Source of the DNA: Eukaryota sp. GEM-RC1
Lineage: Eukaryota
NCBI GenBank assembly: GCA_040285855.1
Contig: JAUFOQ010000003.1
Location: 1,054,001 to 1,118,000 of the forward strand
Length of the DNA stretch: 64,000 nucleotides
Direction: 5' to 3'
Part shown: one piece after another, positions 1-64,000 of the stretch
Layout: each line of letters begins with the position of its first letter
Position numbering within the stretch: the stretch's first letter is position 1
Position numbers and translations under genes: made by a program
The notes under the pieces: model-generated
Seen by the model: only the letters and a program-made list of their open reading frames with translations
Told to the model about the DNA's origin: nothing
Database searches by the model: none

Positions 1-314
1 TTGTGTTTGCCAATTGTACCCTTTATCAAATTCAGGTACACAACAGATCAACTTTCACCATGATCCGTACCTTTTATTCTACAAATAACGGTCGTATCGA
101 GTCACATCCTCTTCATGCACTAACTTATCTCATGCGGACTAATATGTCCGTCAGTGGTACCTATTCATCATCCACATTGGTCTACACCGCTGATGGTCAG
201 ACTGCTACAGTTCGATTTGGAAGAGATGGTTGTACATGTCAAGGTTGGGACTGTCGTGTTGACTCTGTCTCTTCTACTTCTTGGAAGATTTACTTTGGTA
301 AGGCAGTAATGTAG
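1..314 (+). CDS. 3' end of a protein of unknown function (begins before the window)
   Basis: Open frame from the window edge to TAG at 312-314 with host-like codon usage; no recognised motif. Confidence 0.4.
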   Translation, partial: VFANCTLYQIQVHNRSTFTMIRTFYSTNNGRIESHPLHALTYLMRTNMSVSGTYSSSTLVYTADGQTATVRFGRDGCTCQGWDCRVDSVSSTSWKIYFGKAVM

Positions 315-739
315 TCTTTTGATGTATCATTCATTTAACACTAAACGACTGTAAGCTGCCAACTGGTTTCAGAAACCAATATCCCATTCTCAATGCTATA
401 GTTATTAGATCTTCTTCCATCAGGAGACTTCATCACTATATTGGTAAATACTTCACAAGCTGATAACCAGTTCTCTAGAGTTATAAGATCAAATATTCCT
501 AAAATAATGTTCCATATGTATGAGATTACTATTACTGATTTAATTGAATTCTTCCGCACAAGGTCATCGGTCTACTTCTTGGAACTATGGAATGACTACG
601 TCACCAAATATCTATTATTACCACATATTAGTTCAACACTAAACTAAATATTTTAAACGAAAAGATTGGTGATTTCTCTCTGTTTCGATCGATGACCAAA
701 TTTATTAAATCAATTATCTAGTAAATTGTATTAAAACTG

Positions 740-1003
740 TGGGCATGATGATCAGGTATTTTTGGTGTCAATCGTTCCAAAAAAAAAGGTCAGTGCGAGT
801 AGAGATGGGAAAATACTCGAGTATGCTTGGGCAAGTTCGCCAACCACCCCGAGCACAATGCGTACTTAAATGACTTCAATGATGTCAACGGGGAAAAGCT
901 GGTAGGTTTATATGCCCTTAGACCGCTGAAGGACGAGGAAGTTTTCTTGTCTTACGATTGGTACTTTCCAAAGGACAGGAAAGCCATCCCTTGGTTTATG
1001 TAA
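740..1003 (+). pseudogene. SET-domain C-terminal fragment (lysine methyltransferase-like), absent from the ORF track
   Basis: Frame 824-1003 reads CLGKFANHPEHNAYLNDFNDVNGEKLVGLYALRPLKDEEVFLSYDWYFPKDRKAIPWFM*. This matches the SET motifs (R/K)FxNH, LxAxRxI and EExxxxY. The upstream part is frameshifted or truncated. Confidence 0.6.
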
Positions 1004-1713
1004 TTATTTAGTTTTGTTTTATTCAAATTCTTTTCAATCTTTGAATAAATTTCATTATATATCAGTTTTCTTCTTTTGAATTTTTTTATTTGAAGTTAAA
1101 TTATGGTCATGTGTTGATTGAGCCTTGATCTTTTTCAAATACTTTCTTGGAAACTTCTCAATGATAACCATTTTGATTTGAAAAAACCAATCTAACAACC
1201 AGGGTTGCACAAGATACGTCACGTCACAGTGACGGTGACGTCGCCACTTGGGCATCTATTTTTGTGGAACAATTCGAATTTTTGTCAAAATATATTTCTG
1301 TAATTTGTATCAGTCACTTAAAGTCAATGGTACCTTGACAAGTATCGATCTTGGATCAGTTTTCTATTCAAAGATTGTACTTTGGTCAGTGTCGACGAAG
1401 AAGAAGATCTAGTGGTTTAACGAACGAACTTTTCGTTCATTTACATTGATGAAAAGAATATATAGAAGATTATTGGATCAAAGAAGAAACAAAAAACTAG
1501 CAGAATATAGCTATAAAATTTATATAAACACCTCTAGAAAGTTCAAGAATTAAATTATCGAATATATTACATCTTGTCAAAAATTCAAATTAAAAACAAA
1601 CAAGTACAAGTTAAATAAAAAACAAATTCATAATTCCGAGAATATAGAAAAGCAAAGCTGAATAAAATGCCAATCAATACTTCCAATAAAATACAAATAC
1701 ACAAATAATTAAA

Positions 1714-2961
1714 TTAAATTTCAAATATTCCACCATTAAGACTCGAGCTCTTTGAAGCAGAATCTCGAATCATATTAAGTTGCCTCAAAGATTTATCCAA
1801 TCTAATCTGAGACAAATTCCAATCATCATCGTCATCAGAATCAATAGAAAAGCTCGAGATCCGACTCTCATCAGCCAACTCAAACTTTGGCACTGACAAT
1901 GACCTGCTCCTATACGAAGGAGATCTACTAGGAGACTTTGTGGGAGATCTTGTAGGAGACCTACTTGCTGATTGTATTAGTGGTTTAGTTGATCTAAAGT
2001 CAATAGTTTCAAGTTTTTTACGTGATGATTCTTGAAGTCGTTGTCGTGCTTCCTCAAGTTGCTGACGAAGTTGCCGATTCTCTGATTTATAAGACCCGAG
2101 ATGTTTTGATAGTGATTGGAATTTTGATTGACGATCTCTAATCTCAAAGGATAACAGTCGGTTGTTTTCAGCAAGTTTTGCTTTTTCTGAGTCCAATTGT
2201 TCATACTCATGAGCAGCTGTTCGCTGATACTGTTCAAATCGAGACAAAAGCTCCTGATATTGTTTTTCAATACCAATCAGATTTGATTTCAGATCTCCAT
2301 TCTTACGTTTCAAGTCATTAATCATCCCAGTCGAATCATTACGTTGATGTTCTTCCTTCATCTTGTTAATGGTTGTAACTAAATGAGTACACTTCTGCTT
2401 ATACGATTGCTTGGCTTCCCTTGCTGCTTCTAGCTGATCTTTGAGACTGTAGAAGTCCCTTTCAAGCTTGTGGATGTCATTCTGATGCTTCTGTCGAGTT
2501 TCAGAAGTGACAGTGGAAAGTTGGTTCTTAAGAGAAGAAACAGAAGAAGTGAGGGACTGGTTATCACCAAGGAGAGAGTCTACTTTGGTTTGCAGGCGGG
2601 TGTTTTCCTCGCTTAGCTCGGTTGAAGCAGAGATCTGAGTTTTGAGTTGGGCCGAGAGGTGTTCGTTGTCATTGGTTATAGAAGAAATCTTTTTCTGGAG
2701 GTTTTCGATGGCTTCATGAGCCTTATCTAGAAGTTTGTCACGAGATTGAAGTTCGGTTTCAACTTCTTCAAGTCGGATGACAGCATCGACTGATTCAACA
2801 GCTTCTTGATGTGAAGTTCCCTGTATTTTGGCTAAGCGTTCTTCAAGATGGAAGATACGAAGTTTGAAATCAAAGTTTTCCTTCCGCAGAGATTCAAGTT
2901 CATGTTCAAGATGTTTTAGGGAATGCACAGAAGGAGATGATTCAGTTGGAGGTGTTGGCAT
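1714..2961 (-). CDS. Centrosomin motif 1 (CM1/Cnn_1N) coiled-coil protein, putative gamma-tubulin complex receptor
   Basis: N-terminal SLKHLEHELESLRKENFDFKLRIFHLEERL matches the CM1 consensus LxKENFxLKLRIxxLEE. A long coiled coil and SP-rich tail follow. Confidence 0.8.
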   Translation of the reverse strand: MPTPPTESSPSVHSLKHLEHELESLRKENFDFKLRIFHLEERLAKIQGTSHQEAVESVDAVIRLEEVETELQSRDKLLDKAHEAIENLQKKISSITNDNEHLSAQLKTQISASTELSEENTRLQTKVDSLLGDNQSLTSSVSSLKNQLSTVTSETRQKHQNDIHKLERDFYSLKDQLEAAREAKQSYKQKCTHLVTTINKMKEEHQRNDSTGMINDLKRKNGDLKSNLIGIEKQYQELLSRFEQYQRTAAHEYEQLDSEKAKLAENNRLLSFEIRDRQSKFQSLSKHLGSYKSENRQLRQQLEEARQRLQESSRKKLETIDFRSTKPLIQSASRSPTRSPTKSPSRSPSYRSRSLSVPKFELADESRISSFSIDSDDDDDWNLSQIRLDKSLRQLNMIRDSASKSSSLNGGIFEI

Positions 2962-3024
2962 TACTATAAGAACTTAATAGCTTACCTAAATGGTCTGGAA
3001 TTTACAAGCAAAAATCCTCCTCAA

Positions 3025-4765
3025 ATGTCTCGGATGTTCCAAGCTTCAACTCCCGCCTTCATCGGGAAAAAAACCCTTACTCTTCGTCTAGATGTCATGA
3101 ATCTCACCATCATTGACAAAAAGGATCGATGGAGGACCAATTCTCATTGGCTGACATTGACAAGATTGATTCCTGGTCTGATGATATCAAGATCACTACT
3201 GCTACTAAACCGGATAAACCTTACGAATTCATATTCAAATCATCTTTAGACCGTCAACTCTTCCAAAACGCACTTCATGCCTTCCGTAACAAAAAACCTA
3301 TCGACGAAGTGGATGAAGAATGGCAAATAGAACCGGTCAAGGTTTTTTGCGGTATGATTTTTCCTTCTGTTACCTCATCCCAGGCACTTGGAATCTAGGT
3401 AATGCTGCCCCTCCATCTCGTCTTGAGTCATGGCTTCCTCGTTCTGGCTACCATATCTATGCTGTTGGAGTTCAAGAAGCAGGATACTCAGCTCGTCAAG
3501 GGTTCTCTTCTTGTGAAGATGATTGGTTTGGTTGTCTTTCAGCTTATCTAGGGGACAAATACCAAATCATTGCTCAAAAATCCATGCTAGAGATTCGTCT
3601 TGTTGTTTTCATTCACAAACAGTTCTTCGTCAAAGTATCCAACGTGGAAATCGATACCGAAGCCACTGGAATTGCTAGAGTGTATGGAAATAAGGGAGCG
3701 GTTGCAATCAAATTTGATATATCCGCCACGTCATTTTGCTTCATCAATTCTCATTTAGCCGCACATCAAGAAAAAGTTGAAGACAGGAATACCGACTTTA
3801 AAGAGATTGTCGATCAAATCAAACTAGGTGATAAAGACACTGATTGCCTCAATCAATTCCACTACGTGTTTTGGATGGGTGATCTCAATTACCGAATCAA
3901 TCTCGACAGACCAACGGCAGTAGAGCTTTCCGAAAGGGCGTTTAACGGTGACATGAATGCAATCAAGGAGTTGTTGTTGAAGGATCAACTATTAGATCAA
4001 CGCGAAGCTCTAAGTGCTTTTGTAGGGTTTAATGAAGCTAAAATCACTTTTGCTCCAACTTACAGAATGAATAGGAATGGGCCTGGTTACTCTACTGAGA
4101 AGAACAGAGTTCCTGCTTATACTGATCGAATTCTATGGAAAGCTTTTCCTGGACTGAAGGTTTTGCCCACTTCATATACGTCTGCGCCTTCTATTACAAC
4201 TTCTGATCATCGGCCAGTGTCTGCAACGTTTGTAGTTGCTACTTATGTACCACAAGGAACTTTGTCTCATCCGAGCCCTTGTTATATTAAGTTCTCGAAT
4301 CTGCGTGCGGAAGACTTGCCTGTAATGGATCTAAATGGACTTGCTGACCCTTTTATTGTTTTTTCTGGACCTTTTCTTGACTCGTCTCTGCCTAACAGAA
4401 CAGCTGTTATTCGAAAGACTCGGAATCCTGTATGGCCTGAGGATGCTGTTCCTACCTTAGTTCCACTAGTTACTACAGCTACTGGTCTCTCGAAACAATA
4501 TTTAACTTGTTCGTTTTATGATTACGATCAGTTTTCGTCAAATGATTTTATTGGACATTGTGTTATTCCTTTAAGTGCGGCTTCTGGTCTTGGAATGCCT
4601 TACCACTTTCATTGTACAATACTAGGACAAGGAATTCCTGTTGGAACTTTTAAAGGAACTCTTCAGATAGTTTTCCCAATGGAAGGTGCTGATATGCCTG
4701 TTTTTGAAACACTAGTTGCAAAAGAGAAGAGGTTAAAGGGAAAGAAGTTGGTTGTTTTGAAGTAG
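3025..4765 (+). CDS. Inositol polyphosphate 5-phosphatase with short N-terminal (PH-like) domain and C-terminal C2 domain
   Basis: Motifs VFCGTWN (after splicing), GNKGAV, SHLAAH, FWMGDLNYR, PAYTDRILW, SDHRPV; C2 motifs MDLNGLADPF, TRNPVW, YDYDQFSSNDFIG. Requires intron 3352-3383 and one missing A in the run near 3118-3122. Confidence 0.9.
3352..3383 (+). other. 32-nt GT-AG spliceosomal intron
   Basis: gtatgatttttccttctgttacctcatcccag; removal restores the canonical F-C-G-T-W-N motif and joins ORFs 3129.. and 3320.. Confidence 0.85.
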
Positions 4766-7700
4766 GTGTAAATGGAGGTTTTATTTGTATACAATATGGA
4801 TTTTTTTTTGAATAAAGGGGATTTTTTTTGAAAATAATATCAATTAAATAATACAAAATTAAAAGGTATGAAATACAGCGATAATACAGAAATAAATTGA
4901 GAAAATTATCAATCAAAAACATGGCCTCACTATCAAAATATCCAGTATTAGGCGAGTCAAAACTTTGGACAATTGGTTCTGGAACAACTTCCAACTCAAC
5001 ATTAATTTCCTCATCTCCAATTAACTGAAGTAAAACTTTTAAATTTTCAATTTCATCTCTATACCCAAGATCAATCATTTGAAATAGTTCGGATAAATAA
5101 CTGAAAACTTTCTCAGAATAGAGTCTTCGAATAACTTCACCAATCTGATCATCAGAAAAAGAGTTGATTTTCTTCAATGAAATTAATTCTGCAACTAAAG
5201 CATATCTCTTTCTAGACAGAGATTTAAGGAAACATTTTACAGCTAAAACTAGATTCTGTTGTACAAGATCAACAATCTCATGATCAATTTCATCAATTAG
5301 AATTTCCGGTCCAATTGTTTCTTCGGCGGCTTTTAACACAGAAATGAGTTCATCTAAATGTTGCACTGCAAGAGTAAACTTTCCAGCATTAATTAAGATA
5401 TCACATTTTAATCTGAGTGAAGATAAGGTTTTACCATCAAATTTACCCAATTCTGAAGTAAAACAAGTGATTGATTTGTCAACGTGATCAAGAGCATTTG
5501 AGAAATCACCTTTGGCGTTACAAAGTTTTGCCATGTGATATGAAATTGTGTAAATTCCACCTAATTTTAAACTGTCATAAATAGATGAACAGGTTTCAAA
5601 AGCTTTCTGAGCACCATCTAGATTCCCCATTCTAAATTGATTATCACCCAATAAAATTAAATATTCGGCAGTTTTTGGATGAATTGAGCCTAGAATTTTC
5701 TGAGATAAACGTACTAAACGTGAATATTGTTGATTGCACAGATCAAACAAATTTAAATTTTGCAACATTTTCCCTGTCATTGCAAATAAGTCGAATAGCA
5801 CAAAATCTTCATCTCCAAAATAATTTACAGATACTTTTTGAGCAATCTGAATTTGCTCAGAAAAGAACTTTCCAACATCCGACGAGCTCAGAGTCGACTT
5901 CGACAGTCGTGATTGAGCTTCAATCACTTTAATCATACAAGGATGCCATCTTAATGACAAAGATAACGCGGTATTACAGTACAACTGACCATAAATAGGA
6001 TTATTTGAAAGTGAATAGATTTTGGACAGCATAGTCATAAGAACAACAGTTGAAGAACCACGTAGACCATAGTGATATTTGTGAATTTTTAAATAATTTT
6101 GAACGATCTTCAAACATTCATCATAGTTTCTGCGTGCAAGAGAGCGTTCAACGGCGTCCACACAACCAAAGAAGTTGAGATTTCTACTGCTAAAGTTTTG
6201 GTGGTACTGAAGAATATCCAGATTAGGGTCAATTGATAAAATAGGCAATCCTAATAAATCAGGTAAGTAATCAACTGGGACAACATCAATCAAATCTTCC
6301 ACAGTCAATGGATTGCAGTCGCTCGCGTGACCAAATTTAAATTCATTAGAATCTTTAAAAGAAACGCCAGATAACTGACTCATTCGAAGAAATAACGCAT
6401 ACAGACAAACATCAGATTTTAAAATATTAACATGGAATTTTTCAAAAGTGCATGGTAAAACAAGTTCTTTCCAGGCTTGGTTAGTCTCCTCGCCAGATCC
6501 CAAAATTAAATTAAAAAAGTCAACAATATTTGATTTGATATCAGTGTTGAAATATTTAATTTTTTCAGCAATATCTAAATCTGCAACTGATGACATCATG
6601 GGAGATCCAAAATCATAGCCACCATCATAAGAAGGCATTGAATAATCATTAAAGGAAGGTATAGCCATTTCCCCGCCATAACTTGATTGCCCCATCAAAT
6701 CTGATTGAGGATTTGATTGATTAGACGTATAGATTGATGAATGCGGAGTCATTCGAAGTTTTCGTTGACTACTTCGAAGTGCATTTCTCAACTGAAAAAC
6801 ACAAACATGTGCACAAATTTCAACAATAACCAATTTTTTAATTGATGGCAAACGTGAATACTTGTGTAACAATCCAAGAAACTTGTTTGAATATCCAGAA
6901 ACACGCAGCAAATCTGTCAAATCCTCAGGACTAAACACATTATATTTAAAATTATCAACATCATTTACAAACTGACCAAACTCTGTCATTATCTTCTGAG
7001 AAACTTGCAACGCTGCCTCTTCATCTTGTATGTTGACTTCTTCGGACTGACTCAAAGAAAGGAAAGCATCACTATTGAGTGATTGGTTAGATCTCATCTC
7101 ATGAACAAGCTTCATTAGATAGATAGGAGATATCCGATCACTGAGAGTAAGATCTCCTTGTTGACAAATTAAAGGAGGAGTCAGTCTGGAGAGCTCAGTG
7201 AGGTAGAAAACGTCACTTTTGATTGATTTGTAAACGTCATTTTCTACTGATAGAGGAGTGGGTATCTTAGAACCATTAATGTCAGCAGTATGATGGGATA
7301 ATCCAAGAAAACGGCCAATCAAACTGAGTTGATCTTGAAGAGAATCATTGTCCTTGAATAAATCGGAATAATTAAAAGATCTCGAAATTTCAATTTTTTT
7401 CTTTGGTGGAGAAGGAGTTGGAAATCCACAATTATAAGCATAAGGGTTAGATTCTTGAACCTGAGGTTCCTCTTCCTCTTCCTCCACTTCAGTTCTCACT
7501 TCAATTGCTCCAAAGACCTTGTTGGAATCACAAGGACAGGTGGCTCTACACAATAGAGAAAAACCTTTGTAATCAACGACGATAGCAAGAGGCACCTTGA
7601 CAATCCACTCAAACGGAGTCACGTCATCATCACAGTCGTTAAATATTGAAATATCTTCGTTTTGGGAAGGAACTCTGTTTCCATTCGCAATCTCAGTCAA

Positions 7701-8990
7701 AAGAGCCAATCGCTTCGAATAATGACGTAGCGAAGTAAGGATCAAGCAAGAGGTCAATAACCCTATATTTCTGACCTCCCATAAACCATTTTCAGCCATG
7801 ACATAGTCTTCATCAAAGTCTTCAACTACTTCAGGTGTAGGTGGTTCTGCATTAAACATGTACTGATTCTCCTGAGGTTGTTCCTCTTTGGTGCCGTCAT
7901 CATGGATTTTAGCAGTTAAAAACTGGAAGGAAACTCCTCCGTGAACCACCCCTCTCTGTTCATAATCGTTACTCCTAGTCATTTCTTCCATGACCATTGC
8001 TGAGCCAAGTGAAGTGAAATAGCCTCCGCTGAACATCTTCTTCTTCTGCTTCTTCTCAGTTTCAAGTGCTTTTAAATAAGAGTCCAAGAGGGGATCTGAA
8101 CCCTTTTCACCAGTAATAAAGTTTTCTACTATATACGGGAACATTGTCTTATCTTTGGCTTCGAGACAGTACTCATCAACTACAGATTTGACTGTGGATT
8201 TACAGAAAGAGGAAAACTTGCCTAAAATCTCGTATATACAGTATAATTGATTTAGAAGATTGGACTTGTAACTAGAGATGAGCTCATTTGCTGTTGATTG
8301 GTACTGTTTGACTGCGGTTTCCCACTTCTCATCATAGCCAATCGCAGAGTGTTTATTAGCTTTCGGTGGAACAAACACCGGGGGTTTCGGTGGTTCTGCC
8401 ACGTGGACAAGCTGTTGCCAGATGAAGTTCCAGTCCTCAGGTAGACCGGCAGAAGGATCGTGGGCAGAGAGTAGGTCAAGAACAGTGGGAGGGGAAGGAG
8501 TTGGGGATATGAGAGAGTCAGTGGGAGGTTCAACGGGAGGTTTGTAGGGAGATTCTAGGATGTCGGAATTGGGTGACAGGAGCTCTTGTAGTTGGATGAG
8601 GGTAGAAAGGGAGAAGGGAGAGTATGCAGGTCGGGTAGAAGTGGGAGAATAACGATGGTTAATGGAATCTACCCAATCGGTGACTTCCTGACAAGAAATG
8701 GAGGATGAAGAGCTTTCAACAGCTAGATAGAGTATGCTGTCATAGGGTCGAGTGATAGAGAAAACTCCTGAGGTAATTGGAAGCTTCTTTTTGATATTAC
8801 ATCAGGAGGACAGATTTCTGCGACAGCATCCTTTAAAAAAGACATATTTGAAGTTATCAGCATCAGGTGTGTGTCCATAGTGAAGGGTTTCCGGTGTAAG
8901 TTTGAACCATCGACGTTTCCATCCAGAAGAAAGGAGTTTTCGTTTCGGTTTTAACAACCATCCTTCTCGTATAAAAGAGTCGTTGGTCAT
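4650..8990 (-). CDS. PH domain + Clu-like domain + TPR protein
   Basis: 8990-8802 encodes REGWLLKP...WKRRWFKL (PH). After two homopolymer shifts (~8840, ~8790) the frame continues through DWVDSI into the 1250-aa ORF, which has Clu-like PLAIVVDYKG and ELSRLTPP and TPR-like helices (LGSIHPKTA). The true stop is probably near 4910; the ORF tail runs through AT-rich UTR into the convergent gene. Confidence 0.7.
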
Positions 8991-9042
8991 TCGAGATGAA
9001 GACGGAGAAGAGTTATGATGACAAAAATTCGGATCTGTTTTG

Positions 9043-9657
9043 ATGAAACTTTGGGAACTTCAAGCATGTCTTCAACAAGTAGCAGGCTTCGACACTCCTA
9101 AAGTACGTCTAGAACAGTATATCACTCCTAATGACATTGCTGCTACGATTTTACACACCGCAGAATTATCATATGGAGATATTTCATCCAAATCTGTATT
9201 GGATCTTGGATGTGGTACTGGTATGCTTTCTATAGCTGCATCCATTCTAGGAGCTGAGAATGTACACTCTTTTGATATAGATGAAGATGCTTTAACAATT
9301 GCACGTTCAAATGCTATCAATCTTGAGATTGATAATATTACCTTCCACAACGCTGATGTATTAGAACTTGATTTACAACAAAAGTTCGACACAGTTCTTC
9401 TGAATCCACCATTTGGAACGAAACATAATGCTGGTATTGACGTTGCATTCTTGAAAAAAGCCATTGAGTTCAGTTCTAATTCTGTGTATTCCCTTCACAA
9501 AACTTCAACCAGAGAGTATTTAATTAGGACAATCAAAAGTTTAGGGTTAGAAGTAGAAGTTTTGGCCACTATTAAGTATGACTTGCCTAAAACAATGAAG
9601 TTTCATAAGAAACGAAATGAAGTGATTGAGGTAGACCTCCTTCGAGTTCAGATGTAA
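9043..9657 (+). CDS. METTL5: 18S rRNA m6A methyltransferase METTL5
   Basis: LEQYITP..IAA, VLDLGCGTG, NPPFGTK, VYSLHKTSTR, KFHKK motifs; about 204 aa. Confidence 0.92.
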   Translation: MKLWELQACLQQVAGFDTPKVRLEQYITPNDIAATILHTAELSYGDISSKSVLDLGCGTGMLSIAASILGAENVHSFDIDEDALTIARSNAINLEIDNITFHNADVLELDLQQKFDTVLLNPPFGTKHNAGIDVAFLKKAIEFSSNSVYSLHKTSTREYLIRTIKSLGLEVEVLATIKYDLPKTMKFHKKRNEVIEVDLLRVQM

Positions 9658-10536
9658 CACTGCGGGTTTGAACTATGTGTACGAGTTTTAATTATCGAAA
9701 AACTGTGTATCAGCTTTACTGTTAATATTAATGATAAAAGTACCTATGTATGGTTCCATGCATTGCCTTTCGACTTTGGGTGAGTTGTTTGATGATGGAC
9801 AGAGGGATCGTATTTCACATTAGGATACGCTACTTATGGATATACTGCCAGATGTGGCCGTGTGTCACACGGATTACTATTTTCCAGACATTGTGTTCGA
9901 GTTAGATGTTCTTTGTTGTTGTTTACAACACATTCTACTTTAAGTACGTACATCCAGTTGCTGCATTCAATTCACGAAGACACAATTATATCGTCTTTCA
10001 GCATTTTGCAGTATCTTTGTACGGAATTTTCGGTTGTTCTACCAAGGAGTTTTAAAATTGATTTGACAATTTGTGTTGAGAATTTGGTAAGAAGTTTAAC
10101 AGATCGTACTGGAAGAGTAAATTTGCTTTTTCGATTTTTAGGTCTATGTATAGATATATTGATTCCATTTTGTCCAAGTTGTTTGGAGGTAACTACTTTT
10201 CGAAATTAGGTAGTTCGTTTGATAATTTGTTTTAATAGTGTTTATTAATTTGTTGTTTTCTTGTTGTGTGTTTTTCTCTGCACGTAAATCCGTTTCTCAT
10301 TGTACTTATTAACTTAGACATTAATAATAGACTCTGGGTCAGTGATACAGTACAATTATGTACTATGGTATATTATAGATTTTAGTTCTTACATCATACA
10401 CACAGTACTACTAGTAGTAGTTGTTCGAATAGAAATAAACAATTAAAAAGTACTGTCGAAACAGCATGAAATTCAAACTTACACAAATTTATTTTAATTA
10501 AAAGGCATTTAGAACAAATAGTTTTCCCCAAATTGT

Positions 10537-11961
10537 CTAATATTCAATTCGCCCACCATCAAACAATTCAAACTCAACTTCTCCAGAACTTAACAAGTAT
10601 AAATACTGAGCAACTCCATGGACAAGCTTACCTAAAGCTTCCCCGTGATTGATATATCCATCGTAGGGATTAATACCAATAAACATTTGATGACTTCCAT
10701 CATGATTCCTATACACCAGTGACGGTCGGGAAACTTCCCCAGGAAAACAGTCAATCACGATACTTTCCTGTTTGGGAACAGTTTTGGAACTAGTTATTCC
10801 AAAAGATTGAATCTCTAATTCCGAATCATTTAAAAATGAATAAACAGTATGAAACCGCGATGGTACAAAGCTTCCAGCAGGCCCGTAAAGAACTGGAGAA
10901 GTAACAGGAACTGCAACATCATGAATTTCTTCTCCCACAAACTGCTTGGCTGCTGATTGTTCCAGTACTATGACAGGACGGTTTGCAGAAACCCAATCAG
11001 TGATTTTAGAGCTTATAATGGGATTTTTCAAGACTCCAGCAAGGATTAACACGTCAATATTGTCCAAGTTGTCCTCGGTGGAAGAGGAATTTCTAATGGT
11101 GAAAACAGCATTGGAATTGCACGAGGAATAGCCCTTGGCCATCGCTTGAACTGTGGACTCAGATGAAGGAAAATACATAAGACAAGAGAGTTTTTTCTTG
11201 GCAGTATACTTTCTAGTAGATTCAACATTAGAAGGTAGAGAGGAAAGAGAAAGACTCTGATTTTCAAGTAAGAGGTCTGATAGTGGAGAAATTAGAAGAG
11301 ATGAAAGGTTATCAATGGTGGAAGAAGGGAGTGAAATCAGATCAGGAGGTGTGATAGAGAGAGATCGCAGTAACCAGTATGAAAGAGCAGGAGTTCGTGG
11401 TTGAAGATCAAGAAGGGATGAAAGAGTATTTTGAGAAAGGATCTGAGGATTGAGAAGATGGACATGATGTTGATGACGTTTTAAATGATCAGCAAACAAA
11501 AGAGAAAGATCACATTCTGGACTAATGTTCAGAGCCTTTTGCAGCAGTTGGGGGTTAGAGAATCTCTCAGCGCTTGAAAGGACAGATAGAATCCAGTTGG
11601 GATCATCTTTGTACTCTTTAAGAGTTCCAATAATATAGAGTTGGAGTGATTCATAGTCAAGAACTGATGCACACTCGAACAGTGCATGAATATTGGATAG
11701 AGTTACTGGTAGAGGATGAGTATAGAGAGTCTTCAGGACGTCGGACAAAATAGAGAACTCAACATGTAGGAGGTCAGAGAGGTCAACGATACTATCTGAA
11801 AGATCTTTGAAAAAGCTGAGCTTTGAACAAACAACAACTTTGTGAAGAGAAATAGTTTGATTCATATAAGACACGGTGAGATCACTGAAGTCTCCATCAA
11901 ACCAAGCTGCTATAGAAACCTGAACACTGAAGGGACGATCTCGCTTAACGCATTCATACAT
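10537..11961 (-). CDS. BTB/POZ-domain protein, paralog 1
   Basis: FSDLTVSY...ISLHKVVVCSKLSFF...VLKTLYT...NIHALFECASVLDYESL is a BTB signature; 474 aa intact. Confidence 0.8.
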   Translation of the reverse strand: MYECVKRDRPFSVQVSIAAWFDGDFSDLTVSYMNQTISLHKVVVCSKLSFFKDLSDSIVDLSDLLHVEFSILSDVLKTLYTHPLPVTLSNIHALFECASVLDYESLQLYIIGTLKEYKDDPNWILSVLSSAERFSNPQLLQKALNISPECDLSLLFADHLKRHQHHVHLLNPQILSQNTLSSLLDLQPRTPALSYWLLRSLSITPPDLISLPSSTIDNLSSLLISPLSDLLLENQSLSLSSLPSNVESTRKYTAKKKLSCLMYFPSSESTVQAMAKGYSSCNSNAVFTIRNSSSTEDNLDNIDVLILAGVLKNPIISSKITDWVSANRPVIVLEQSAAKQFVGEEIHDVAVPVTSPVLYGPAGSFVPSRFHTVYSFLNDSELEIQSFGITSSKTVPKQESIVIDCFPGEVSRPSLVYRNHDGSHQMFIGINPYDGYINHGEALGKLVHGVAQYLYLLSSGEVEFELFDGGRIEY

Positions 11962-12129
11962 TTTGATTGCAATGGAGAAATTGATTAGCGAAATCGATTT
12001 TTGTACTCTCGATTCAGTTATTAAGTTTGGTCTTCATATGAAAAGTCAGTGAGTGACAATTCGTTACATCCATCCATCTACTGATTTACAAGCTGCTGAG
12101 AACTCTGTGAAGATCAATAAAAGTATTAA

Positions 12130-12830
12130 TACAATTATCCATATGATGACTAAGATTGTCAATGTTTTAATGTGCTTTGGAGGGTAGTATGACGATATTG
12201 TAGTCCAAATCCAGAGTAGTTGACAAATTGTTTCAATTTGTGCTTGTGATACCAGTTCTATAGGTACTTTTCGACATGTTGTCAGCCAAAAGAAATTTAT
12301 GGAATTGTGATCTGTTTTACATAAAGCTGATCGTGGTGTCACTTATGAAATGTACAAATCTGATAATCTTAGTTGTAAAATTGAACGTCTTCTGAAATAT
12401 AATAGTGAAAACAACGAGGTTTGATTCTCGGCGTGGTGGCCTAATTGCTCCTTTCCTGGATTCAACTCAAGTTGTGGTTGATTTTACTAAAGTTGGTCCG
12501 TTTGCAAATGTCTACAACGATTCCATATTGAAGGATTCAAACGGTCATCTGGAAAAGGCTGAACAGCGAAAGTGTTCTACTTATGATGATACCTTGAAGA
12601 AACCTAATGAAAATTATTATTATAACTTTTCATTTGTTCCATTTACAATTTCATTTTTTGGTGTTGTTGGTCCAGTAGGTTTCAAATTATTTGGTTATTT
12701 GAATTTATTTGAAAACGGTCTTTACTGGTTCTGCATGATTAATCGAATCGAGTACTGTTTGCTCTTTATAATAAAAACTAATCTGATCTATTTAGACTAT
12801 TTAGGGATTCTAAATCAATATCAAAATTAA
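12130..12830 (+). mobile_element. Degenerate 3' fragment of an RLE-type (CRE-like) non-LTR retrotransposon
   Basis: RGGLIAP..VVVDFTKVGP..LEKAEQRKCSTY..FSFVPFTISFFG is an RLE nuclease remnant. Confidence 0.65.
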
Positions 12831-13679
12831 TCGAACTCATAACTGCATTTGTGAAAATATGTGTATTTGAATTTGTATTCAAAATCTCATTATAAATTCT
12901 CATGCATTCAGAGTCATCAGCGTTGGTTGGTGTTCTTTACTTAATGAAATTGACAATTTTTTTTAAAAATCGAGAAATCAGGCATCAGGGATCGAATTAA
13001 AAATAACAACCTTGTTTATAGTGTCACATTCTATAATATCATAGGTATCATATTATAATTGATTTCTTTTGAATTTTTCTTCAATCTCAGTTCCTCAAAT
13101 CTTTCGAGTTATTAAACTCTCACTAACACCAATAACAATAATTGAATCTAATACAGGGTTATTTGTCAAGACTCGATTTGTCACTTCTAAATCAACAGCC
13201 ACATGAGACATGACTCCAACTGTTTCGTATAATCTCGAAATAGGACTAGTTGTTGATTCAAATTTATCATATACAGTATTTCCATAATCTCATGATGAGA
13301 TTCTCATCTGTATACACTTAGCTAAAATGTTCAGTTTTTGTTTTATTGTCGCCACATCTGACGTCAATGTCTCAATTCAAGGAGACGGTTGAAATAAGAA
13401 TCGAAATACCCAACAGTCGCTTTCATAACCTTCCTCTCCAATAACATTCAATACAATTCTTTCCATACTGTTTACACAATTTACATTTCTGATCAACTTT
13501 GTAGGCGATGATTCAATAATCGCCATAAAAACTTTCATCTTCCTTTTGTGTGTTATGATCTTCTGTTTGATTGAAAGCAGTTTGAAACAGGGGTGTGAAA
13601 ATATGTATTTAAATATATTTTTTGTTATATATTTATTCGAAAATAAAAAAAGATGATCTAATACTCAATGTCATCAAAA

Positions 13680-14489
13680 CAAGATTCCTTCGAATCGAAC
13701 CTTGTTGAAGCTTTGTCTTCATAAAACACACTTAGGGATAACAAAGCTTTTGAAATCATTGTGGGAACTGCCTTTAGAATCGTAAAGACAATTCGGTTCT
13801 GCCAAAAGAACGATCAAATATTTTGTTGGTTCTACGAGCTATAACTTTTGCAAATTCATCAAGTAACTTCAAGGCCAATTTGCCTAATCTACCATATACG
13901 GAAATCGCAAATGGGACAAGTGAATATTCAACATGGACAATGTGTTTCCAGGTCTTTCAAAGGTGATCAGCATACTTTCTCTGCTTGTTATTTTCAGCAA
14001 TGTCTAAAGGTGAGATTTCCTTTGTAACAAACTTGTAACAAACTTGTTACAACTTTTTTTTGCAAACATCCACTGAAACAACATCGATAACTGTCAGAGA
14101 TTCAGAAGATGAAGGTATAATCAAGTCAGCACGTCTATGCCCATAAGAATTTTCTTTTTTGGAATGTTGATTGATGTCAAGAGATCTCAGCAAAGGTTCA
14201 ATGAAAGATTCAATTTTGTAAGATTTGCACATGGCATGTAGCTGATCGCGTACAGGGTCATGGATAGCAGATCGATAAGTTTTGTAATGCGAACATGAAA
14301 ATGTACGAGATAACGTTACCAATTGTCCACATTTGCAGTAACAATCATTGGGTAGATTATGAGGCCATAAACGCATTGTAGTGGTCCACTGATGATCATC
14401 TAGTAACAATCCGTAAATTTGCGGAATTTGATTGAGGAAAGCTGATGCAGAGCTATCCTGTAAATCTAACAGAAAATTAGCGAAAGTAG
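13680..14489 (-). mobile_element. RLE-type non-LTR retrotransposon 3' fragment (Zn knuckle + RLE), truncated by a TIR element
   Basis: CYCKCG...C...RSAIHDPVRD...IEPLL...RRADLII...VIDVVSVD; downstream frames give PFAISVYG. Confidence 0.75.
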
Positions 14490-14760
14490 TAGGGATCTTA
14501 AATGGTTCAGTTCAGAACCGGTTCAGTTCAGTTCATTGAACCGGTTCAGTTCACGATTTTGTTGAACCGAACCGGTTGAGTTCAAGTGTGTGTGAACCGG
14601 TTCTGAACCGATTGAACCGATCATTTTTTAGATGTTTGAACTAACACATTAAAACACAATTATATTAGCACATGCGTTTTTGATAAGGCACCACAGATGT
14701 AAGTCCAATAAAAAATGGTCCATTTATTGAAAAATTGTAGGTCCTGTACACTGTATATTG
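14490..14760 (+). mobile_element. Left end of a hAT-like TIR element (TAGGGAT terminus, subterminal GAACCG/GGTTCA repeats); right end not found
   Basis: tagggatcttaaatggttcagttcagaaccgg... begins exactly where the RLE reading frame is cut. Dense short subterminal repeats occupy 14504-14620. Confidence 0.55.
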
Positions 14761-15831
14761 CAGTGATGCGAAATAATTAATTTAATTATAATTAATTAAA
14801 TAAATTCCCTGAGAATTAATTAATTCTAGCCGCTTAGACTTATAATTAATTAATTGTTACACCTTAGAATTATAATTAATTAACGGCAATTACTAGAATT
14901 AATTTTATAATTCCCTTTTCTTCACCTTATGTCGTCTTCTTCAACTCCCAAAGAGATAGCCTTGTTCTTTTGTACCTTTGTTGAACCACAAACCGATTGA
15001 AGTGAAACAAAATCTGCCTGACCGAATGGAAACAGAAATGATTGATGAAATGACTTCAAAATTTGACCATCTGAACTCAATTACAAAGAAGTCGCAAGTT
15101 TCAGAAGTTCCTCTACACAAGGCCAAGAGAATGTTTGACGTTCTACATGAGGAATATCCAGCTATGCGATCTTACACATGTTATAGCCCGGCATCACCAA
15201 TCTTTGAGTCCCCCGAATTTGAAAATGGAGTAATCAAGATACTTGAAGGATATGAGAGAGAACTCACTGATGCAGAAAAGGCATCAGTCAGTAAACTGAA
15301 AAGAATTCCTCCTACTGAAAATGAAAATGAAAACAATGCTCATCTTGTCAAGAGCTTCGACGAAAAACTTGATGACGTCGATACTATTCCAAAAAAACAC
15401 TGCTTCGGAATACTTCGACTTATCATTTATTCCATCAACTTCTAACCAAGTGGAAAGACTATTCAGTCGTGCAAAATTAACTCTTGGTATTTCTTCTTAT
15501 TTATCTAATTATAGGGCAGCTGAGAGGACGTTTACAATCAAAAACGTTAGAGAAACAATTGTTTCTTTTATACAACACTGATTCTTGGAACTTGGATTTA
15601 GTCAAATCAATTGTGAGTAAGAACCCTCATCAGACAACATTAATAAATTCGGCCGAGCTTGTTATAGATGTCGATTCAGAATGATAGTATGTTGATTTTT
15701 GTCGTATGGTGATAAAGAATTAATTGTAATTAATTGCAATTAATTAATTGTTGGCGTGTAGAATTAAAATTGATTAATTGTTGGCCTGTAGAATTAATAA
15801 TTTAATTTAAATTAATTTTTCCACATCACTG
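14761..15831 (+). mobile_element. Internally deleted hAT transposon retaining the transposase C-terminal (dimerization) region
   Basis: TIRs: cagtgatgcgaaataattaatttaa versus the reverse complement of ttaaattaatttttccacatcactg. AT-rich subterminal repeats. Coding remnant EYFDLSFIPSTSNQVERLFSRAKLTL-G-QLRGRL...EKQLFLLYN..W. No TSD found. Confidence 0.8.
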
Positions 15832-16534
15832 CTCTTTGTAAATGCACCACATTCAAAATGCACCACATAAATAAAACCACACCACACATCACCAGTGAAC
15901 ATCAGGTACCCTGATCAACACGAATGTTGAACATTGTACAATTGTGGATTACTTAGGATCCGTGGATGACAGATGTTCTTTAACCAAACAGAATGTATCT
16001 AATATCAAGAAAATGAGAACACAGGAGACTAAACTTACATCGTTCCATAGTATGGTTGAGCATGTAAATGACCAAAATGACCTCATTTGTATCAACGAAC
16101 TCAAGGGATTTGTTACCTCCTACAAGATGGTTAAAGATTGAGAACGACTGTGTAATAAAACATGACAATCTCTGCCAAGCAACCTAGACGAAGATTGCTT
16201 AAGGCAACAATTATGTTCTTTCCCTAACGAGCTTCCTAACATGTGCTCCCTGTTGCACGTAGAGCTCGGAGAAGACTTCCTGGATCTCCTAATAAGAATC
16301 CATTTAAGTCTACTCTTAGAGATCCGTCCTCCTTTGAACTACCTGTTAGACGTACAAGAATTCAACCCAACAAGGCCAAAGACAATGTTTTGTCTTTTTG
16401 ATCTATACATGGTGTTTATTGTTGCCTCTGTAAAATGAAAAATATATTATGTGATGCATATTATACTATGTGGTGCACTTTACAAAATTAAAAGAATGTG
16501 TGGTGCATAATGTGGTGCATTTACCCAGAGTCTA
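15832..16534. mobile_element. Non-autonomous TIR element with subterminal GCACCACA repeats
   Basis: ctctttgtaaatgcaccacatt (15832) versus aatgtggtgcatttacccagag (to 16530): 22-bp IR with 2 mismatches. It abuts the hAT right end. Confidence 0.65.
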
Positions 16535-16744
16535 ATAATATATCTCGAATTTTATATATTCTAAATGCAATGATTAAACAACTACAATTTGATATCATTA
16601 AAACAACATCCGTCACTATCTAATCTTACAACAGCTTTGTCCTCATGAAAAAACTCACAGTTAATAATGCTTTGAAGATGATTAGGGGAATTATTGTAAT
16701 AACAGTAAAAACGTCACGAATAATCCATAACATATAATGGGTAA

Positions 16745-17667
16745 CAGAAATTCAGCAGAGAAGCATTTTTTCTTTGCCTTTGTGTGTTCGCAAGTTACAG
16801 AAGAAGTTTGTTTTGTTTCACGAAAGCTTGGACTATAAAAACCGTATTAGCTTGGCTAAGACGGAGAGTCCCAGCTTTTTGTGCATTTGTGAATGATATT
16901 TCTTCAAGCTCTGCGTCGTCATTTGTTTCTCGTTTGCCAAGAAAATTTTGTTTTAATCTTAAGGATCATGAATAGCTTATAAACATGAGACTTAGGTTAG
17001 GTTTATGGCCTTCAGGTCTTTTGAAGCATTCTCCATGTCTTTGCGGTCGTTCAAAGGCTTCAAATTTTCATCATTTAGTTAACTGCCATCAATTTATTCA
17101 TTTTCGATCAATAATCCACAACAGTATCCGGGATACATGATTGGATATGTTTAAGGCTAATGGTTTTCATGGAAAAATTGAACCTTTACTTGCTAATCTT
17201 TCTGATCAGCCAAAACTTGATAGAAGTCGTGGTGATTTGATTGGTCCTTGGTTATTTTGTCAGGAAATTATTATGGATTTCACGACTGTTGATCCTTGTA
17301 ATTCAAGATCAATTTCCAAAATTTTTGATGATGATTTTTCTGCTCTTGAAGTGGCTGAAAAAGAAAAAATACCAAGTACTGTCACTTAATTAACCAATTG
17401 AATATTGACTGGTACAATTCTTTTGTGTTTCAACCTTTTGCGATGTCGATATACGGTAATATTGGACCAGCTGCACAAGGTTTTTTAACTTCCTTTGGTA
17501 AATTGTGTTCTGAGTATGGTAAAGCTTTCAATGAAAATTTTTGGTTGAGTAGGTTAACGTTTGCGTTGTTTCGTTCAATGCACAGATATTTTAATTCAAT
17601 TTTAGGTAAGTTGTTCGGTGATGGACAGAAGAATCATAGTTTAGATACTTTAGTTAGTGTCTGTTAG
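16745..17667 (+). mobile_element. RLE-type non-LTR retrotransposon 3' fragment
   Basis: MRLRLGLWP..CLCG..HHLVNC..RSIIHNSIRD..KIEPLL..RGDLIGP..IIMDFTTVDP..LEVAEKEK..FQPFAMSIYGNIGPAA, with stops and frameshifts. Confidence 0.8.
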
Positions 17668-18376
17668 TTATTAATTTCTGCAAATGCATTTATTTCACTG
17701 ACTGATCATAAACCCCGTGTTTTTAACACATGATCAAAACGTTTGTACATCCTATATCTTTACGATTTTTTCGAAATCGTTTTAAACATTTAATGCACTT
17801 TTTCCTAAACGGCAATAGATTGGAAACATCAAAAGGGCATAATTCGTGTTCAAAATGTTTTTCACGTGTTTTACCTCCATCAATGGTTTCTTGTACTTAT
17901 CCTGTTTGGCATGTTCAGAAATATCGAAATGGGAAGGTTTAGACTAAGCATTCTTTAAAGATGACTTTTTACAAACATCCACAGACACCAAATTATATCT
18001 CTGAATTATAAATTATATCTTTCACGATATTTATTGGCACCTATGATGTCTCTGGAATATTCATTCTCATGACTTGTATTAAAGAAAATTAATTGTTTAC
18101 AAGAAATATCACACGATCCGAGTGTCACTTGGATGGTTAATTTGCCACACCGTGTGTTTCGAAAAAATTTTTAAATATTGATAATACAGTACAATTATGT
18201 ACTATGGTATATTATAGATTTTAGTTCTTACATCATACACACAGTACTACTAGTAGTAGTTGTTCGAATAGAAATAACCAATTAAAAAGTACTGTCGAAA
18301 CAGCATGAAATTCAAACTTACACAAATTTATTTTTAATTAAAAGGCATTTAGAACAAATAGTTTTCCCCAAATTGT

Positions 18377-19801
18377 CTAATATTCAATTCGCCCACCATC
18401 AAACAATTCAAACTCAACTTCTCCAGAACTTAACAAGTATAAATACTGAGCAACTCCATGGACAAGCTTACCTAAAGCTTCCCCGTGATTGATATATCCA
18501 TCGTAGGGATTAATACCAATAAACATTTGATGACTTCCATCATGATTCCTATACACCAGTGACGGTCGGGAAACTTCCCCAGGAAAACAGTCAATCACGA
18601 TACTTTCCTGTTTGGGAACAGTTTTGGAACTAGTTATTCCAAAAGATTGAATCTCTAATTCCGAATCATTTAAAAATGAATAAACAGTATGAAACCGCGA
18701 TGGTACAAAGCTTCCAGCAGGGCCGTAAAGAACTGGAGAAGTAACAGGAACTGCAACATCATGAATTTCTTCTCCCACAAACTGCTTGGCTGCTGATTGT
18801 TCCAGTACTATGACAGGACGGTTTGTAGAAACCCAATCAGTGATTTTAGAGCTTATAATGGGATTTTTCAAGACTCCAGCAATGATTAACACGTCAATAT
18901 TGTCCAAGTTGTCCTCGGTGGAAGAGGAATTTCCAATGGTGAAAACAGCATTGGAATTGCACGAGGAATAGCCCTTGGCCATCGCTTGAACTGTGCACTC
19001 AGATGAAGGAAAATATATAAGACAAGAGAGTTTGTTCTTGGCAGTATACTTTCTAGTAGATTCAACATTAGAAGGTAGAGAGGAAAGAGAAAGACTCTGA
19101 TTTTCAAGTAAGAGGTCTGATAGTGGAGAAATTAGAAGAGATGAAAGGTTATCAATGGTGGAAGAAGGGAGTGAAATCAGATCAGGAGGTGTGATAGAGA
19201 GAGATCGCAGTAACCAGTATGAAAGAGCAGGAGTTCGTGGTTGAAGATCAAGAAGGGATGAAAGAGTATTTTGAGAAAGGATCTGAGGATTGAGAAGATG
19301 GACATGATGTTGATGACGTTTTAAATGATCAGCAAACAAAAGAGAAAGATCACATTCTGGACTAATGTTCAGAGCCTTTTGCAGCAGTTGGGGGTTAGAG
19401 AATCTCTCAGCGCTTGAAAGGACAGATAGAATCCAGTTGGGATCATCTTTGTACTCTTTAAGAGTTCCAATAATATAGAGTTGGAGTGATTCATAGTCAA
19501 CAACTGATGCACACTCGAACAGTGCATGAATATTGGATGGAGTTACTGGTAGAGGATGAGTATAGAGAGTCTTCAGGACGTCGGACAAAATAGAGAACTC
19601 AACATGTAGGAGGTCAGAGAGGTCAACGATACTATCTGAAAGATCTTTGAAAAAGCTGAGCTTTGAACAAACAACAACTTTGTGAAGAGAAATAGTTTGA
19701 TTCATATATATAACGGTGAGATCACTGAAGTCACTATCAAACCAAGCGGCCATAGAAACCTGAACACTGAAGGGACGAACTCGCTTAACACACTCATACA
19801 T
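18377..19801 (-). CDS. BTB/POZ-domain protein, paralog 2
   Basis: 474 aa; 12 aa differences from paralog 1 by manual comparison. Confidence 0.8.
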   Translation of the reverse strand: MYECVKRVRPFSVQVSMAAWFDSDFSDLTVIYMNQTISLHKVVVCSKLSFFKDLSDSIVDLSDLLHVEFSILSDVLKTLYTHPLPVTPSNIHALFECASVVDYESLQLYIIGTLKEYKDDPNWILSVLSSAERFSNPQLLQKALNISPECDLSLLFADHLKRHQHHVHLLNPQILSQNTLSSLLDLQPRTPALSYWLLRSLSITPPDLISLPSSTIDNLSSLLISPLSDLLLENQSLSLSSLPSNVESTRKYTAKNKLSCLIYFPSSECTVQAMAKGYSSCNSNAVFTIGNSSSTEDNLDNIDVLIIAGVLKNPIISSKITDWVSTNRPVIVLEQSAAKQFVGEEIHDVAVPVTSPVLYGPAGSFVPSRFHTVYSFLNDSELEIQSFGITSSKTVPKQESIVIDCFPGEVSRPSLVYRNHDGSHQMFIGINPYDGYINHGEALGKLVHGVAQYLYLLSSGEVEFELFDGGRIEY

Positions 19802-19825
19802 TTTGATAACAATAGAGCAATTGAG

Positions 19826-19903
19826 CAGTGAACGCTAACACGTAACAAAATTCAATCTAACGCGTGTTACGTGTCAGGCCGTGTTACGTGTTAGCGTTCA
19901 CTA
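19826..19903. mobile_element. 78-bp hAT-like micro-MITE
   Basis: Perfect 21-bp IR agtgaacgctaacacgtaaca (19827-19847 / 19882-19902); 8-bp TSD caattgag (19818-19825, 19904-19911); absent from copy 1. Confidence 0.85.
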
Positions 19904-19919
19904 CAATTGAGTAGTGAAA

Positions 19920-22900
19920 GGGGCTTCGACCAAAATGCCAATTCTCCACAACATAAGTGATCGGACACTGGAAAGAAAAAATCTCCCAAAACTAATCAAC
20001 CTGCTGGAAAAGAAATAAATCTTCCGATTCTGAACCTTCTACACGTCTGTTATCTCGTCGTAAAACTCTAGAAGTAACTAATAAAATTTCATCAAGTTAT
20101 TCTTCTTCATCTGACACATCCGTCAAAAACTCTAAAGCACGACGACTAGAACGAAAACCAAAAAGTGTCATTCGTCAGAAATTCATCGTCCACAAGAACA
20201 AGTTTCTAAACGTCAACAGAGACTGTATAATCAATCTAGTGGTTGTACAAAATTCCCGAAAACTGACGAAGAATGTCAAAGTTCGCAAGTAGTTGAAGGT
20301 TCAACTGATTCTTTGCATGAATTTCCTGAAATTCCAGTTGTTAAAGGAAAAAAGGAAAAAGAATCAAGAACTCCATTTATTGACATTGCAACTGATACTG
20401 TTGTTGATGACTCCCCTTCCTACAGTTTTTATAATTGATATTGAAAGAAGAAACATCAATGAGAGAATTCCTACACGAGTGAACAAAGAATTGAATGAAC
20501 ATCGTAGAACGGAAAAGAGTCTTTGAAACAGAGAAGATTGTTAATGAATGATTTTGAGAAAGAAGCTCACGACCTTGATTTTCTCGCAGATCAACAAATC
20601 ATCATGATCTCTGTCATTATTGCAAAATTACAATCCAATGGTGAGTTACAATTTGACAGCTCAATCGTCCTTTACACTGACTACAATTATAAAATCAAAT
20701 TCAGTGAATCAGAAACACCAGCTTTTAAATTAGATCTTTTGGACTTCCCAAATGAAAATGAATTATTGGTTACGTACGCTAACATTGTTAGTCAATATAA
20801 ACCAAATGCTTTTATTGGCCATAATATTTTCAATTTTGATTTGCCCATAATTGACAATAAAATGTGGGCTCTTGACCTTCCTCTTTTAACAAATCCAAAT
20901 CCAATTGAGTTACCTTTACATAGTAGATGGCTGGATATCATAAAAGATCATAATGGTTTTACAGTTTTGGATACCTTCTTATTTGCAAAGAAGCGTATCG
21001 GTCTCAAGTATGGTTGTAGTCTAGCCAATTTATCTTGGAATTTACTTTCTGAACCTAAATTGAAATTGGATAAAGACTTGGACCACTTACTCCCGGTTGA
21101 TTGTTTAAGAAATGATAAAAGAATGAAAACTCTAATCAACTACTGTCTTCATGATTCAATTTTGGCGTTTAAATTGTTTATTTTATTTCAAAAAGACAAA
21201 ATTGTGTTTCAATCATGGGCTTCTATCAAAACTTCAGTTGTTAGTGTGGTAAAACATCAAGAAGTTCAAGATGCCATGCTTTTAGGATCTCAGTTCTACA
21301 ATGCGTTAAGACAACAGACTACAATGTGTGTTAAAGAATATCTGTTGGCTCGCTATCGTCTTGGACAAGATTTGTCTAAGTTTGATTACAAGTTGTTTTA
21401 TCATACAATGCTTTCAATTAGAAATCTTTCATCTGAAGTTCATGAATTCAAAATTTACAACAATTATCCTATCAGAACAATTGATACAGACCTTCGTGAT
21501 TTTGTTGCTGGAGAAGGAATCTATACTGCCAATTCAAACTACCCCGGATATAAGCACTGTGTAACTGATACATTTGGCACATGTCATTTACCAGAACTTG
21601 ATTTTGATCACATCAGTAGAGCTTTTGAATACACCACTCAGTATGAAATGTGGCCTGCGTTTGAACTAAATATTCGTCGCAATTATGAGTTGTACATTAA
21701 AAGATTTATCAATACAGTAATGGGTAAGAAAGAGTTTGAAAAGGGAATGAAGAAGAAACGTAATTTAGTTTTAGGTCCAGAACTTGCAGGACTAACAGGA
21801 CGTGAAGCTCAAAAATTCACTAGTTACTTCAGATTTCGCTTAAAGATATTGAAAGATCAGATTTTGTATCGACCTAGAGATGAAGCCTTACAGTATATTA
21901 ATTCTTTTAACTCTGCAACCCACCCTGAAAATATTAAGTTTATTGATGAAGTTTCCAAAGTTTTTAATGATGATTTCAGTATGTTAATATTTGAACAGAT
22001 TAATTCTCTAATGGCTGATAAAATTCCAGAATTACTTCAAAGATTTAACATCATATTTCCTACTTCAATCACTACTAACGACAATGAAACTGTAGACGTC
22101 CATAATTTACTTTACACAGTTCAGGAGTATCCACTTCATTTTCTAAGAAATTCTCTTCAAATCTCAGATTACTTGGAATCAAAGGGTGCTAAGTTGTATA
22201 ATGTAATTCCTCTAAGTTTAGAGAATACTCCTTGTTTTTTCCCAATAGATACTAGAACTCTTTGGGGACTGGCTAAGCACTGTTTTGGATATAAGAATAA
22301 TGATAAGAAGATTGGTCCTTTACATTCAAAAGTGACTAATTACATGACTCAAGACCAGATCCAAAACATGACCCATTCTCAACAACAAGATTACTGGAAA
22401 AGATGGTTTAACTGTGATGACAGAAGTTTTCACAAAGCCAATTTTGAATTCAACAACTATGCTGTAACTGATGGAATTTCGATTTGTTTTCAATTTGTGA
22501 GAAAGGATTTGAAAGGAATGAAATGTAAACCTGATTCAAGTAAAGCTTCAGTAAAAGCACAATATTTCAATGAATGTGATAGGTCTGATTTTATTTCTAA
22601 ACAAATGGTTTATGTGGACATTGGAAAGAGAGATATGCTACAACTTGCCTCTAAATCAAATAGGGAAACTCAAAATCCTCTAAAGAAATACAACTTCTTA
22701 CGATTGACATATGCTGAGTGGTCTAGAGTTTCAAGAAAGCATAAAAGAATCCACCAGTACCTTGTTAGAAGGAGATCAGGTACTACTACCGTGAGAGCAG
22801 GTGATGATAATCCAATAACTGTGACAATGAATATTGAGAAATGGAACACTTGGTTAAGTGAAGAACAGGATTCTAAAACTGTTAATTACACTAAATTTAG

Positions 22901-23633
22901 AAAGTTTATTCTGGCTAAATGTATTCACTACAATGCAACTAAAGACTTCTATGCTTTGCATATATGGAGGATTCACAAAATCCAAAATCATGTCCATAAG
23001 CAAAAACAGAGTCTAAATTGGTTAACAGCATTGTAAAAACTTTTGGTAAGCGTGACAAAATTGTACTATGTATTGGTGTTTTAGGTCAGAAGCCAATGTC
23101 CAACTTAAAACACAGTCCACCATCCAGAACTAAGACTTGGACTTCATTCTTTCAGAGAAACGGTTTTTTAACAGTGATGAATGATGAGAGGAACACTTCG
23201 TCCAAGTGTCCAGAATGTCATGAAGATGTTTTTGAAACTTCCATTGAGGTTGTCAACCCAAAGCCCAAATCAAGAGAGAAAAGAGAATGGATCCACCCTC
23301 ATGGCTTACTAGAGTGTAAGAGCAAACATTGTCTGGGAGAAGTCAAGAAGCGATTGAAAGGGGGAAAAGAAAAGGGCACACAGTGCCCACTCAAATGTAT
23401 TGGAATCGAAACAAGATGGCTTGTTTGAACATGATGAACATGTTCGAACATTGGATGAATGGTAGTGATGATAGAGTAGAGTATCTGAGTAGTAAATAGT
23501 TTTATTTTTGTTAGCTGGCTGGTGAAACCCGGCCATATTTGGTTAATTCCACAACATTGAACTTCATAAATGTCACTTTTTCATATAATGCAAATCACTT
23601 CAAGTCAAAATTGAAGATAAGTCACGATAAGAC
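19920..23633 (+). mobile_element. Fanzor-carrying insertion with no recognisable transposase gene
   Basis: Sequence absent from duplication copy 1 between 'tagcgaaa' (~11986-11993) and 'cgatt..tactctcg' (~11995-12011). Ends are approximate. Confidence 0.75.
20292..23499 (+). CDS. PolB-type DEDDy 3'-5' exonuclease::Fanzor1 (TnpB-like RuvC) fusion; split by indels at homopolymers (~20413, ~20515, ~23004, ~23365); N-terminus may extend to ~19935
   Basis: Exonuclease: IIDIE (20437-20445), GHNIFNFD (D at 20838), YCLHD (21141-21155). Fanzor: IKTSVVSVV, NIRRNY..YIKRFIN, VIPL....PCFFPIDT, TDGISICF, RuvC-I VDIG (22617), KQK(T)ESKLVN, IVLCIG, DERNTSSKCPEC, HGLLECKSKHC, WNRNKMACLNM...DRVEYL*. Confidence 0.88.
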
Positions 23634-23655
23634 ACGATTACTCTCGTCGGTTATT
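23480..23655 (+). ncRNA. Candidate Fanzor omegaRNA scaffold plus guide
   Basis: GC-rich stem-loop ttagct-ggctgg-tgaaac-ccggcc-atattt-ggttaa (23511-23546) just after the stop codon. A second hairpin cttcaa-gtcaaaa-ttgaag lies at ~23598-23616. The position is typical for Fanzor omegaRNA; boundaries are unknown. Confidence 0.45.
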
Positions 23656-23799
23656 AAGTTTGGTCTTCATATGAAAAGTCAATAAGTAACAATTCGTTGC
23701 ATCCATCCATTTACTGATTTACAATTTTAGAGAAGTCGGTGAAGAACTTTTTTTAGGTAACACTATTTATGTTTATTGACAACAACACTGTGAAGAACA

Positions 23800-24500
23800 C
23801 TAAAAGTATTTCCTTCTGTTTTTATCCATATGATGAATAATGTTGCCCCCGTATTAATGTGCTTTGGAGGTTATTGTGAAGACATTGTAATAGCCAAAAA
23901 TTTTAATTTGTCTTTGTGGCAACAGTTGTACAGCCACCTTTCGACATGTTGTGAGTCGAAGGAATTTTTTTTCAATGGTGATCTGTTTTACACAATGCTG
24001 TTCGTGATGTTACTTATGAAATGTTCAAATCTTAACCTAGTTGTAAAATTGAACCTCTTCTGGAAAAGATAGTGACAACCTCGGATCGATTCACTTCGTG
24101 GTGACCTAATTGCTCCTTTCCTGGATTCATCTCAAGTTGTGGTTGATTTTACTGAAGTTGACCCCTTTGCAAAAGTCTACAAAGACTCCATTTTAAATGA
24201 TTCAAATGGTCTTCTTGTAAAGGATGAACATCGTAAGTGATTTGCCTATGATGATACTTTGAAGAAACTTAATGAACACTTTAATTATAACTTTTCATTT
24301 GTTGCATTTGCAATTTCATCTTTTGGTGATGTTGCTCCAGTAGATTTCAAATTATTTGGTTGTTTATATTTTTGTGAGAACGGTCTTTAATGGTTCTACA
24401 TGATTAATCGAATCGAATAGTGGTTGATGTCTATAATAAAAACTAAACTTATCTATTTAGACTATTTAGAGATTCAAAATCAATATCAAAATTGACCGAA
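23800..24500 (+). mobile_element. Degenerate RLE non-LTR fragment (paralog of 12130-12830)
   Basis: RGDLIAPFLDSSQVVVDFTEVDPF at ~24098-24168, with stops; lies within the duplication. Confidence 0.65.
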
Positions 24501-25426
24501 CTCGTAACTCCATTTGTCAAAATATGTATATTTGAATCAGTATTCAAAATCTCATTATAAATTCGTTGCCAGCTTTTCAGAGTCATCAGTGTTGGTTTTT
24601 GTAACGTTCATCTCTACTTAGTGAAATTGTCATTTGATTGTAAAAATCGACAAAATACAACTTTGGTTAATGTGGTGGATGTTAGGTTCGGTTCAACACG
24701 TGTTGCAAAAATTTTGAACAGGAGAACAGAATAACTGACTTTAAGATCAACCAACGAAAAAACACATCTTCTTTTCACTCATGTTACACCCGAACCAAGT
24801 TGATAAACTGGAACTGACTTTCAATGATTCCAGAACTGATAACATGAAGAGCTCATCAATAATCCATACATTTAAGTAAACTTTGGAGTACACTTGAATT
24901 TTCTACTTTTATTCAATTCAGTTGAATCAAGTACAGCAGAACTTTACCCAAATTCATTGAAGTGACATAGAAGAATGACATAAGGCGGCTCCGAACATAG
25001 GGTGGATGTGTTTTCACAGAATCTGTTTGTTCCTCACATTCTATAATAACATAAGTATAAAGAACGAAATATATATATACCTTTGAATTTGTCTTCAATC
25101 TCAGTTCCTGGAATCTTTCGAATTTTTATAATCTCACTATCACCAATCACATTAATTGCTTCTACTACAGAGTTAGTTGTCAAGACTTGATTTGTCATTT
25201 CTAAATCAACAGCCACATGAGACATGACTCCAACTGTTTCGTATGATCTCGAAATAGGAGTAGTCATTGATTCACATTTATCTTTTAATTCCATAATCTC
25301 ATCTGTGTGCCTTTAACTAAAAAAAGTCATTTTTTGTTTAATTGTTTACTCAAACAAATCACACAAATGAAATACTACTTTTCATTAATTTAATTGGAGA
25401 AGAAAGAGTTTATTTGCAACAATAAA

Positions 25427-25663
25427 TTAATACATACGTTTCTTGCAACTAACAACATGACGAAATGTGGCTGTAGATCGGTTATCGCAAACACAGATTG
25501 AATTATTTAGCAAACCACTAGGGAATAAACCTAAACGAAGACGCATATTTTGCTTCCAAGCATCATTGTTCAAATGTAAACCAAAAGGTCTAGGTTGTTG
25601 AGTGATGAAGCTAGAACATTGTTGAATGTCACATAAAAAAAGCTGCAAAGACGGGATTATCAA
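25427..25663 (-). mobile_element. RLE non-LTR fragment (Zn knuckle region)
   Basis: WKQNMRLRLGLFP...CVCD...FRHVVSC, same family as 16745-17667. Confidence 0.65.
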
Positions 25664-26770
25664 TCTTAGTCACACTAAGTCTTTTACTGAAATCCAAGTC
25701 TTCCAACCCAAGTAATGTAGCATTCTGTAACTAAAAACACTTGTCGATGATATGTAAATTCCTTTGTTCTTCTTCTTTAAATTTCGTCTGGAAATTTAGT
25801 TTCAGCATAACGTTTACTTTTCTATACCATTTGATGTCCTTTTAGTTGAGTATTTTCGATTTTAATGCTACGAAACATTTTATTTTTGAAAAGTATCATT
25901 TTTGTGTTTAATCATTAAAATCTCTCTTCCTAATTGAATCAATTGATTCATTTTATCATACTTTACATTAGATGTAATGCCAATAGGAATAACATCGTTC
26001 TCAGTGAGGATAATACATAAGTATTTAAGTTCCGTATATTCCAAGTGGTACAGAGACAGGTCTCGTGTTGCTGTGGAGAATGACACGTCTTACATACACT
26101 GAAGCAATATCTATTGATCTATTGTTGCAAATCAAGTTGTTCAATTTCTGTTTAATTTTGTAGCCGATTATTCAAAAAGAAAGGAATAAAAACTTTCATT
26201 TTCCTTTTGTGTGATCTATTCTTCTGTTTGATTGAAAACAGTTTGAAATCAAGCACGTGAAGCTTGCTTTGGACATGAATCTTATTGATATACATGTATT
26301 TTTACTTTAACCTAGAGAATGTTTGTTATTAGTCAATCTTCAGAATCATAACTTTTTTTTTGAGTAGTGGTTATGACCAAGTTGAACCAACTCTGAAGAG
26401 GTGGAGAGATTGCCGTTGTACCACTACCCCCAGCCAATTTCAATGTGATCAAACCAAAACCTGCAAGGCTGTTGATAGGCACCAAATCCCATGCCTCCAC
26501 GTTCAAAATTCATCCAAAGGGAAATGGTTCTGTCTCTCCACTTTTCTGTATCTACTGGACACCACTGTTCTCAAACTTCATTCACTCTTCTCTTCAACTA
26601 CATGCTTTATTGACATAAAAATATAAAACTAATATACTCTACATGAGAATCCGGCCAAGTGGTGATGGTTCTCCAACATAGTTGGGGAAATCCCATTCCT
26701 CCATCAGTTTTTCCTCGCATTTGGACGGTTTGTTATCATCATCTTCAACAACATCCTCGTTTTCATGCGC

Positions 26771-27300
26771 TTATGATTCACATCCTCCATCTATCTCACC
26801 CAAAGAAATCATCAACTTGTCGGATATGTCTTGTTCATATTCTTTACGTGCCTTTTTTCTTCCATGAAGGTTAGATCTATAGCGTTTCTTCTTTCTCCTA
26901 CCAGTTTTCTTTGAATATAAAAGTGGTAATGTTCTCTTCAAGTGTTCCATGTCCTCACTTAATTGTATGGGATATAAAATTCCATAGCGATAGGCTTCTC
27001 GATAGTCGTTATTGGTGAAAAACTCAGAAGCAGAGGACTTTTGGTACACAGCAAAGTCAGGACAGGAAAATCCCAAGCGTTTTCTGCATGCAAACATGAC
27101 AATTTGGCACGATAAGCCTCCATATAAAAGTCATAGTCATATAGGAATGATTCTAATAACAGGGATTTGGGGACTTCGAAGAGAGCTTGAATTGATTTCA
27201 AACAAACATGCAAAAACACCCCAAAAAACACATCAAAGACACCGTGTGGACACGACATTTAACACCGACATTGCTGTAGATATCTACAGGCTAACATTAA
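26771..27300 (-). pseudogene. Possible MULE/Mutator transposase C-terminal remnant
   Basis: Degenerate SWIM-like C.YLQQ..CPH and Y..AY...P.....P......GRRKKKR tail, with several frameshifts. Confidence 0.35.
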
Positions 27301-27779
27301 GAAGATGTCAACGAAGAATTCATTGCTTTTTTCCTTTGTATAAGGAATGACGCGTCAAGATTGGTTGCTAATGGGTTGGGTGGGTGGGTGGCTAGTTGTT
27401 TCAAGCTATCAATGTATGATATCAATTGTACTAACTGTAGGCAAGCAGAGGCTGATATGGGAACCTCACGCTGAAAAAGGGAAACCCCCAAGTGAGATCT
27501 TGCCGAATCACCCATTATGTTTATGTTGTATGCGAGGAGTAGAAGGAAGTAGCTTTATATAGCTGTTTAGGATGGATAGAAACATCCACTTTTTGAGTTA
27601 TCATAACTGAAAAGATTTAGTCTCAAGATAAATAGAAGCCTTTCCAGTTACTTCATCTGTTGATGTGAATGATCCAGTATCTACACTAAGAGGAACTTTA
27701 GTGACTTCAACGGAATTTCTTCCAACAGTCAAATGTCTACAATTTCTTTTTATTTGCATCCAATCCACTTTTTTTTTTC

Positions 27780-30700
27780 ATGGATGTAACTGTTCTACTG
27801 GGAAGCTGCAACGTTCCAACTACAGAATATCCCCTACGACTCTCTCTCCTCCTCCTCCCGTCTACTCATCTTCCCATCTCTTTCACTCTTCAAAACAGCG
27901 TAACTGAAGGTCTACTTGGAGTATTTTCATCCATCGATTCTTGTCTCCTCTCTCATGTTGTATTAGTCATTGAGAATTGTATCAGGTTCAGAGATCTGCC
28001 TGTTTATGTTCCTTTTGCCATAGGATCTGTTGCCTTCAGTTTGGAGTCCCTCGATATTCCTTGTTTCCAAGATATCCAAATTGAAAACTTCTCTTTCAGA
28101 TCTTTGTGATTCTGTCATTTCAACTAACTCATTGGACTACATTGAATCGAAAACCTTTTGTACACTTAACTTCATCTTAGAATCTTCCGAGCCATACCTT
28201 TTCCCTTTAAATCCCATGGTTTCGCTACCTACATCATCTACTCTTCCCCTGAATTCAGATTTAGTTAAATGTCAGCGGAATGTTTTGTTGGTAGATTATC
28301 ATAGTTTTATTCTAGATAAGAATTATTCGGGATATTATACGGTGAAGGTCGCAATAACTATCTCAAAACCTGCCCTTAATGTCTTTAACCGCCCAATACC
28401 TTGTCTTTATTGTTCTACAGATGGTTCTCAATCATCATCACGTCATCTCACGTCACCTTTGATTAAATATGATCCAGTCGGAAAGAGTTTTACTCCAAAT
28501 TCTAGGCAAGTTCCTTTCAAGTTCAAATACTGTGTTGAGCTTAATGTTTTATTGGAATTTCTTCAAAAATTTGAATTATCTGAGTTTAGTCTGTCAAATG
28601 AACTTGTCTATCTGGGGAACAAGAAATCAAAGTTACCAGATCTTGACAATGCAGTTATACAGAGTTTTCAATCACAGTCGTTTTCATTGTCGGAATTGGA
28701 AGGTTTTCAATCAAAGTATTACAAAGACCGTGAAATCCAATTGAGTTCAGGTGTTTCTGAAGAGGATTCGGACTTAATGAACGTTGTCAATACACGTATT
28801 GTTGCTGATTTCTTTCTTTTGTCCACTCATTTTTGTCCAATCTACGAGTTTCAATTAGTCTGGCAGGGTTATCGATCTTTACTCAATGACAATCAATCAG
28901 CATCAGACATTGTCGACAATCTCAAAGTAATTCTTGAAGGACTTGTTCAATTTAGAAAGTTTGATGTGAGTAATCAACCACTAGAATCTTTTTGGAATTG
29001 GATTCCTCAAATATTTAATATTTTCTTCTATATTGGATCTATTCAGTTTAAACCAGTTGCAGAACCCCTTTTGACGTTATTAGCTTCCGTTTTAGGTGAC
29101 TCGACTCTCATAGATTTTGTTTTGAATGAATTTCTTCTTTTTGCAAATTGTCCTTTATTTAAGTTAATTCAAACAGATTTTCCAGATTTGTTTCATTTGA
29201 TTTCTGATTCGAAATTACCTACAAGTCCGTCTCATCTATATTCTCTACATTTTTCAAATTTTCTTGCGCGATTTTTAGAGATGAATTCTTGTAGATTTTC
29301 TAAATTTTCATCTCGACAGTGCCAACTTGCTATTGTTGTCATTAATAGAATTCTTCCAATACTCACTGCTCACGATCATAGTCTCTCAATTGAATTAATT
29401 CAATTTTTTGAACATATTTCATCGTTTGTTCCTCATTGTATTGTTATATCGAATTCTGAAAGCAAAAACATTGTTAATTTAATTCTTGAACTGAACTTCT
29501 TTCTTATACTTTTCCTAGTTGAATCACCAACTATTTGGTCGATCCTACCTGATTGTTATTTCCTCCTTCCTAAATTAGTTTCACCATTTCTTGATTGTAT
29601 GTCTCTTGAAAGTTTCAATATTAAAGAGGTTTTCGAGTATTTATTGAAGTTCTTTACGAAACTAAAAGATATTCAGTTTTCCTCAATCAATTCAGCTTAC
29701 CAACAATTCATTTTGACCAAATTTGTTCCTCAGATTTTTACTCAAATATCTACTCTTGAACACCTTCAAACAGTTTCCAGTAAGTCACTACTGTCAAAGC
29801 TTATTTTGGCAATGATTGATGTCGTTGAGATCAACATGCAGTTGTTTACTAGTTCTATCTCTAATTATTTAATGAATATACTTCAATTCGTTTATATCCC
29901 GCACAGTTTCTTCTTGGATAATGTTAAAGACTTTTATTTATCTACTCGTGATTACTGCTTTACTACATCAGATGACGTTGATGTTTCTACAGTTCTTGAT
30001 GCCACGTGTCAGTTTCAGTTGAAGCACGTCAGCATTATTAACAAGATTTTATCACTTTCTGCTAAATTCCAAAAAGAATTCGGTTTTAAACCCTCTTTTT
30101 GTCCTAATGACAGCTCAGCTTTTCTTTGTGATTATGTTCTCTTTTTGATTCAAAAACTTCTTAAATCAGAGATTGACCATTTCCACCTTCTTCTTTCAAG
30201 TTTCTTGTCATTTATCATTTGCAACATATCCCATCTTTCAATCACCAGACCATCCTTTTGTCCTGTTTCTCCTCTCTCTTCAAAGTTGTTCGATGTTGCC
30301 TCACAGAATCCTCACAGTATCATATTGTACTCATCCCTGTCTCTCTTTGCCAAGATTTCTCTTAAGAAGTCTGCCATTCTGAATCCTCAACTTCTTTCTT
30401 CTTTTTCTTTCCTATTTCCTGTTCTTGTTTCTGTTACACCTCCGTTGTCTGTTTGCACGTGTTATCACGAATCTTCTTTTATATCTGAATTGTTGTTTAG
30501 AAACATTTTCCATTATCTTTCTCAGCCTGAAGTTCCCTTGGATGACGTTTCTTTCTGCAAGGATTTATTAGTGGACTTGATCTTCCATTTGTCCTTTTCT
30601 AAGGGACATACTACTACAGAATCTCTGGCAAATCTAGAGAAAAAACTTCCCTTTTGGTGTTTTGATTTGCTGTTGAAAGTGTTTACTGACTTGTCGTATG

Positions 30701-31526
30701 ATCAAATTTCTCAGTTATCCTTGAATCTGTCAATTATTCAATCCGGTATCGATCACGACATCTTTCCTGTTACATTTTCAAAAGAATCGAAACCTTCTTT
30801 TCAAATATTTCAAATATTTGTACAAATCGTCTCCATACGTGCAATCTACAACAGTTACTTTCTACAGATCCCAAACGACTCTCTTCGAACTTTTGGTCTT
30901 TTACATTCCTTCTAAAGTCGTGCTGGAATGTTCAGTCTACTGCCAAAGATTTAAAGCTTCTTGTTGAATGTTTAGTTCACTTTGGTTGGATACGAGAAGC
31001 AGTATTTGCTTTAGAATCATTTCTATTGTCATGGAGCTTCGACCTGGAAGCTTTTGATCAGTTGATTGATCTCTATCAGTCTTCTAATCAAATCACAAGG
31101 GCACAAAAATTCTTAGTTAACTTTAAATCTAGGCTAAATGACAATGTTCCACCTCAAGTTGGTCAAACTTTGGATCTATTCCACTCCAAAAACTCTTCAG
31201 AAAAAGATCTTCATCCTTTCATCATTGGAATTTCAATGTCTCAGAACTCAATGGAAGCAGTTTTTGGCACTTCTTGCAGCTGTACTCTTGTATTTTTAAA
31301 ATATTGGTCAGAGTCTTGTGTTGAGGATGATCGAGCTCTACGGTCAATGATTGAATCGGATTTTCCAATATTTGAGACAGTTCCTTTTGAAATATTAAAT
31401 AGTGTTGAAATTCAAAATATTGCTTTTAAATTGGGAGAACCCTCTAGAATTGAGTTCAACGAGACTGAAGTTCTTGTTGTAGGATTTCCTTTTCCCGTCT
31501 GTTTATTGTGTAAAATATTTTCTTAA
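27780..31526 (+). CDS. Large helical protein of unknown function, split by apparent homopolymer frameshifts (~28095, ~30912)
   Basis: Three consecutive same-strand ORFs (109, 961, 166 aa) with host codon usage; no diagnostic motif. Confidence 0.55.
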
Positions 31527-31550
31527 TTAATTTTATTAATTACAATTAGT

Positions 31551-31625
31551 TACAAATGTTGTAGTTACAAATGTTGTCATTACAAATGTTGTATCACCAA
31601 ATGTTGTAGTTACAAATGTTGTACA
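31551..31625. repeat. 15-bp minisatellite, ~5 units (tacaaatgttgtagt)
   Basis: Visible directly. Confidence 0.85.
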
Positions 31626-33299
31626 TGTAGTTATAACTTGGTGTCTTCTGATGCATGAAGCTACAGAGGATTGATGTCGTTGACCTTAGTCTCATTCCAG
31701 ATAGCATCCTGACGAAGTTGTTGAAATTCTTCGCCATCTAGAAGAAGGTCCCAGTTTGTTAAAGTAAAGGGCATGTATTGAGGTGCAATTATTTGTGTGC
31801 AGGCAATTCAGAATTTGATCTGACTCCTATAAATACAACTGCAATTGGTCAGTTTGGTACATTGTACTGTCTACAAACACATCATTAGCTTCTTGTAGAT
31901 GATAATGAGTTACCTCAGTCTGAGTTCATTATCATGTTTTGAGTTGCTATACAAAAATACAGTCAAAAATGACTGAAGACACAGCAGTGTATTACACGAT
32001 CAGAGTTGTAGCAAACCAGCAGAGTTGTAGCAAACCTTAGTGTTTTCCTTTTAAAGGATAAGATGTCAATGTGATGTATGTGTTGTAGGATGTTTGTACA
32101 ACGTTGAGTTTATTCATGACATGGTTGAACACGGTTCACAATTCTAAGAACGAATACATGCAAACACGTCTCTATCTTGAAAGAAGCTCAACACTGGATA
32201 TCAAAAGACGTATGGAATCAAAGAAGGTATAAGAGTATCAGTTTGGGCATATGTGGTTATGGGGTGAAGAGTTTCTGGGGTAAAATGATTTTGGGGAGTA
32301 CTCTGCTGTGCTTTTCACAAGAGATCCTTAATTGACATTTTCACTCCCAATTTTGGACCCAATTTTTTCATTCCTTCGTTTAGTGTTTCCACAACACTTT
32401 TCATTGGATGACCATAAACAACACGTTTGTGTCTTTTATAGTTCTCTACACACACTATATCCTTGCTTGCGGATGCTCTTGCTTCCTTTCTTCGTGTTGA
32501 TTCAACCTCTTGTTGAAATGAAATGCCACAAACTGTGACAGATCATCTTTTACACTCCTTCCCAGTCACTGGGTTGGTCTTTGGATCGAATCATACGTTG
32601 ATTTTATTTCATCAGAACGACTCTGAAGTTGTGAAAGTCTTCTCATGCTTCATCTATGTTTTTGTATCGTCACCACCTTCTCTGCTAAGTTGTACTTTAT
32701 GGACATTATCATCATTTGGTTTGTAGATACTGAAATGTAAGGATCTTTTATGAGAGAACACGGGTGTGCAGGATCTGATAACTATTTAGCTGTAGAACTA
32801 TTTAGCGTCACTGTAGGATACGTTTCTGTATCATTTGTTTCATAAAGAATACAGTTTTTGCTTATGTTTTTCTGGTCCACTGTCTTGTATGCCTGGCACC
32901 CCAAATGAATTCAACATTTGTATCTCAAACAACATCTGTGTATAATGTATGTATTCTCCAAAATTAGTTTTTGATCAACGAACTTTTGAATAGATCTATG
33001 GAATTGTTAAAATGTGGTAAAATTACTTCCCAGACTGTTAAAGTCAAGAATTTGTTTGTATTTTTTGAAGAAGTGTTTGGGAATTAGTAATAAATTGGAT
33101 TGTCTGTGACATTCGAGTACATAATTGTGATTCACAATCTTACAATCTACTTTGTTCTCATAAAAGGAACTGAAATCTTGTAAAGCTTTGGAGATGATTA
33201 GTGGAATTGTTTTAAAAACAGTAAAAACGATACAATTCAACCACAACATTTGATCAAAACAATTGTGTGTCCGAACATAAGCAGAATATTTTCCAGAAA

Positions 33300-34227
33300 A
33301 TGGACCAACTCACACCTTCATGCTTTATCATTGATACACTTCCTGCTTCTCCTAAACACTTTGCTTCTTTCTTGGTTCAGTCATCTGATCGCTCTTCATA
33401 TGCCATTATTGAGACTAGTACTCACAAAGCCTCAATGAACACCTTGCAAACACTTCATGTTCATGAGATTCCTTTTGATCGGATATCACTCATCATTCCA
33501 ACTCATGTTCATTTGGATCATGCAGGAGGTTGTGGACTTTTATCTGCACACTTTCCTAACGCTAAAGTTGCTGCCCACGCTGCTGGCGTAAAGCATCTCG
33601 TCGATCCATCTCAGCTGAATGCTGCCGCACGTTCTGTGTATTCCGATCAGGTCATGGACGAGTCTGTTGGTGAATCCATTCCCATTTCTTCTGATAAAGT
33701 TATCTCTTTACAAGATAACCAGTTGCTAAATGTTGGAGATCTCCAATTACAGTGTATCTACACCCACGGACATGCCTATCACCATATGTGTGTCTACGAT
33801 TGTACCAACAAAGCTCTGTACGCTGGTGATGCTTTGGGATCTTTGTATGACGTGGACGGACAGTCCTTCTTGGTTTTAGGGTCAGCTCCCACACAGTTCG
33901 ATCCCAGTGTTTGGAATGAAAGTATTGATAGAATACGTGGTTTAGAGATTTCTACTGTATTTCTTACTCATTTTGGAGCTGTTTCTGACGTTGAATGGTT
34001 AATCCAATCAATTTCTGATTTGATTAAAGAACATGACGACATTGCCCGAACGAATGAGACTGATGATATTCCACAAGCTTTGACTGACTTTTTATAAGGA
34101 AAGAGCTCAGGAAGAGGGAGTTGATTGGGCAGTTTTTTATGACCGGTATGGATTTGATTTAGGTATTTCTATTCAAGGACTCCAGTACTATCGACAGAAG
34201 TTGATTCGAAAGGGCTTACTTGAGTAG
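33300..34227 (+). CDS. Metallo-beta-lactamase-fold hydrolase (bacterial-type subfamily)
   Basis: THVHLDHAGG, HLVDPSQL...ARSVY, GHAYHH, AGDALG, PTQFDP, THFG. The C-terminus (FDLGISIQGL) continues in another frame after the T-run at ~34090 to TAG at 34225-34227. Confidence 0.85.
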
Positions 34228-34750
34228 TAGCTTGTTTCTTGTACATTTTTGAATTACCTTATTGAATATATTTAAAATAAATTGAGTTTATTGAACTGAA
34301 GAAGTTGTTATGTTGAAGAAATATCACAAACTTACTCTTTCAACTTACAGTACTGTAATTGTATAATTGCATGTAGACCCAATTGTTTTACTCTTGTTCT
34401 AGAAGTCTTCGACAGAGTTGCATCAGAAGCTTTAATACTAATGTATAATATAGTTTGCTCATTTTTGGAGATGAGAATTTTCTCCCATAAACAATTACCT
34501 ACTTTCTTTTGTATACTTACAGACAAATTTTCCGTAAAAGAAATTGCCGTTTAAACATACTGTATATTGTTATCGAATCATCCTCTTTTTTATTTCCACA
34601 TAATTAGGGACAATTATGGCACAAATAAAGAAAACACAGTGTTGAGCTTATTAGTCAATAGAAATAAAGAGTCACATACTGTACTTCCCTTATTGTGCGA
34701 ATTCTTACTCTTTATATCGTCTGGACTGACTCTAGATCTGCCCTGATCAG

Positions 34751-35923
34751 ATGATTCTTGCACTACTGGTATTTGCAGCTTCCCTTGCTTTGTGCAGTCT
34801 GCCTTCCTTCAGAACGAACTTGTTCTCATCTTCTTTACTTGTACTCTCACCAATTATACTTTATCTCAACGGTTACACTGTGATCCCACTCATTTTCTGT
34901 GTACTATCATTCATTGTATTTTCTCTTTTCACTGAGTATCGTCTTCCATCTTTCCCACAATTCAAATCATCACTATTTGATCAAACCTCCGTCTCACTAT
35001 TCAAATGCTTTGTACATTTGATAACGTGTGTCTGTATTTTAGCTGTCGATTTTCGTTTATTTCCAAAGCATTTTGCCAAGTCAAATCTTCGAGGTGGGAG
35101 TCTAATGGATCTTGGTGTTGGAGCCAATGCATTTCTCCAAGGTTTAAATCCTAATTATCAGCCGAGACCAATATTGTTTTCTTTTCTTGCTCTAGTTCGA
35201 TACTATGTCATGCATTTTTTAGTTTATGATGGCAAACCTTACATGTCTGAATATGGGGTTCACTGGAACTTTTTTGCAACTTTGGCATTAATTGATGTTG
35301 TAACAGTGTTGTTGTTAAATTTACCTAAAAGACTTCAACCAAACTTCCTAGTTTTAATCATGCTGTCTTCACTTTCGTTTGTCCTATTCCTTCCAAATTT
35401 TGGTATTCTTTCAAACTTGTATCTGCAACAATCTGTTGATTCCCCTTCATTCTTTCTCCAAAACTACTCTGGAATTATTGGATCGTTTGGATTCCTCTTA
35501 ATTAGAAAGTTTGCTGCTTCACTTCGTCAGAACTTCTCTATTTATAGAGCTTCCACTGTTGTTATTCTTGCGTTCGTATTCTTTTCTGTTTCACCTCCTT
35601 CATGGAAGTTCTGTGATGGTGGATATATTTTGTGGACTTGTAGCATGTGTATGATTTCAATGGTAGTTCTATCCATGATGTCTAGTTATATTACAACAAT
35701 TCCAACAATATTTAATATTATTTCGTCAAATATGTTACAGAGCTTTCTAATTGCCAATATTCTGACAGGATTCATAAACAAAACCATAAACACCAGCGAA
35801 AGAGAGTTTTCGTCCCTTGCGATTATTATACTACAACTGTCCTATGGTTTGCTGATATGTCTTTGTAATTGGTCAATGTACAGGTGGTCACGGTGGAACA
35901 AAAGTAGAAAGCTTGTCAATTAG
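34751..35923 (+). CDS. PIGW: GPI inositol acyltransferase PIG-W/GWT1
   Basis: TCVCILAVDF..FP..FAK, SLMDLGVG, SEYGVHWNFF, FLIANILTG motifs; polytopic hydrophobic protein. Confidence 0.92.
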   Translation: MILALLVFAASLALCSLPSFRTNLFSSSLLVLSPIILYLNGYTVIPLIFCVLSFIVFSLFTEYRLPSFPQFKSSLFDQTSVSLFKCFVHLITCVCILAVDFRLFPKHFAKSNLRGGSLMDLGVGANAFLQGLNPNYQPRPILFSFLALVRYYVMHFLVYDGKPYMSEYGVHWNFFATLALIDVVTVLLLNLPKRLQPNFLVLIMLSSLSFVLFLPNFGILSNLYLQQSVDSPSFFLQNYSGIIGSFGFLLIRKFAASLRQNFSIYRASTVVILAFVFFSVSPPSWKFCDGGYILWTCSMCMISMVVLSMMSSYITTIPTIFNIISSNMLQSFLIANILTGFINKTINTSEREFSSLAIIILQLSYGLLICLCNWSMYRWSRWNKSRKLVN

Positions 35924-36445
35924 GTCTTGAATCCGTTCTTTATCTTTCTGCCGCTCATGCTTGTTCCGCTGTATTAACCTAGTCAATCTAGATTTGAGAA
36001 CGTCATCAGAGTTGCTTGGTACTGGAACAGGAGCTGATTGTAGTCGTTGTGATAGTCTTGAGTTTTCTTGAGCTAAACGTGTGTTTTCAGTGCGAAGTTG
36101 CTGGACTTCTTCTAGTAGTTGTTGGTATTCCGCTGCAGGATCTACATCTTCGTCTGATAAAAGGTTTGCAATAGAAGAGCGTATGGCAGGAGGTGCAGAA
36201 GAAGTAGAATAATCTTGGGAGTGAGAGTTGTCCGGTGATATAAAGTCATATGTTTCATGTTTGAATTGATCAACACGGCAATTGGATTTGGAAGAGTAAT
36301 GAGAGTGAGTGGAAAGCAAACCTTCATCTTCAGAAGAAGGGTTTGAAAGTGATCCAAGAAGAAGTTCTAGGTCCGAATCACTATGATGTTGGGGTGCTGG
36401 TGATTTTAAGATAACCATTTGATGGAGATCATCAACGGAAGCCAT
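35888..36445 (-). CDS. Small S-rich/coiled-coil protein of unknown function
   Basis: 185-aa ATG ORF with a heptad segment LLEEVQQLRTENTRLAQENSRLSQRL. Confidence 0.6.
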   Translation of the reverse strand: MASVDDLHQMVILKSPAPQHHSDSDLELLLGSLSNPSSEDEGLLSTHSHYSSKSNCRVDQFKHETYDFISPDNSHSQDYSTSSAPPAIRSSIANLLSDEDVDPAAEYQQLLEEVQQLRTENTRLAQENSRLSQRLQSAPVPVPSNSDDVLKSRLTRLIQRNKHERQKDKERIQDLIDKLSTFVPP

Positions 36446-37399
36446 GAAAGAAGCAATGTGTACAGATGGTGTAGTCTAGTGAGATGACTTCAATTCTGGA
36501 GGAAGGCAAAAACTTTCTTCTTGGTTTAACTTTGGTTTCCCTGAACCTGTAGTAATTAGTAGAAACTAGGGATGCGTATTATCGATATCGAGTATTTATC
36601 ATAGCGTCGATGTCCCAATACAAGCAACCTTAAAAACTATACAATCATTCCCTTAACTATGCTTGTAGTCGTAATTTAATTTCCGTAATCAATCCAAACC
36701 GTAATTCAATTTCCGTAATAGTTAAAAACAAAACCGTAAATTAATTGCCGTAATTGATTGTAAAGGCCATAAATGACGTCCTGGAAGCACATGAATGTTG
36801 TGATACATATATCTAACGTGTCCTTAGAACTTATCCTTTACCTTTTGATTTACAGTTTTCGCTCGCTTTAGTGGCACTAGACCAAGGGAAAACTGTAGTA
36901 TAATTCTCAATAGCCTCTTTTGCTCAAACAATACATCTTAAGATCAAACAATGATTTCTATAGTCTGGAGCTAGACAAGATTCTGATGTAACAACATTAG
37001 TAATTGGCGGTTGTTCATCGGAAATAACTACCTCCTCAGAATGTTTAGCTTTCAACTGGTAGTTCAGATGGGAATAACCATTTCCATTTAAAATCCACAG
37101 ACCATATACAGGGTCACATACCTTGGATGTGTACATTAGCGATCCCTCTCGTGTATGATTTCCTGAAAGAATGAGTTCAGCACTATATTGTTGGGTGAAG
37201 AAGTGAGCTATGGCAGCGTAATGTTTGGATACTCTCGTCATGAAGAAGGTGACGCAATTACTGCCTGTTCTGATGGACTGGACAATTGTCGGTAACACCA
37301 ATTAGATAACAACACAGTTATCTACATTTTTGAATATTTGCGATTTTCTGATGTGTATTGATTTTATTGGAAAAAAAATTCCGGAAATTAACACCGTAT

Positions 37400-38085
37400 C
37401 AGGGATTGGAAATAATATATTGATATAGAAATATATTGCAATAATTACAATAACAATATGGTATTGTTCGTACATAAACAGTAACAATATCATATTGTTG
37501 GTGCGTGTACAATAACAATATTTTGCAATATATTGATTGGTTATTGTTAGTGAAATAATTGATACTTCACAGTTTTATGAATTTTTTTTTGTGAGAGAAA
37601 ACACTGTGTAATAGAATAGAAGTCGCCTCCTTAAGAAGAAGGATACTAAGCAAGACCATACACTGATTTCTACATTCACCTCCGACTGTCAACTTATGGT
37701 TTCCAAGCACCAGCTATTCAGAGTATATTGACTTTTTAATCATTCATTCACCCTCCAATGAAGTTTAGAGGCTCTTCAGTCACACAAAACTCACTTTTGG
37801 TTGTTATTGACATGTTTTAGATCAGTTTATCATAGAAAACCAATAGTTCTTGCTCTACAATCTTGCTTTCTGGAATGAAAAAATCAAATGGCAGAATTTT
37901 CAACTCATAGAAAAAACGGTTGTTGCAAATAAACTCCGTTATGTTTGAATTTTCCAATGTTGCATTATTGTCCATAAATATATATTCTTTGTTCACAATT
38001 ACAATACCTTATTGTTCCAGTTCTCTTATTGTCAATAAATAGTGTTGGTGGACAATAAATATAAATATATTTATTCCAATCCCTA
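37400..38085. mobile_element. 686-bp hAT-like MITE
   Basis: TIR cagggattggaa / ttccaatcccta; TSD caccgtat (37392-37399) / caccgtac (38086-38093); caata/tattg subterminal repeats. Confidence 0.8.
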
Positions 38086-39049
38086 CACCGTACTGTTCAA
38101 TTTCAGTAAATTTATTTCCGTACCTCTCAATTTAAGGTATTTTATGGAACAGAAATTGAAAATTAATTTCGACGAAATTGATTTTTAGACAGCCCTGTAG
38201 TAGGGTCCTTATAATCTCTCTTATGACTAAACAAATAATGTTCACGATAAACATTAAAATAGAAACTAAATATTACATTGCATATTCTTTATGATATCCT
38301 AGTCAATCTTGATCTTCCAATTCCAGATAAAAGAAGAAGACAAATTACGTCAGTTCTCAATTCCTTGATCACACATTCTGTACTGCGTGAATAAATTGTG
38401 TGAAGTTACAAACATTTATTATAGAATGAACCCTAACTTAAATGAAACTGAATGAACGAATACTAGTATAGAATGTCATTCCTCTTTAAATTTCTTTCTG
38501 AATTATTGATCACAAAACACACAGCCTTATCAGTTACTAGGCGTATTTGAAAACATAGTCCCAATTCTGAAGTATTTGTATGTTCTTTTGGAAGAGAATT
38601 GTACTGGAAGTTCAGTGACGAATATTTGAATTGTCATTACTCTAATTGATAAATTGAATCTTCCAAAGAGGCAGTCCGAAAGGACATATAACCTTCGTGT
38701 CTCGAAATCTATTCGTTTCGTTTTCGTTGTGTTAGTAGAATTTGCATTTTAAATAGGATTATACGTCATTCTGACAACAACATTCTTTCCACAACTAAGA
38801 AACCATCACAAGAGCCTTTTTGATCCAGCAATTAAAGACGGTTGTTTTGATTTGAGTAATTACAGTTGTTTGCTTGTTTTATAACCACGATGATATTGCT
38901 TAAAGTGCTGTAATCATCTTAAAGTAATGTCTGGGAAAGAAAAGGTCAACTGTGATGTGAAACTACCATATAAGAAACACCTTTTATTCACTCTTACAAA
39001 TACAAACTATCATCAATATTAACAAATGAGATACAAATACCTCTATATC

Positions 39050-40778
39050 ATCTCAAATTCATGTCTCAATGCAAAGAGACGGTTCAAAATTGAATCAAAA
39101 TACCTAAACAATGCTTTGAAAAGGGAAAACGACAACCTTCCTCTCCAGTAACTTTCATTATAATTCTTTCCATACTGCTTACACAATTTGCCAAAATCTG
39201 TGAGAAATTGTTGACCGAAGCAACCAAACGTACCATAAAGAGAAATAGCAAAAGGATGGAAACAAAAGGATTGTGTCGGCGAGAATTCATCTCGGAAATT
39301 AATTCGCCATCACAATCTAATTTTTTCCTTTCAGCATTCAAGAGCTCAATAGTTTTCGTCTACAATTTTGTTAACGGAAGTTGAGTTACAAGGATCAACC
39401 GTAGTAAAGTCCATAATTATAGCTTGAGATGACAACCAAGGACCAATCAAATCACCTCTACTCTTATCCCTCATAATTGAGTCAGACAAAGTATTTAAAA
39501 CTGGTTCGATTTTCCCATGAAAACCATTGCTCTTAAACAATTCTAAACATTGTTCACGTAAACTGTTGTGAATAATTGATCTTAAATGAATAAACTTATG
39601 ACAGTTGACCACATGATGGAAAGACGCTAAAAAGAACCACACACACAAGTAGACTAGGACTGTGCAGGTTTGGGTTTCAAAAGTTCCAAACCCCAAACCT
39701 GGTTTAGGTTTGGTTTGGTTTTCCAAAAATGGGTTTAGGTTTGGTTTGGTTTTTAAGTTTTAGGTTTAGATTCAGCTAGGTTTTTAAGTTTTAGGTTTAG
39801 GTTCAAATCTAGTAAACCCGATATGTATTATGAATTAAAAATAAACTGTAGTTTAGTGGAACACTGTCAAAAAAAAGAGAGATGTTTATTCGGCACCCAA
39901 TAAGGTAACCTTCCTTCAAACTATGAAATTGTAAAAACAAACAAATAATACTAAGATTAAATCCAAACGACTTCATCACCACCCGGTAAAAGATTACGTT
40001 TATCAACATTAACCTTCACACCAAACTTGTACAATTTCTCAATTAATCTAGAGAAATAGAAAGGCATATTCCGATATATGGAAAACACTATACGGTTTTT
40101 CCATTCAGCCATTCTAAACTTACGCTTCTTTTCTTTACACAATTCTTCGAAATCCTTGAAAAATAAAGTTGTTCTTACGGTAGTACTAGATAAGCTTTAT
40201 TATTAGTGCTCGAGTATCACAAACAACTACTAGTGGAACTACTTTTCTTTTTCAAAAAATCGTCTCCAATCCTTAAGACTGACTAGTGCTTGGATACTTT
40301 CATCAGACAGAGAAGCTCTATATTCTGTAACTGTGCTCTGTCTTCACTCATCACTTCAATTTCAGAAGAGTTCTCGTCAATAGAAGCGTCAAGATCGTTC
40401 ATATATAATGTAAGAGTCAGAGGGTTTTTGAAATTAAATGTGTTTCATTTTCCTACAGTTCTGAAGCTAAAGGTTTAGGTTTAGTTTTATTAGGTTTTGG
40501 TTTAGGTTTGGTTTGGTTTAGTAAGAAAAGGTTTAGGTTTGGTTTGGTTTAGTAAAAAAAGGTTTAGGTTCAGCTAGGTGTAGTAAAAAAAGGTTTGGTT
40601 TGAAACCTAAACCCGAACCTGCACAGTCCTAAAGTAGACTTTTGAAGGAGACCAACATGCCATAAACCTAACCTCAAACGAATGTTGATAAGCCATTCAT
40701 GATCTTTTAACCATAAAACGATTGGTTGACACAGAAATTGTGAATGTCATTGAAGAAACTAGTAAAATGTCTGGAACA
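39050..40778 (-). mobile_element. RLE non-LTR fragment split by the 39655-40631 element
   Basis: RLRLGLWHVG (40640-40690) resumes after the TSD as CVC..FHHVVNCHKFIHLRSIIHNSLRE..KIEPVL..RGDLIGPW..IIMDFTTVDP. Confidence 0.8.
39655..40631. mobile_element. 977-bp hAT-like non-autonomous element carrying a LINE 3'-end fragment
   Basis: 23-bp TIR taggactgtgcaggtt(t/c)gggttt with 1 mismatch; perfect 8-bp TSD aagtagac (39647-39654, 40632-40639); GGTTTA/GGTTTG subterminal repeats. Confidence 0.9.
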
Positions 40779-40786
40779 TTACAGTG

Positions 40787-41389
40787 CATACTTGTAAAAT
40801 ACAGAATTCTGTATTTTATGTATTTTTGTATTTTCCGTATTTTACGTATTTTTCAAACAGTGTGATTTAAAATACAAACTGTATTTTAGTGTATTTTTCC
40901 AATATGCTGGACAAGTGCTTCTTCAGCTCGTTTTTGTGCATTACAATTATACCAAGAACTTCTGCCAGATGCAGTCACCCTTGGTTTCAGATCTTCCATA
41001 CCTTTTGGTTCAGATTGACTTGATTTTATCAACCTCAATCTGTGAAGATCAATAAATTTTGTTCATCAACCTCTCTATGATGTATTCTCTTCCTGAATTC
41101 ATCCTAACAATCAAAGAAGTACCTTCTGGAACATAAGAAAGAGGACGTGGTGCAAGACACAGTTGCTGGAATCAGTGAATTAGTGCATATCAACCTTGAA
41201 CTTTTGTTGGACATCGTTGTAACCGCCTGCAGGAAATGGAAACGAATACAATGTTGCACTGTACCGTTATCGTTGAGTACTCGTTGAACAAGATTAACAG
41301 ACTGATATGTTTGTATTATACTTTGTATTTTATGTATTTTTGTATTTTATGTATTTTTCAAATGAAAACTCGTGTATTTTACAAGTATG
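40787..41389. mobile_element. 603-bp TIR element (CATA terminus, 8-bp TSD; hAT- or P-like)
   Basis: Perfect 17-bp TIR catacttgtaaaataca; TSD ttacagtg (40779-40786, 41390-41397); gtatttt subterminal repeats. Confidence 0.88.
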
Positions 41390-41477
41390 TTACAGTGTGT
41401 ACAGATCGAAACAAATATTGATAAAACTTTATAAAAACAGAATTAAAATCTATACATACAGACTAGTGGCTGATGAA

Positions 41478-44400
41478 TCAAGTTAATTGAACCAAAGGAT
41501 TCTGCAACGCATTGGTTCGGAAACCACTAGGTTTAAAGGCTACAGCATCTACTTTTCCAGAAATAAAAGTCTGAAGACACAATACAAGTGCTAATACAAC
41601 TAAAACAAAAACAATGAAAAGAACAGCACTGACAAAAATATCAGATGTGTTTATGACATCCATAGCTCGAACAAATACCAACATCAAAAGGCAAGCCTCA
41701 ATGATTAGGTATAATTTCTGAAGAAGTTGAGCTCTATGATGTTCGAAAGGCTGTCTCTTGGAGATGATTGCAATCGTCATCAAACAGAGACAGAATCCAA
41801 CAGAAGCTTGAACAACTGTACCTAAAGATTCCATAGTAAAGAGAACACCAACCATGGCAACAACTTGAAGCTGATTCAGGGCTTCATCGGTATAAGATAC
41901 AGTGGATCGAGTTACAGTGAATTCATTGCGAACATTGAGAAGAACAACATAAATGAAGTAGCCAACATAAACTGCAACAAATGAAATCGCAATAAATGCT
42001 AATAAGAACCATTCACTGGAGAAACAAGTGAGATCGTTGAAGAAGGGTGAGAAAAAGTCAGAAGAATCATGACGTTTACAACTGAATACACTCAATAAAT
42101 TATGAGCAGGAACGGCAAGGAAAATTTGGAAGAATACAGAGGAAATAGAAATTCCCTTAAGAAGAAGCCCTATACCTACGATACAAGGCAGAATTGCTGA
42201 CGATGTAATGAATAATGTTTTGAACCCTGAAGGTAATCCAGCACAAGCAGTGATGGGAGAACCCCAAGGACGAAGCATGACAGCATCTAATACATCAAAG
42301 ATGTAATGAATAGAGGAAGGAAGTGGGATAGCAGTAATTAGTCTAATGGCACATAGACATTGAATGAAACGAATAAGGGGTAAGTAGAATGGAAGTGCTT
42401 GGAACTTACGTTTCTTGTCAATAGAGACAAGAGGAATTAGACATGAATAAATGATAATTTGACTTGCAATGATTGCTAAAATAACAAGAGTGCTAGGACA
42501 TTCAGAACACAAATCTCCCTGAGCATAATAACCATCTTTGCAGTGACTACAATGAGGCCCAGTATAACTGTCACCACACTGCTCAAGAGATGAAGTACAA
42601 TTGCCAAGACAACCAGACTTCTTACAAGGAGAAACAGTACCATCAGAAGATTGGTAGAAGCCAGGTAGGACACAGAATTGATTGAACGCTTCACAGAGTA
42701 AACCAGTAGGACATTTAATACAGTCAGATCCATCAAAGTAAAGATTACCATCACATAGACATTCAGTCATACCATCATTGGCAGCTTGTCTTAAACCACA
42801 AGGAAGACATTCAGACATACCACTATCAGGAGCGATTGACCTCAAAGTACAGGACACACAACCAGTATCATTGAGGGATCTCTTAGATCCAGGAAGACAG
42901 CTAGAGCAAGAAGAAGAACCAGGTTGAGACCATTCACCAATACCACAGGGCTCACAAACAGGGAACCCATGGTTACTGACTGCCCTTGAACCAGCAGGAC
43001 AAAGGACACAAACATTGGTAATAGGATCTAATCCTTCCCCGTCTTGACATTCTCCCCCATTAATTTCAAACTCAACGTGTTCAAGACCATGGCTTACGGC
43101 AAAGAGAGTATGGGCTTCAGGAGAACCGACGATTGAAACATGGTAAGTGATTTCTCCATTTTGATTGTTAGAGGAATCTTTTGTATTAGATAGGCCAAAA
43201 GTATTGGAACCAGGAGCAAGAATCACATGACGTGCGGGGTCAATAACCACGTTATCATAGGAATCAACAATGGAAAGGATGACGCGAGATCCTTCGATTC
43301 TCTTGGCAATCACTCTGACTGGGATAGAAGCTAAACTGTTATCAGAGTTACTAGCAGTGTTTCCAATCAATTCTGATTGAGAAATCTGAGGAGTTAAAGT
43401 GGAATTGACAAATACAGCTCCACCAGCAAACACTGCTTTGTTTTGGTTAAACATAGTGTTAGAAATCAGAGTTCCTGGAGTGGAATTAGATAGATAAATG
43501 GCACCACCATAATCTGCTTCATTGTTAATGAAATAAGAGGACTCAATGACAAGATTAGATGAATAAGAATGAATAGCACCTCCATGGCCAAAAACGTCCA
43601 CATTTCGCTGTTCAGAACTCAAGATTTCCTCCTCTTGAGCGGCAGAAGAATACTTCCTGCCAGATGAACAAGATTCAAAGGTAGAGTGGTGAACAGTAAG
43701 AGAAGAATCAAGAGGGACAGAGATTACACCACCATTGGTAGTTGAAGAACAGTGATCGAACTTACAGTGGAGGAATGAAATAGAAGTACTAGAGATACAA
43801 CGGAAAAGTGAAGTCTGTGAGTTAGTAAATGTTGAATTAGAAATATGAATTTCGTTAGACTTGGTTGAACACAAAAGGTTTGCTTGGATATCACGTGCGG
43901 TAACAGAAGTCAATGTAAGCTTGGAATTAGCTGCAATGATTGTAGGGAGAGTTGAATCTAAATTAGTGAACAAAACATTAGTTAAATCTACAGTTGAAGA
44001 AACAGCATCAATAAGAGGATACGAGAGAGAATTAAAATGAGATCCATTAATTGAAATTTCTGAAAACATTGCTTTAATGAAATGATCACCAACATCACAG
44101 TTAGTGACAGTCATTTGTTCCAAGTTAAGTTTAGCATGTGATAGGACAATTGGATTTGTGACGGAAGAGTCAATCAAATCAAGATTTTTGAGTGAGACAG
44201 TACCCATGACAAGACGGAACAGAGAGGAAGTAGAAGTTTTGTGAAGAATTAGAGAATTGATATCAAAAGTGATTGACTTAGACACAATCATGGAATTGAT
44301 TCCTTCAGAAATGTTTAATTTGTCTGCAAAAACAAATGAAGATTGTCCTTGCATTAAGTGACCACTAGATTTTTCAACAATCAAGTTTTCAAAGCTAACC

Positions 44401-47400
44401 ATTGAAGTACTGTGAATAGCGAACAAAGGACCTGTTAAAGATGAATAGACTGAGGTCTTGAAACGAACAAAACTAGCAAATGAAGTCAAAACTCGACCAG
44501 AAGAGGAGTTTGATGGAGATGAAACAGAGACTTCATCAACAATGAGCTCAGAAGACACAGATCTAATGGCTGATTGACAGTCAGTAAAGATCAAAGAAGA
44601 GATCGAGAGATTGGTTTGATGATGTGACACTGCTAAACCAATTTCGTTGGACTCACAAAGGAAGTTTGCATTATTTCCCTTAATATAACCAATAATTTCA
44701 CTTGAGAAAACTAACGGAGTGTAACCACGATAAGTACCTTCCATAAAGATAATGGTATCACCTTTAATTGCCTTGGACAAGGTTGTTTCCAGAGTTCTAC
44801 AAGGAGCAATGTCAGATCCACAACAATGAGAATCATATCCATAAGGAGATGGTGCAATGTAGAATACTTCAGAATAGAAAGGATCGAACTCACGACCAAC
44901 CTTACCAAACATACGATCTGAGTGATACTTAAGGTCAAAGTTAAAGGTACAACTTCCAGACTTAGTTGAAAAGTTTCCTTGTTGAGATTGATGTTCAAAG
45001 AAGGTAAACTCAGTGGATTCAGCAAGTGGAAGTCGTGGATCAAATGAAATATCTAGAGTTCCATCATAGACCACGTCATCAACGATTAACATATCATTGG
45101 AACCATCCAAGTAAAGAGTGACTTTGACTGTTGAAATAGGAGTTAAAGTAAGGGTATGCTTATGAGAAGAAGTTCCAATCAAATCTAATTGTCCTAGAAT
45201 TTCAAGATTTCCACTTGTTAAAGATCCATGATGAACATTGAGTGAAGAGTTGATAGGAATTGATAGTTCATCAAAGACGAGCTCACCAGTTTCTTTGACA
45301 GTCAGATCCTTGGAGAACAAAATTGGTAGTTGAACAGTTAATGATCCAGATATCTCACCACCATACAGGAAGTGTACATTGGTATTGAGTGAAGTGCTGT
45401 GGGAGTCAGCAAAGATCAAGGGACGAGTATACACAACTAGAGAATCCTTCTCAGTATCAAGTAGAGAGAATGGATGAGGAGTATTGAATTCATCAGAAGT
45501 ATTAATGATGAAAGTGGAATTGGAAGCGGACCAAACGGATTCACAAAGAGATGCAAATTCATTGTCAATGGTTATAAGAGAATCAACAATGTTCAATGAT
45601 TGGGAACATGTTGCAACCTTGCTAGTTGTAATGTTAGAATTGATAACCTTTCCATTCTCGAGATAGAACGTCTCTTCAACAACAGTTTCAGAAGTGAAAG
45701 AACCATCAGTGAGGTTCAATGAAGACAAAACAAGGGGGACTTCGGAAAGAATTTCACCACCAGATTGACAGAGATCAGTTGTAGAAGGCTTAGAGAAAAT
45801 CAAATCATTGTCGTCGTTGAGGATTAGCTGCCCGTCATTGATATTTAATGTTGAGTCAATGAGATTCAATTGAGATCGAGAAACAGTGAAGAGAGATTCT
45901 CCAGAAAGGATGAAATGAGAAACATGAGAGACAGAAGAACCGTCAACTTCAATAACTCCACCAACAACTTCAGATACATTGAGATTGGAAATGGATGACG
46001 TGATAATAAGATTACCACCAGAAACTTCAAACAAGTCAAGGTCAACAACTTCGGAATAAACAAAAGATTCACCATCAGTAGAAGACATAATTAAATGGTC
46101 AATTGAAGAATCAGAGTTTACAGTAATGGTTCCTTGGAGAGATGATAAGTAAACATTAGAGAGTTTGGAGATGGGATGAATGGTTAAATTACCAAAATTG
46201 ATGAAACAAGGAGAAAATACATCACAGTTAACACTTCCAAACACGTCTACAGATGAAGAAGGAGCTATATGAACATCGCCTAAAAGCTCTGAATGAGAAC
46301 TAGTGTCAAACACAATTGAAGAATTCATATAAACAGTACTGAAATCACTAACAATAGAACTTCCCTGAATGTTGGTTTTGATGTTGAAATTGTTGAAGGT
46401 ATTGAACAACAGTTTTCCAGCAGCGACAATAGAACCATAACCATCAAACAAAGAGGAAGATACAGATAAATCACTGGAAGAATCAAGCAATAATTCAGCA
46501 TTTGAGACAACAAAGCTTGAATCGTTAATAGCACCAGTACAGTCGATCACAACTGAGTGAGTATCAATAACAACGTCACCATGATTGAACATACATTGAG
46601 CAGAGTCTTTGAACAAAGTCGATCCATTTCCATAGAAGTTAATAGATTCTACATCAGCAAAGTGAGAGACAGAAATGGAACCATGACTATTGATAACTCC
46701 AGTAACAGAACGAATGTTGCTGATGGGAAGATTAACTGAAGGCTCATAAAAGTTGAAGAATCCTGCATCTAAAAGGAAAGAATCAATTTCAAAATCATCA
46801 AGATTAACATCATCATTCACAATCAAAACTGATTGATTAGCAACTGAAAGTTGTTTGAGTTCATCAGATATCTTCAATCCATCAGACAATTCCATCAATG
46901 AGTCTTTTCCAGTTAGAGAAATTGTTGATCCCAGTGAAGAAACAGATGCAGAGTGTCCAGATCCAATAAGCTTACCAGATGTAACTTCGACGTTGAAGAA
47001 AGATAATGATGAAGTTCCATTAAAGTTGAAAGAAGCAGATGAATCAAGTGAAACATTGAGCGAAGACATTTTACAATGTGAAGACAAGAATGAAGCGTTG
47101 GATACAATCAGATTGAATTGGGAAAGTTCACAGTGAGGCGATGACGTAACAACAGCACCATCATCGACAATGAGTGCAGAAATGTTAGTGAAATGAATGC
47201 CAATGGTGACATCAGCATTAGGGGTGGAAACTTGAACAGAACCCAAACCAGAGATAATTGAAGAGGGTCTGAACAAGAACTCGTCAACAATAACCAAAAC
47301 TGATGACGGGTCAACAGCTACGTGACCAAAGTTATCAATTAATGATGTCGTCATTAGAGTAGAGCCATCACTGATTGTGATTAAACCATTGTTTAAAGTG

Positions 47401-50400
47401 GAAGTACTGATAGTAGACGAGCTATCTGATCGTACAACAATTGATCCAAAGTTTTCCACATAATAGTGATAGTCAGGAATGACGAAGGAGCTAACAGAAG
47501 AATTGGACAAAATGAGGGAAGCATTCAAGTGATTGATAAATTGAGATGAATGTTCAAGATCAATCACGGTATCAAGGACTTCGAAGTTGTGCCAATTGAT
47601 TAAGGAGTGACTGTTGTTCAATGTCTTGGGAAGATCTTCAGTGAAGAGAGAGGGAGCAAAGAGGGTTGTACTACCAGCTTCAGTTAAAACTCCACTAGTC
47701 CAAGAAAAGAGAGTGTAAACATTGATATTACCAGTACCTTTTCTTAATCCACCGCAAAGAACAAATCTATCAACATCAATTGAGTAGACCTTGTTGAGGT
47801 CGAAAATACCATCACAAAGAATAAGATCAGTAAAGTGAAGAGAATTGTCAGTAGAAGTAGTATCGAAAGTTACAACACCTCCAGATTGATTGAAGTAAAC
47901 TCTGTCTAGCGAGATGTGAACTGAAGGTGAAACTAAGAGTGAACCACCAGTAATAAACCATTGGGAAAGAGAAGATGAAATATTGGTGTGAGGTTCCAAG
48001 GTGAGGAGAGATGAATTAGAAACGGAAAGGAAATCTAATTGATGAAGAACAAAATGATCTTTCAAATTAGTTTGACCACCAGATAGTGTCATTGACATTG
48101 AGTTAGCTTCTCCATTAACTAAGAAATCACCTCCAGATTGATGAACATTAACAGTCTCGACAAACAGATTTCTTGAGAATTCAACAAGTCCATCAGTTAT
48201 CAATAGGATTCCAGTGTGATTGAAAGCTCCAGCTACAGAAACGTTGGACTGTGAATTGGATACATGGATTGTTCCTGGTGCATTTGTAACGACAGAAGAA
48301 TCTTTGAAGACGAAAAGACCAGTGAGTTCAAAGGTAGACTCCTCTGAAATTTGGATTAATCCCTCAGAATAAGAATTGGTTCCTACTGCAAGAGTTCCGT
48401 TTGATACTGAAGCAGTACCGTAATTTTGAAGAGCTAATAGGAATTCAAACTTTGAGTCAGTAACACCTTTTACAAATAATCCTTCATTGATAAAGATGGG
48501 TAATTCCTCATCAAAGGCAGTGGGAGTTAGAGTTCCATCACCACCAATAACGAATTCAGCTGAAGGTCTGTTGATAATTTTAGTGAAGTTTCCAGCTTCT
48601 AATTGTCCTTGAGTAAGGGAAATATATCCAAAATTCTCTAGAACATGTCCTTCATCAATGATCATCAAGGAAGTTCCTTCAACAACCATTAAGTTCATAT
48701 TCCTTGTCGTTCCATTTCCAATGAAAGAACCCCCTTGCCATTCAAGTTTATCAGTTACTTCAAGCAATCCAAAGCCAGATCGTTGTCCACTTATAAGAAC
48801 AAGCTCAGAGATATACATGGGAGAAGCATCAAGGATGAGTGAACCTCCATCAATTAAAGCATCTGAGAACAAAGCAGTTGCAGAGAGAGAATTATTTTGG
48901 ACATGAACTGATCCTCCAACTAATCTGAAAGAGGAATTAGTGATATCAGTAAAACTATCAGTATATAGAATTACTTGGCCGTCTCCTCCAACAGTAACAA
49001 AAGAGTCAGTCATTGAGATGCGAGATCCTGGGAGAACTTCAATAATACCATCTGTGATTTCAACACTATAAAGATGGTCAACCACAGAGTTATTGGCAAA
49101 TGAAACTGTACCATAATCCATATGAATAGCAACAAAAGGAACATAGGAGTACTCATCAAAGAGAACAGTACCATCAGCAAATAATTTAAGATTCATTTTG
49201 ACAACAACAGCAGTGTCAGTGATGACGACATTGGAATCGTCAGCATCCTCTTTAATAACCAAGTCACCAGAGTGATTGAAAACACCGGCAATTGTTACAA
49301 AGGTTTCAGGGGTGGCTATTCTAAATTCTCCTTCTCCAGTAACTAGAGATGATTCGTTGACTTTGAAAGTTCCAAGAAGACTTAACACAGTAGATTCTTC
49401 AAGAATAATAACACCAGAAGACCATGAAGAAGGTCCAATTGAGAAGATGTTTCCTTCAGAACAATCAGTAACAGGATCAACTATACGTAACAGACCTTCG
49501 TTTTGAAGAATGAAATCAACATCAAATTGGGAACATCCATATTTCAAAATAGTTGCACTTGGCTTATTGTAAAAGACCGGAAGATTGTCTAAAGTTTCAG
49601 GAATGATTTCACCAGTTCCATTAATTACAAATAGAGAATCGGGAGTGTTAGTAATCGACGATAGTTCTCCACAAATCAATTTACCTTCAGCAAACAAACT
49701 GTAAGCTCTAAGGACAAGAGAATGGTTTGCTTTCAAGAACTTATCATCAGGATGATGAATGAGGGTATAAGCGTGACTGTAAGTAATGGAGTTATCGGAT
49801 AATGATCCAGATGTCCATTCAAATAGTCGTGAAATATTCAACAATTTCAAACCACTTCTCAAACCACCGTTGAGCAAGAGATGTTCAACTTCGACATAAA
49901 AAGAAAGCCAGTCCTGGTTAATAGTAAAGGTACCATCAGTCAGCTGAACAAAAGCAAAGTGAGGGTCTTTTAGGTCGTCTTGAAGAACAACCAGCCCATG
50001 TCCAAGTAGATATAACTGAGTGTTAGAGAACAAACATCCGGAGCTGGTTTCACAGTGGAATTCACCATTGTAAACCGTAATGTTACTAGCAACAAATGAC
50101 ACATCATTAAGAGAAGATACATTGACCAAACCATCTTGAAGTAATAGAGAAATGGTGGTATGAACAAAGTAATCATCAATGACAATTAGTTCACCTCCAA
50201 GAACCGTTCCAGTAAACGTGATCATTCGACCATTAGAATTCATAGAAACAAAGCCATCTTCAAGAAGCAAGTTCAGTTGAGTTGTGAGTGAGTGATTAGT
50301 AAAAGAAGCACTTCCAAGAGACACTTTGAAGGATCCAGAACTGTTGAAATGACCAAAAGAAGTGAAGTTAGAATTAAGGTCATCTAGATGGATTAATGAA

Positions 50401-53400
50401 TAACCAAGTACTTCAGAGTACTGATCAACTTCAAATATATCTGAAACAACAAGAGTTCCACCCACAACACGAGCCTCAGCTCCAATAAGTTTGGTGATTT
50501 TCTCTGTTACAAAGAAGCCATTGTTCACAGTGACTAGATTGAAGACTGTTGTTGGACATTGATCTAAGAACCTGGAATCAGTTTCTTTAATCAAATGACC
50601 ATGTACGTATAAGTGGGAATCATCATCACCGATAAGTTGTACTTCAGCAGGATTATTAATCAAGAAGGTAGAGTGATCAGTTACATTAATAACACCATTA
50701 ACAAGAGTAGTGTCACTAGCAGACCACGTGGCATCTCCAAACAAGAGTACAAGATGATCATCAATAATTCTTGGATTCATTGATCCAGTTGCATCTAACA
50801 AAGAAGTAGCAGATGAAGTAACAATGGTAGTTGAAGTTGATAAATGAGAAGACAATTTACCTCCCGACCAACGGTACAAAGAATTGACATAGACATCTGA
50901 GTCACCAGATCGATGACCTCCAAAGTGATAAAAGTTTCTGACTTGAATGGGAATGGTACAAGAAACATTGAATAATGAGTTTTGTCTAAGATAAAGATCA
51001 ATCAGATCAACATTGGCATCGACAGATTTAACTATTTCAAATACTGATGTAGATGTTAAATCAGCGGAACCATTTACCACAGTAAAAACGACATTATCAT
51101 CAACAAGGAAGTTTGAACTGCCAGTCATAGTCAAGTCCAATAGTGTTGAATCAACAATTGAATCATCCTTAATATGAATGGAAGAAGAACCACTCATGGA
51201 AACGTCAGCAACTTGATTGACAACGACATGATCATTGACATTAACTTGGCCATTCAAGGTAGTTGTAAGAGATGAAATCAAATGGATTGTAGCATGAGAG
51301 TCAGCAATCAAATGACCAGAGACCTTTGCAGTTAATTCATCTACAACACAATTGGATGAAACGTGAAGAGTTCCTGTGATCACGTTGGCGTTGATGTATG
51401 CGACTCTACAATCAGAATTGAAATAGGCAAGGGCGTCGTCATGATTGATAGTTATTTCTCCGTATACTTCATAGAATCCAGTGACATTTAGAAGAGATGA
51501 GGATTCTTTCAAGGTGATAAGTGCATCACTAGTTCCATTTAGAATACTAGTATCATCGATAAAGACAAAATCTTCAATGTACAAATGACCATCATAAACT
51601 GAAGCAAGACCATCTGAAACAATTACAGGCTTCTGAGTATAAACATTTCCTTGTTTGATAAGATAAGCACCATCTACAAAAGTGGGACAATTATGGATGA
51701 AATCACCAGAATTATCTTTAATCAAGTGACCATGTACGTATAAGTGGGAATTATCATCACCAATAAGTCGTACTTGAGAAGGATTATCAATCAAGAAGGT
51801 AGAGTGATCAGTTACATTAATAACACCATTAACAAGAGTAGTGTCACTAGCAGACCACGTGGCATCTCCAAACAAGAGTACAAGATGATCATCAATAATT
51901 CTTGGATTCATTGATCCAGTTGCATCTAACAAAGAAGTAGCAAATGAAGTAACAATGGTAGTTGAAGTTGATAAATGAGAAGACAATTTACCTCCCGACC
52001 AACGGTACAAAGAATTGACATAGACATCTGAGTCACCAGATCGATGACCTCCAAAGTGATAAAAGTTTCTGACTTGAATGGGAATGGTACAAGAAACATT
52101 GAACAATGAGTTTTGTCTAAGATAAAGATCAATCAGATCAACATTGGCATCGACAGATTTAACTATTTCAAATACTGATGTAGATGTTAAATCAGCGGAA
52201 CCATTTACCACAGTAAAAACAACATTATCATCAACAAGGAAGTTTGAACTGCCAGTCATAGTCAAGTCCAATAGTGTTGAATCAACAATTGAATCATCCT
52301 TAATATGAATGGAAGAAGAACCACTCATGGAAACGTCAGCAACTTGATTGACAACGACATGATCATTGACATTAACTTGGCCATTCAAGGTAGTTGTGAG
52401 AGATGAAATCAAATGGATTGTAGCATGAGAGTCAGCAATCAAATGACCAGAGACCTTTGCAGTAATTTCATCTACAACACAATTGGATGAAATGTGAAGA
52501 GTTCCTTTGATCACGTTGGCATTAATGTATGCGATTTTACAATCTGAATTGAAATAGGCAAGGGCATCGTCATGATTGACAGTGATTTCTCCGTATACTT
52601 CGTAGAATCCAGTGACATTTAGAAGAGATGAGGATTCTTTCAAGGTGATAAGTGCATCACTAGTTCCATTTAGAATACTGGTATCATCAATAAAGACAAA
52701 ATCTTCAATGAACAAATGACCATCATAAACTGAAGCAAGACCATCTGGAAACAATTACAGGCTTCTGAGTATAAACATTTCCTTTTTGATAAGATAAGCA
52801 CCATCTACAAAAGTGGGACAATTATGGACGAAATTGCCAGAATTATCTTTAATCAAGTGACCATGTACGTATAAGTTGGAATCATCATCACCAATAAGCC
52901 GTACTTGAGAAGGATTATCAATCAAAAAGGTAGAGTGATCAGTTACATTAATGACACCATTAACAAGAGTAGTGTCACTAGCAGACCACGTGGCATCTCC
53001 AAACAAGAGTACAAGATGATCATCAATAATTCTTGGATTCATTGATCCAGTTGCATCTAACAAAGAAGTAGCAGATGAAGTAACAATGGTAGTTGAAGTT
53101 GATGAATGAGAAGACAATTTACCTCCCGACCAACGGTACAAAGAATTGACATAGACATCTGAGTCACCAGATCGATGACCTCCAAAGTGATAAAAGTTTC
53201 TGACTTGAATGGGAATGGTACAAGAAACATTGAATAATGAGTTTTGTCTAAGATAAAGATCAATCAGATCAACATTAGCATCGACAGATTTAACTATTTC
53301 AAATACTGATGTAGATGTTAAATCAGCGGAACCATTTACCACAGTAAAAACAACATTATCATCAACAAGGAAGTTTGAACTGCCAGTCATAGTCAAGTCC

Positions 53401-56400
53401 AATAGTGTTGAATCAACAATTGAATAATCCTTAATATGAATGGAAGAAGAACCACTCATGGAAACGTCAGCAACTTGATTGACAACGACATGATCATTGA
53501 CATTAACTTGTCCATTCAAGGTAGTTGTAAGAGATGAAATCAAATGGATTGTAGCTTGAGAGTCAGCAATCAAATGACCAGAGACCTTTGCAGTAATTTC
53601 ATCTACAACACAATTGGATGAAATGTGAAGAGTTCCTTTGATCACGTTGGCATTAATGTATGCGATTTTACAATCTGAATTGAAATAGGCAAGGGCATCG
53701 TCATGATTGACAGTGATTTCTCCGTATACTTCGTAGAATCCAGTGACATTTAGAAGAGATGAGGATTCTTTCAAGGTGATAAGTGCATCACTAGTTCCAT
53801 TTAGAATACTGGTATCATCAATAAAGACAAAATCTTCAATGAACAAATGACCATCATAAACTGAAGCAAGACCATCTGAAACAATTACAGGCTTCTGAGT
53901 ATAAACATTTCCTTTTTGATAAGATAAGCACCATCTACAAAAGTGGGACAATTATGGACGAAATTGCCAGAATTATCTTTAATCAAGTGACCATGTACGT
54001 ATAAGTTGGAATCATCATCACCAATAAGTCGTACTTGAGAAGGATTATCAATCAAAAAGGTAGAGTGATCAGTTACATTAATGACACCATTAACAAGAGT
54101 AGTGTCACTAGCAGACCACGTGGCATCTCCAAACAAGAGTACAAGATGATCATCAATAATTCTTGGATTCATTGATCCAGTTGCATCTAACAAAGAAGTA
54201 GCAGATGAAGTAACAATGGTAGTTGAAGTTGATAAATGAGAAGACAATTTACCTCCCGACCAACGGTACAAAGAATTGACATAGACATCTGAGTCACCAG
54301 ATCGATGACCTCCAAAGTGATAAAAGTTTCTGACTTGAATGGGAATGGTACAAGAAACATTGAACAATGAGTTTTGTCTAAGATAAAGATCAATCAGATC
54401 AACATTGGCATCGACAGATTTAACTATTTCAAATACTGATGTAGATGTTAAATCAGCGGAACCATTTACCACAGTAAAAACAACATTATCATCAACAAGG
54501 AAGTTTGAACTGCCAGTCATAGTCAAGTCCAATAGTGTTGAATCAACAATTGAATCATCCTTAATATGAATGGAAGAAGAACCACTCATGGAAACGTCAG
54601 CAACTTGATTGACAACGACATGATCATTGACATTAACTTGGCCATTCAAGGTAGTTGTGAGAGATGAAATCAAATGGATTGTAGCATGAGAGTCAGCAAT
54701 CAAATGACCAGAGACCTTTGCAGTAATTTCATCTACAACACAATTGGATGAAATGTGAAGAGTTCCTTTGATCACGTTGGCATTAATGTATGCGATTTTA
54801 CAATCTGAATTGAAATAGGCAAGGGCGTCGTCATGATTGATAGTTATTTCTCCGTATACTTCGTAGAATCCAGTGACATTTAGAAGAGAACTGGGAACAG
54901 TCATCAGAATTTGAGCATCTGCTGAGCCATTGATCCTTGAATCATCCGTGGAACTCAACATTGATTGTAAATCTAAAACTCCAAGAACAGTAAGCAAATC
55001 ATTATTGACTCCAGTTCCAGTAAACAAAAGTCGTCCAGTTTCAACAATTAAAGTCTTGTTGTTGATTAGATCCCAGTCGAAATGAACATCATCATGATTT
55101 GTGGTGATTAATCCTTCGTTGAATAACAAAGAGTCTTGATTAGATTCACCCGAGTTCATAACACTACACTTACCAGAAATGTCGAGATGTGATTGGGGAA
55201 GTACTGTGATAAGACCTCCGTTTGAACCAATAATTTGACAGTTAGTAAATTCTGCCTTGTGATTGATAAGCAAAGTATGGTCATCTGAAATAGTTTGTGT
55301 GACAGAATCCTCGTTGACTAGAAGATAATTATGGGAGTAAGTAGTTCCATTTCCAATGAGAGATCCTTCAGTAAAGACAAATTCATTGGTAACGTTAATG
55401 AAAGAGGATCCACTACGGACCGCGGTAAAGTCCTTCAAAAGTAAATTATCAATGTAAGCATTAGTTAAAATATCAATAGAAATTTCACCTTCATTAACCT
55501 TTACGTCAGAGAAATGAGGATCTGTGGAGGTTGAACCTTTCTGTAAAAAAACCTTACCCTTATTAATCGTGAAATAAGCATCAACAAAGTCAAGATTTGA
55601 TCCTGTTTGCGATTCAAACAGAGAATCATCATCATAAAGATTAAAGACTGTGCCATGTGAAGTTACAGTAGATCCTGATAACAATTGATGGGTTCCATCA
55701 TAAATATCAATGAGATCAATACGATTGGTGAATGAGCCACCTTGATGTTGTAAAAGAGCATCATTGTCTAACTTACAGTAGTTCAATACATTGACTGTAG
55801 ATCCTGATTCGACATAGAAAGATCCAGCAGACAAATCACAAACCATTTCTTCAATAACACCTTGATGGAAAAGATCACCATCAATAACTTCAAAGTTAAT
55901 GTATTCGGGAGCAGTCATTGAATCAGTAAATGTGGTGTTACCAGAAGTAATAGTGATACAAACGAGATCACGTTCACATAGAATCTCCCCACTAAATGTT
56001 GAATTCTTAGAGTCCAAAATGAGACGTCCTTCTTCAGTTCCAGGTGTAATAGTTAACACATCATTTGGTAATTGATTGATTGAGCCAGTAACAGTAACAA
56101 CTGCTTGGTCTCTAATGAAGGTTGAACCGTCAATCGAAACTCTTCCATTAAGATCAGAAATGGTGTTGTTTTCAAACGCTAGATGTCCTGTAGAAACAAT
56201 GTCAGTATCAAAGACGGATTTGATTGGTGTAGAAATGATAATACTTCCTTCACTGACGAATCCAGTGGGAATCTTGTATGAATCACAATCAGTGGCATAA
56301 TGGAAAGCAGTATCGTTAGAGGAAATCAATAAACTTCCTTCAGGGGCAACATATACGACAGCTCCGTCACCAAAAGTGGTAACTTGATCCTCATAGCCTT

Positions 56401-59400
56401 GTGAAAGTGTAAAATCACCAGTAGAGTTGATAAAGACTACAGATCCAGGTCCAAAGTTCTTTGGTTGATCAGTGGTGGCAGAGAAATTATCAATAACATG
56501 AATAGGAGAACCACCACCTATAGAACCACCAATCAATGAGAAATCATCAATATACAAATCACCAGTCGAAGTCAGTCGAGATTCATCTTGCATTTCAACA
56601 AGATCTGCACTGGAAACACAATGAGGTTCATCAATGAAGACTTGAGCATCATTGGAAAGAGACAATTCTTCCCAGTGAGGGCAACCATCTGTGCCTTGAG
56701 TTGAGATATTGAAGCTACCACTAGTCATTACAGTTTTAACATTTACAAAACTCACTGAAGCATTTTCCTTAAACACAATGGCTCCTCCATTGACAAGTAA
56801 ATCACCTCCGGAAAAGGAAGGAGATGAATCAGGCTCAGCTGTAATCACACCATCATTCACAGTGATTGAAACTAGCTTAACATCGGAATCTGTTCCGAAA
56901 TTCAATTCACCGCCATTCATTTGATCAATTTCTAATTCAGCTACAATTGCGTCATTAAGGAAAGATAACACACAATTCTCAGTCATTTCATCTACAATGA
57001 ATCGTGCTATAGTTGCTTCCTTCACAGTAATTGGAGCATCACAGATGCCAATATGGACAAGTTCTAAATCAGAATCAGAAATGTCAAGGTCTATTCGAAC
57101 TTCTGGAAGACGAATGATTGAACCTCTGATATCTTCTCTAAAGAGAATAATTCCACCAGTATAAACAATTGTAACATCCTCGAGATCAGAGAGTCGTAAA
57201 TCTAACAATCCATCTCGCATATAGAGTACACCAGTGAGATTAACCAAGCCATTAAAAGCCACAAGAGAATCTGGATCATCAATATAAATATCTCCACCTC
57301 CAGCAATTGAATCTGAAACATTAAATTCTCCTTTAAGATAGACAGTAGTATTTGGTGCTAGATAAACATCATCAACAAGAACCAAGTTGTCTTTAAAGAT
57401 GACAGTTCCAGTGAGGACTGAGATGTGAGGTCCATAGATATCCCACTGCATAGTAATAGTTTCAGGAGTGGAGAAGATAACGTGACCTTCAGAATGAATA
57501 GCAGAGTTAATTTCGACTTCTTCAGGAACAAACCAGCCTTCTGTACCGAATAAATTAAGGTTAGTGTCAACGGGAATGGCCAATCTGGAGTAGTTGGTAC
57601 CAACAACGGATCCATCGAACCAAGTTGTGTGAAGTAATGAAGTAACAAGAGCTCCTTCATCAAAGTTCTTTGGTCCATCTTCAAAAAAGTTTAGAGAGTT
57701 TACGATTGAAGTGGATTGCTTGTAGACAATTCCACCAGTAACATCAAGGATATCAATAAACATTGAAACACCGCCGAAATAACCGTCAGTCATGAGCACG
57801 TGAGATGAATTGAACATTTGATCAACAATGGTAATGAAAGAACCACTATTAATAATCAAGCTCTCAATATTCACATGATGAGGATCAAATTGATCAATAA
57901 TCACCTCACCACCATTAAGAACAAACACAGATCGAGATACATTAAATCCATCAAAGGTTTGAAGCACTCCACCAGTAGAAGTGAAATTGCTTCTATTGAA
58001 CAACGTGTTAAGACTGTTGACATTAATTAAACCATTGGATTGCACTATTGAGTTTACGATTACAGAAGAGGTGGGAGCAAAATCAATCAAACCGCCAGAA
58101 ATTGATAGAACATCAAATGAGTCCACAGTAACGGTATTGAAAGTTAGAGTACCACCTTCTTGTTCCTCTAAGACAAATGAAGAAACCAAAGAGTTGTTGT
58201 TGAAACTAATATGTCCATTTAACAACTTCAAAACATTGATGGAATCAACAACAGAGTCGACGAAAGTAACATCACCACGATTGGTGCAGATGTTGATTAA
58301 GTCAATTTGAGCAGAAACAAAGGATAACTCAACTCCAGCAGAAACATGAACACAACCTTCAAAATTGACAGTACCGGAGACAACAGCATCATGATTGATG
58401 GTCAAAGTACCTCCCTGTTCACCAGTAAGCTGAGAGAGTTCGTTGAAAAGACAAATCCATTGACTTCCACTTGAGCGTTGCTCTTAATGTTGATTCTAGA
58501 ACTAACTACTGATTCACAAGATGCGAATACCATCTTCGAAATCACGTCAACTAGCCCATTAACTAAATAACCCATTCTAAAGGAAAGTGTTCCAGTTTCG
58601 ACAGTGAGAACACCTTCAATGATGAAAGTTGAGCTACATCCAGTCAAAGAAACGGTTGCCGGACTAGACTTGGACAGGAAAGTCGTTGTAGTGATAGTAC
58701 AAGCAGCAGTGCCTGAAATGGTTCCTCTGGAGAACAGTGCATCATCAAATACTAAATCAGCATCACACACTTTTACTCCATTGGTTAGAATTTCAATCTC
58801 ATTTGAAGTAAAAGTCTGAGGGCCGGTAAAGGTACCAGCTCTCCATTCAACTTCTTTTGCTGTCCAATCAGAATTGGTAATAACTAGACCATTATGTAGT
58901 TCATAATCATCAAGTAGAGAGATATCTGAGGCTGGATTACTGACAAGAGTTCCTCCAGTTTGGATAAATTTGTCAATGATGAATTCGGTTGAAACATCTA
59001 AGAAGGTGAGTAATCCTGATCTAAAAGTAAACGTGTTGGGAGATCGAGAGATAACAGTGTTACTAGCAAATGTTAAATCACAAGTGTCACAATCAAAAGT
59101 GAAAGGAACATTATTCCAGGAAATGTTGGATGTACTCATAAACACGATAGAAGAATTTTCTAAAGGAGTCAAATGTGACGAGTCAAAGATGGCATCACAA
59201 TCATCAAAAATGAGATCCTTAGTGACCAAAAACTGAGTGTTCTGATGTTGATGGTAGATACCACCACGGAACCAGGCAGTTTCTGTATGTAGGAATTGTT
59301 GGGAATGTAGATTGAAAACACCAGCAAATTGAGTGATGTTCCATTCAAAAGGATGTCTTCCTTTAAAACATTAACTTCACCACTGTTATACAGAACAGCT

Positions 59401-62400
59401 ACAGACTCAGTACTATTAAACTGTTTCACCCAATGTCCTTCAACCATATCTAATTGTCCGAAATTAGTAAAATTAGCACTTTGGAAACCAGTTAGATTTG
59501 TGGTAACTTCGGAATATCCATCATTTAATATGGAAGTAAATTCGTGAACTTCATGGTATGCATCCGAGGTTCTTGCTTCAACAAACATCTTTGCAGGAGT
59601 AGTAATGTGAACAATACTTCCACCACTGAAAGTACCAGAGAGCCAAATAAGTGAGCACGTAATTGTAAGACGAGTTCCAGGTCTACCGAAATAGTCAGTG
59701 TTTAGAGTTAAATCACAAAAGATTGCATCACCTTCAACAATTACAATAGTTCCATCAACATTGAGGGATGAATGTGCACATATAGTAGCATGTTCTGACA
59801 TAATGAGAGTACCAAATGGACCAATTTTTGCTTGATCGAAACAAACATAACCATCATACGAAATTTGAGCTTCTCTATACTTCATTTCCAGAGTGGAGCG
59901 GTTATAGTAAACCCATGTATCTCCATCATAGTGATATGGATAAGGAGCACCTACTTCAAGGTAGGAGTCAGGTTCAAAGAAGACTCTTGAAGAGGCAGAA
60001 TCATATCCACCAGAGAACAATTTCATGACAAAGTATTGGGGGACAGTAATGTTTCCTCTGTTTTGGAGTTCCCAATCAAATTCAAAAGACCAACCAGATG
60101 CATAGAGCTCCATACCGTGATTAACATAGACAACAGGTAAATCATCAGGTGTTTGATGAGCTGAAGACATGAGAAGGATATCGTCATTTCTAAATCTACC
60201 AATGTAGTTTTCAAACTTACCACCATCCTTAACTATTAAAATGTCATTGAATACAAGAGAACTGTTACGTCCACCTCTGATATCACAATGTTGACGCCAA
60301 TCAACAGGACCTTGGAATTCGACAGTAGCAAAATCACGAACTTCTTTTTCGAAGAAATCTTGGATAATACAACCTTTTTCTGCAATGGTTAGACCAGCGT
60401 GCATAAATCCACCTCCAAGACGCCATGTAAATTGTTCTAAAATATTGACTACATCAGTTCCTCCTCTGAATCCACCCATGATTAGAAGAGATTTTAAAAT
60501 AACATTATGACCAGTATAGAATGAAACTATACCATTGGTTTCCAATTCGTAAATGTTCATAAGAAACTTCTGGGTTTTCGAAACCAAGGAAAATGACATG
60601 AGTTCCTCTAACGGTCAAAGTAACTGCTTCAGTAACATAAGCTCCAGATGTGACATAGAATCGACCATGATCTTGAATTCGGACGTGATTTAAGGAGAAT
60701 GATGTTTGAACTTCAATAACACCAGTATCATTTCTGATTCCAAACATAAATCTATTACCTTCAATTCGGGAGTCAGGACCAGATCTAAAGACAAAGAGTT
60801 GGCTGGTTACACCAATTGTGGTTGCAGGATTACATCTCACAACTCCTAAACTGTAACCCCCTCCACCGAGGAAGAACTCACCAGAAATGACATGAGCAAA
60901 GTCATAATTAACAAAGTAAAACTCATTGTACAATTCAATAACAAAAGCAAGCATTGTTCCATTGTTTTGGAAGAAAGAATGGCCAATAGCGGAAGTATCA
61001 TATAAAAAGACAAGATTTGAAAACTCCATATGACTACCAGGATCATTTAGAATGGTTCCCTGATCAGCGTAAACACTGACAGGACCACGGAAGATCACGC
61101 GACCACGATTGACTAATAGAGAACCAGGCATCATGACTCGTTTTGCATCAAAGTCATCTTCAAGTATAGCAAGGTCTAAAACAATGTAATGAGTAGAAAG
61201 ACCGAAACCACCACCATACCAAAACAAATCAATGAGGAGATGAACTTCGTCATGTCCATGAACCATACCGGCTATTAGAGTAAGTTTTGCAAGGTTGACT
61301 GTAAACAAAGTGTTGAGAGTTAAATCTCCATTAATACAGGTAACATCATCCAATTCAAGCATTTTCGACACTGCTTGGAACTCAACATCTCCAGTGTGAA
61401 TCGTAAAGTCTAATAGTCCAGTGAGAACTGTATCATTATCATAAATGAGATGAGAGTTGTGGATAATTCCGTGATAGTAGCCATTGTGAATACCTCCAAT
61501 AATAGTAGTTGAACCTCCATTAACCTGAATTTCACCTTTCGCAGTAAAGTTAGAAGAAGCTTTGAAGGTAACGTCAGTTGAATGTACCTCAAATACAGAA
61601 GTTTCATTAACTACAGCTCCATCTTCAAACACAAGATTTCCTCGTGATCTGATTGTAAAATGATTAGAAGTGAAATAATTTCTGACAGAAATTAAACCAA
61701 GGTCGTCAATGATATTGAAAGTAAAGGATTGACCATTGATAGAGGAAGAAGGATAATGTTCAAAAATAACAGGGTGTTCTTTTACTTCAAGTTTAGTTCC
61801 AGGGGTGAAGAATGTTTGTCCATAAGAAATTGCTCCACCTTCAGCAAAGAACTTTCCAGTATTAAATGATATTGAACCATTGTTCAAAAGCTTAAACCTC
61901 ATTGTGACCAGGTTAATATTGCTTTGGACATCTCCATAATTGATCCAAGTATTGGTAAGATTCACAAAAACAGTGTCCAAGAATGACAAGGTATTTGTGA
62001 GAGTTACAACACCTTGAGGATCGTTAACAAATAGAACTTCAGTTGCAGGCAGAATAAAAGGTTGCCTAAACTCGAACCGGCCTTGATTTATCATTTTTGC
62101 GTCAGGGAAGCATATAACGAGCAAAACTATTTCCAGTGGCTAAAGCAGTAGCAGAGTTACGAACAACATAGTGAGTAGAAAGACCAAAACCTCCACCTTG
62201 CCAATTCAAATGTTCAAGAAGGTGAACTTCATCATATCCGTGCAACATTCCATCAATGATGTTAAGAGTAGAAATGTTAACAACAGTAAGAGTGTTGAAG
62301 GTGACGTCACCATGTTGACACGTAACGACTCCCAGAGGGACCATTTGTTCAACAACTTTAAAGATTGCATCACCAGTTTCAACAGTTAAATCAAACTGTC

Positions 62401-64000
62401 GTTCGAGGAAAGCATCGTCATCAAAGATCAGGGTACCATCTCTAATCGAAACATCAACACTTGAGTAGAAAATACCTTGAACATAGACAAGAGTACCATA
62501 TAATAGAGAGATTTGACCATTAGCGTGGAAGTTAGAATTAGGTCCAATGTAAGAGGTTTGAGAACTAGAAACGAACCATATTCTACCCATATGACCAACA
62601 TTAAATCGACCATTACCAGAAAGATACGAATATGCTTCAACTCTTCCAAAGTTTACATTAAGTTCGCCATTGACAGTGACACCCCAACATGAACTTACTC
62701 TTTGAGTAAAAGATACTACTGTCGCAACTCCATTAATAATAAGTCTAGAGTCACAAACGCATGGATCATCAATGAAAGTGGCAGTGCTAGTTCGACAAGA
62801 GAAAGCACCATTAGAGACGATACGCATATTACCAGTTTCAGATACAATAATTGTACTGTTGTCAAATCCAGTCATGTGACCACTTGACTGCCACTTCATT
62901 TCATCGTGGACTATTACAGTAGCACCACCACGAATTCTCTTATCAGAATTACCAATAATTTCAAATTCGGAAAAATATCAACAATGATATCACCAGCAAA
63001 ACCGCCTCCAGACCATACAAATGTACCTTCTGCATCACCAGTGGAATTGACCAAAACATTATCTCCATAACCAATGATCTCAGCATTTCCAGTTAAAAGA
63101 CCAGCACCGTCAAAAGTAACAAGACCTTGACCAGTCGAAAATTTCATTACAGAATACTGGTCCAATTCAAATCCTCTAACAGAACCTAAATCATTGTCAA
63201 GAGCATCAAAGTGAAGTAAAGCTGTGCCGTCGAGACGAATACGTTCAATGTTGAGATCAATACCTCCAGTGAAGGTCACTGTACCGATAGAATATGACAG
63301 TTCTGATAGTTCAAACTCTCCCCTAATGAAAACATTGACATCTTCGTGTATAGGTTCGAAGTTAGCGACTGTTGGAGTAAAATGACCTGATCTGATAGTT
63401 TCAGATACTTTCGAGGATGCATGGAACTCATACCTAGATGACAATAATGGTTGGTTGAAGAAGATTTCAGAGCTATCTCGGACGTGGAAGTGACCGAATA
63501 CATCAAGTTGATTGCTGAAAGTGATTGACCCTCGCATATGGTTCAAGAGTGAATTTCCATTACAATGAACCCAAACACGGAACACACGATCTGCAGAGCC
63601 ATCAGTTGTTACACTGGAACCAATAAAGTTGAGTCGACGGTCAGTACCCCTAAACATTGATGCTCTCATAGTAGCTGTACCACGGATGTTGATATATGAC
63701 GTGTGAAGTAAAGTAACCCAATTGGACGTGTCAATCATGAGGTGGGATGTACTAAAGAAATTAATGATAGAATCGTGCAATAACTCTTTTGGATGTGGAT
63801 TCGGGTTTGAAGGAAGGTCTGCTCTTGGCCTACAAGTCTCAATGAAACCGTAATCACGCACATGAATTGTTCCACTATGACCATCACTATCACCTTCGAT
63901 TTTACCACAACGCCAAATGAAAGTATCCACAGTTATAGTATCACTTCCAGAAAGAGTTCCTCCATCAACAATGAGACTAAAGAAATGAAGGTTATGTCCA
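41478..64000 (-). CDS. Giant (>7,500 aa, 5'-incomplete) surface protein: long beta-solenoid ectodomain, Pmp-like GGA(I/V)/FxxN repeats, Cys-rich repeats, ~7 C-terminal TM helices
   Basis: Eight abutting or overlapping minus-strand ORFs with the same G/V/S/D/N-rich repeat style (W.GG motifs). Cap motif GYDSHCCGSDIAPCRTL, GGAIH/YGGAIY/AGGAVF, CxxCPxG repeats, GPHCSHC..GYY, then hydrophobic helices. Confidence 0.8.
50590..54885 (-). repeat. Coding tandem repeat, 1131-bp (377-aa) unit, ~3.8 near-identical copies
   Basis: Equivalent shadow ORFs start at 50795, 51926, 53057 and 54187 (spacing 1131, 1131, 1130). Confidence 0.95.

What the first reader, a model, noticed from the sequence alone, without database searches (positions are those of the whole stretch)
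20292..23499. Fanzor1 RNA-guided nuclease fused to a PolB-type DEDDy 3'-5' exonuclease
Seen: one uninterrupted 837-codon frame (20523-23036) joins a proofreading-exonuclease domain (ExoII GHNIFNFD, ExoIII YCLHD) to a Fanzor1 body (IKTS start, PIDT, TDG, RuvC-I D). ExoI DIE lies just upstream across an A-run shift. RuvC-II (DERNTS), the CxxC/CxxxxC zinc finger and RuvC-III follow across two further one-base shifts. There is no polymerase palm domain, so only the exonuclease was captured. Known: Fanzors are TnpB-derived omegaRNA-guided DNases, and DEDDy domains trim 3' ends. Inference: this could be a natural RNA-guided nuclease-exonuclease that resects cut ends (biasing repair to homing or deletion) or trims its own omegaRNA 3' end. 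I do not know a description of this fusion but cannot confirm novelty.
Basis: partly seen in the sequence, partly recalled or inferred. Interest (0 to 1): 0.92.

Follow-up and report, generated by a model that had tools for sequence, protein, structure and literature searches.

The report
Fanzor nuclease with built-in proofreading exonuclease
A multi-copy gene family in three soda-lake protist genomes joins a Fanzor-type nuclease (the eukaryotic cousin of Cas12) directly to the proofreading exonuclease of a DNA polymerase, so one predicted RNA-guided protein would cut DNA and then likely trim the cut end itself; this natural pairing was not found in the papers searched.

Summary
Confirmed, and larger than one locus. 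The window holds a frameshifted copy of a Fanzor1 whose N-terminus is a family-B polymerase 3'-5' exonuclease without a polymerase domain. I found 76 gene models of the family, 71 labelled with three Skoliomonas (metamonad) isolates. All 28 models that reach upstream of the Fanzor start carry the exonuclease at a fixed spacing; 0 of 128 other Fanzor1 representatives do. The four DEDD acids are invariant across seven subfamilies at 20-41% identity. An AlphaFold model of a complete relative gives a PolB exonuclease (Z about 16) abutting a whole Fanzor1 (Z 26). The RuvC triad is D-E-N, as in active GtFz1. Several relatives add a 2A-like peptide and a SENP8-like protease upstream; this copy lacks them. 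A paralogous empty site bounds the insert at about 19920-23633, with a candidate omegaRNA after the stop. Most likely role (inferred, untested): chewing back the roughly 16-nt 3' tail left between TAM and cut, so that the element is copied into empty sites. That is trimming, not 5' resection. No activity, expression, transposase or TAM is shown.

The parts
19920..23633 (+). Whole insert (exonuclease-Fanzor element copy), about 3.7 kb; ends uncertain by a few bases; no TIR or target duplication recognised; probably 5'-incomplete (no 2A motif)
   Evidence: Removing it and the adjacent MITE joins the flanks into a continuous match to the paralogous site near 11992-12004. The TIR-like match is at chance level, 473 of 2000 random segments.
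19920..20415 (+). Basic, Ser/Lys/Arg-rich linker coding region, broken into several frames; 20226-20411 is 90% identical to sister model P0008
   Evidence: No 2A motif in any frame.
20416..21200 (+). PolB-type DEDDy 3'-5' exonuclease domain: ExoI DIE 20437-20445, ExoII 20817-20840, ExoIII 21141-21155; one-base shift at 20513-20516
   Evidence: PF03104 E 6e-12; family profile vs Pol delta E 2.5e-11; model of relative P0179, residues 130-381, Z 15-16 to Pol alpha, delta, epsilon and II.
21201..23499 (+). Fanzor1 body (WED, REC, RuvC, zinc finger): RuvC-I D at 22617, RuvC-II E at 23186, zinc-finger Cys pairs at 23207-23218 and 23315-23332, RuvC-III N at 23410; shifts at 23002-23006 and 23360-23373; stop at 23497-23499
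   Evidence: Family profile vs PpFz1 E 1e-35, SpuFz1 3e-33, GtFz1 1e-9; model residues 383-1096 vs SpuFz1 18-631, Z 26, rmsd 3.0 over 573 residues; coordinates.
23516..23535 (+). Candidate omegaRNA stem-loop 1: a 7-bp hairpin 16 nt after the stop codon
   Evidence: Pair probabilities 0.69-1.0; 13 of 1500 random 41-nt window segments fold as well. Not significant against its own shuffles, z -1.4. Seven pairs is the SL1 length in three Fz1 structures.
23500..23650 (+). Candidate omegaRNA: scaffold to about 23633 with three further weak hairpins, then about 15 nt of flank as guide (predicted only)
   Evidence: The whole-region fold is not better than shuffles (z -0.76).

Best explanation
This is a frameshifted copy of a multi-copy Fanzor1 family whose protein begins with a fused polymerase-type proofreading exonuclease, and the intact protein likely cuts an element-free site under RNA guidance and then likely chews back the short 3' DNA tail left at the cut, which would help the element be copied into that site. 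Shown: the fusion, its fixed junction, conserved catalytic residues in both domains, many copies in three genomes, and an insertion relative to an empty paralogous site. From the literature: Fanzor1 cuts the non-target strand 14-17 nt beyond the TAM, and family-B proofreading domains remove 3' tails in T4 intron homing and in yeast gene conversion. Inferred: an omegaRNA is made from the 3' end plus flank; RuvC (D-E-N) cuts; the TAM-side 3' end carries about 16 nt that do not match the donor's left junction; the tethered exonuclease removes them so that the end can prime or complete copying of the element.
For: Fusion: 28 of 28 family models that extend upstream of the Fanzor start carry the exonuclease, with 25 residues from ExoIII Asp to the WED strand in all 28. 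0 of 128 other Fanzor1 representatives hit the exonuclease profile at E<0.01. Constraint: the four acids are among 20 invariant columns of 216 across seven subfamily representatives (hypergeometric p 5.5e-5) at 20-41% pairwise identity. Co-inheritance: exonuclease and body trees share three sister pairs, Mantel p 0.002; each half forms one clade. Fold: pLDDT 79.5, pTM 0.72; exonuclease 130-381 abuts Fanzor 383-1096. RuvC: D and E kept; Asn at RuvC-III in 29 of 31 models matches active GtFz1, and D606N raises SpuFz1 activity (PMC11423790). Cut positions: PMC10432273. Homing model: PMC13565253. PolB exonuclease in T4 intron homing: PMC2988022, PMC12153337. Pol delta chews back 3' ends up to about 40 nt and can excise non-homologous tails: PMC9477423.
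Against: No activity, omegaRNA, TAM or expression is shown. No transposase, TIR or target duplication was found, so the excision step that restorative homing needs is unproven. Homing has experimental support for bacterial TnpB and IscB, not for any Fanzor, in the review read. Host Rad1-Rad10 and Pol delta already remove such tails in yeast, so a private enzyme is not obviously needed, and ordinary Fanzors persist without one. TREX1, TREX2 and T5 exonuclease fusions all lowered editing by MmeFz2 (PMC12923547). One subfamily (P0049, P0191-P0193) lacks the ExoIII Tyr. This copy has four frameshifts and a T-to-R change next to ExoI and may be dead. The position of the exonuclease active site relative to the DNA was not determined.
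Confidence: 0.45

Rival explanations
1. Cut-and-destroy: the exonuclease chews the cut ends so that they cannot be rejoined cleanly. The output is target deletion or degradation (of empty sites, competing elements or viruses), not cleaner homing.
For: Engineered exonuclease fusions to Cas9 and Cas12f raise mutagenic editing (PMC13370227 and PMC12337685, search listings and abstract starts only). A non-specific 3'-5' enzyme has no obvious stop signal at the TAM (inference).
Against: Deleting the empty site would remove the substrate for re-insertion and is hard to reconcile with multi-copy spread. The one flank pair seen shows only small indels at the junction (n=1, diverged paralog).
Confidence: 0.2
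2. The exonuclease serves the element's mobility or protection in a step independent of the Fanzor cut (tidying transposon ends or intermediates, or clearing DNA that would alert the host), and is fused only because the element expresses one polyprotein.
For: Relatives are polyprotein-like, with a 2A-like motif in 10 models and a SENP8-like protease. Separate DEDD nucleases occur as accessories of P, piggyBac and LTR elements (PMC3627910, PMC6338049).
Against: The 2A-like motif and the protease vary in presence and order, whereas the exonuclease-Fanzor junction has no linker and a constant length in 28 of 28 models. A passenger could have been released by 2A, and it is not.
Confidence: 0.17
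3. The exonuclease matures the 3' end of the element's own omegaRNA, trimming the read-through transcript to a guide of about 15 nt.
For: DEDD enzymes include RNases (recalled). Fanzor guides end 14-15 nt into the flank and need 3' processing (PMC13565253).
Against: The closest sequences and folds are DNA-polymerase proofreading domains. Fz1 omegaRNAs were recovered from heterologous yeast expression of proteins that lack such a domain (Table S3). The domain is attached at the WED N-terminus, which holds the start of the guide, not its 3' end (geometry inferred).
Confidence: 0.08
4. RuvC is weak or dead, and the protein is an RNA-guided binder that delivers the exonuclease to existing nicks, gaps or R-loops.
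For: The third RuvC acid is replaced family-wide: 29 N, 1 S and 1 D of 31 models, against D in 103 of 109 other Fanzors.
Against: RuvC-I D and RuvC-II E are kept, and D-E-N is active in GtFz1 and hyperactive when made in SpuFz1.
Confidence: 0.07
5. The fusion is an assembly or gene-model artefact, or a one-off dead chimera.
For: Most models are fragments; only 4 of 76 run from ExoI to RuvC-III (after discarding two false motif matches). Some models may splice across frameshifts (P0022 lacks 8 residues present in P0025). DNA of other copies could not be read.
Against: The junction lies inside one stop-free frame of the window's own DNA and recurs in three independent assemblies and at least seven subfamilies with conserved catalytic residues.
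Confidence: 0.03

Closest known systems
Fanzor1 nucleases SpuFz1 (PDB 8GKH, 9CEZ), PpFz1 (9CF0) and GtFz1 (9CER)
   Same: Whole WED-REC-RuvC-zinc-finger fold (Z 21-26); RuvC-II Glu six residues before the finger; candidate 7-bp SL1 after the stop; D-E-N triad as in GtFz1.
   Different: About 250-residue N-terminal exonuclease fused without a linker; about 1,000-1,280 aa against the usual 600-700; upstream 2A-like peptide and protease in relatives; no TIR or transposase found.
Family-B DNA polymerase proofreading domain (PF03104; Pol delta, alpha, epsilon, II; T4 gp43)
   Same: ExoI, II and III motifs and fold; PolB exonucleases trim 3' ends in T4 intron homing and yeast recombination.
   Different: No N-terminal, palm, finger or thumb domains; a helical insertion after ExoI; long stem branch, with the donor unresolved (sister to Pol delta not rejected, p-AU 0.10).
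Engineered nuclease-exonuclease fusions (TREX2-SpCas9, T5-CasMINI, TREX and T5 on MmeFz2)
   Same: An RNA-guided cutter tethered to an exonuclease.
   Different: Those are artificial and linker-joined, and on Fanzor2 they reduced activity; this one is natural, linkerless and conserved.
Transposon accessory modules: DEDD nucleases in P, piggyBac and LTR elements; 2A-like peptides of non-LTR retrotransposons
   Same: Mobile elements carrying a 3'-5' exonuclease or a 2A-like motif.
   Different: There they accompany a transposase or reverse transcriptase; none is reported fused to a TnpB or Fanzor in the passages read.

Membership tests
Fanzor1 | C-terminal motif D-X(125-275)-[TS][TS]-XX-C4 zinc finger-X(5-50)-RD (Bao and Jurka) | tested here: met
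   D, TS-SK-C, four Cys and R are present at the right spacing. The last residue is N instead of D, a variant also seen in GtFz1 and in 5 of 109 other representatives.
Fanzor1 | [quoted passage not shown] | tested here: met
   NDERNTSSKCPEC at 23180-23218.
Fanzor1 | Complete WED-REC-RuvC-TNB fold of Fanzor1 size | tested here: met
   Model of relative P0179: 573 residues aligned to SpuFz1, Z 26.2, rmsd 3.0; Foldseek E 3e-28. The window's main frame is 33% identical to P0179; the window's own protein was not modelled well (one search was a sister copy, pLDDT 40).
Fanzor1 | omegaRNA at the element's 3' end, conserved among copies, with a 7-bp SL1 | tested here: inconclusive
   A 7-bp hairpin is at the expected place, but there is no DNA from other copies and no RNA data.
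Fanzor1 | RNA-guided, TAM-dependent DNA cleavage | not testable with these tools
   Needs biochemistry.
Fanzor1 | Carried by a DNA transposon with recognisable ends or transposase | tested here: inconclusive
   Multi-copy and inserted relative to an empty paralog, but the TIR-like match is at chance level and no transposase domain appeared in the Pfam scans.
PolB-type DEDDy 3'-5' exonuclease | ExoI DxE, ExoII NxxxF/YD and ExoIII YxxxD | tested here: met
   All present in the window. Acids kept in 17 of 17, 20 of 20 and 22 of 22 aligned models covering each motif, out of 36 aligned; the ExoIII Tyr is absent in one subfamily.
PolB-type DEDDy 3'-5' exonuclease | PolB exonuclease fold | tested here: met
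   Z 15.2-16.1, about 190 residues aligned, rmsd 3.0-3.6, to many family-B polymerases, all tied.
PolB-type DEDDy 3'-5' exonuclease | Metal-dependent 3'-5' activity on single-stranded DNA | not testable with these tools
   Needs biochemistry.
Family-B DNA polymerase | Polymerase palm domain (PF00136) | tested here: not met
   No PF00136 hit on the window's frame or on any family model scanned; the Fanzor fold starts two residues after the exonuclease ends.
2A (StopGo) peptide, in relatives | GD(V/I)ExNPGP motif | tested here: inconclusive
   Canonical in P0008, P0022, P0025 and P0187; E-to-H in six others, a change with very low activity in Crack elements; absent from the window. The motif alone does not prove skipping.
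Ulp1/SENP (C48) protease, in relatives | HW...QxNxxDCG catalytic motifs | tested here: met
   His and Cys motifs aligned in five models; profile vs SENP8 E 4e-10; Pfam C48 below cut-off. Not present in the window.

The most novel reading that the evidence does not exclude
A self-contained RNA-guided homing machine: the first natural TnpB/Cas12-lineage effector with its own DNA end-processing enzyme, which cuts the empty site, trims the 3' flap back to the TAM and so biases repair toward copying, and which is released from a virus-style polyprotein (2A skipping plus a deNEDDylase-like protease) encoded by an undescribed kind of eukaryotic mobile element.
Probability: 0.4. Interest if true: 0.92.

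Novelty: new variant of a known kind. Interest (0 to 1): 0.8.

Why it matters
What Fanzors do in their hosts is open: homing has been shown for bacterial TnpB but not for a Fanzor. A lineage that welded a proofreading exonuclease onto the nuclease, and kept it active-looking through deep divergence, points to the step after the cut as the one under selection. It gives a direct test: a two-residue exonuclease knockout should change DNA ends and repair outcome. It is also a natural version of a design that engineers keep trying, and that failed on Fanzor2, so it could show how to couple cutting with end trimming. The 2A-like peptide and protease suggest an undescribed element type in metamonads.

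Tried and rejected
No whole genome is held for the window, so DNA of other copies, end alignments and dN/dS were not available. The look-up of sequencing runs: none was listed, and no RNA holder was listed; this is no evidence either way. Metagenome scan with exonuclease patterns: 1 of 166 candidate stretches confirmed, an ordinary full-length PolB gene. Viral scan: 0 of 138 confirmed. A viral scan with the deep alignment could not run. The 3' hairpin pattern had 0 matches in prokaryotic genomes. The first fold (P0012, 7 sequences) was unusable, pLDDT 40. ESM Atlas gave only a Fanzor-like cluster at 0.75, a lead. Rejected: TIR between 19920 and 23521-23532 (473 of 2000 random segments score as well); a degraded 2A at 19996 (score 27 against background 23); nuclease-dead reading of RuvC-III Asn; a specific donor for the exonuclease (best tree places it beside probable giant-virus-like PolBs at 50/49 support, label recalled; Pol delta not rejected; 11 rows were left out of that tree); the DEAH helicase on P0178 as part of the element (absent from its three cluster mates). 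Literature searches for a prior description and term look-ups for exonuclease in five Fanzor/TnpB surveys found none; their supplements were not read.
Full report
1. The observation. The frame 20508-23036 is stop-free for 842 residues. It hits the PolB exonuclease family PF03104 at E 6e-12 and runs from ExoII and ExoIII straight into the Fanzor motifs, ending after RuvC-I. ExoI lies upstream, and RuvC-II, the zinc finger and RuvC-III downstream, in other frames. Comparison with sister gene models shows four one-base shifts, all in homopolymer runs. The segments are 90-97% identical to sister models P0008 and P0012. At the last shift, 5 of the 6 sister models that reach it are also out of frame. 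The assemblies holding those sisters were built from Nanopore reads with Illumina correction (bioRxiv 2023.05.03.539051, passages), so sequencing error in repeats is the likely cause (inference); decay cannot be excluded without reads. Two substitutions set this copy apart from its sisters: DIET to DIER (Thr in 17 of 17 other models covering ExoI) and IGD to IGV.

2. A family, not a one-off. The window's protein heads a 90% cluster of 18 members; 15 were listed, and the 14 besides the window's own are labelled Eukaryota sp. GEM-RC1. Three homologue searches, one profile search of 1.84 billion representatives (2,428 hits at E<=0.001, best 150 seen) and three cluster look-ups gave 76 models: the window's own, 15 labelled GEM-RC1, 18 TZLM1-RC, 38 TZLM3-RCL, and 4 not looked up. 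PMC11603281 (passages) names these isolates as Skoliomonas, free-living anaerobic flagellates of soda lakes. Of the 76, 34 contain the Fanzor N-terminal segment. The 28 that extend upstream of it all carry the exonuclease; the other 6 start at an internal Met. ExoIII Asp lies exactly 25 residues before the first WED strand in 28 of 28. None of the 128 other Fanzor1 representatives hits the exonuclease profile at E<0.01, while 66 of them hit the profile of the segment just after the junction, which confirms where the Fanzor starts. In the search of longer proteins with the exonuclease profile, 6 of 47 hits were family members and the other 41 carry a polymerase domain. Four models (P0022, P0029, P0178, P0179; two species) run from ExoI to RuvC-III. 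They are gene models and may hide predicted introns.

3. Both domains look maintained. Across seven subfamily representatives the exonuclease is 20-41% identical, similar to the Fanzor N-terminal body. Only 20 of 216 ungapped columns are invariant, and they include all four catalytic acids (p 5.5e-5, treating columns as independent). One subfamily lacks the ExoIII Tyr. Trees of exonuclease and body for eight members share three well-supported sister pairs, with unresolved or conflicting deep branches (Mantel p 0.002). The Fanzor halves form one clade of 13 against 70 of the other representatives (FastTree support 1.0), and the exonucleases one clade (100/100), so a single capture followed by joint divergence is the simplest reading. 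The donor polymerase is unresolved: Pol delta gives the best profile score (E 2.5e-11), structural scores are tied among Pol alpha, delta, epsilon and II, and a sister position to Pol delta is neither preferred nor rejected (p-AU 0.10). RuvC-I Asp and RuvC-II Glu are kept. RuvC-III is Asn in 29 of 31 models, against Asp in 103 of 109 other Fanzors. PMC11423790 (passages) shows that GtFz1 is active with Asn there and that D606N raises SpuFz1 activity.

4. Structure. AlphaFold2 of P0179 with a 127-sequence alignment gave pLDDT 79.5 and pTM 0.72, with a weaker stretch at residues 317-350 inside the exonuclease. Residues 130-381 align to PolB exonuclease domains (Z 15-16) and residues 383-1096 to SpuFz1 18-631 (Z 26.2, rmsd 3.0, 573 residues). 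There is no linker and no room for a polymerase domain. Where the exonuclease site sits relative to bound DNA could not be read from these outputs.

5. Upstream modules in relatives. A scan of the 190 proteins then held found a D(V/I)xxNPGP motif in 8, all family members; two more appeared later. Four are canonical 2A-like motifs; six have His for Glu, a change with very low skipping in Crack elements (PMC3708506, passages). Five TZLM3-RCL models have a protease between the motif and the exonuclease, best matching SENP8 (E 4e-10); in P0025 the protease end precedes the motif. The window has neither, so this copy is probably 5'-incomplete.

6. The element in the window. A BTB-domain gene is present twice (10345-11992 and 18184-19832, 98%), each followed by a related stretch (12004-12977 and 23639-24654, 77%). 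Removing 19920-23633 and a small inverted-repeat element joins the flanks into a continuous match to the first copy. No terminal repeat above chance or target duplication is evident, and no transposase was found. A 7-bp hairpin starts 16 nt after the stop (23516-23535). SL1 has seven pairs in all three Fz1 structures (section 5 of PMC11423790), and the arms resemble those of the SpuFz1 RNA in its Table S3 by eye. This is a candidate only.

7. Mechanism. SpuFz1 cuts the non-target strand after base 16-17 and the target strand after base 20-21 from the TAM; GtFz1 cuts after 14-17 and 14-16 (PMC10432273, passages). In the homing model (PMC13565253, passages and sections 15 and 20) the nuclease cuts an element-free allele, which is repaired from an element-bearing copy. 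The TAM-side 3' end then carries about 16 nt of right flank that do not match the donor's left junction and must be removed (my inference from the geometry). Family-B proofreading domains do this elsewhere: T4 gp43 exonuclease and DexA in td intron homing (PMC2988022, PMC12153337, passages), and Pol delta, which chews back invading 3' ends up to about 40 nt and can excise non-homologous tails (PMC9477423, passages). I put 0.45 on this role. Against it: hosts have such activities, ordinary Fanzors manage without one, excision of this element is not shown, and exonuclease fusions hurt MmeFz2 editing (PMC12923547, passages). Rivals: cut-and-destroy 0.2, independent accessory role 0.17, omegaRNA trimming 0.08, guided delivery with weak RuvC 0.07, artefact 0.03. 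That the fusion itself is real and selected I put at about 0.95.

8. Novelty. Full-text searches returned only engineered fusions. The word exonuclease does not occur in the main text of PMC10432273, PMC10711439, PMC10691335, PMC10530073, PMC3627910, PMC11423790 or PMC13565253. Their supplements, apart from one table, and subscription journals were not seen. DEDD nucleases are known as separate transposon accessories. This scan's earlier notes hold no look-alike; three loosely parallel notes were not tested. Verdict: a new variant of Fanzor1, real and conserved, with an untested but testable mechanism. Interest 0.8.

Noticed in passing
window 19826-19903: A 78-bp element with 21-bp near-perfect terminal inverted repeats, flanked by an 8-bp direct repeat CAATTGAG (19818-19825 and 19904-19911); fold z -8. 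Looks like a hAT-type MITE (label recalled), inserted 8 bp from the Fanzor element's left end.
   Followed up: partly
window 10345-11992 and 18184-19832: Duplicated BTB/POZ-domain gene, 98% identical, minus strand; the MITE and the Fanzor element sit about 70-170 bp upstream of the second copy's likely start at 19753.
   Followed up: partly
window 12004-12977, 17065-17603, 23639-24654, 25440-25511, 39086-39622: Several decayed copies of a region whose translation resembles the Cys/His finger and restriction-like endonuclease end of non-LTR retrotransposons (motifs recalled; no Pfam hit).
   Followed up: no
P0183, P0184, P0185 versus P0049 (TZLM3-RCL models): Two subfamilies whose exonuclease-Fanzor parts are under 30% identical share a Ser-rich region upstream of the 2A-like motif at 70% or more, which suggests module swapping between elements.
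   Followed up: no
P0178 (2027 aa) and P0028: Gene models that join a DEAH-box helicase or a DM10 fragment to the family's sequence; probably chimeric models at insertion sites.
   Followed up: no
window 41481-64000, minus strand: A very long repetitive gene in several frames (longest 3758 aa) with tandem units of about 1131 bp, 98% identical, at 50584-54889.
   Followed up: no
window 14960-15581: Short frames ending in IPSTSNQVERLFS, resembling a decayed transposase C-terminal dimerisation motif of the hAT type (label recalled).
   Followed up: no
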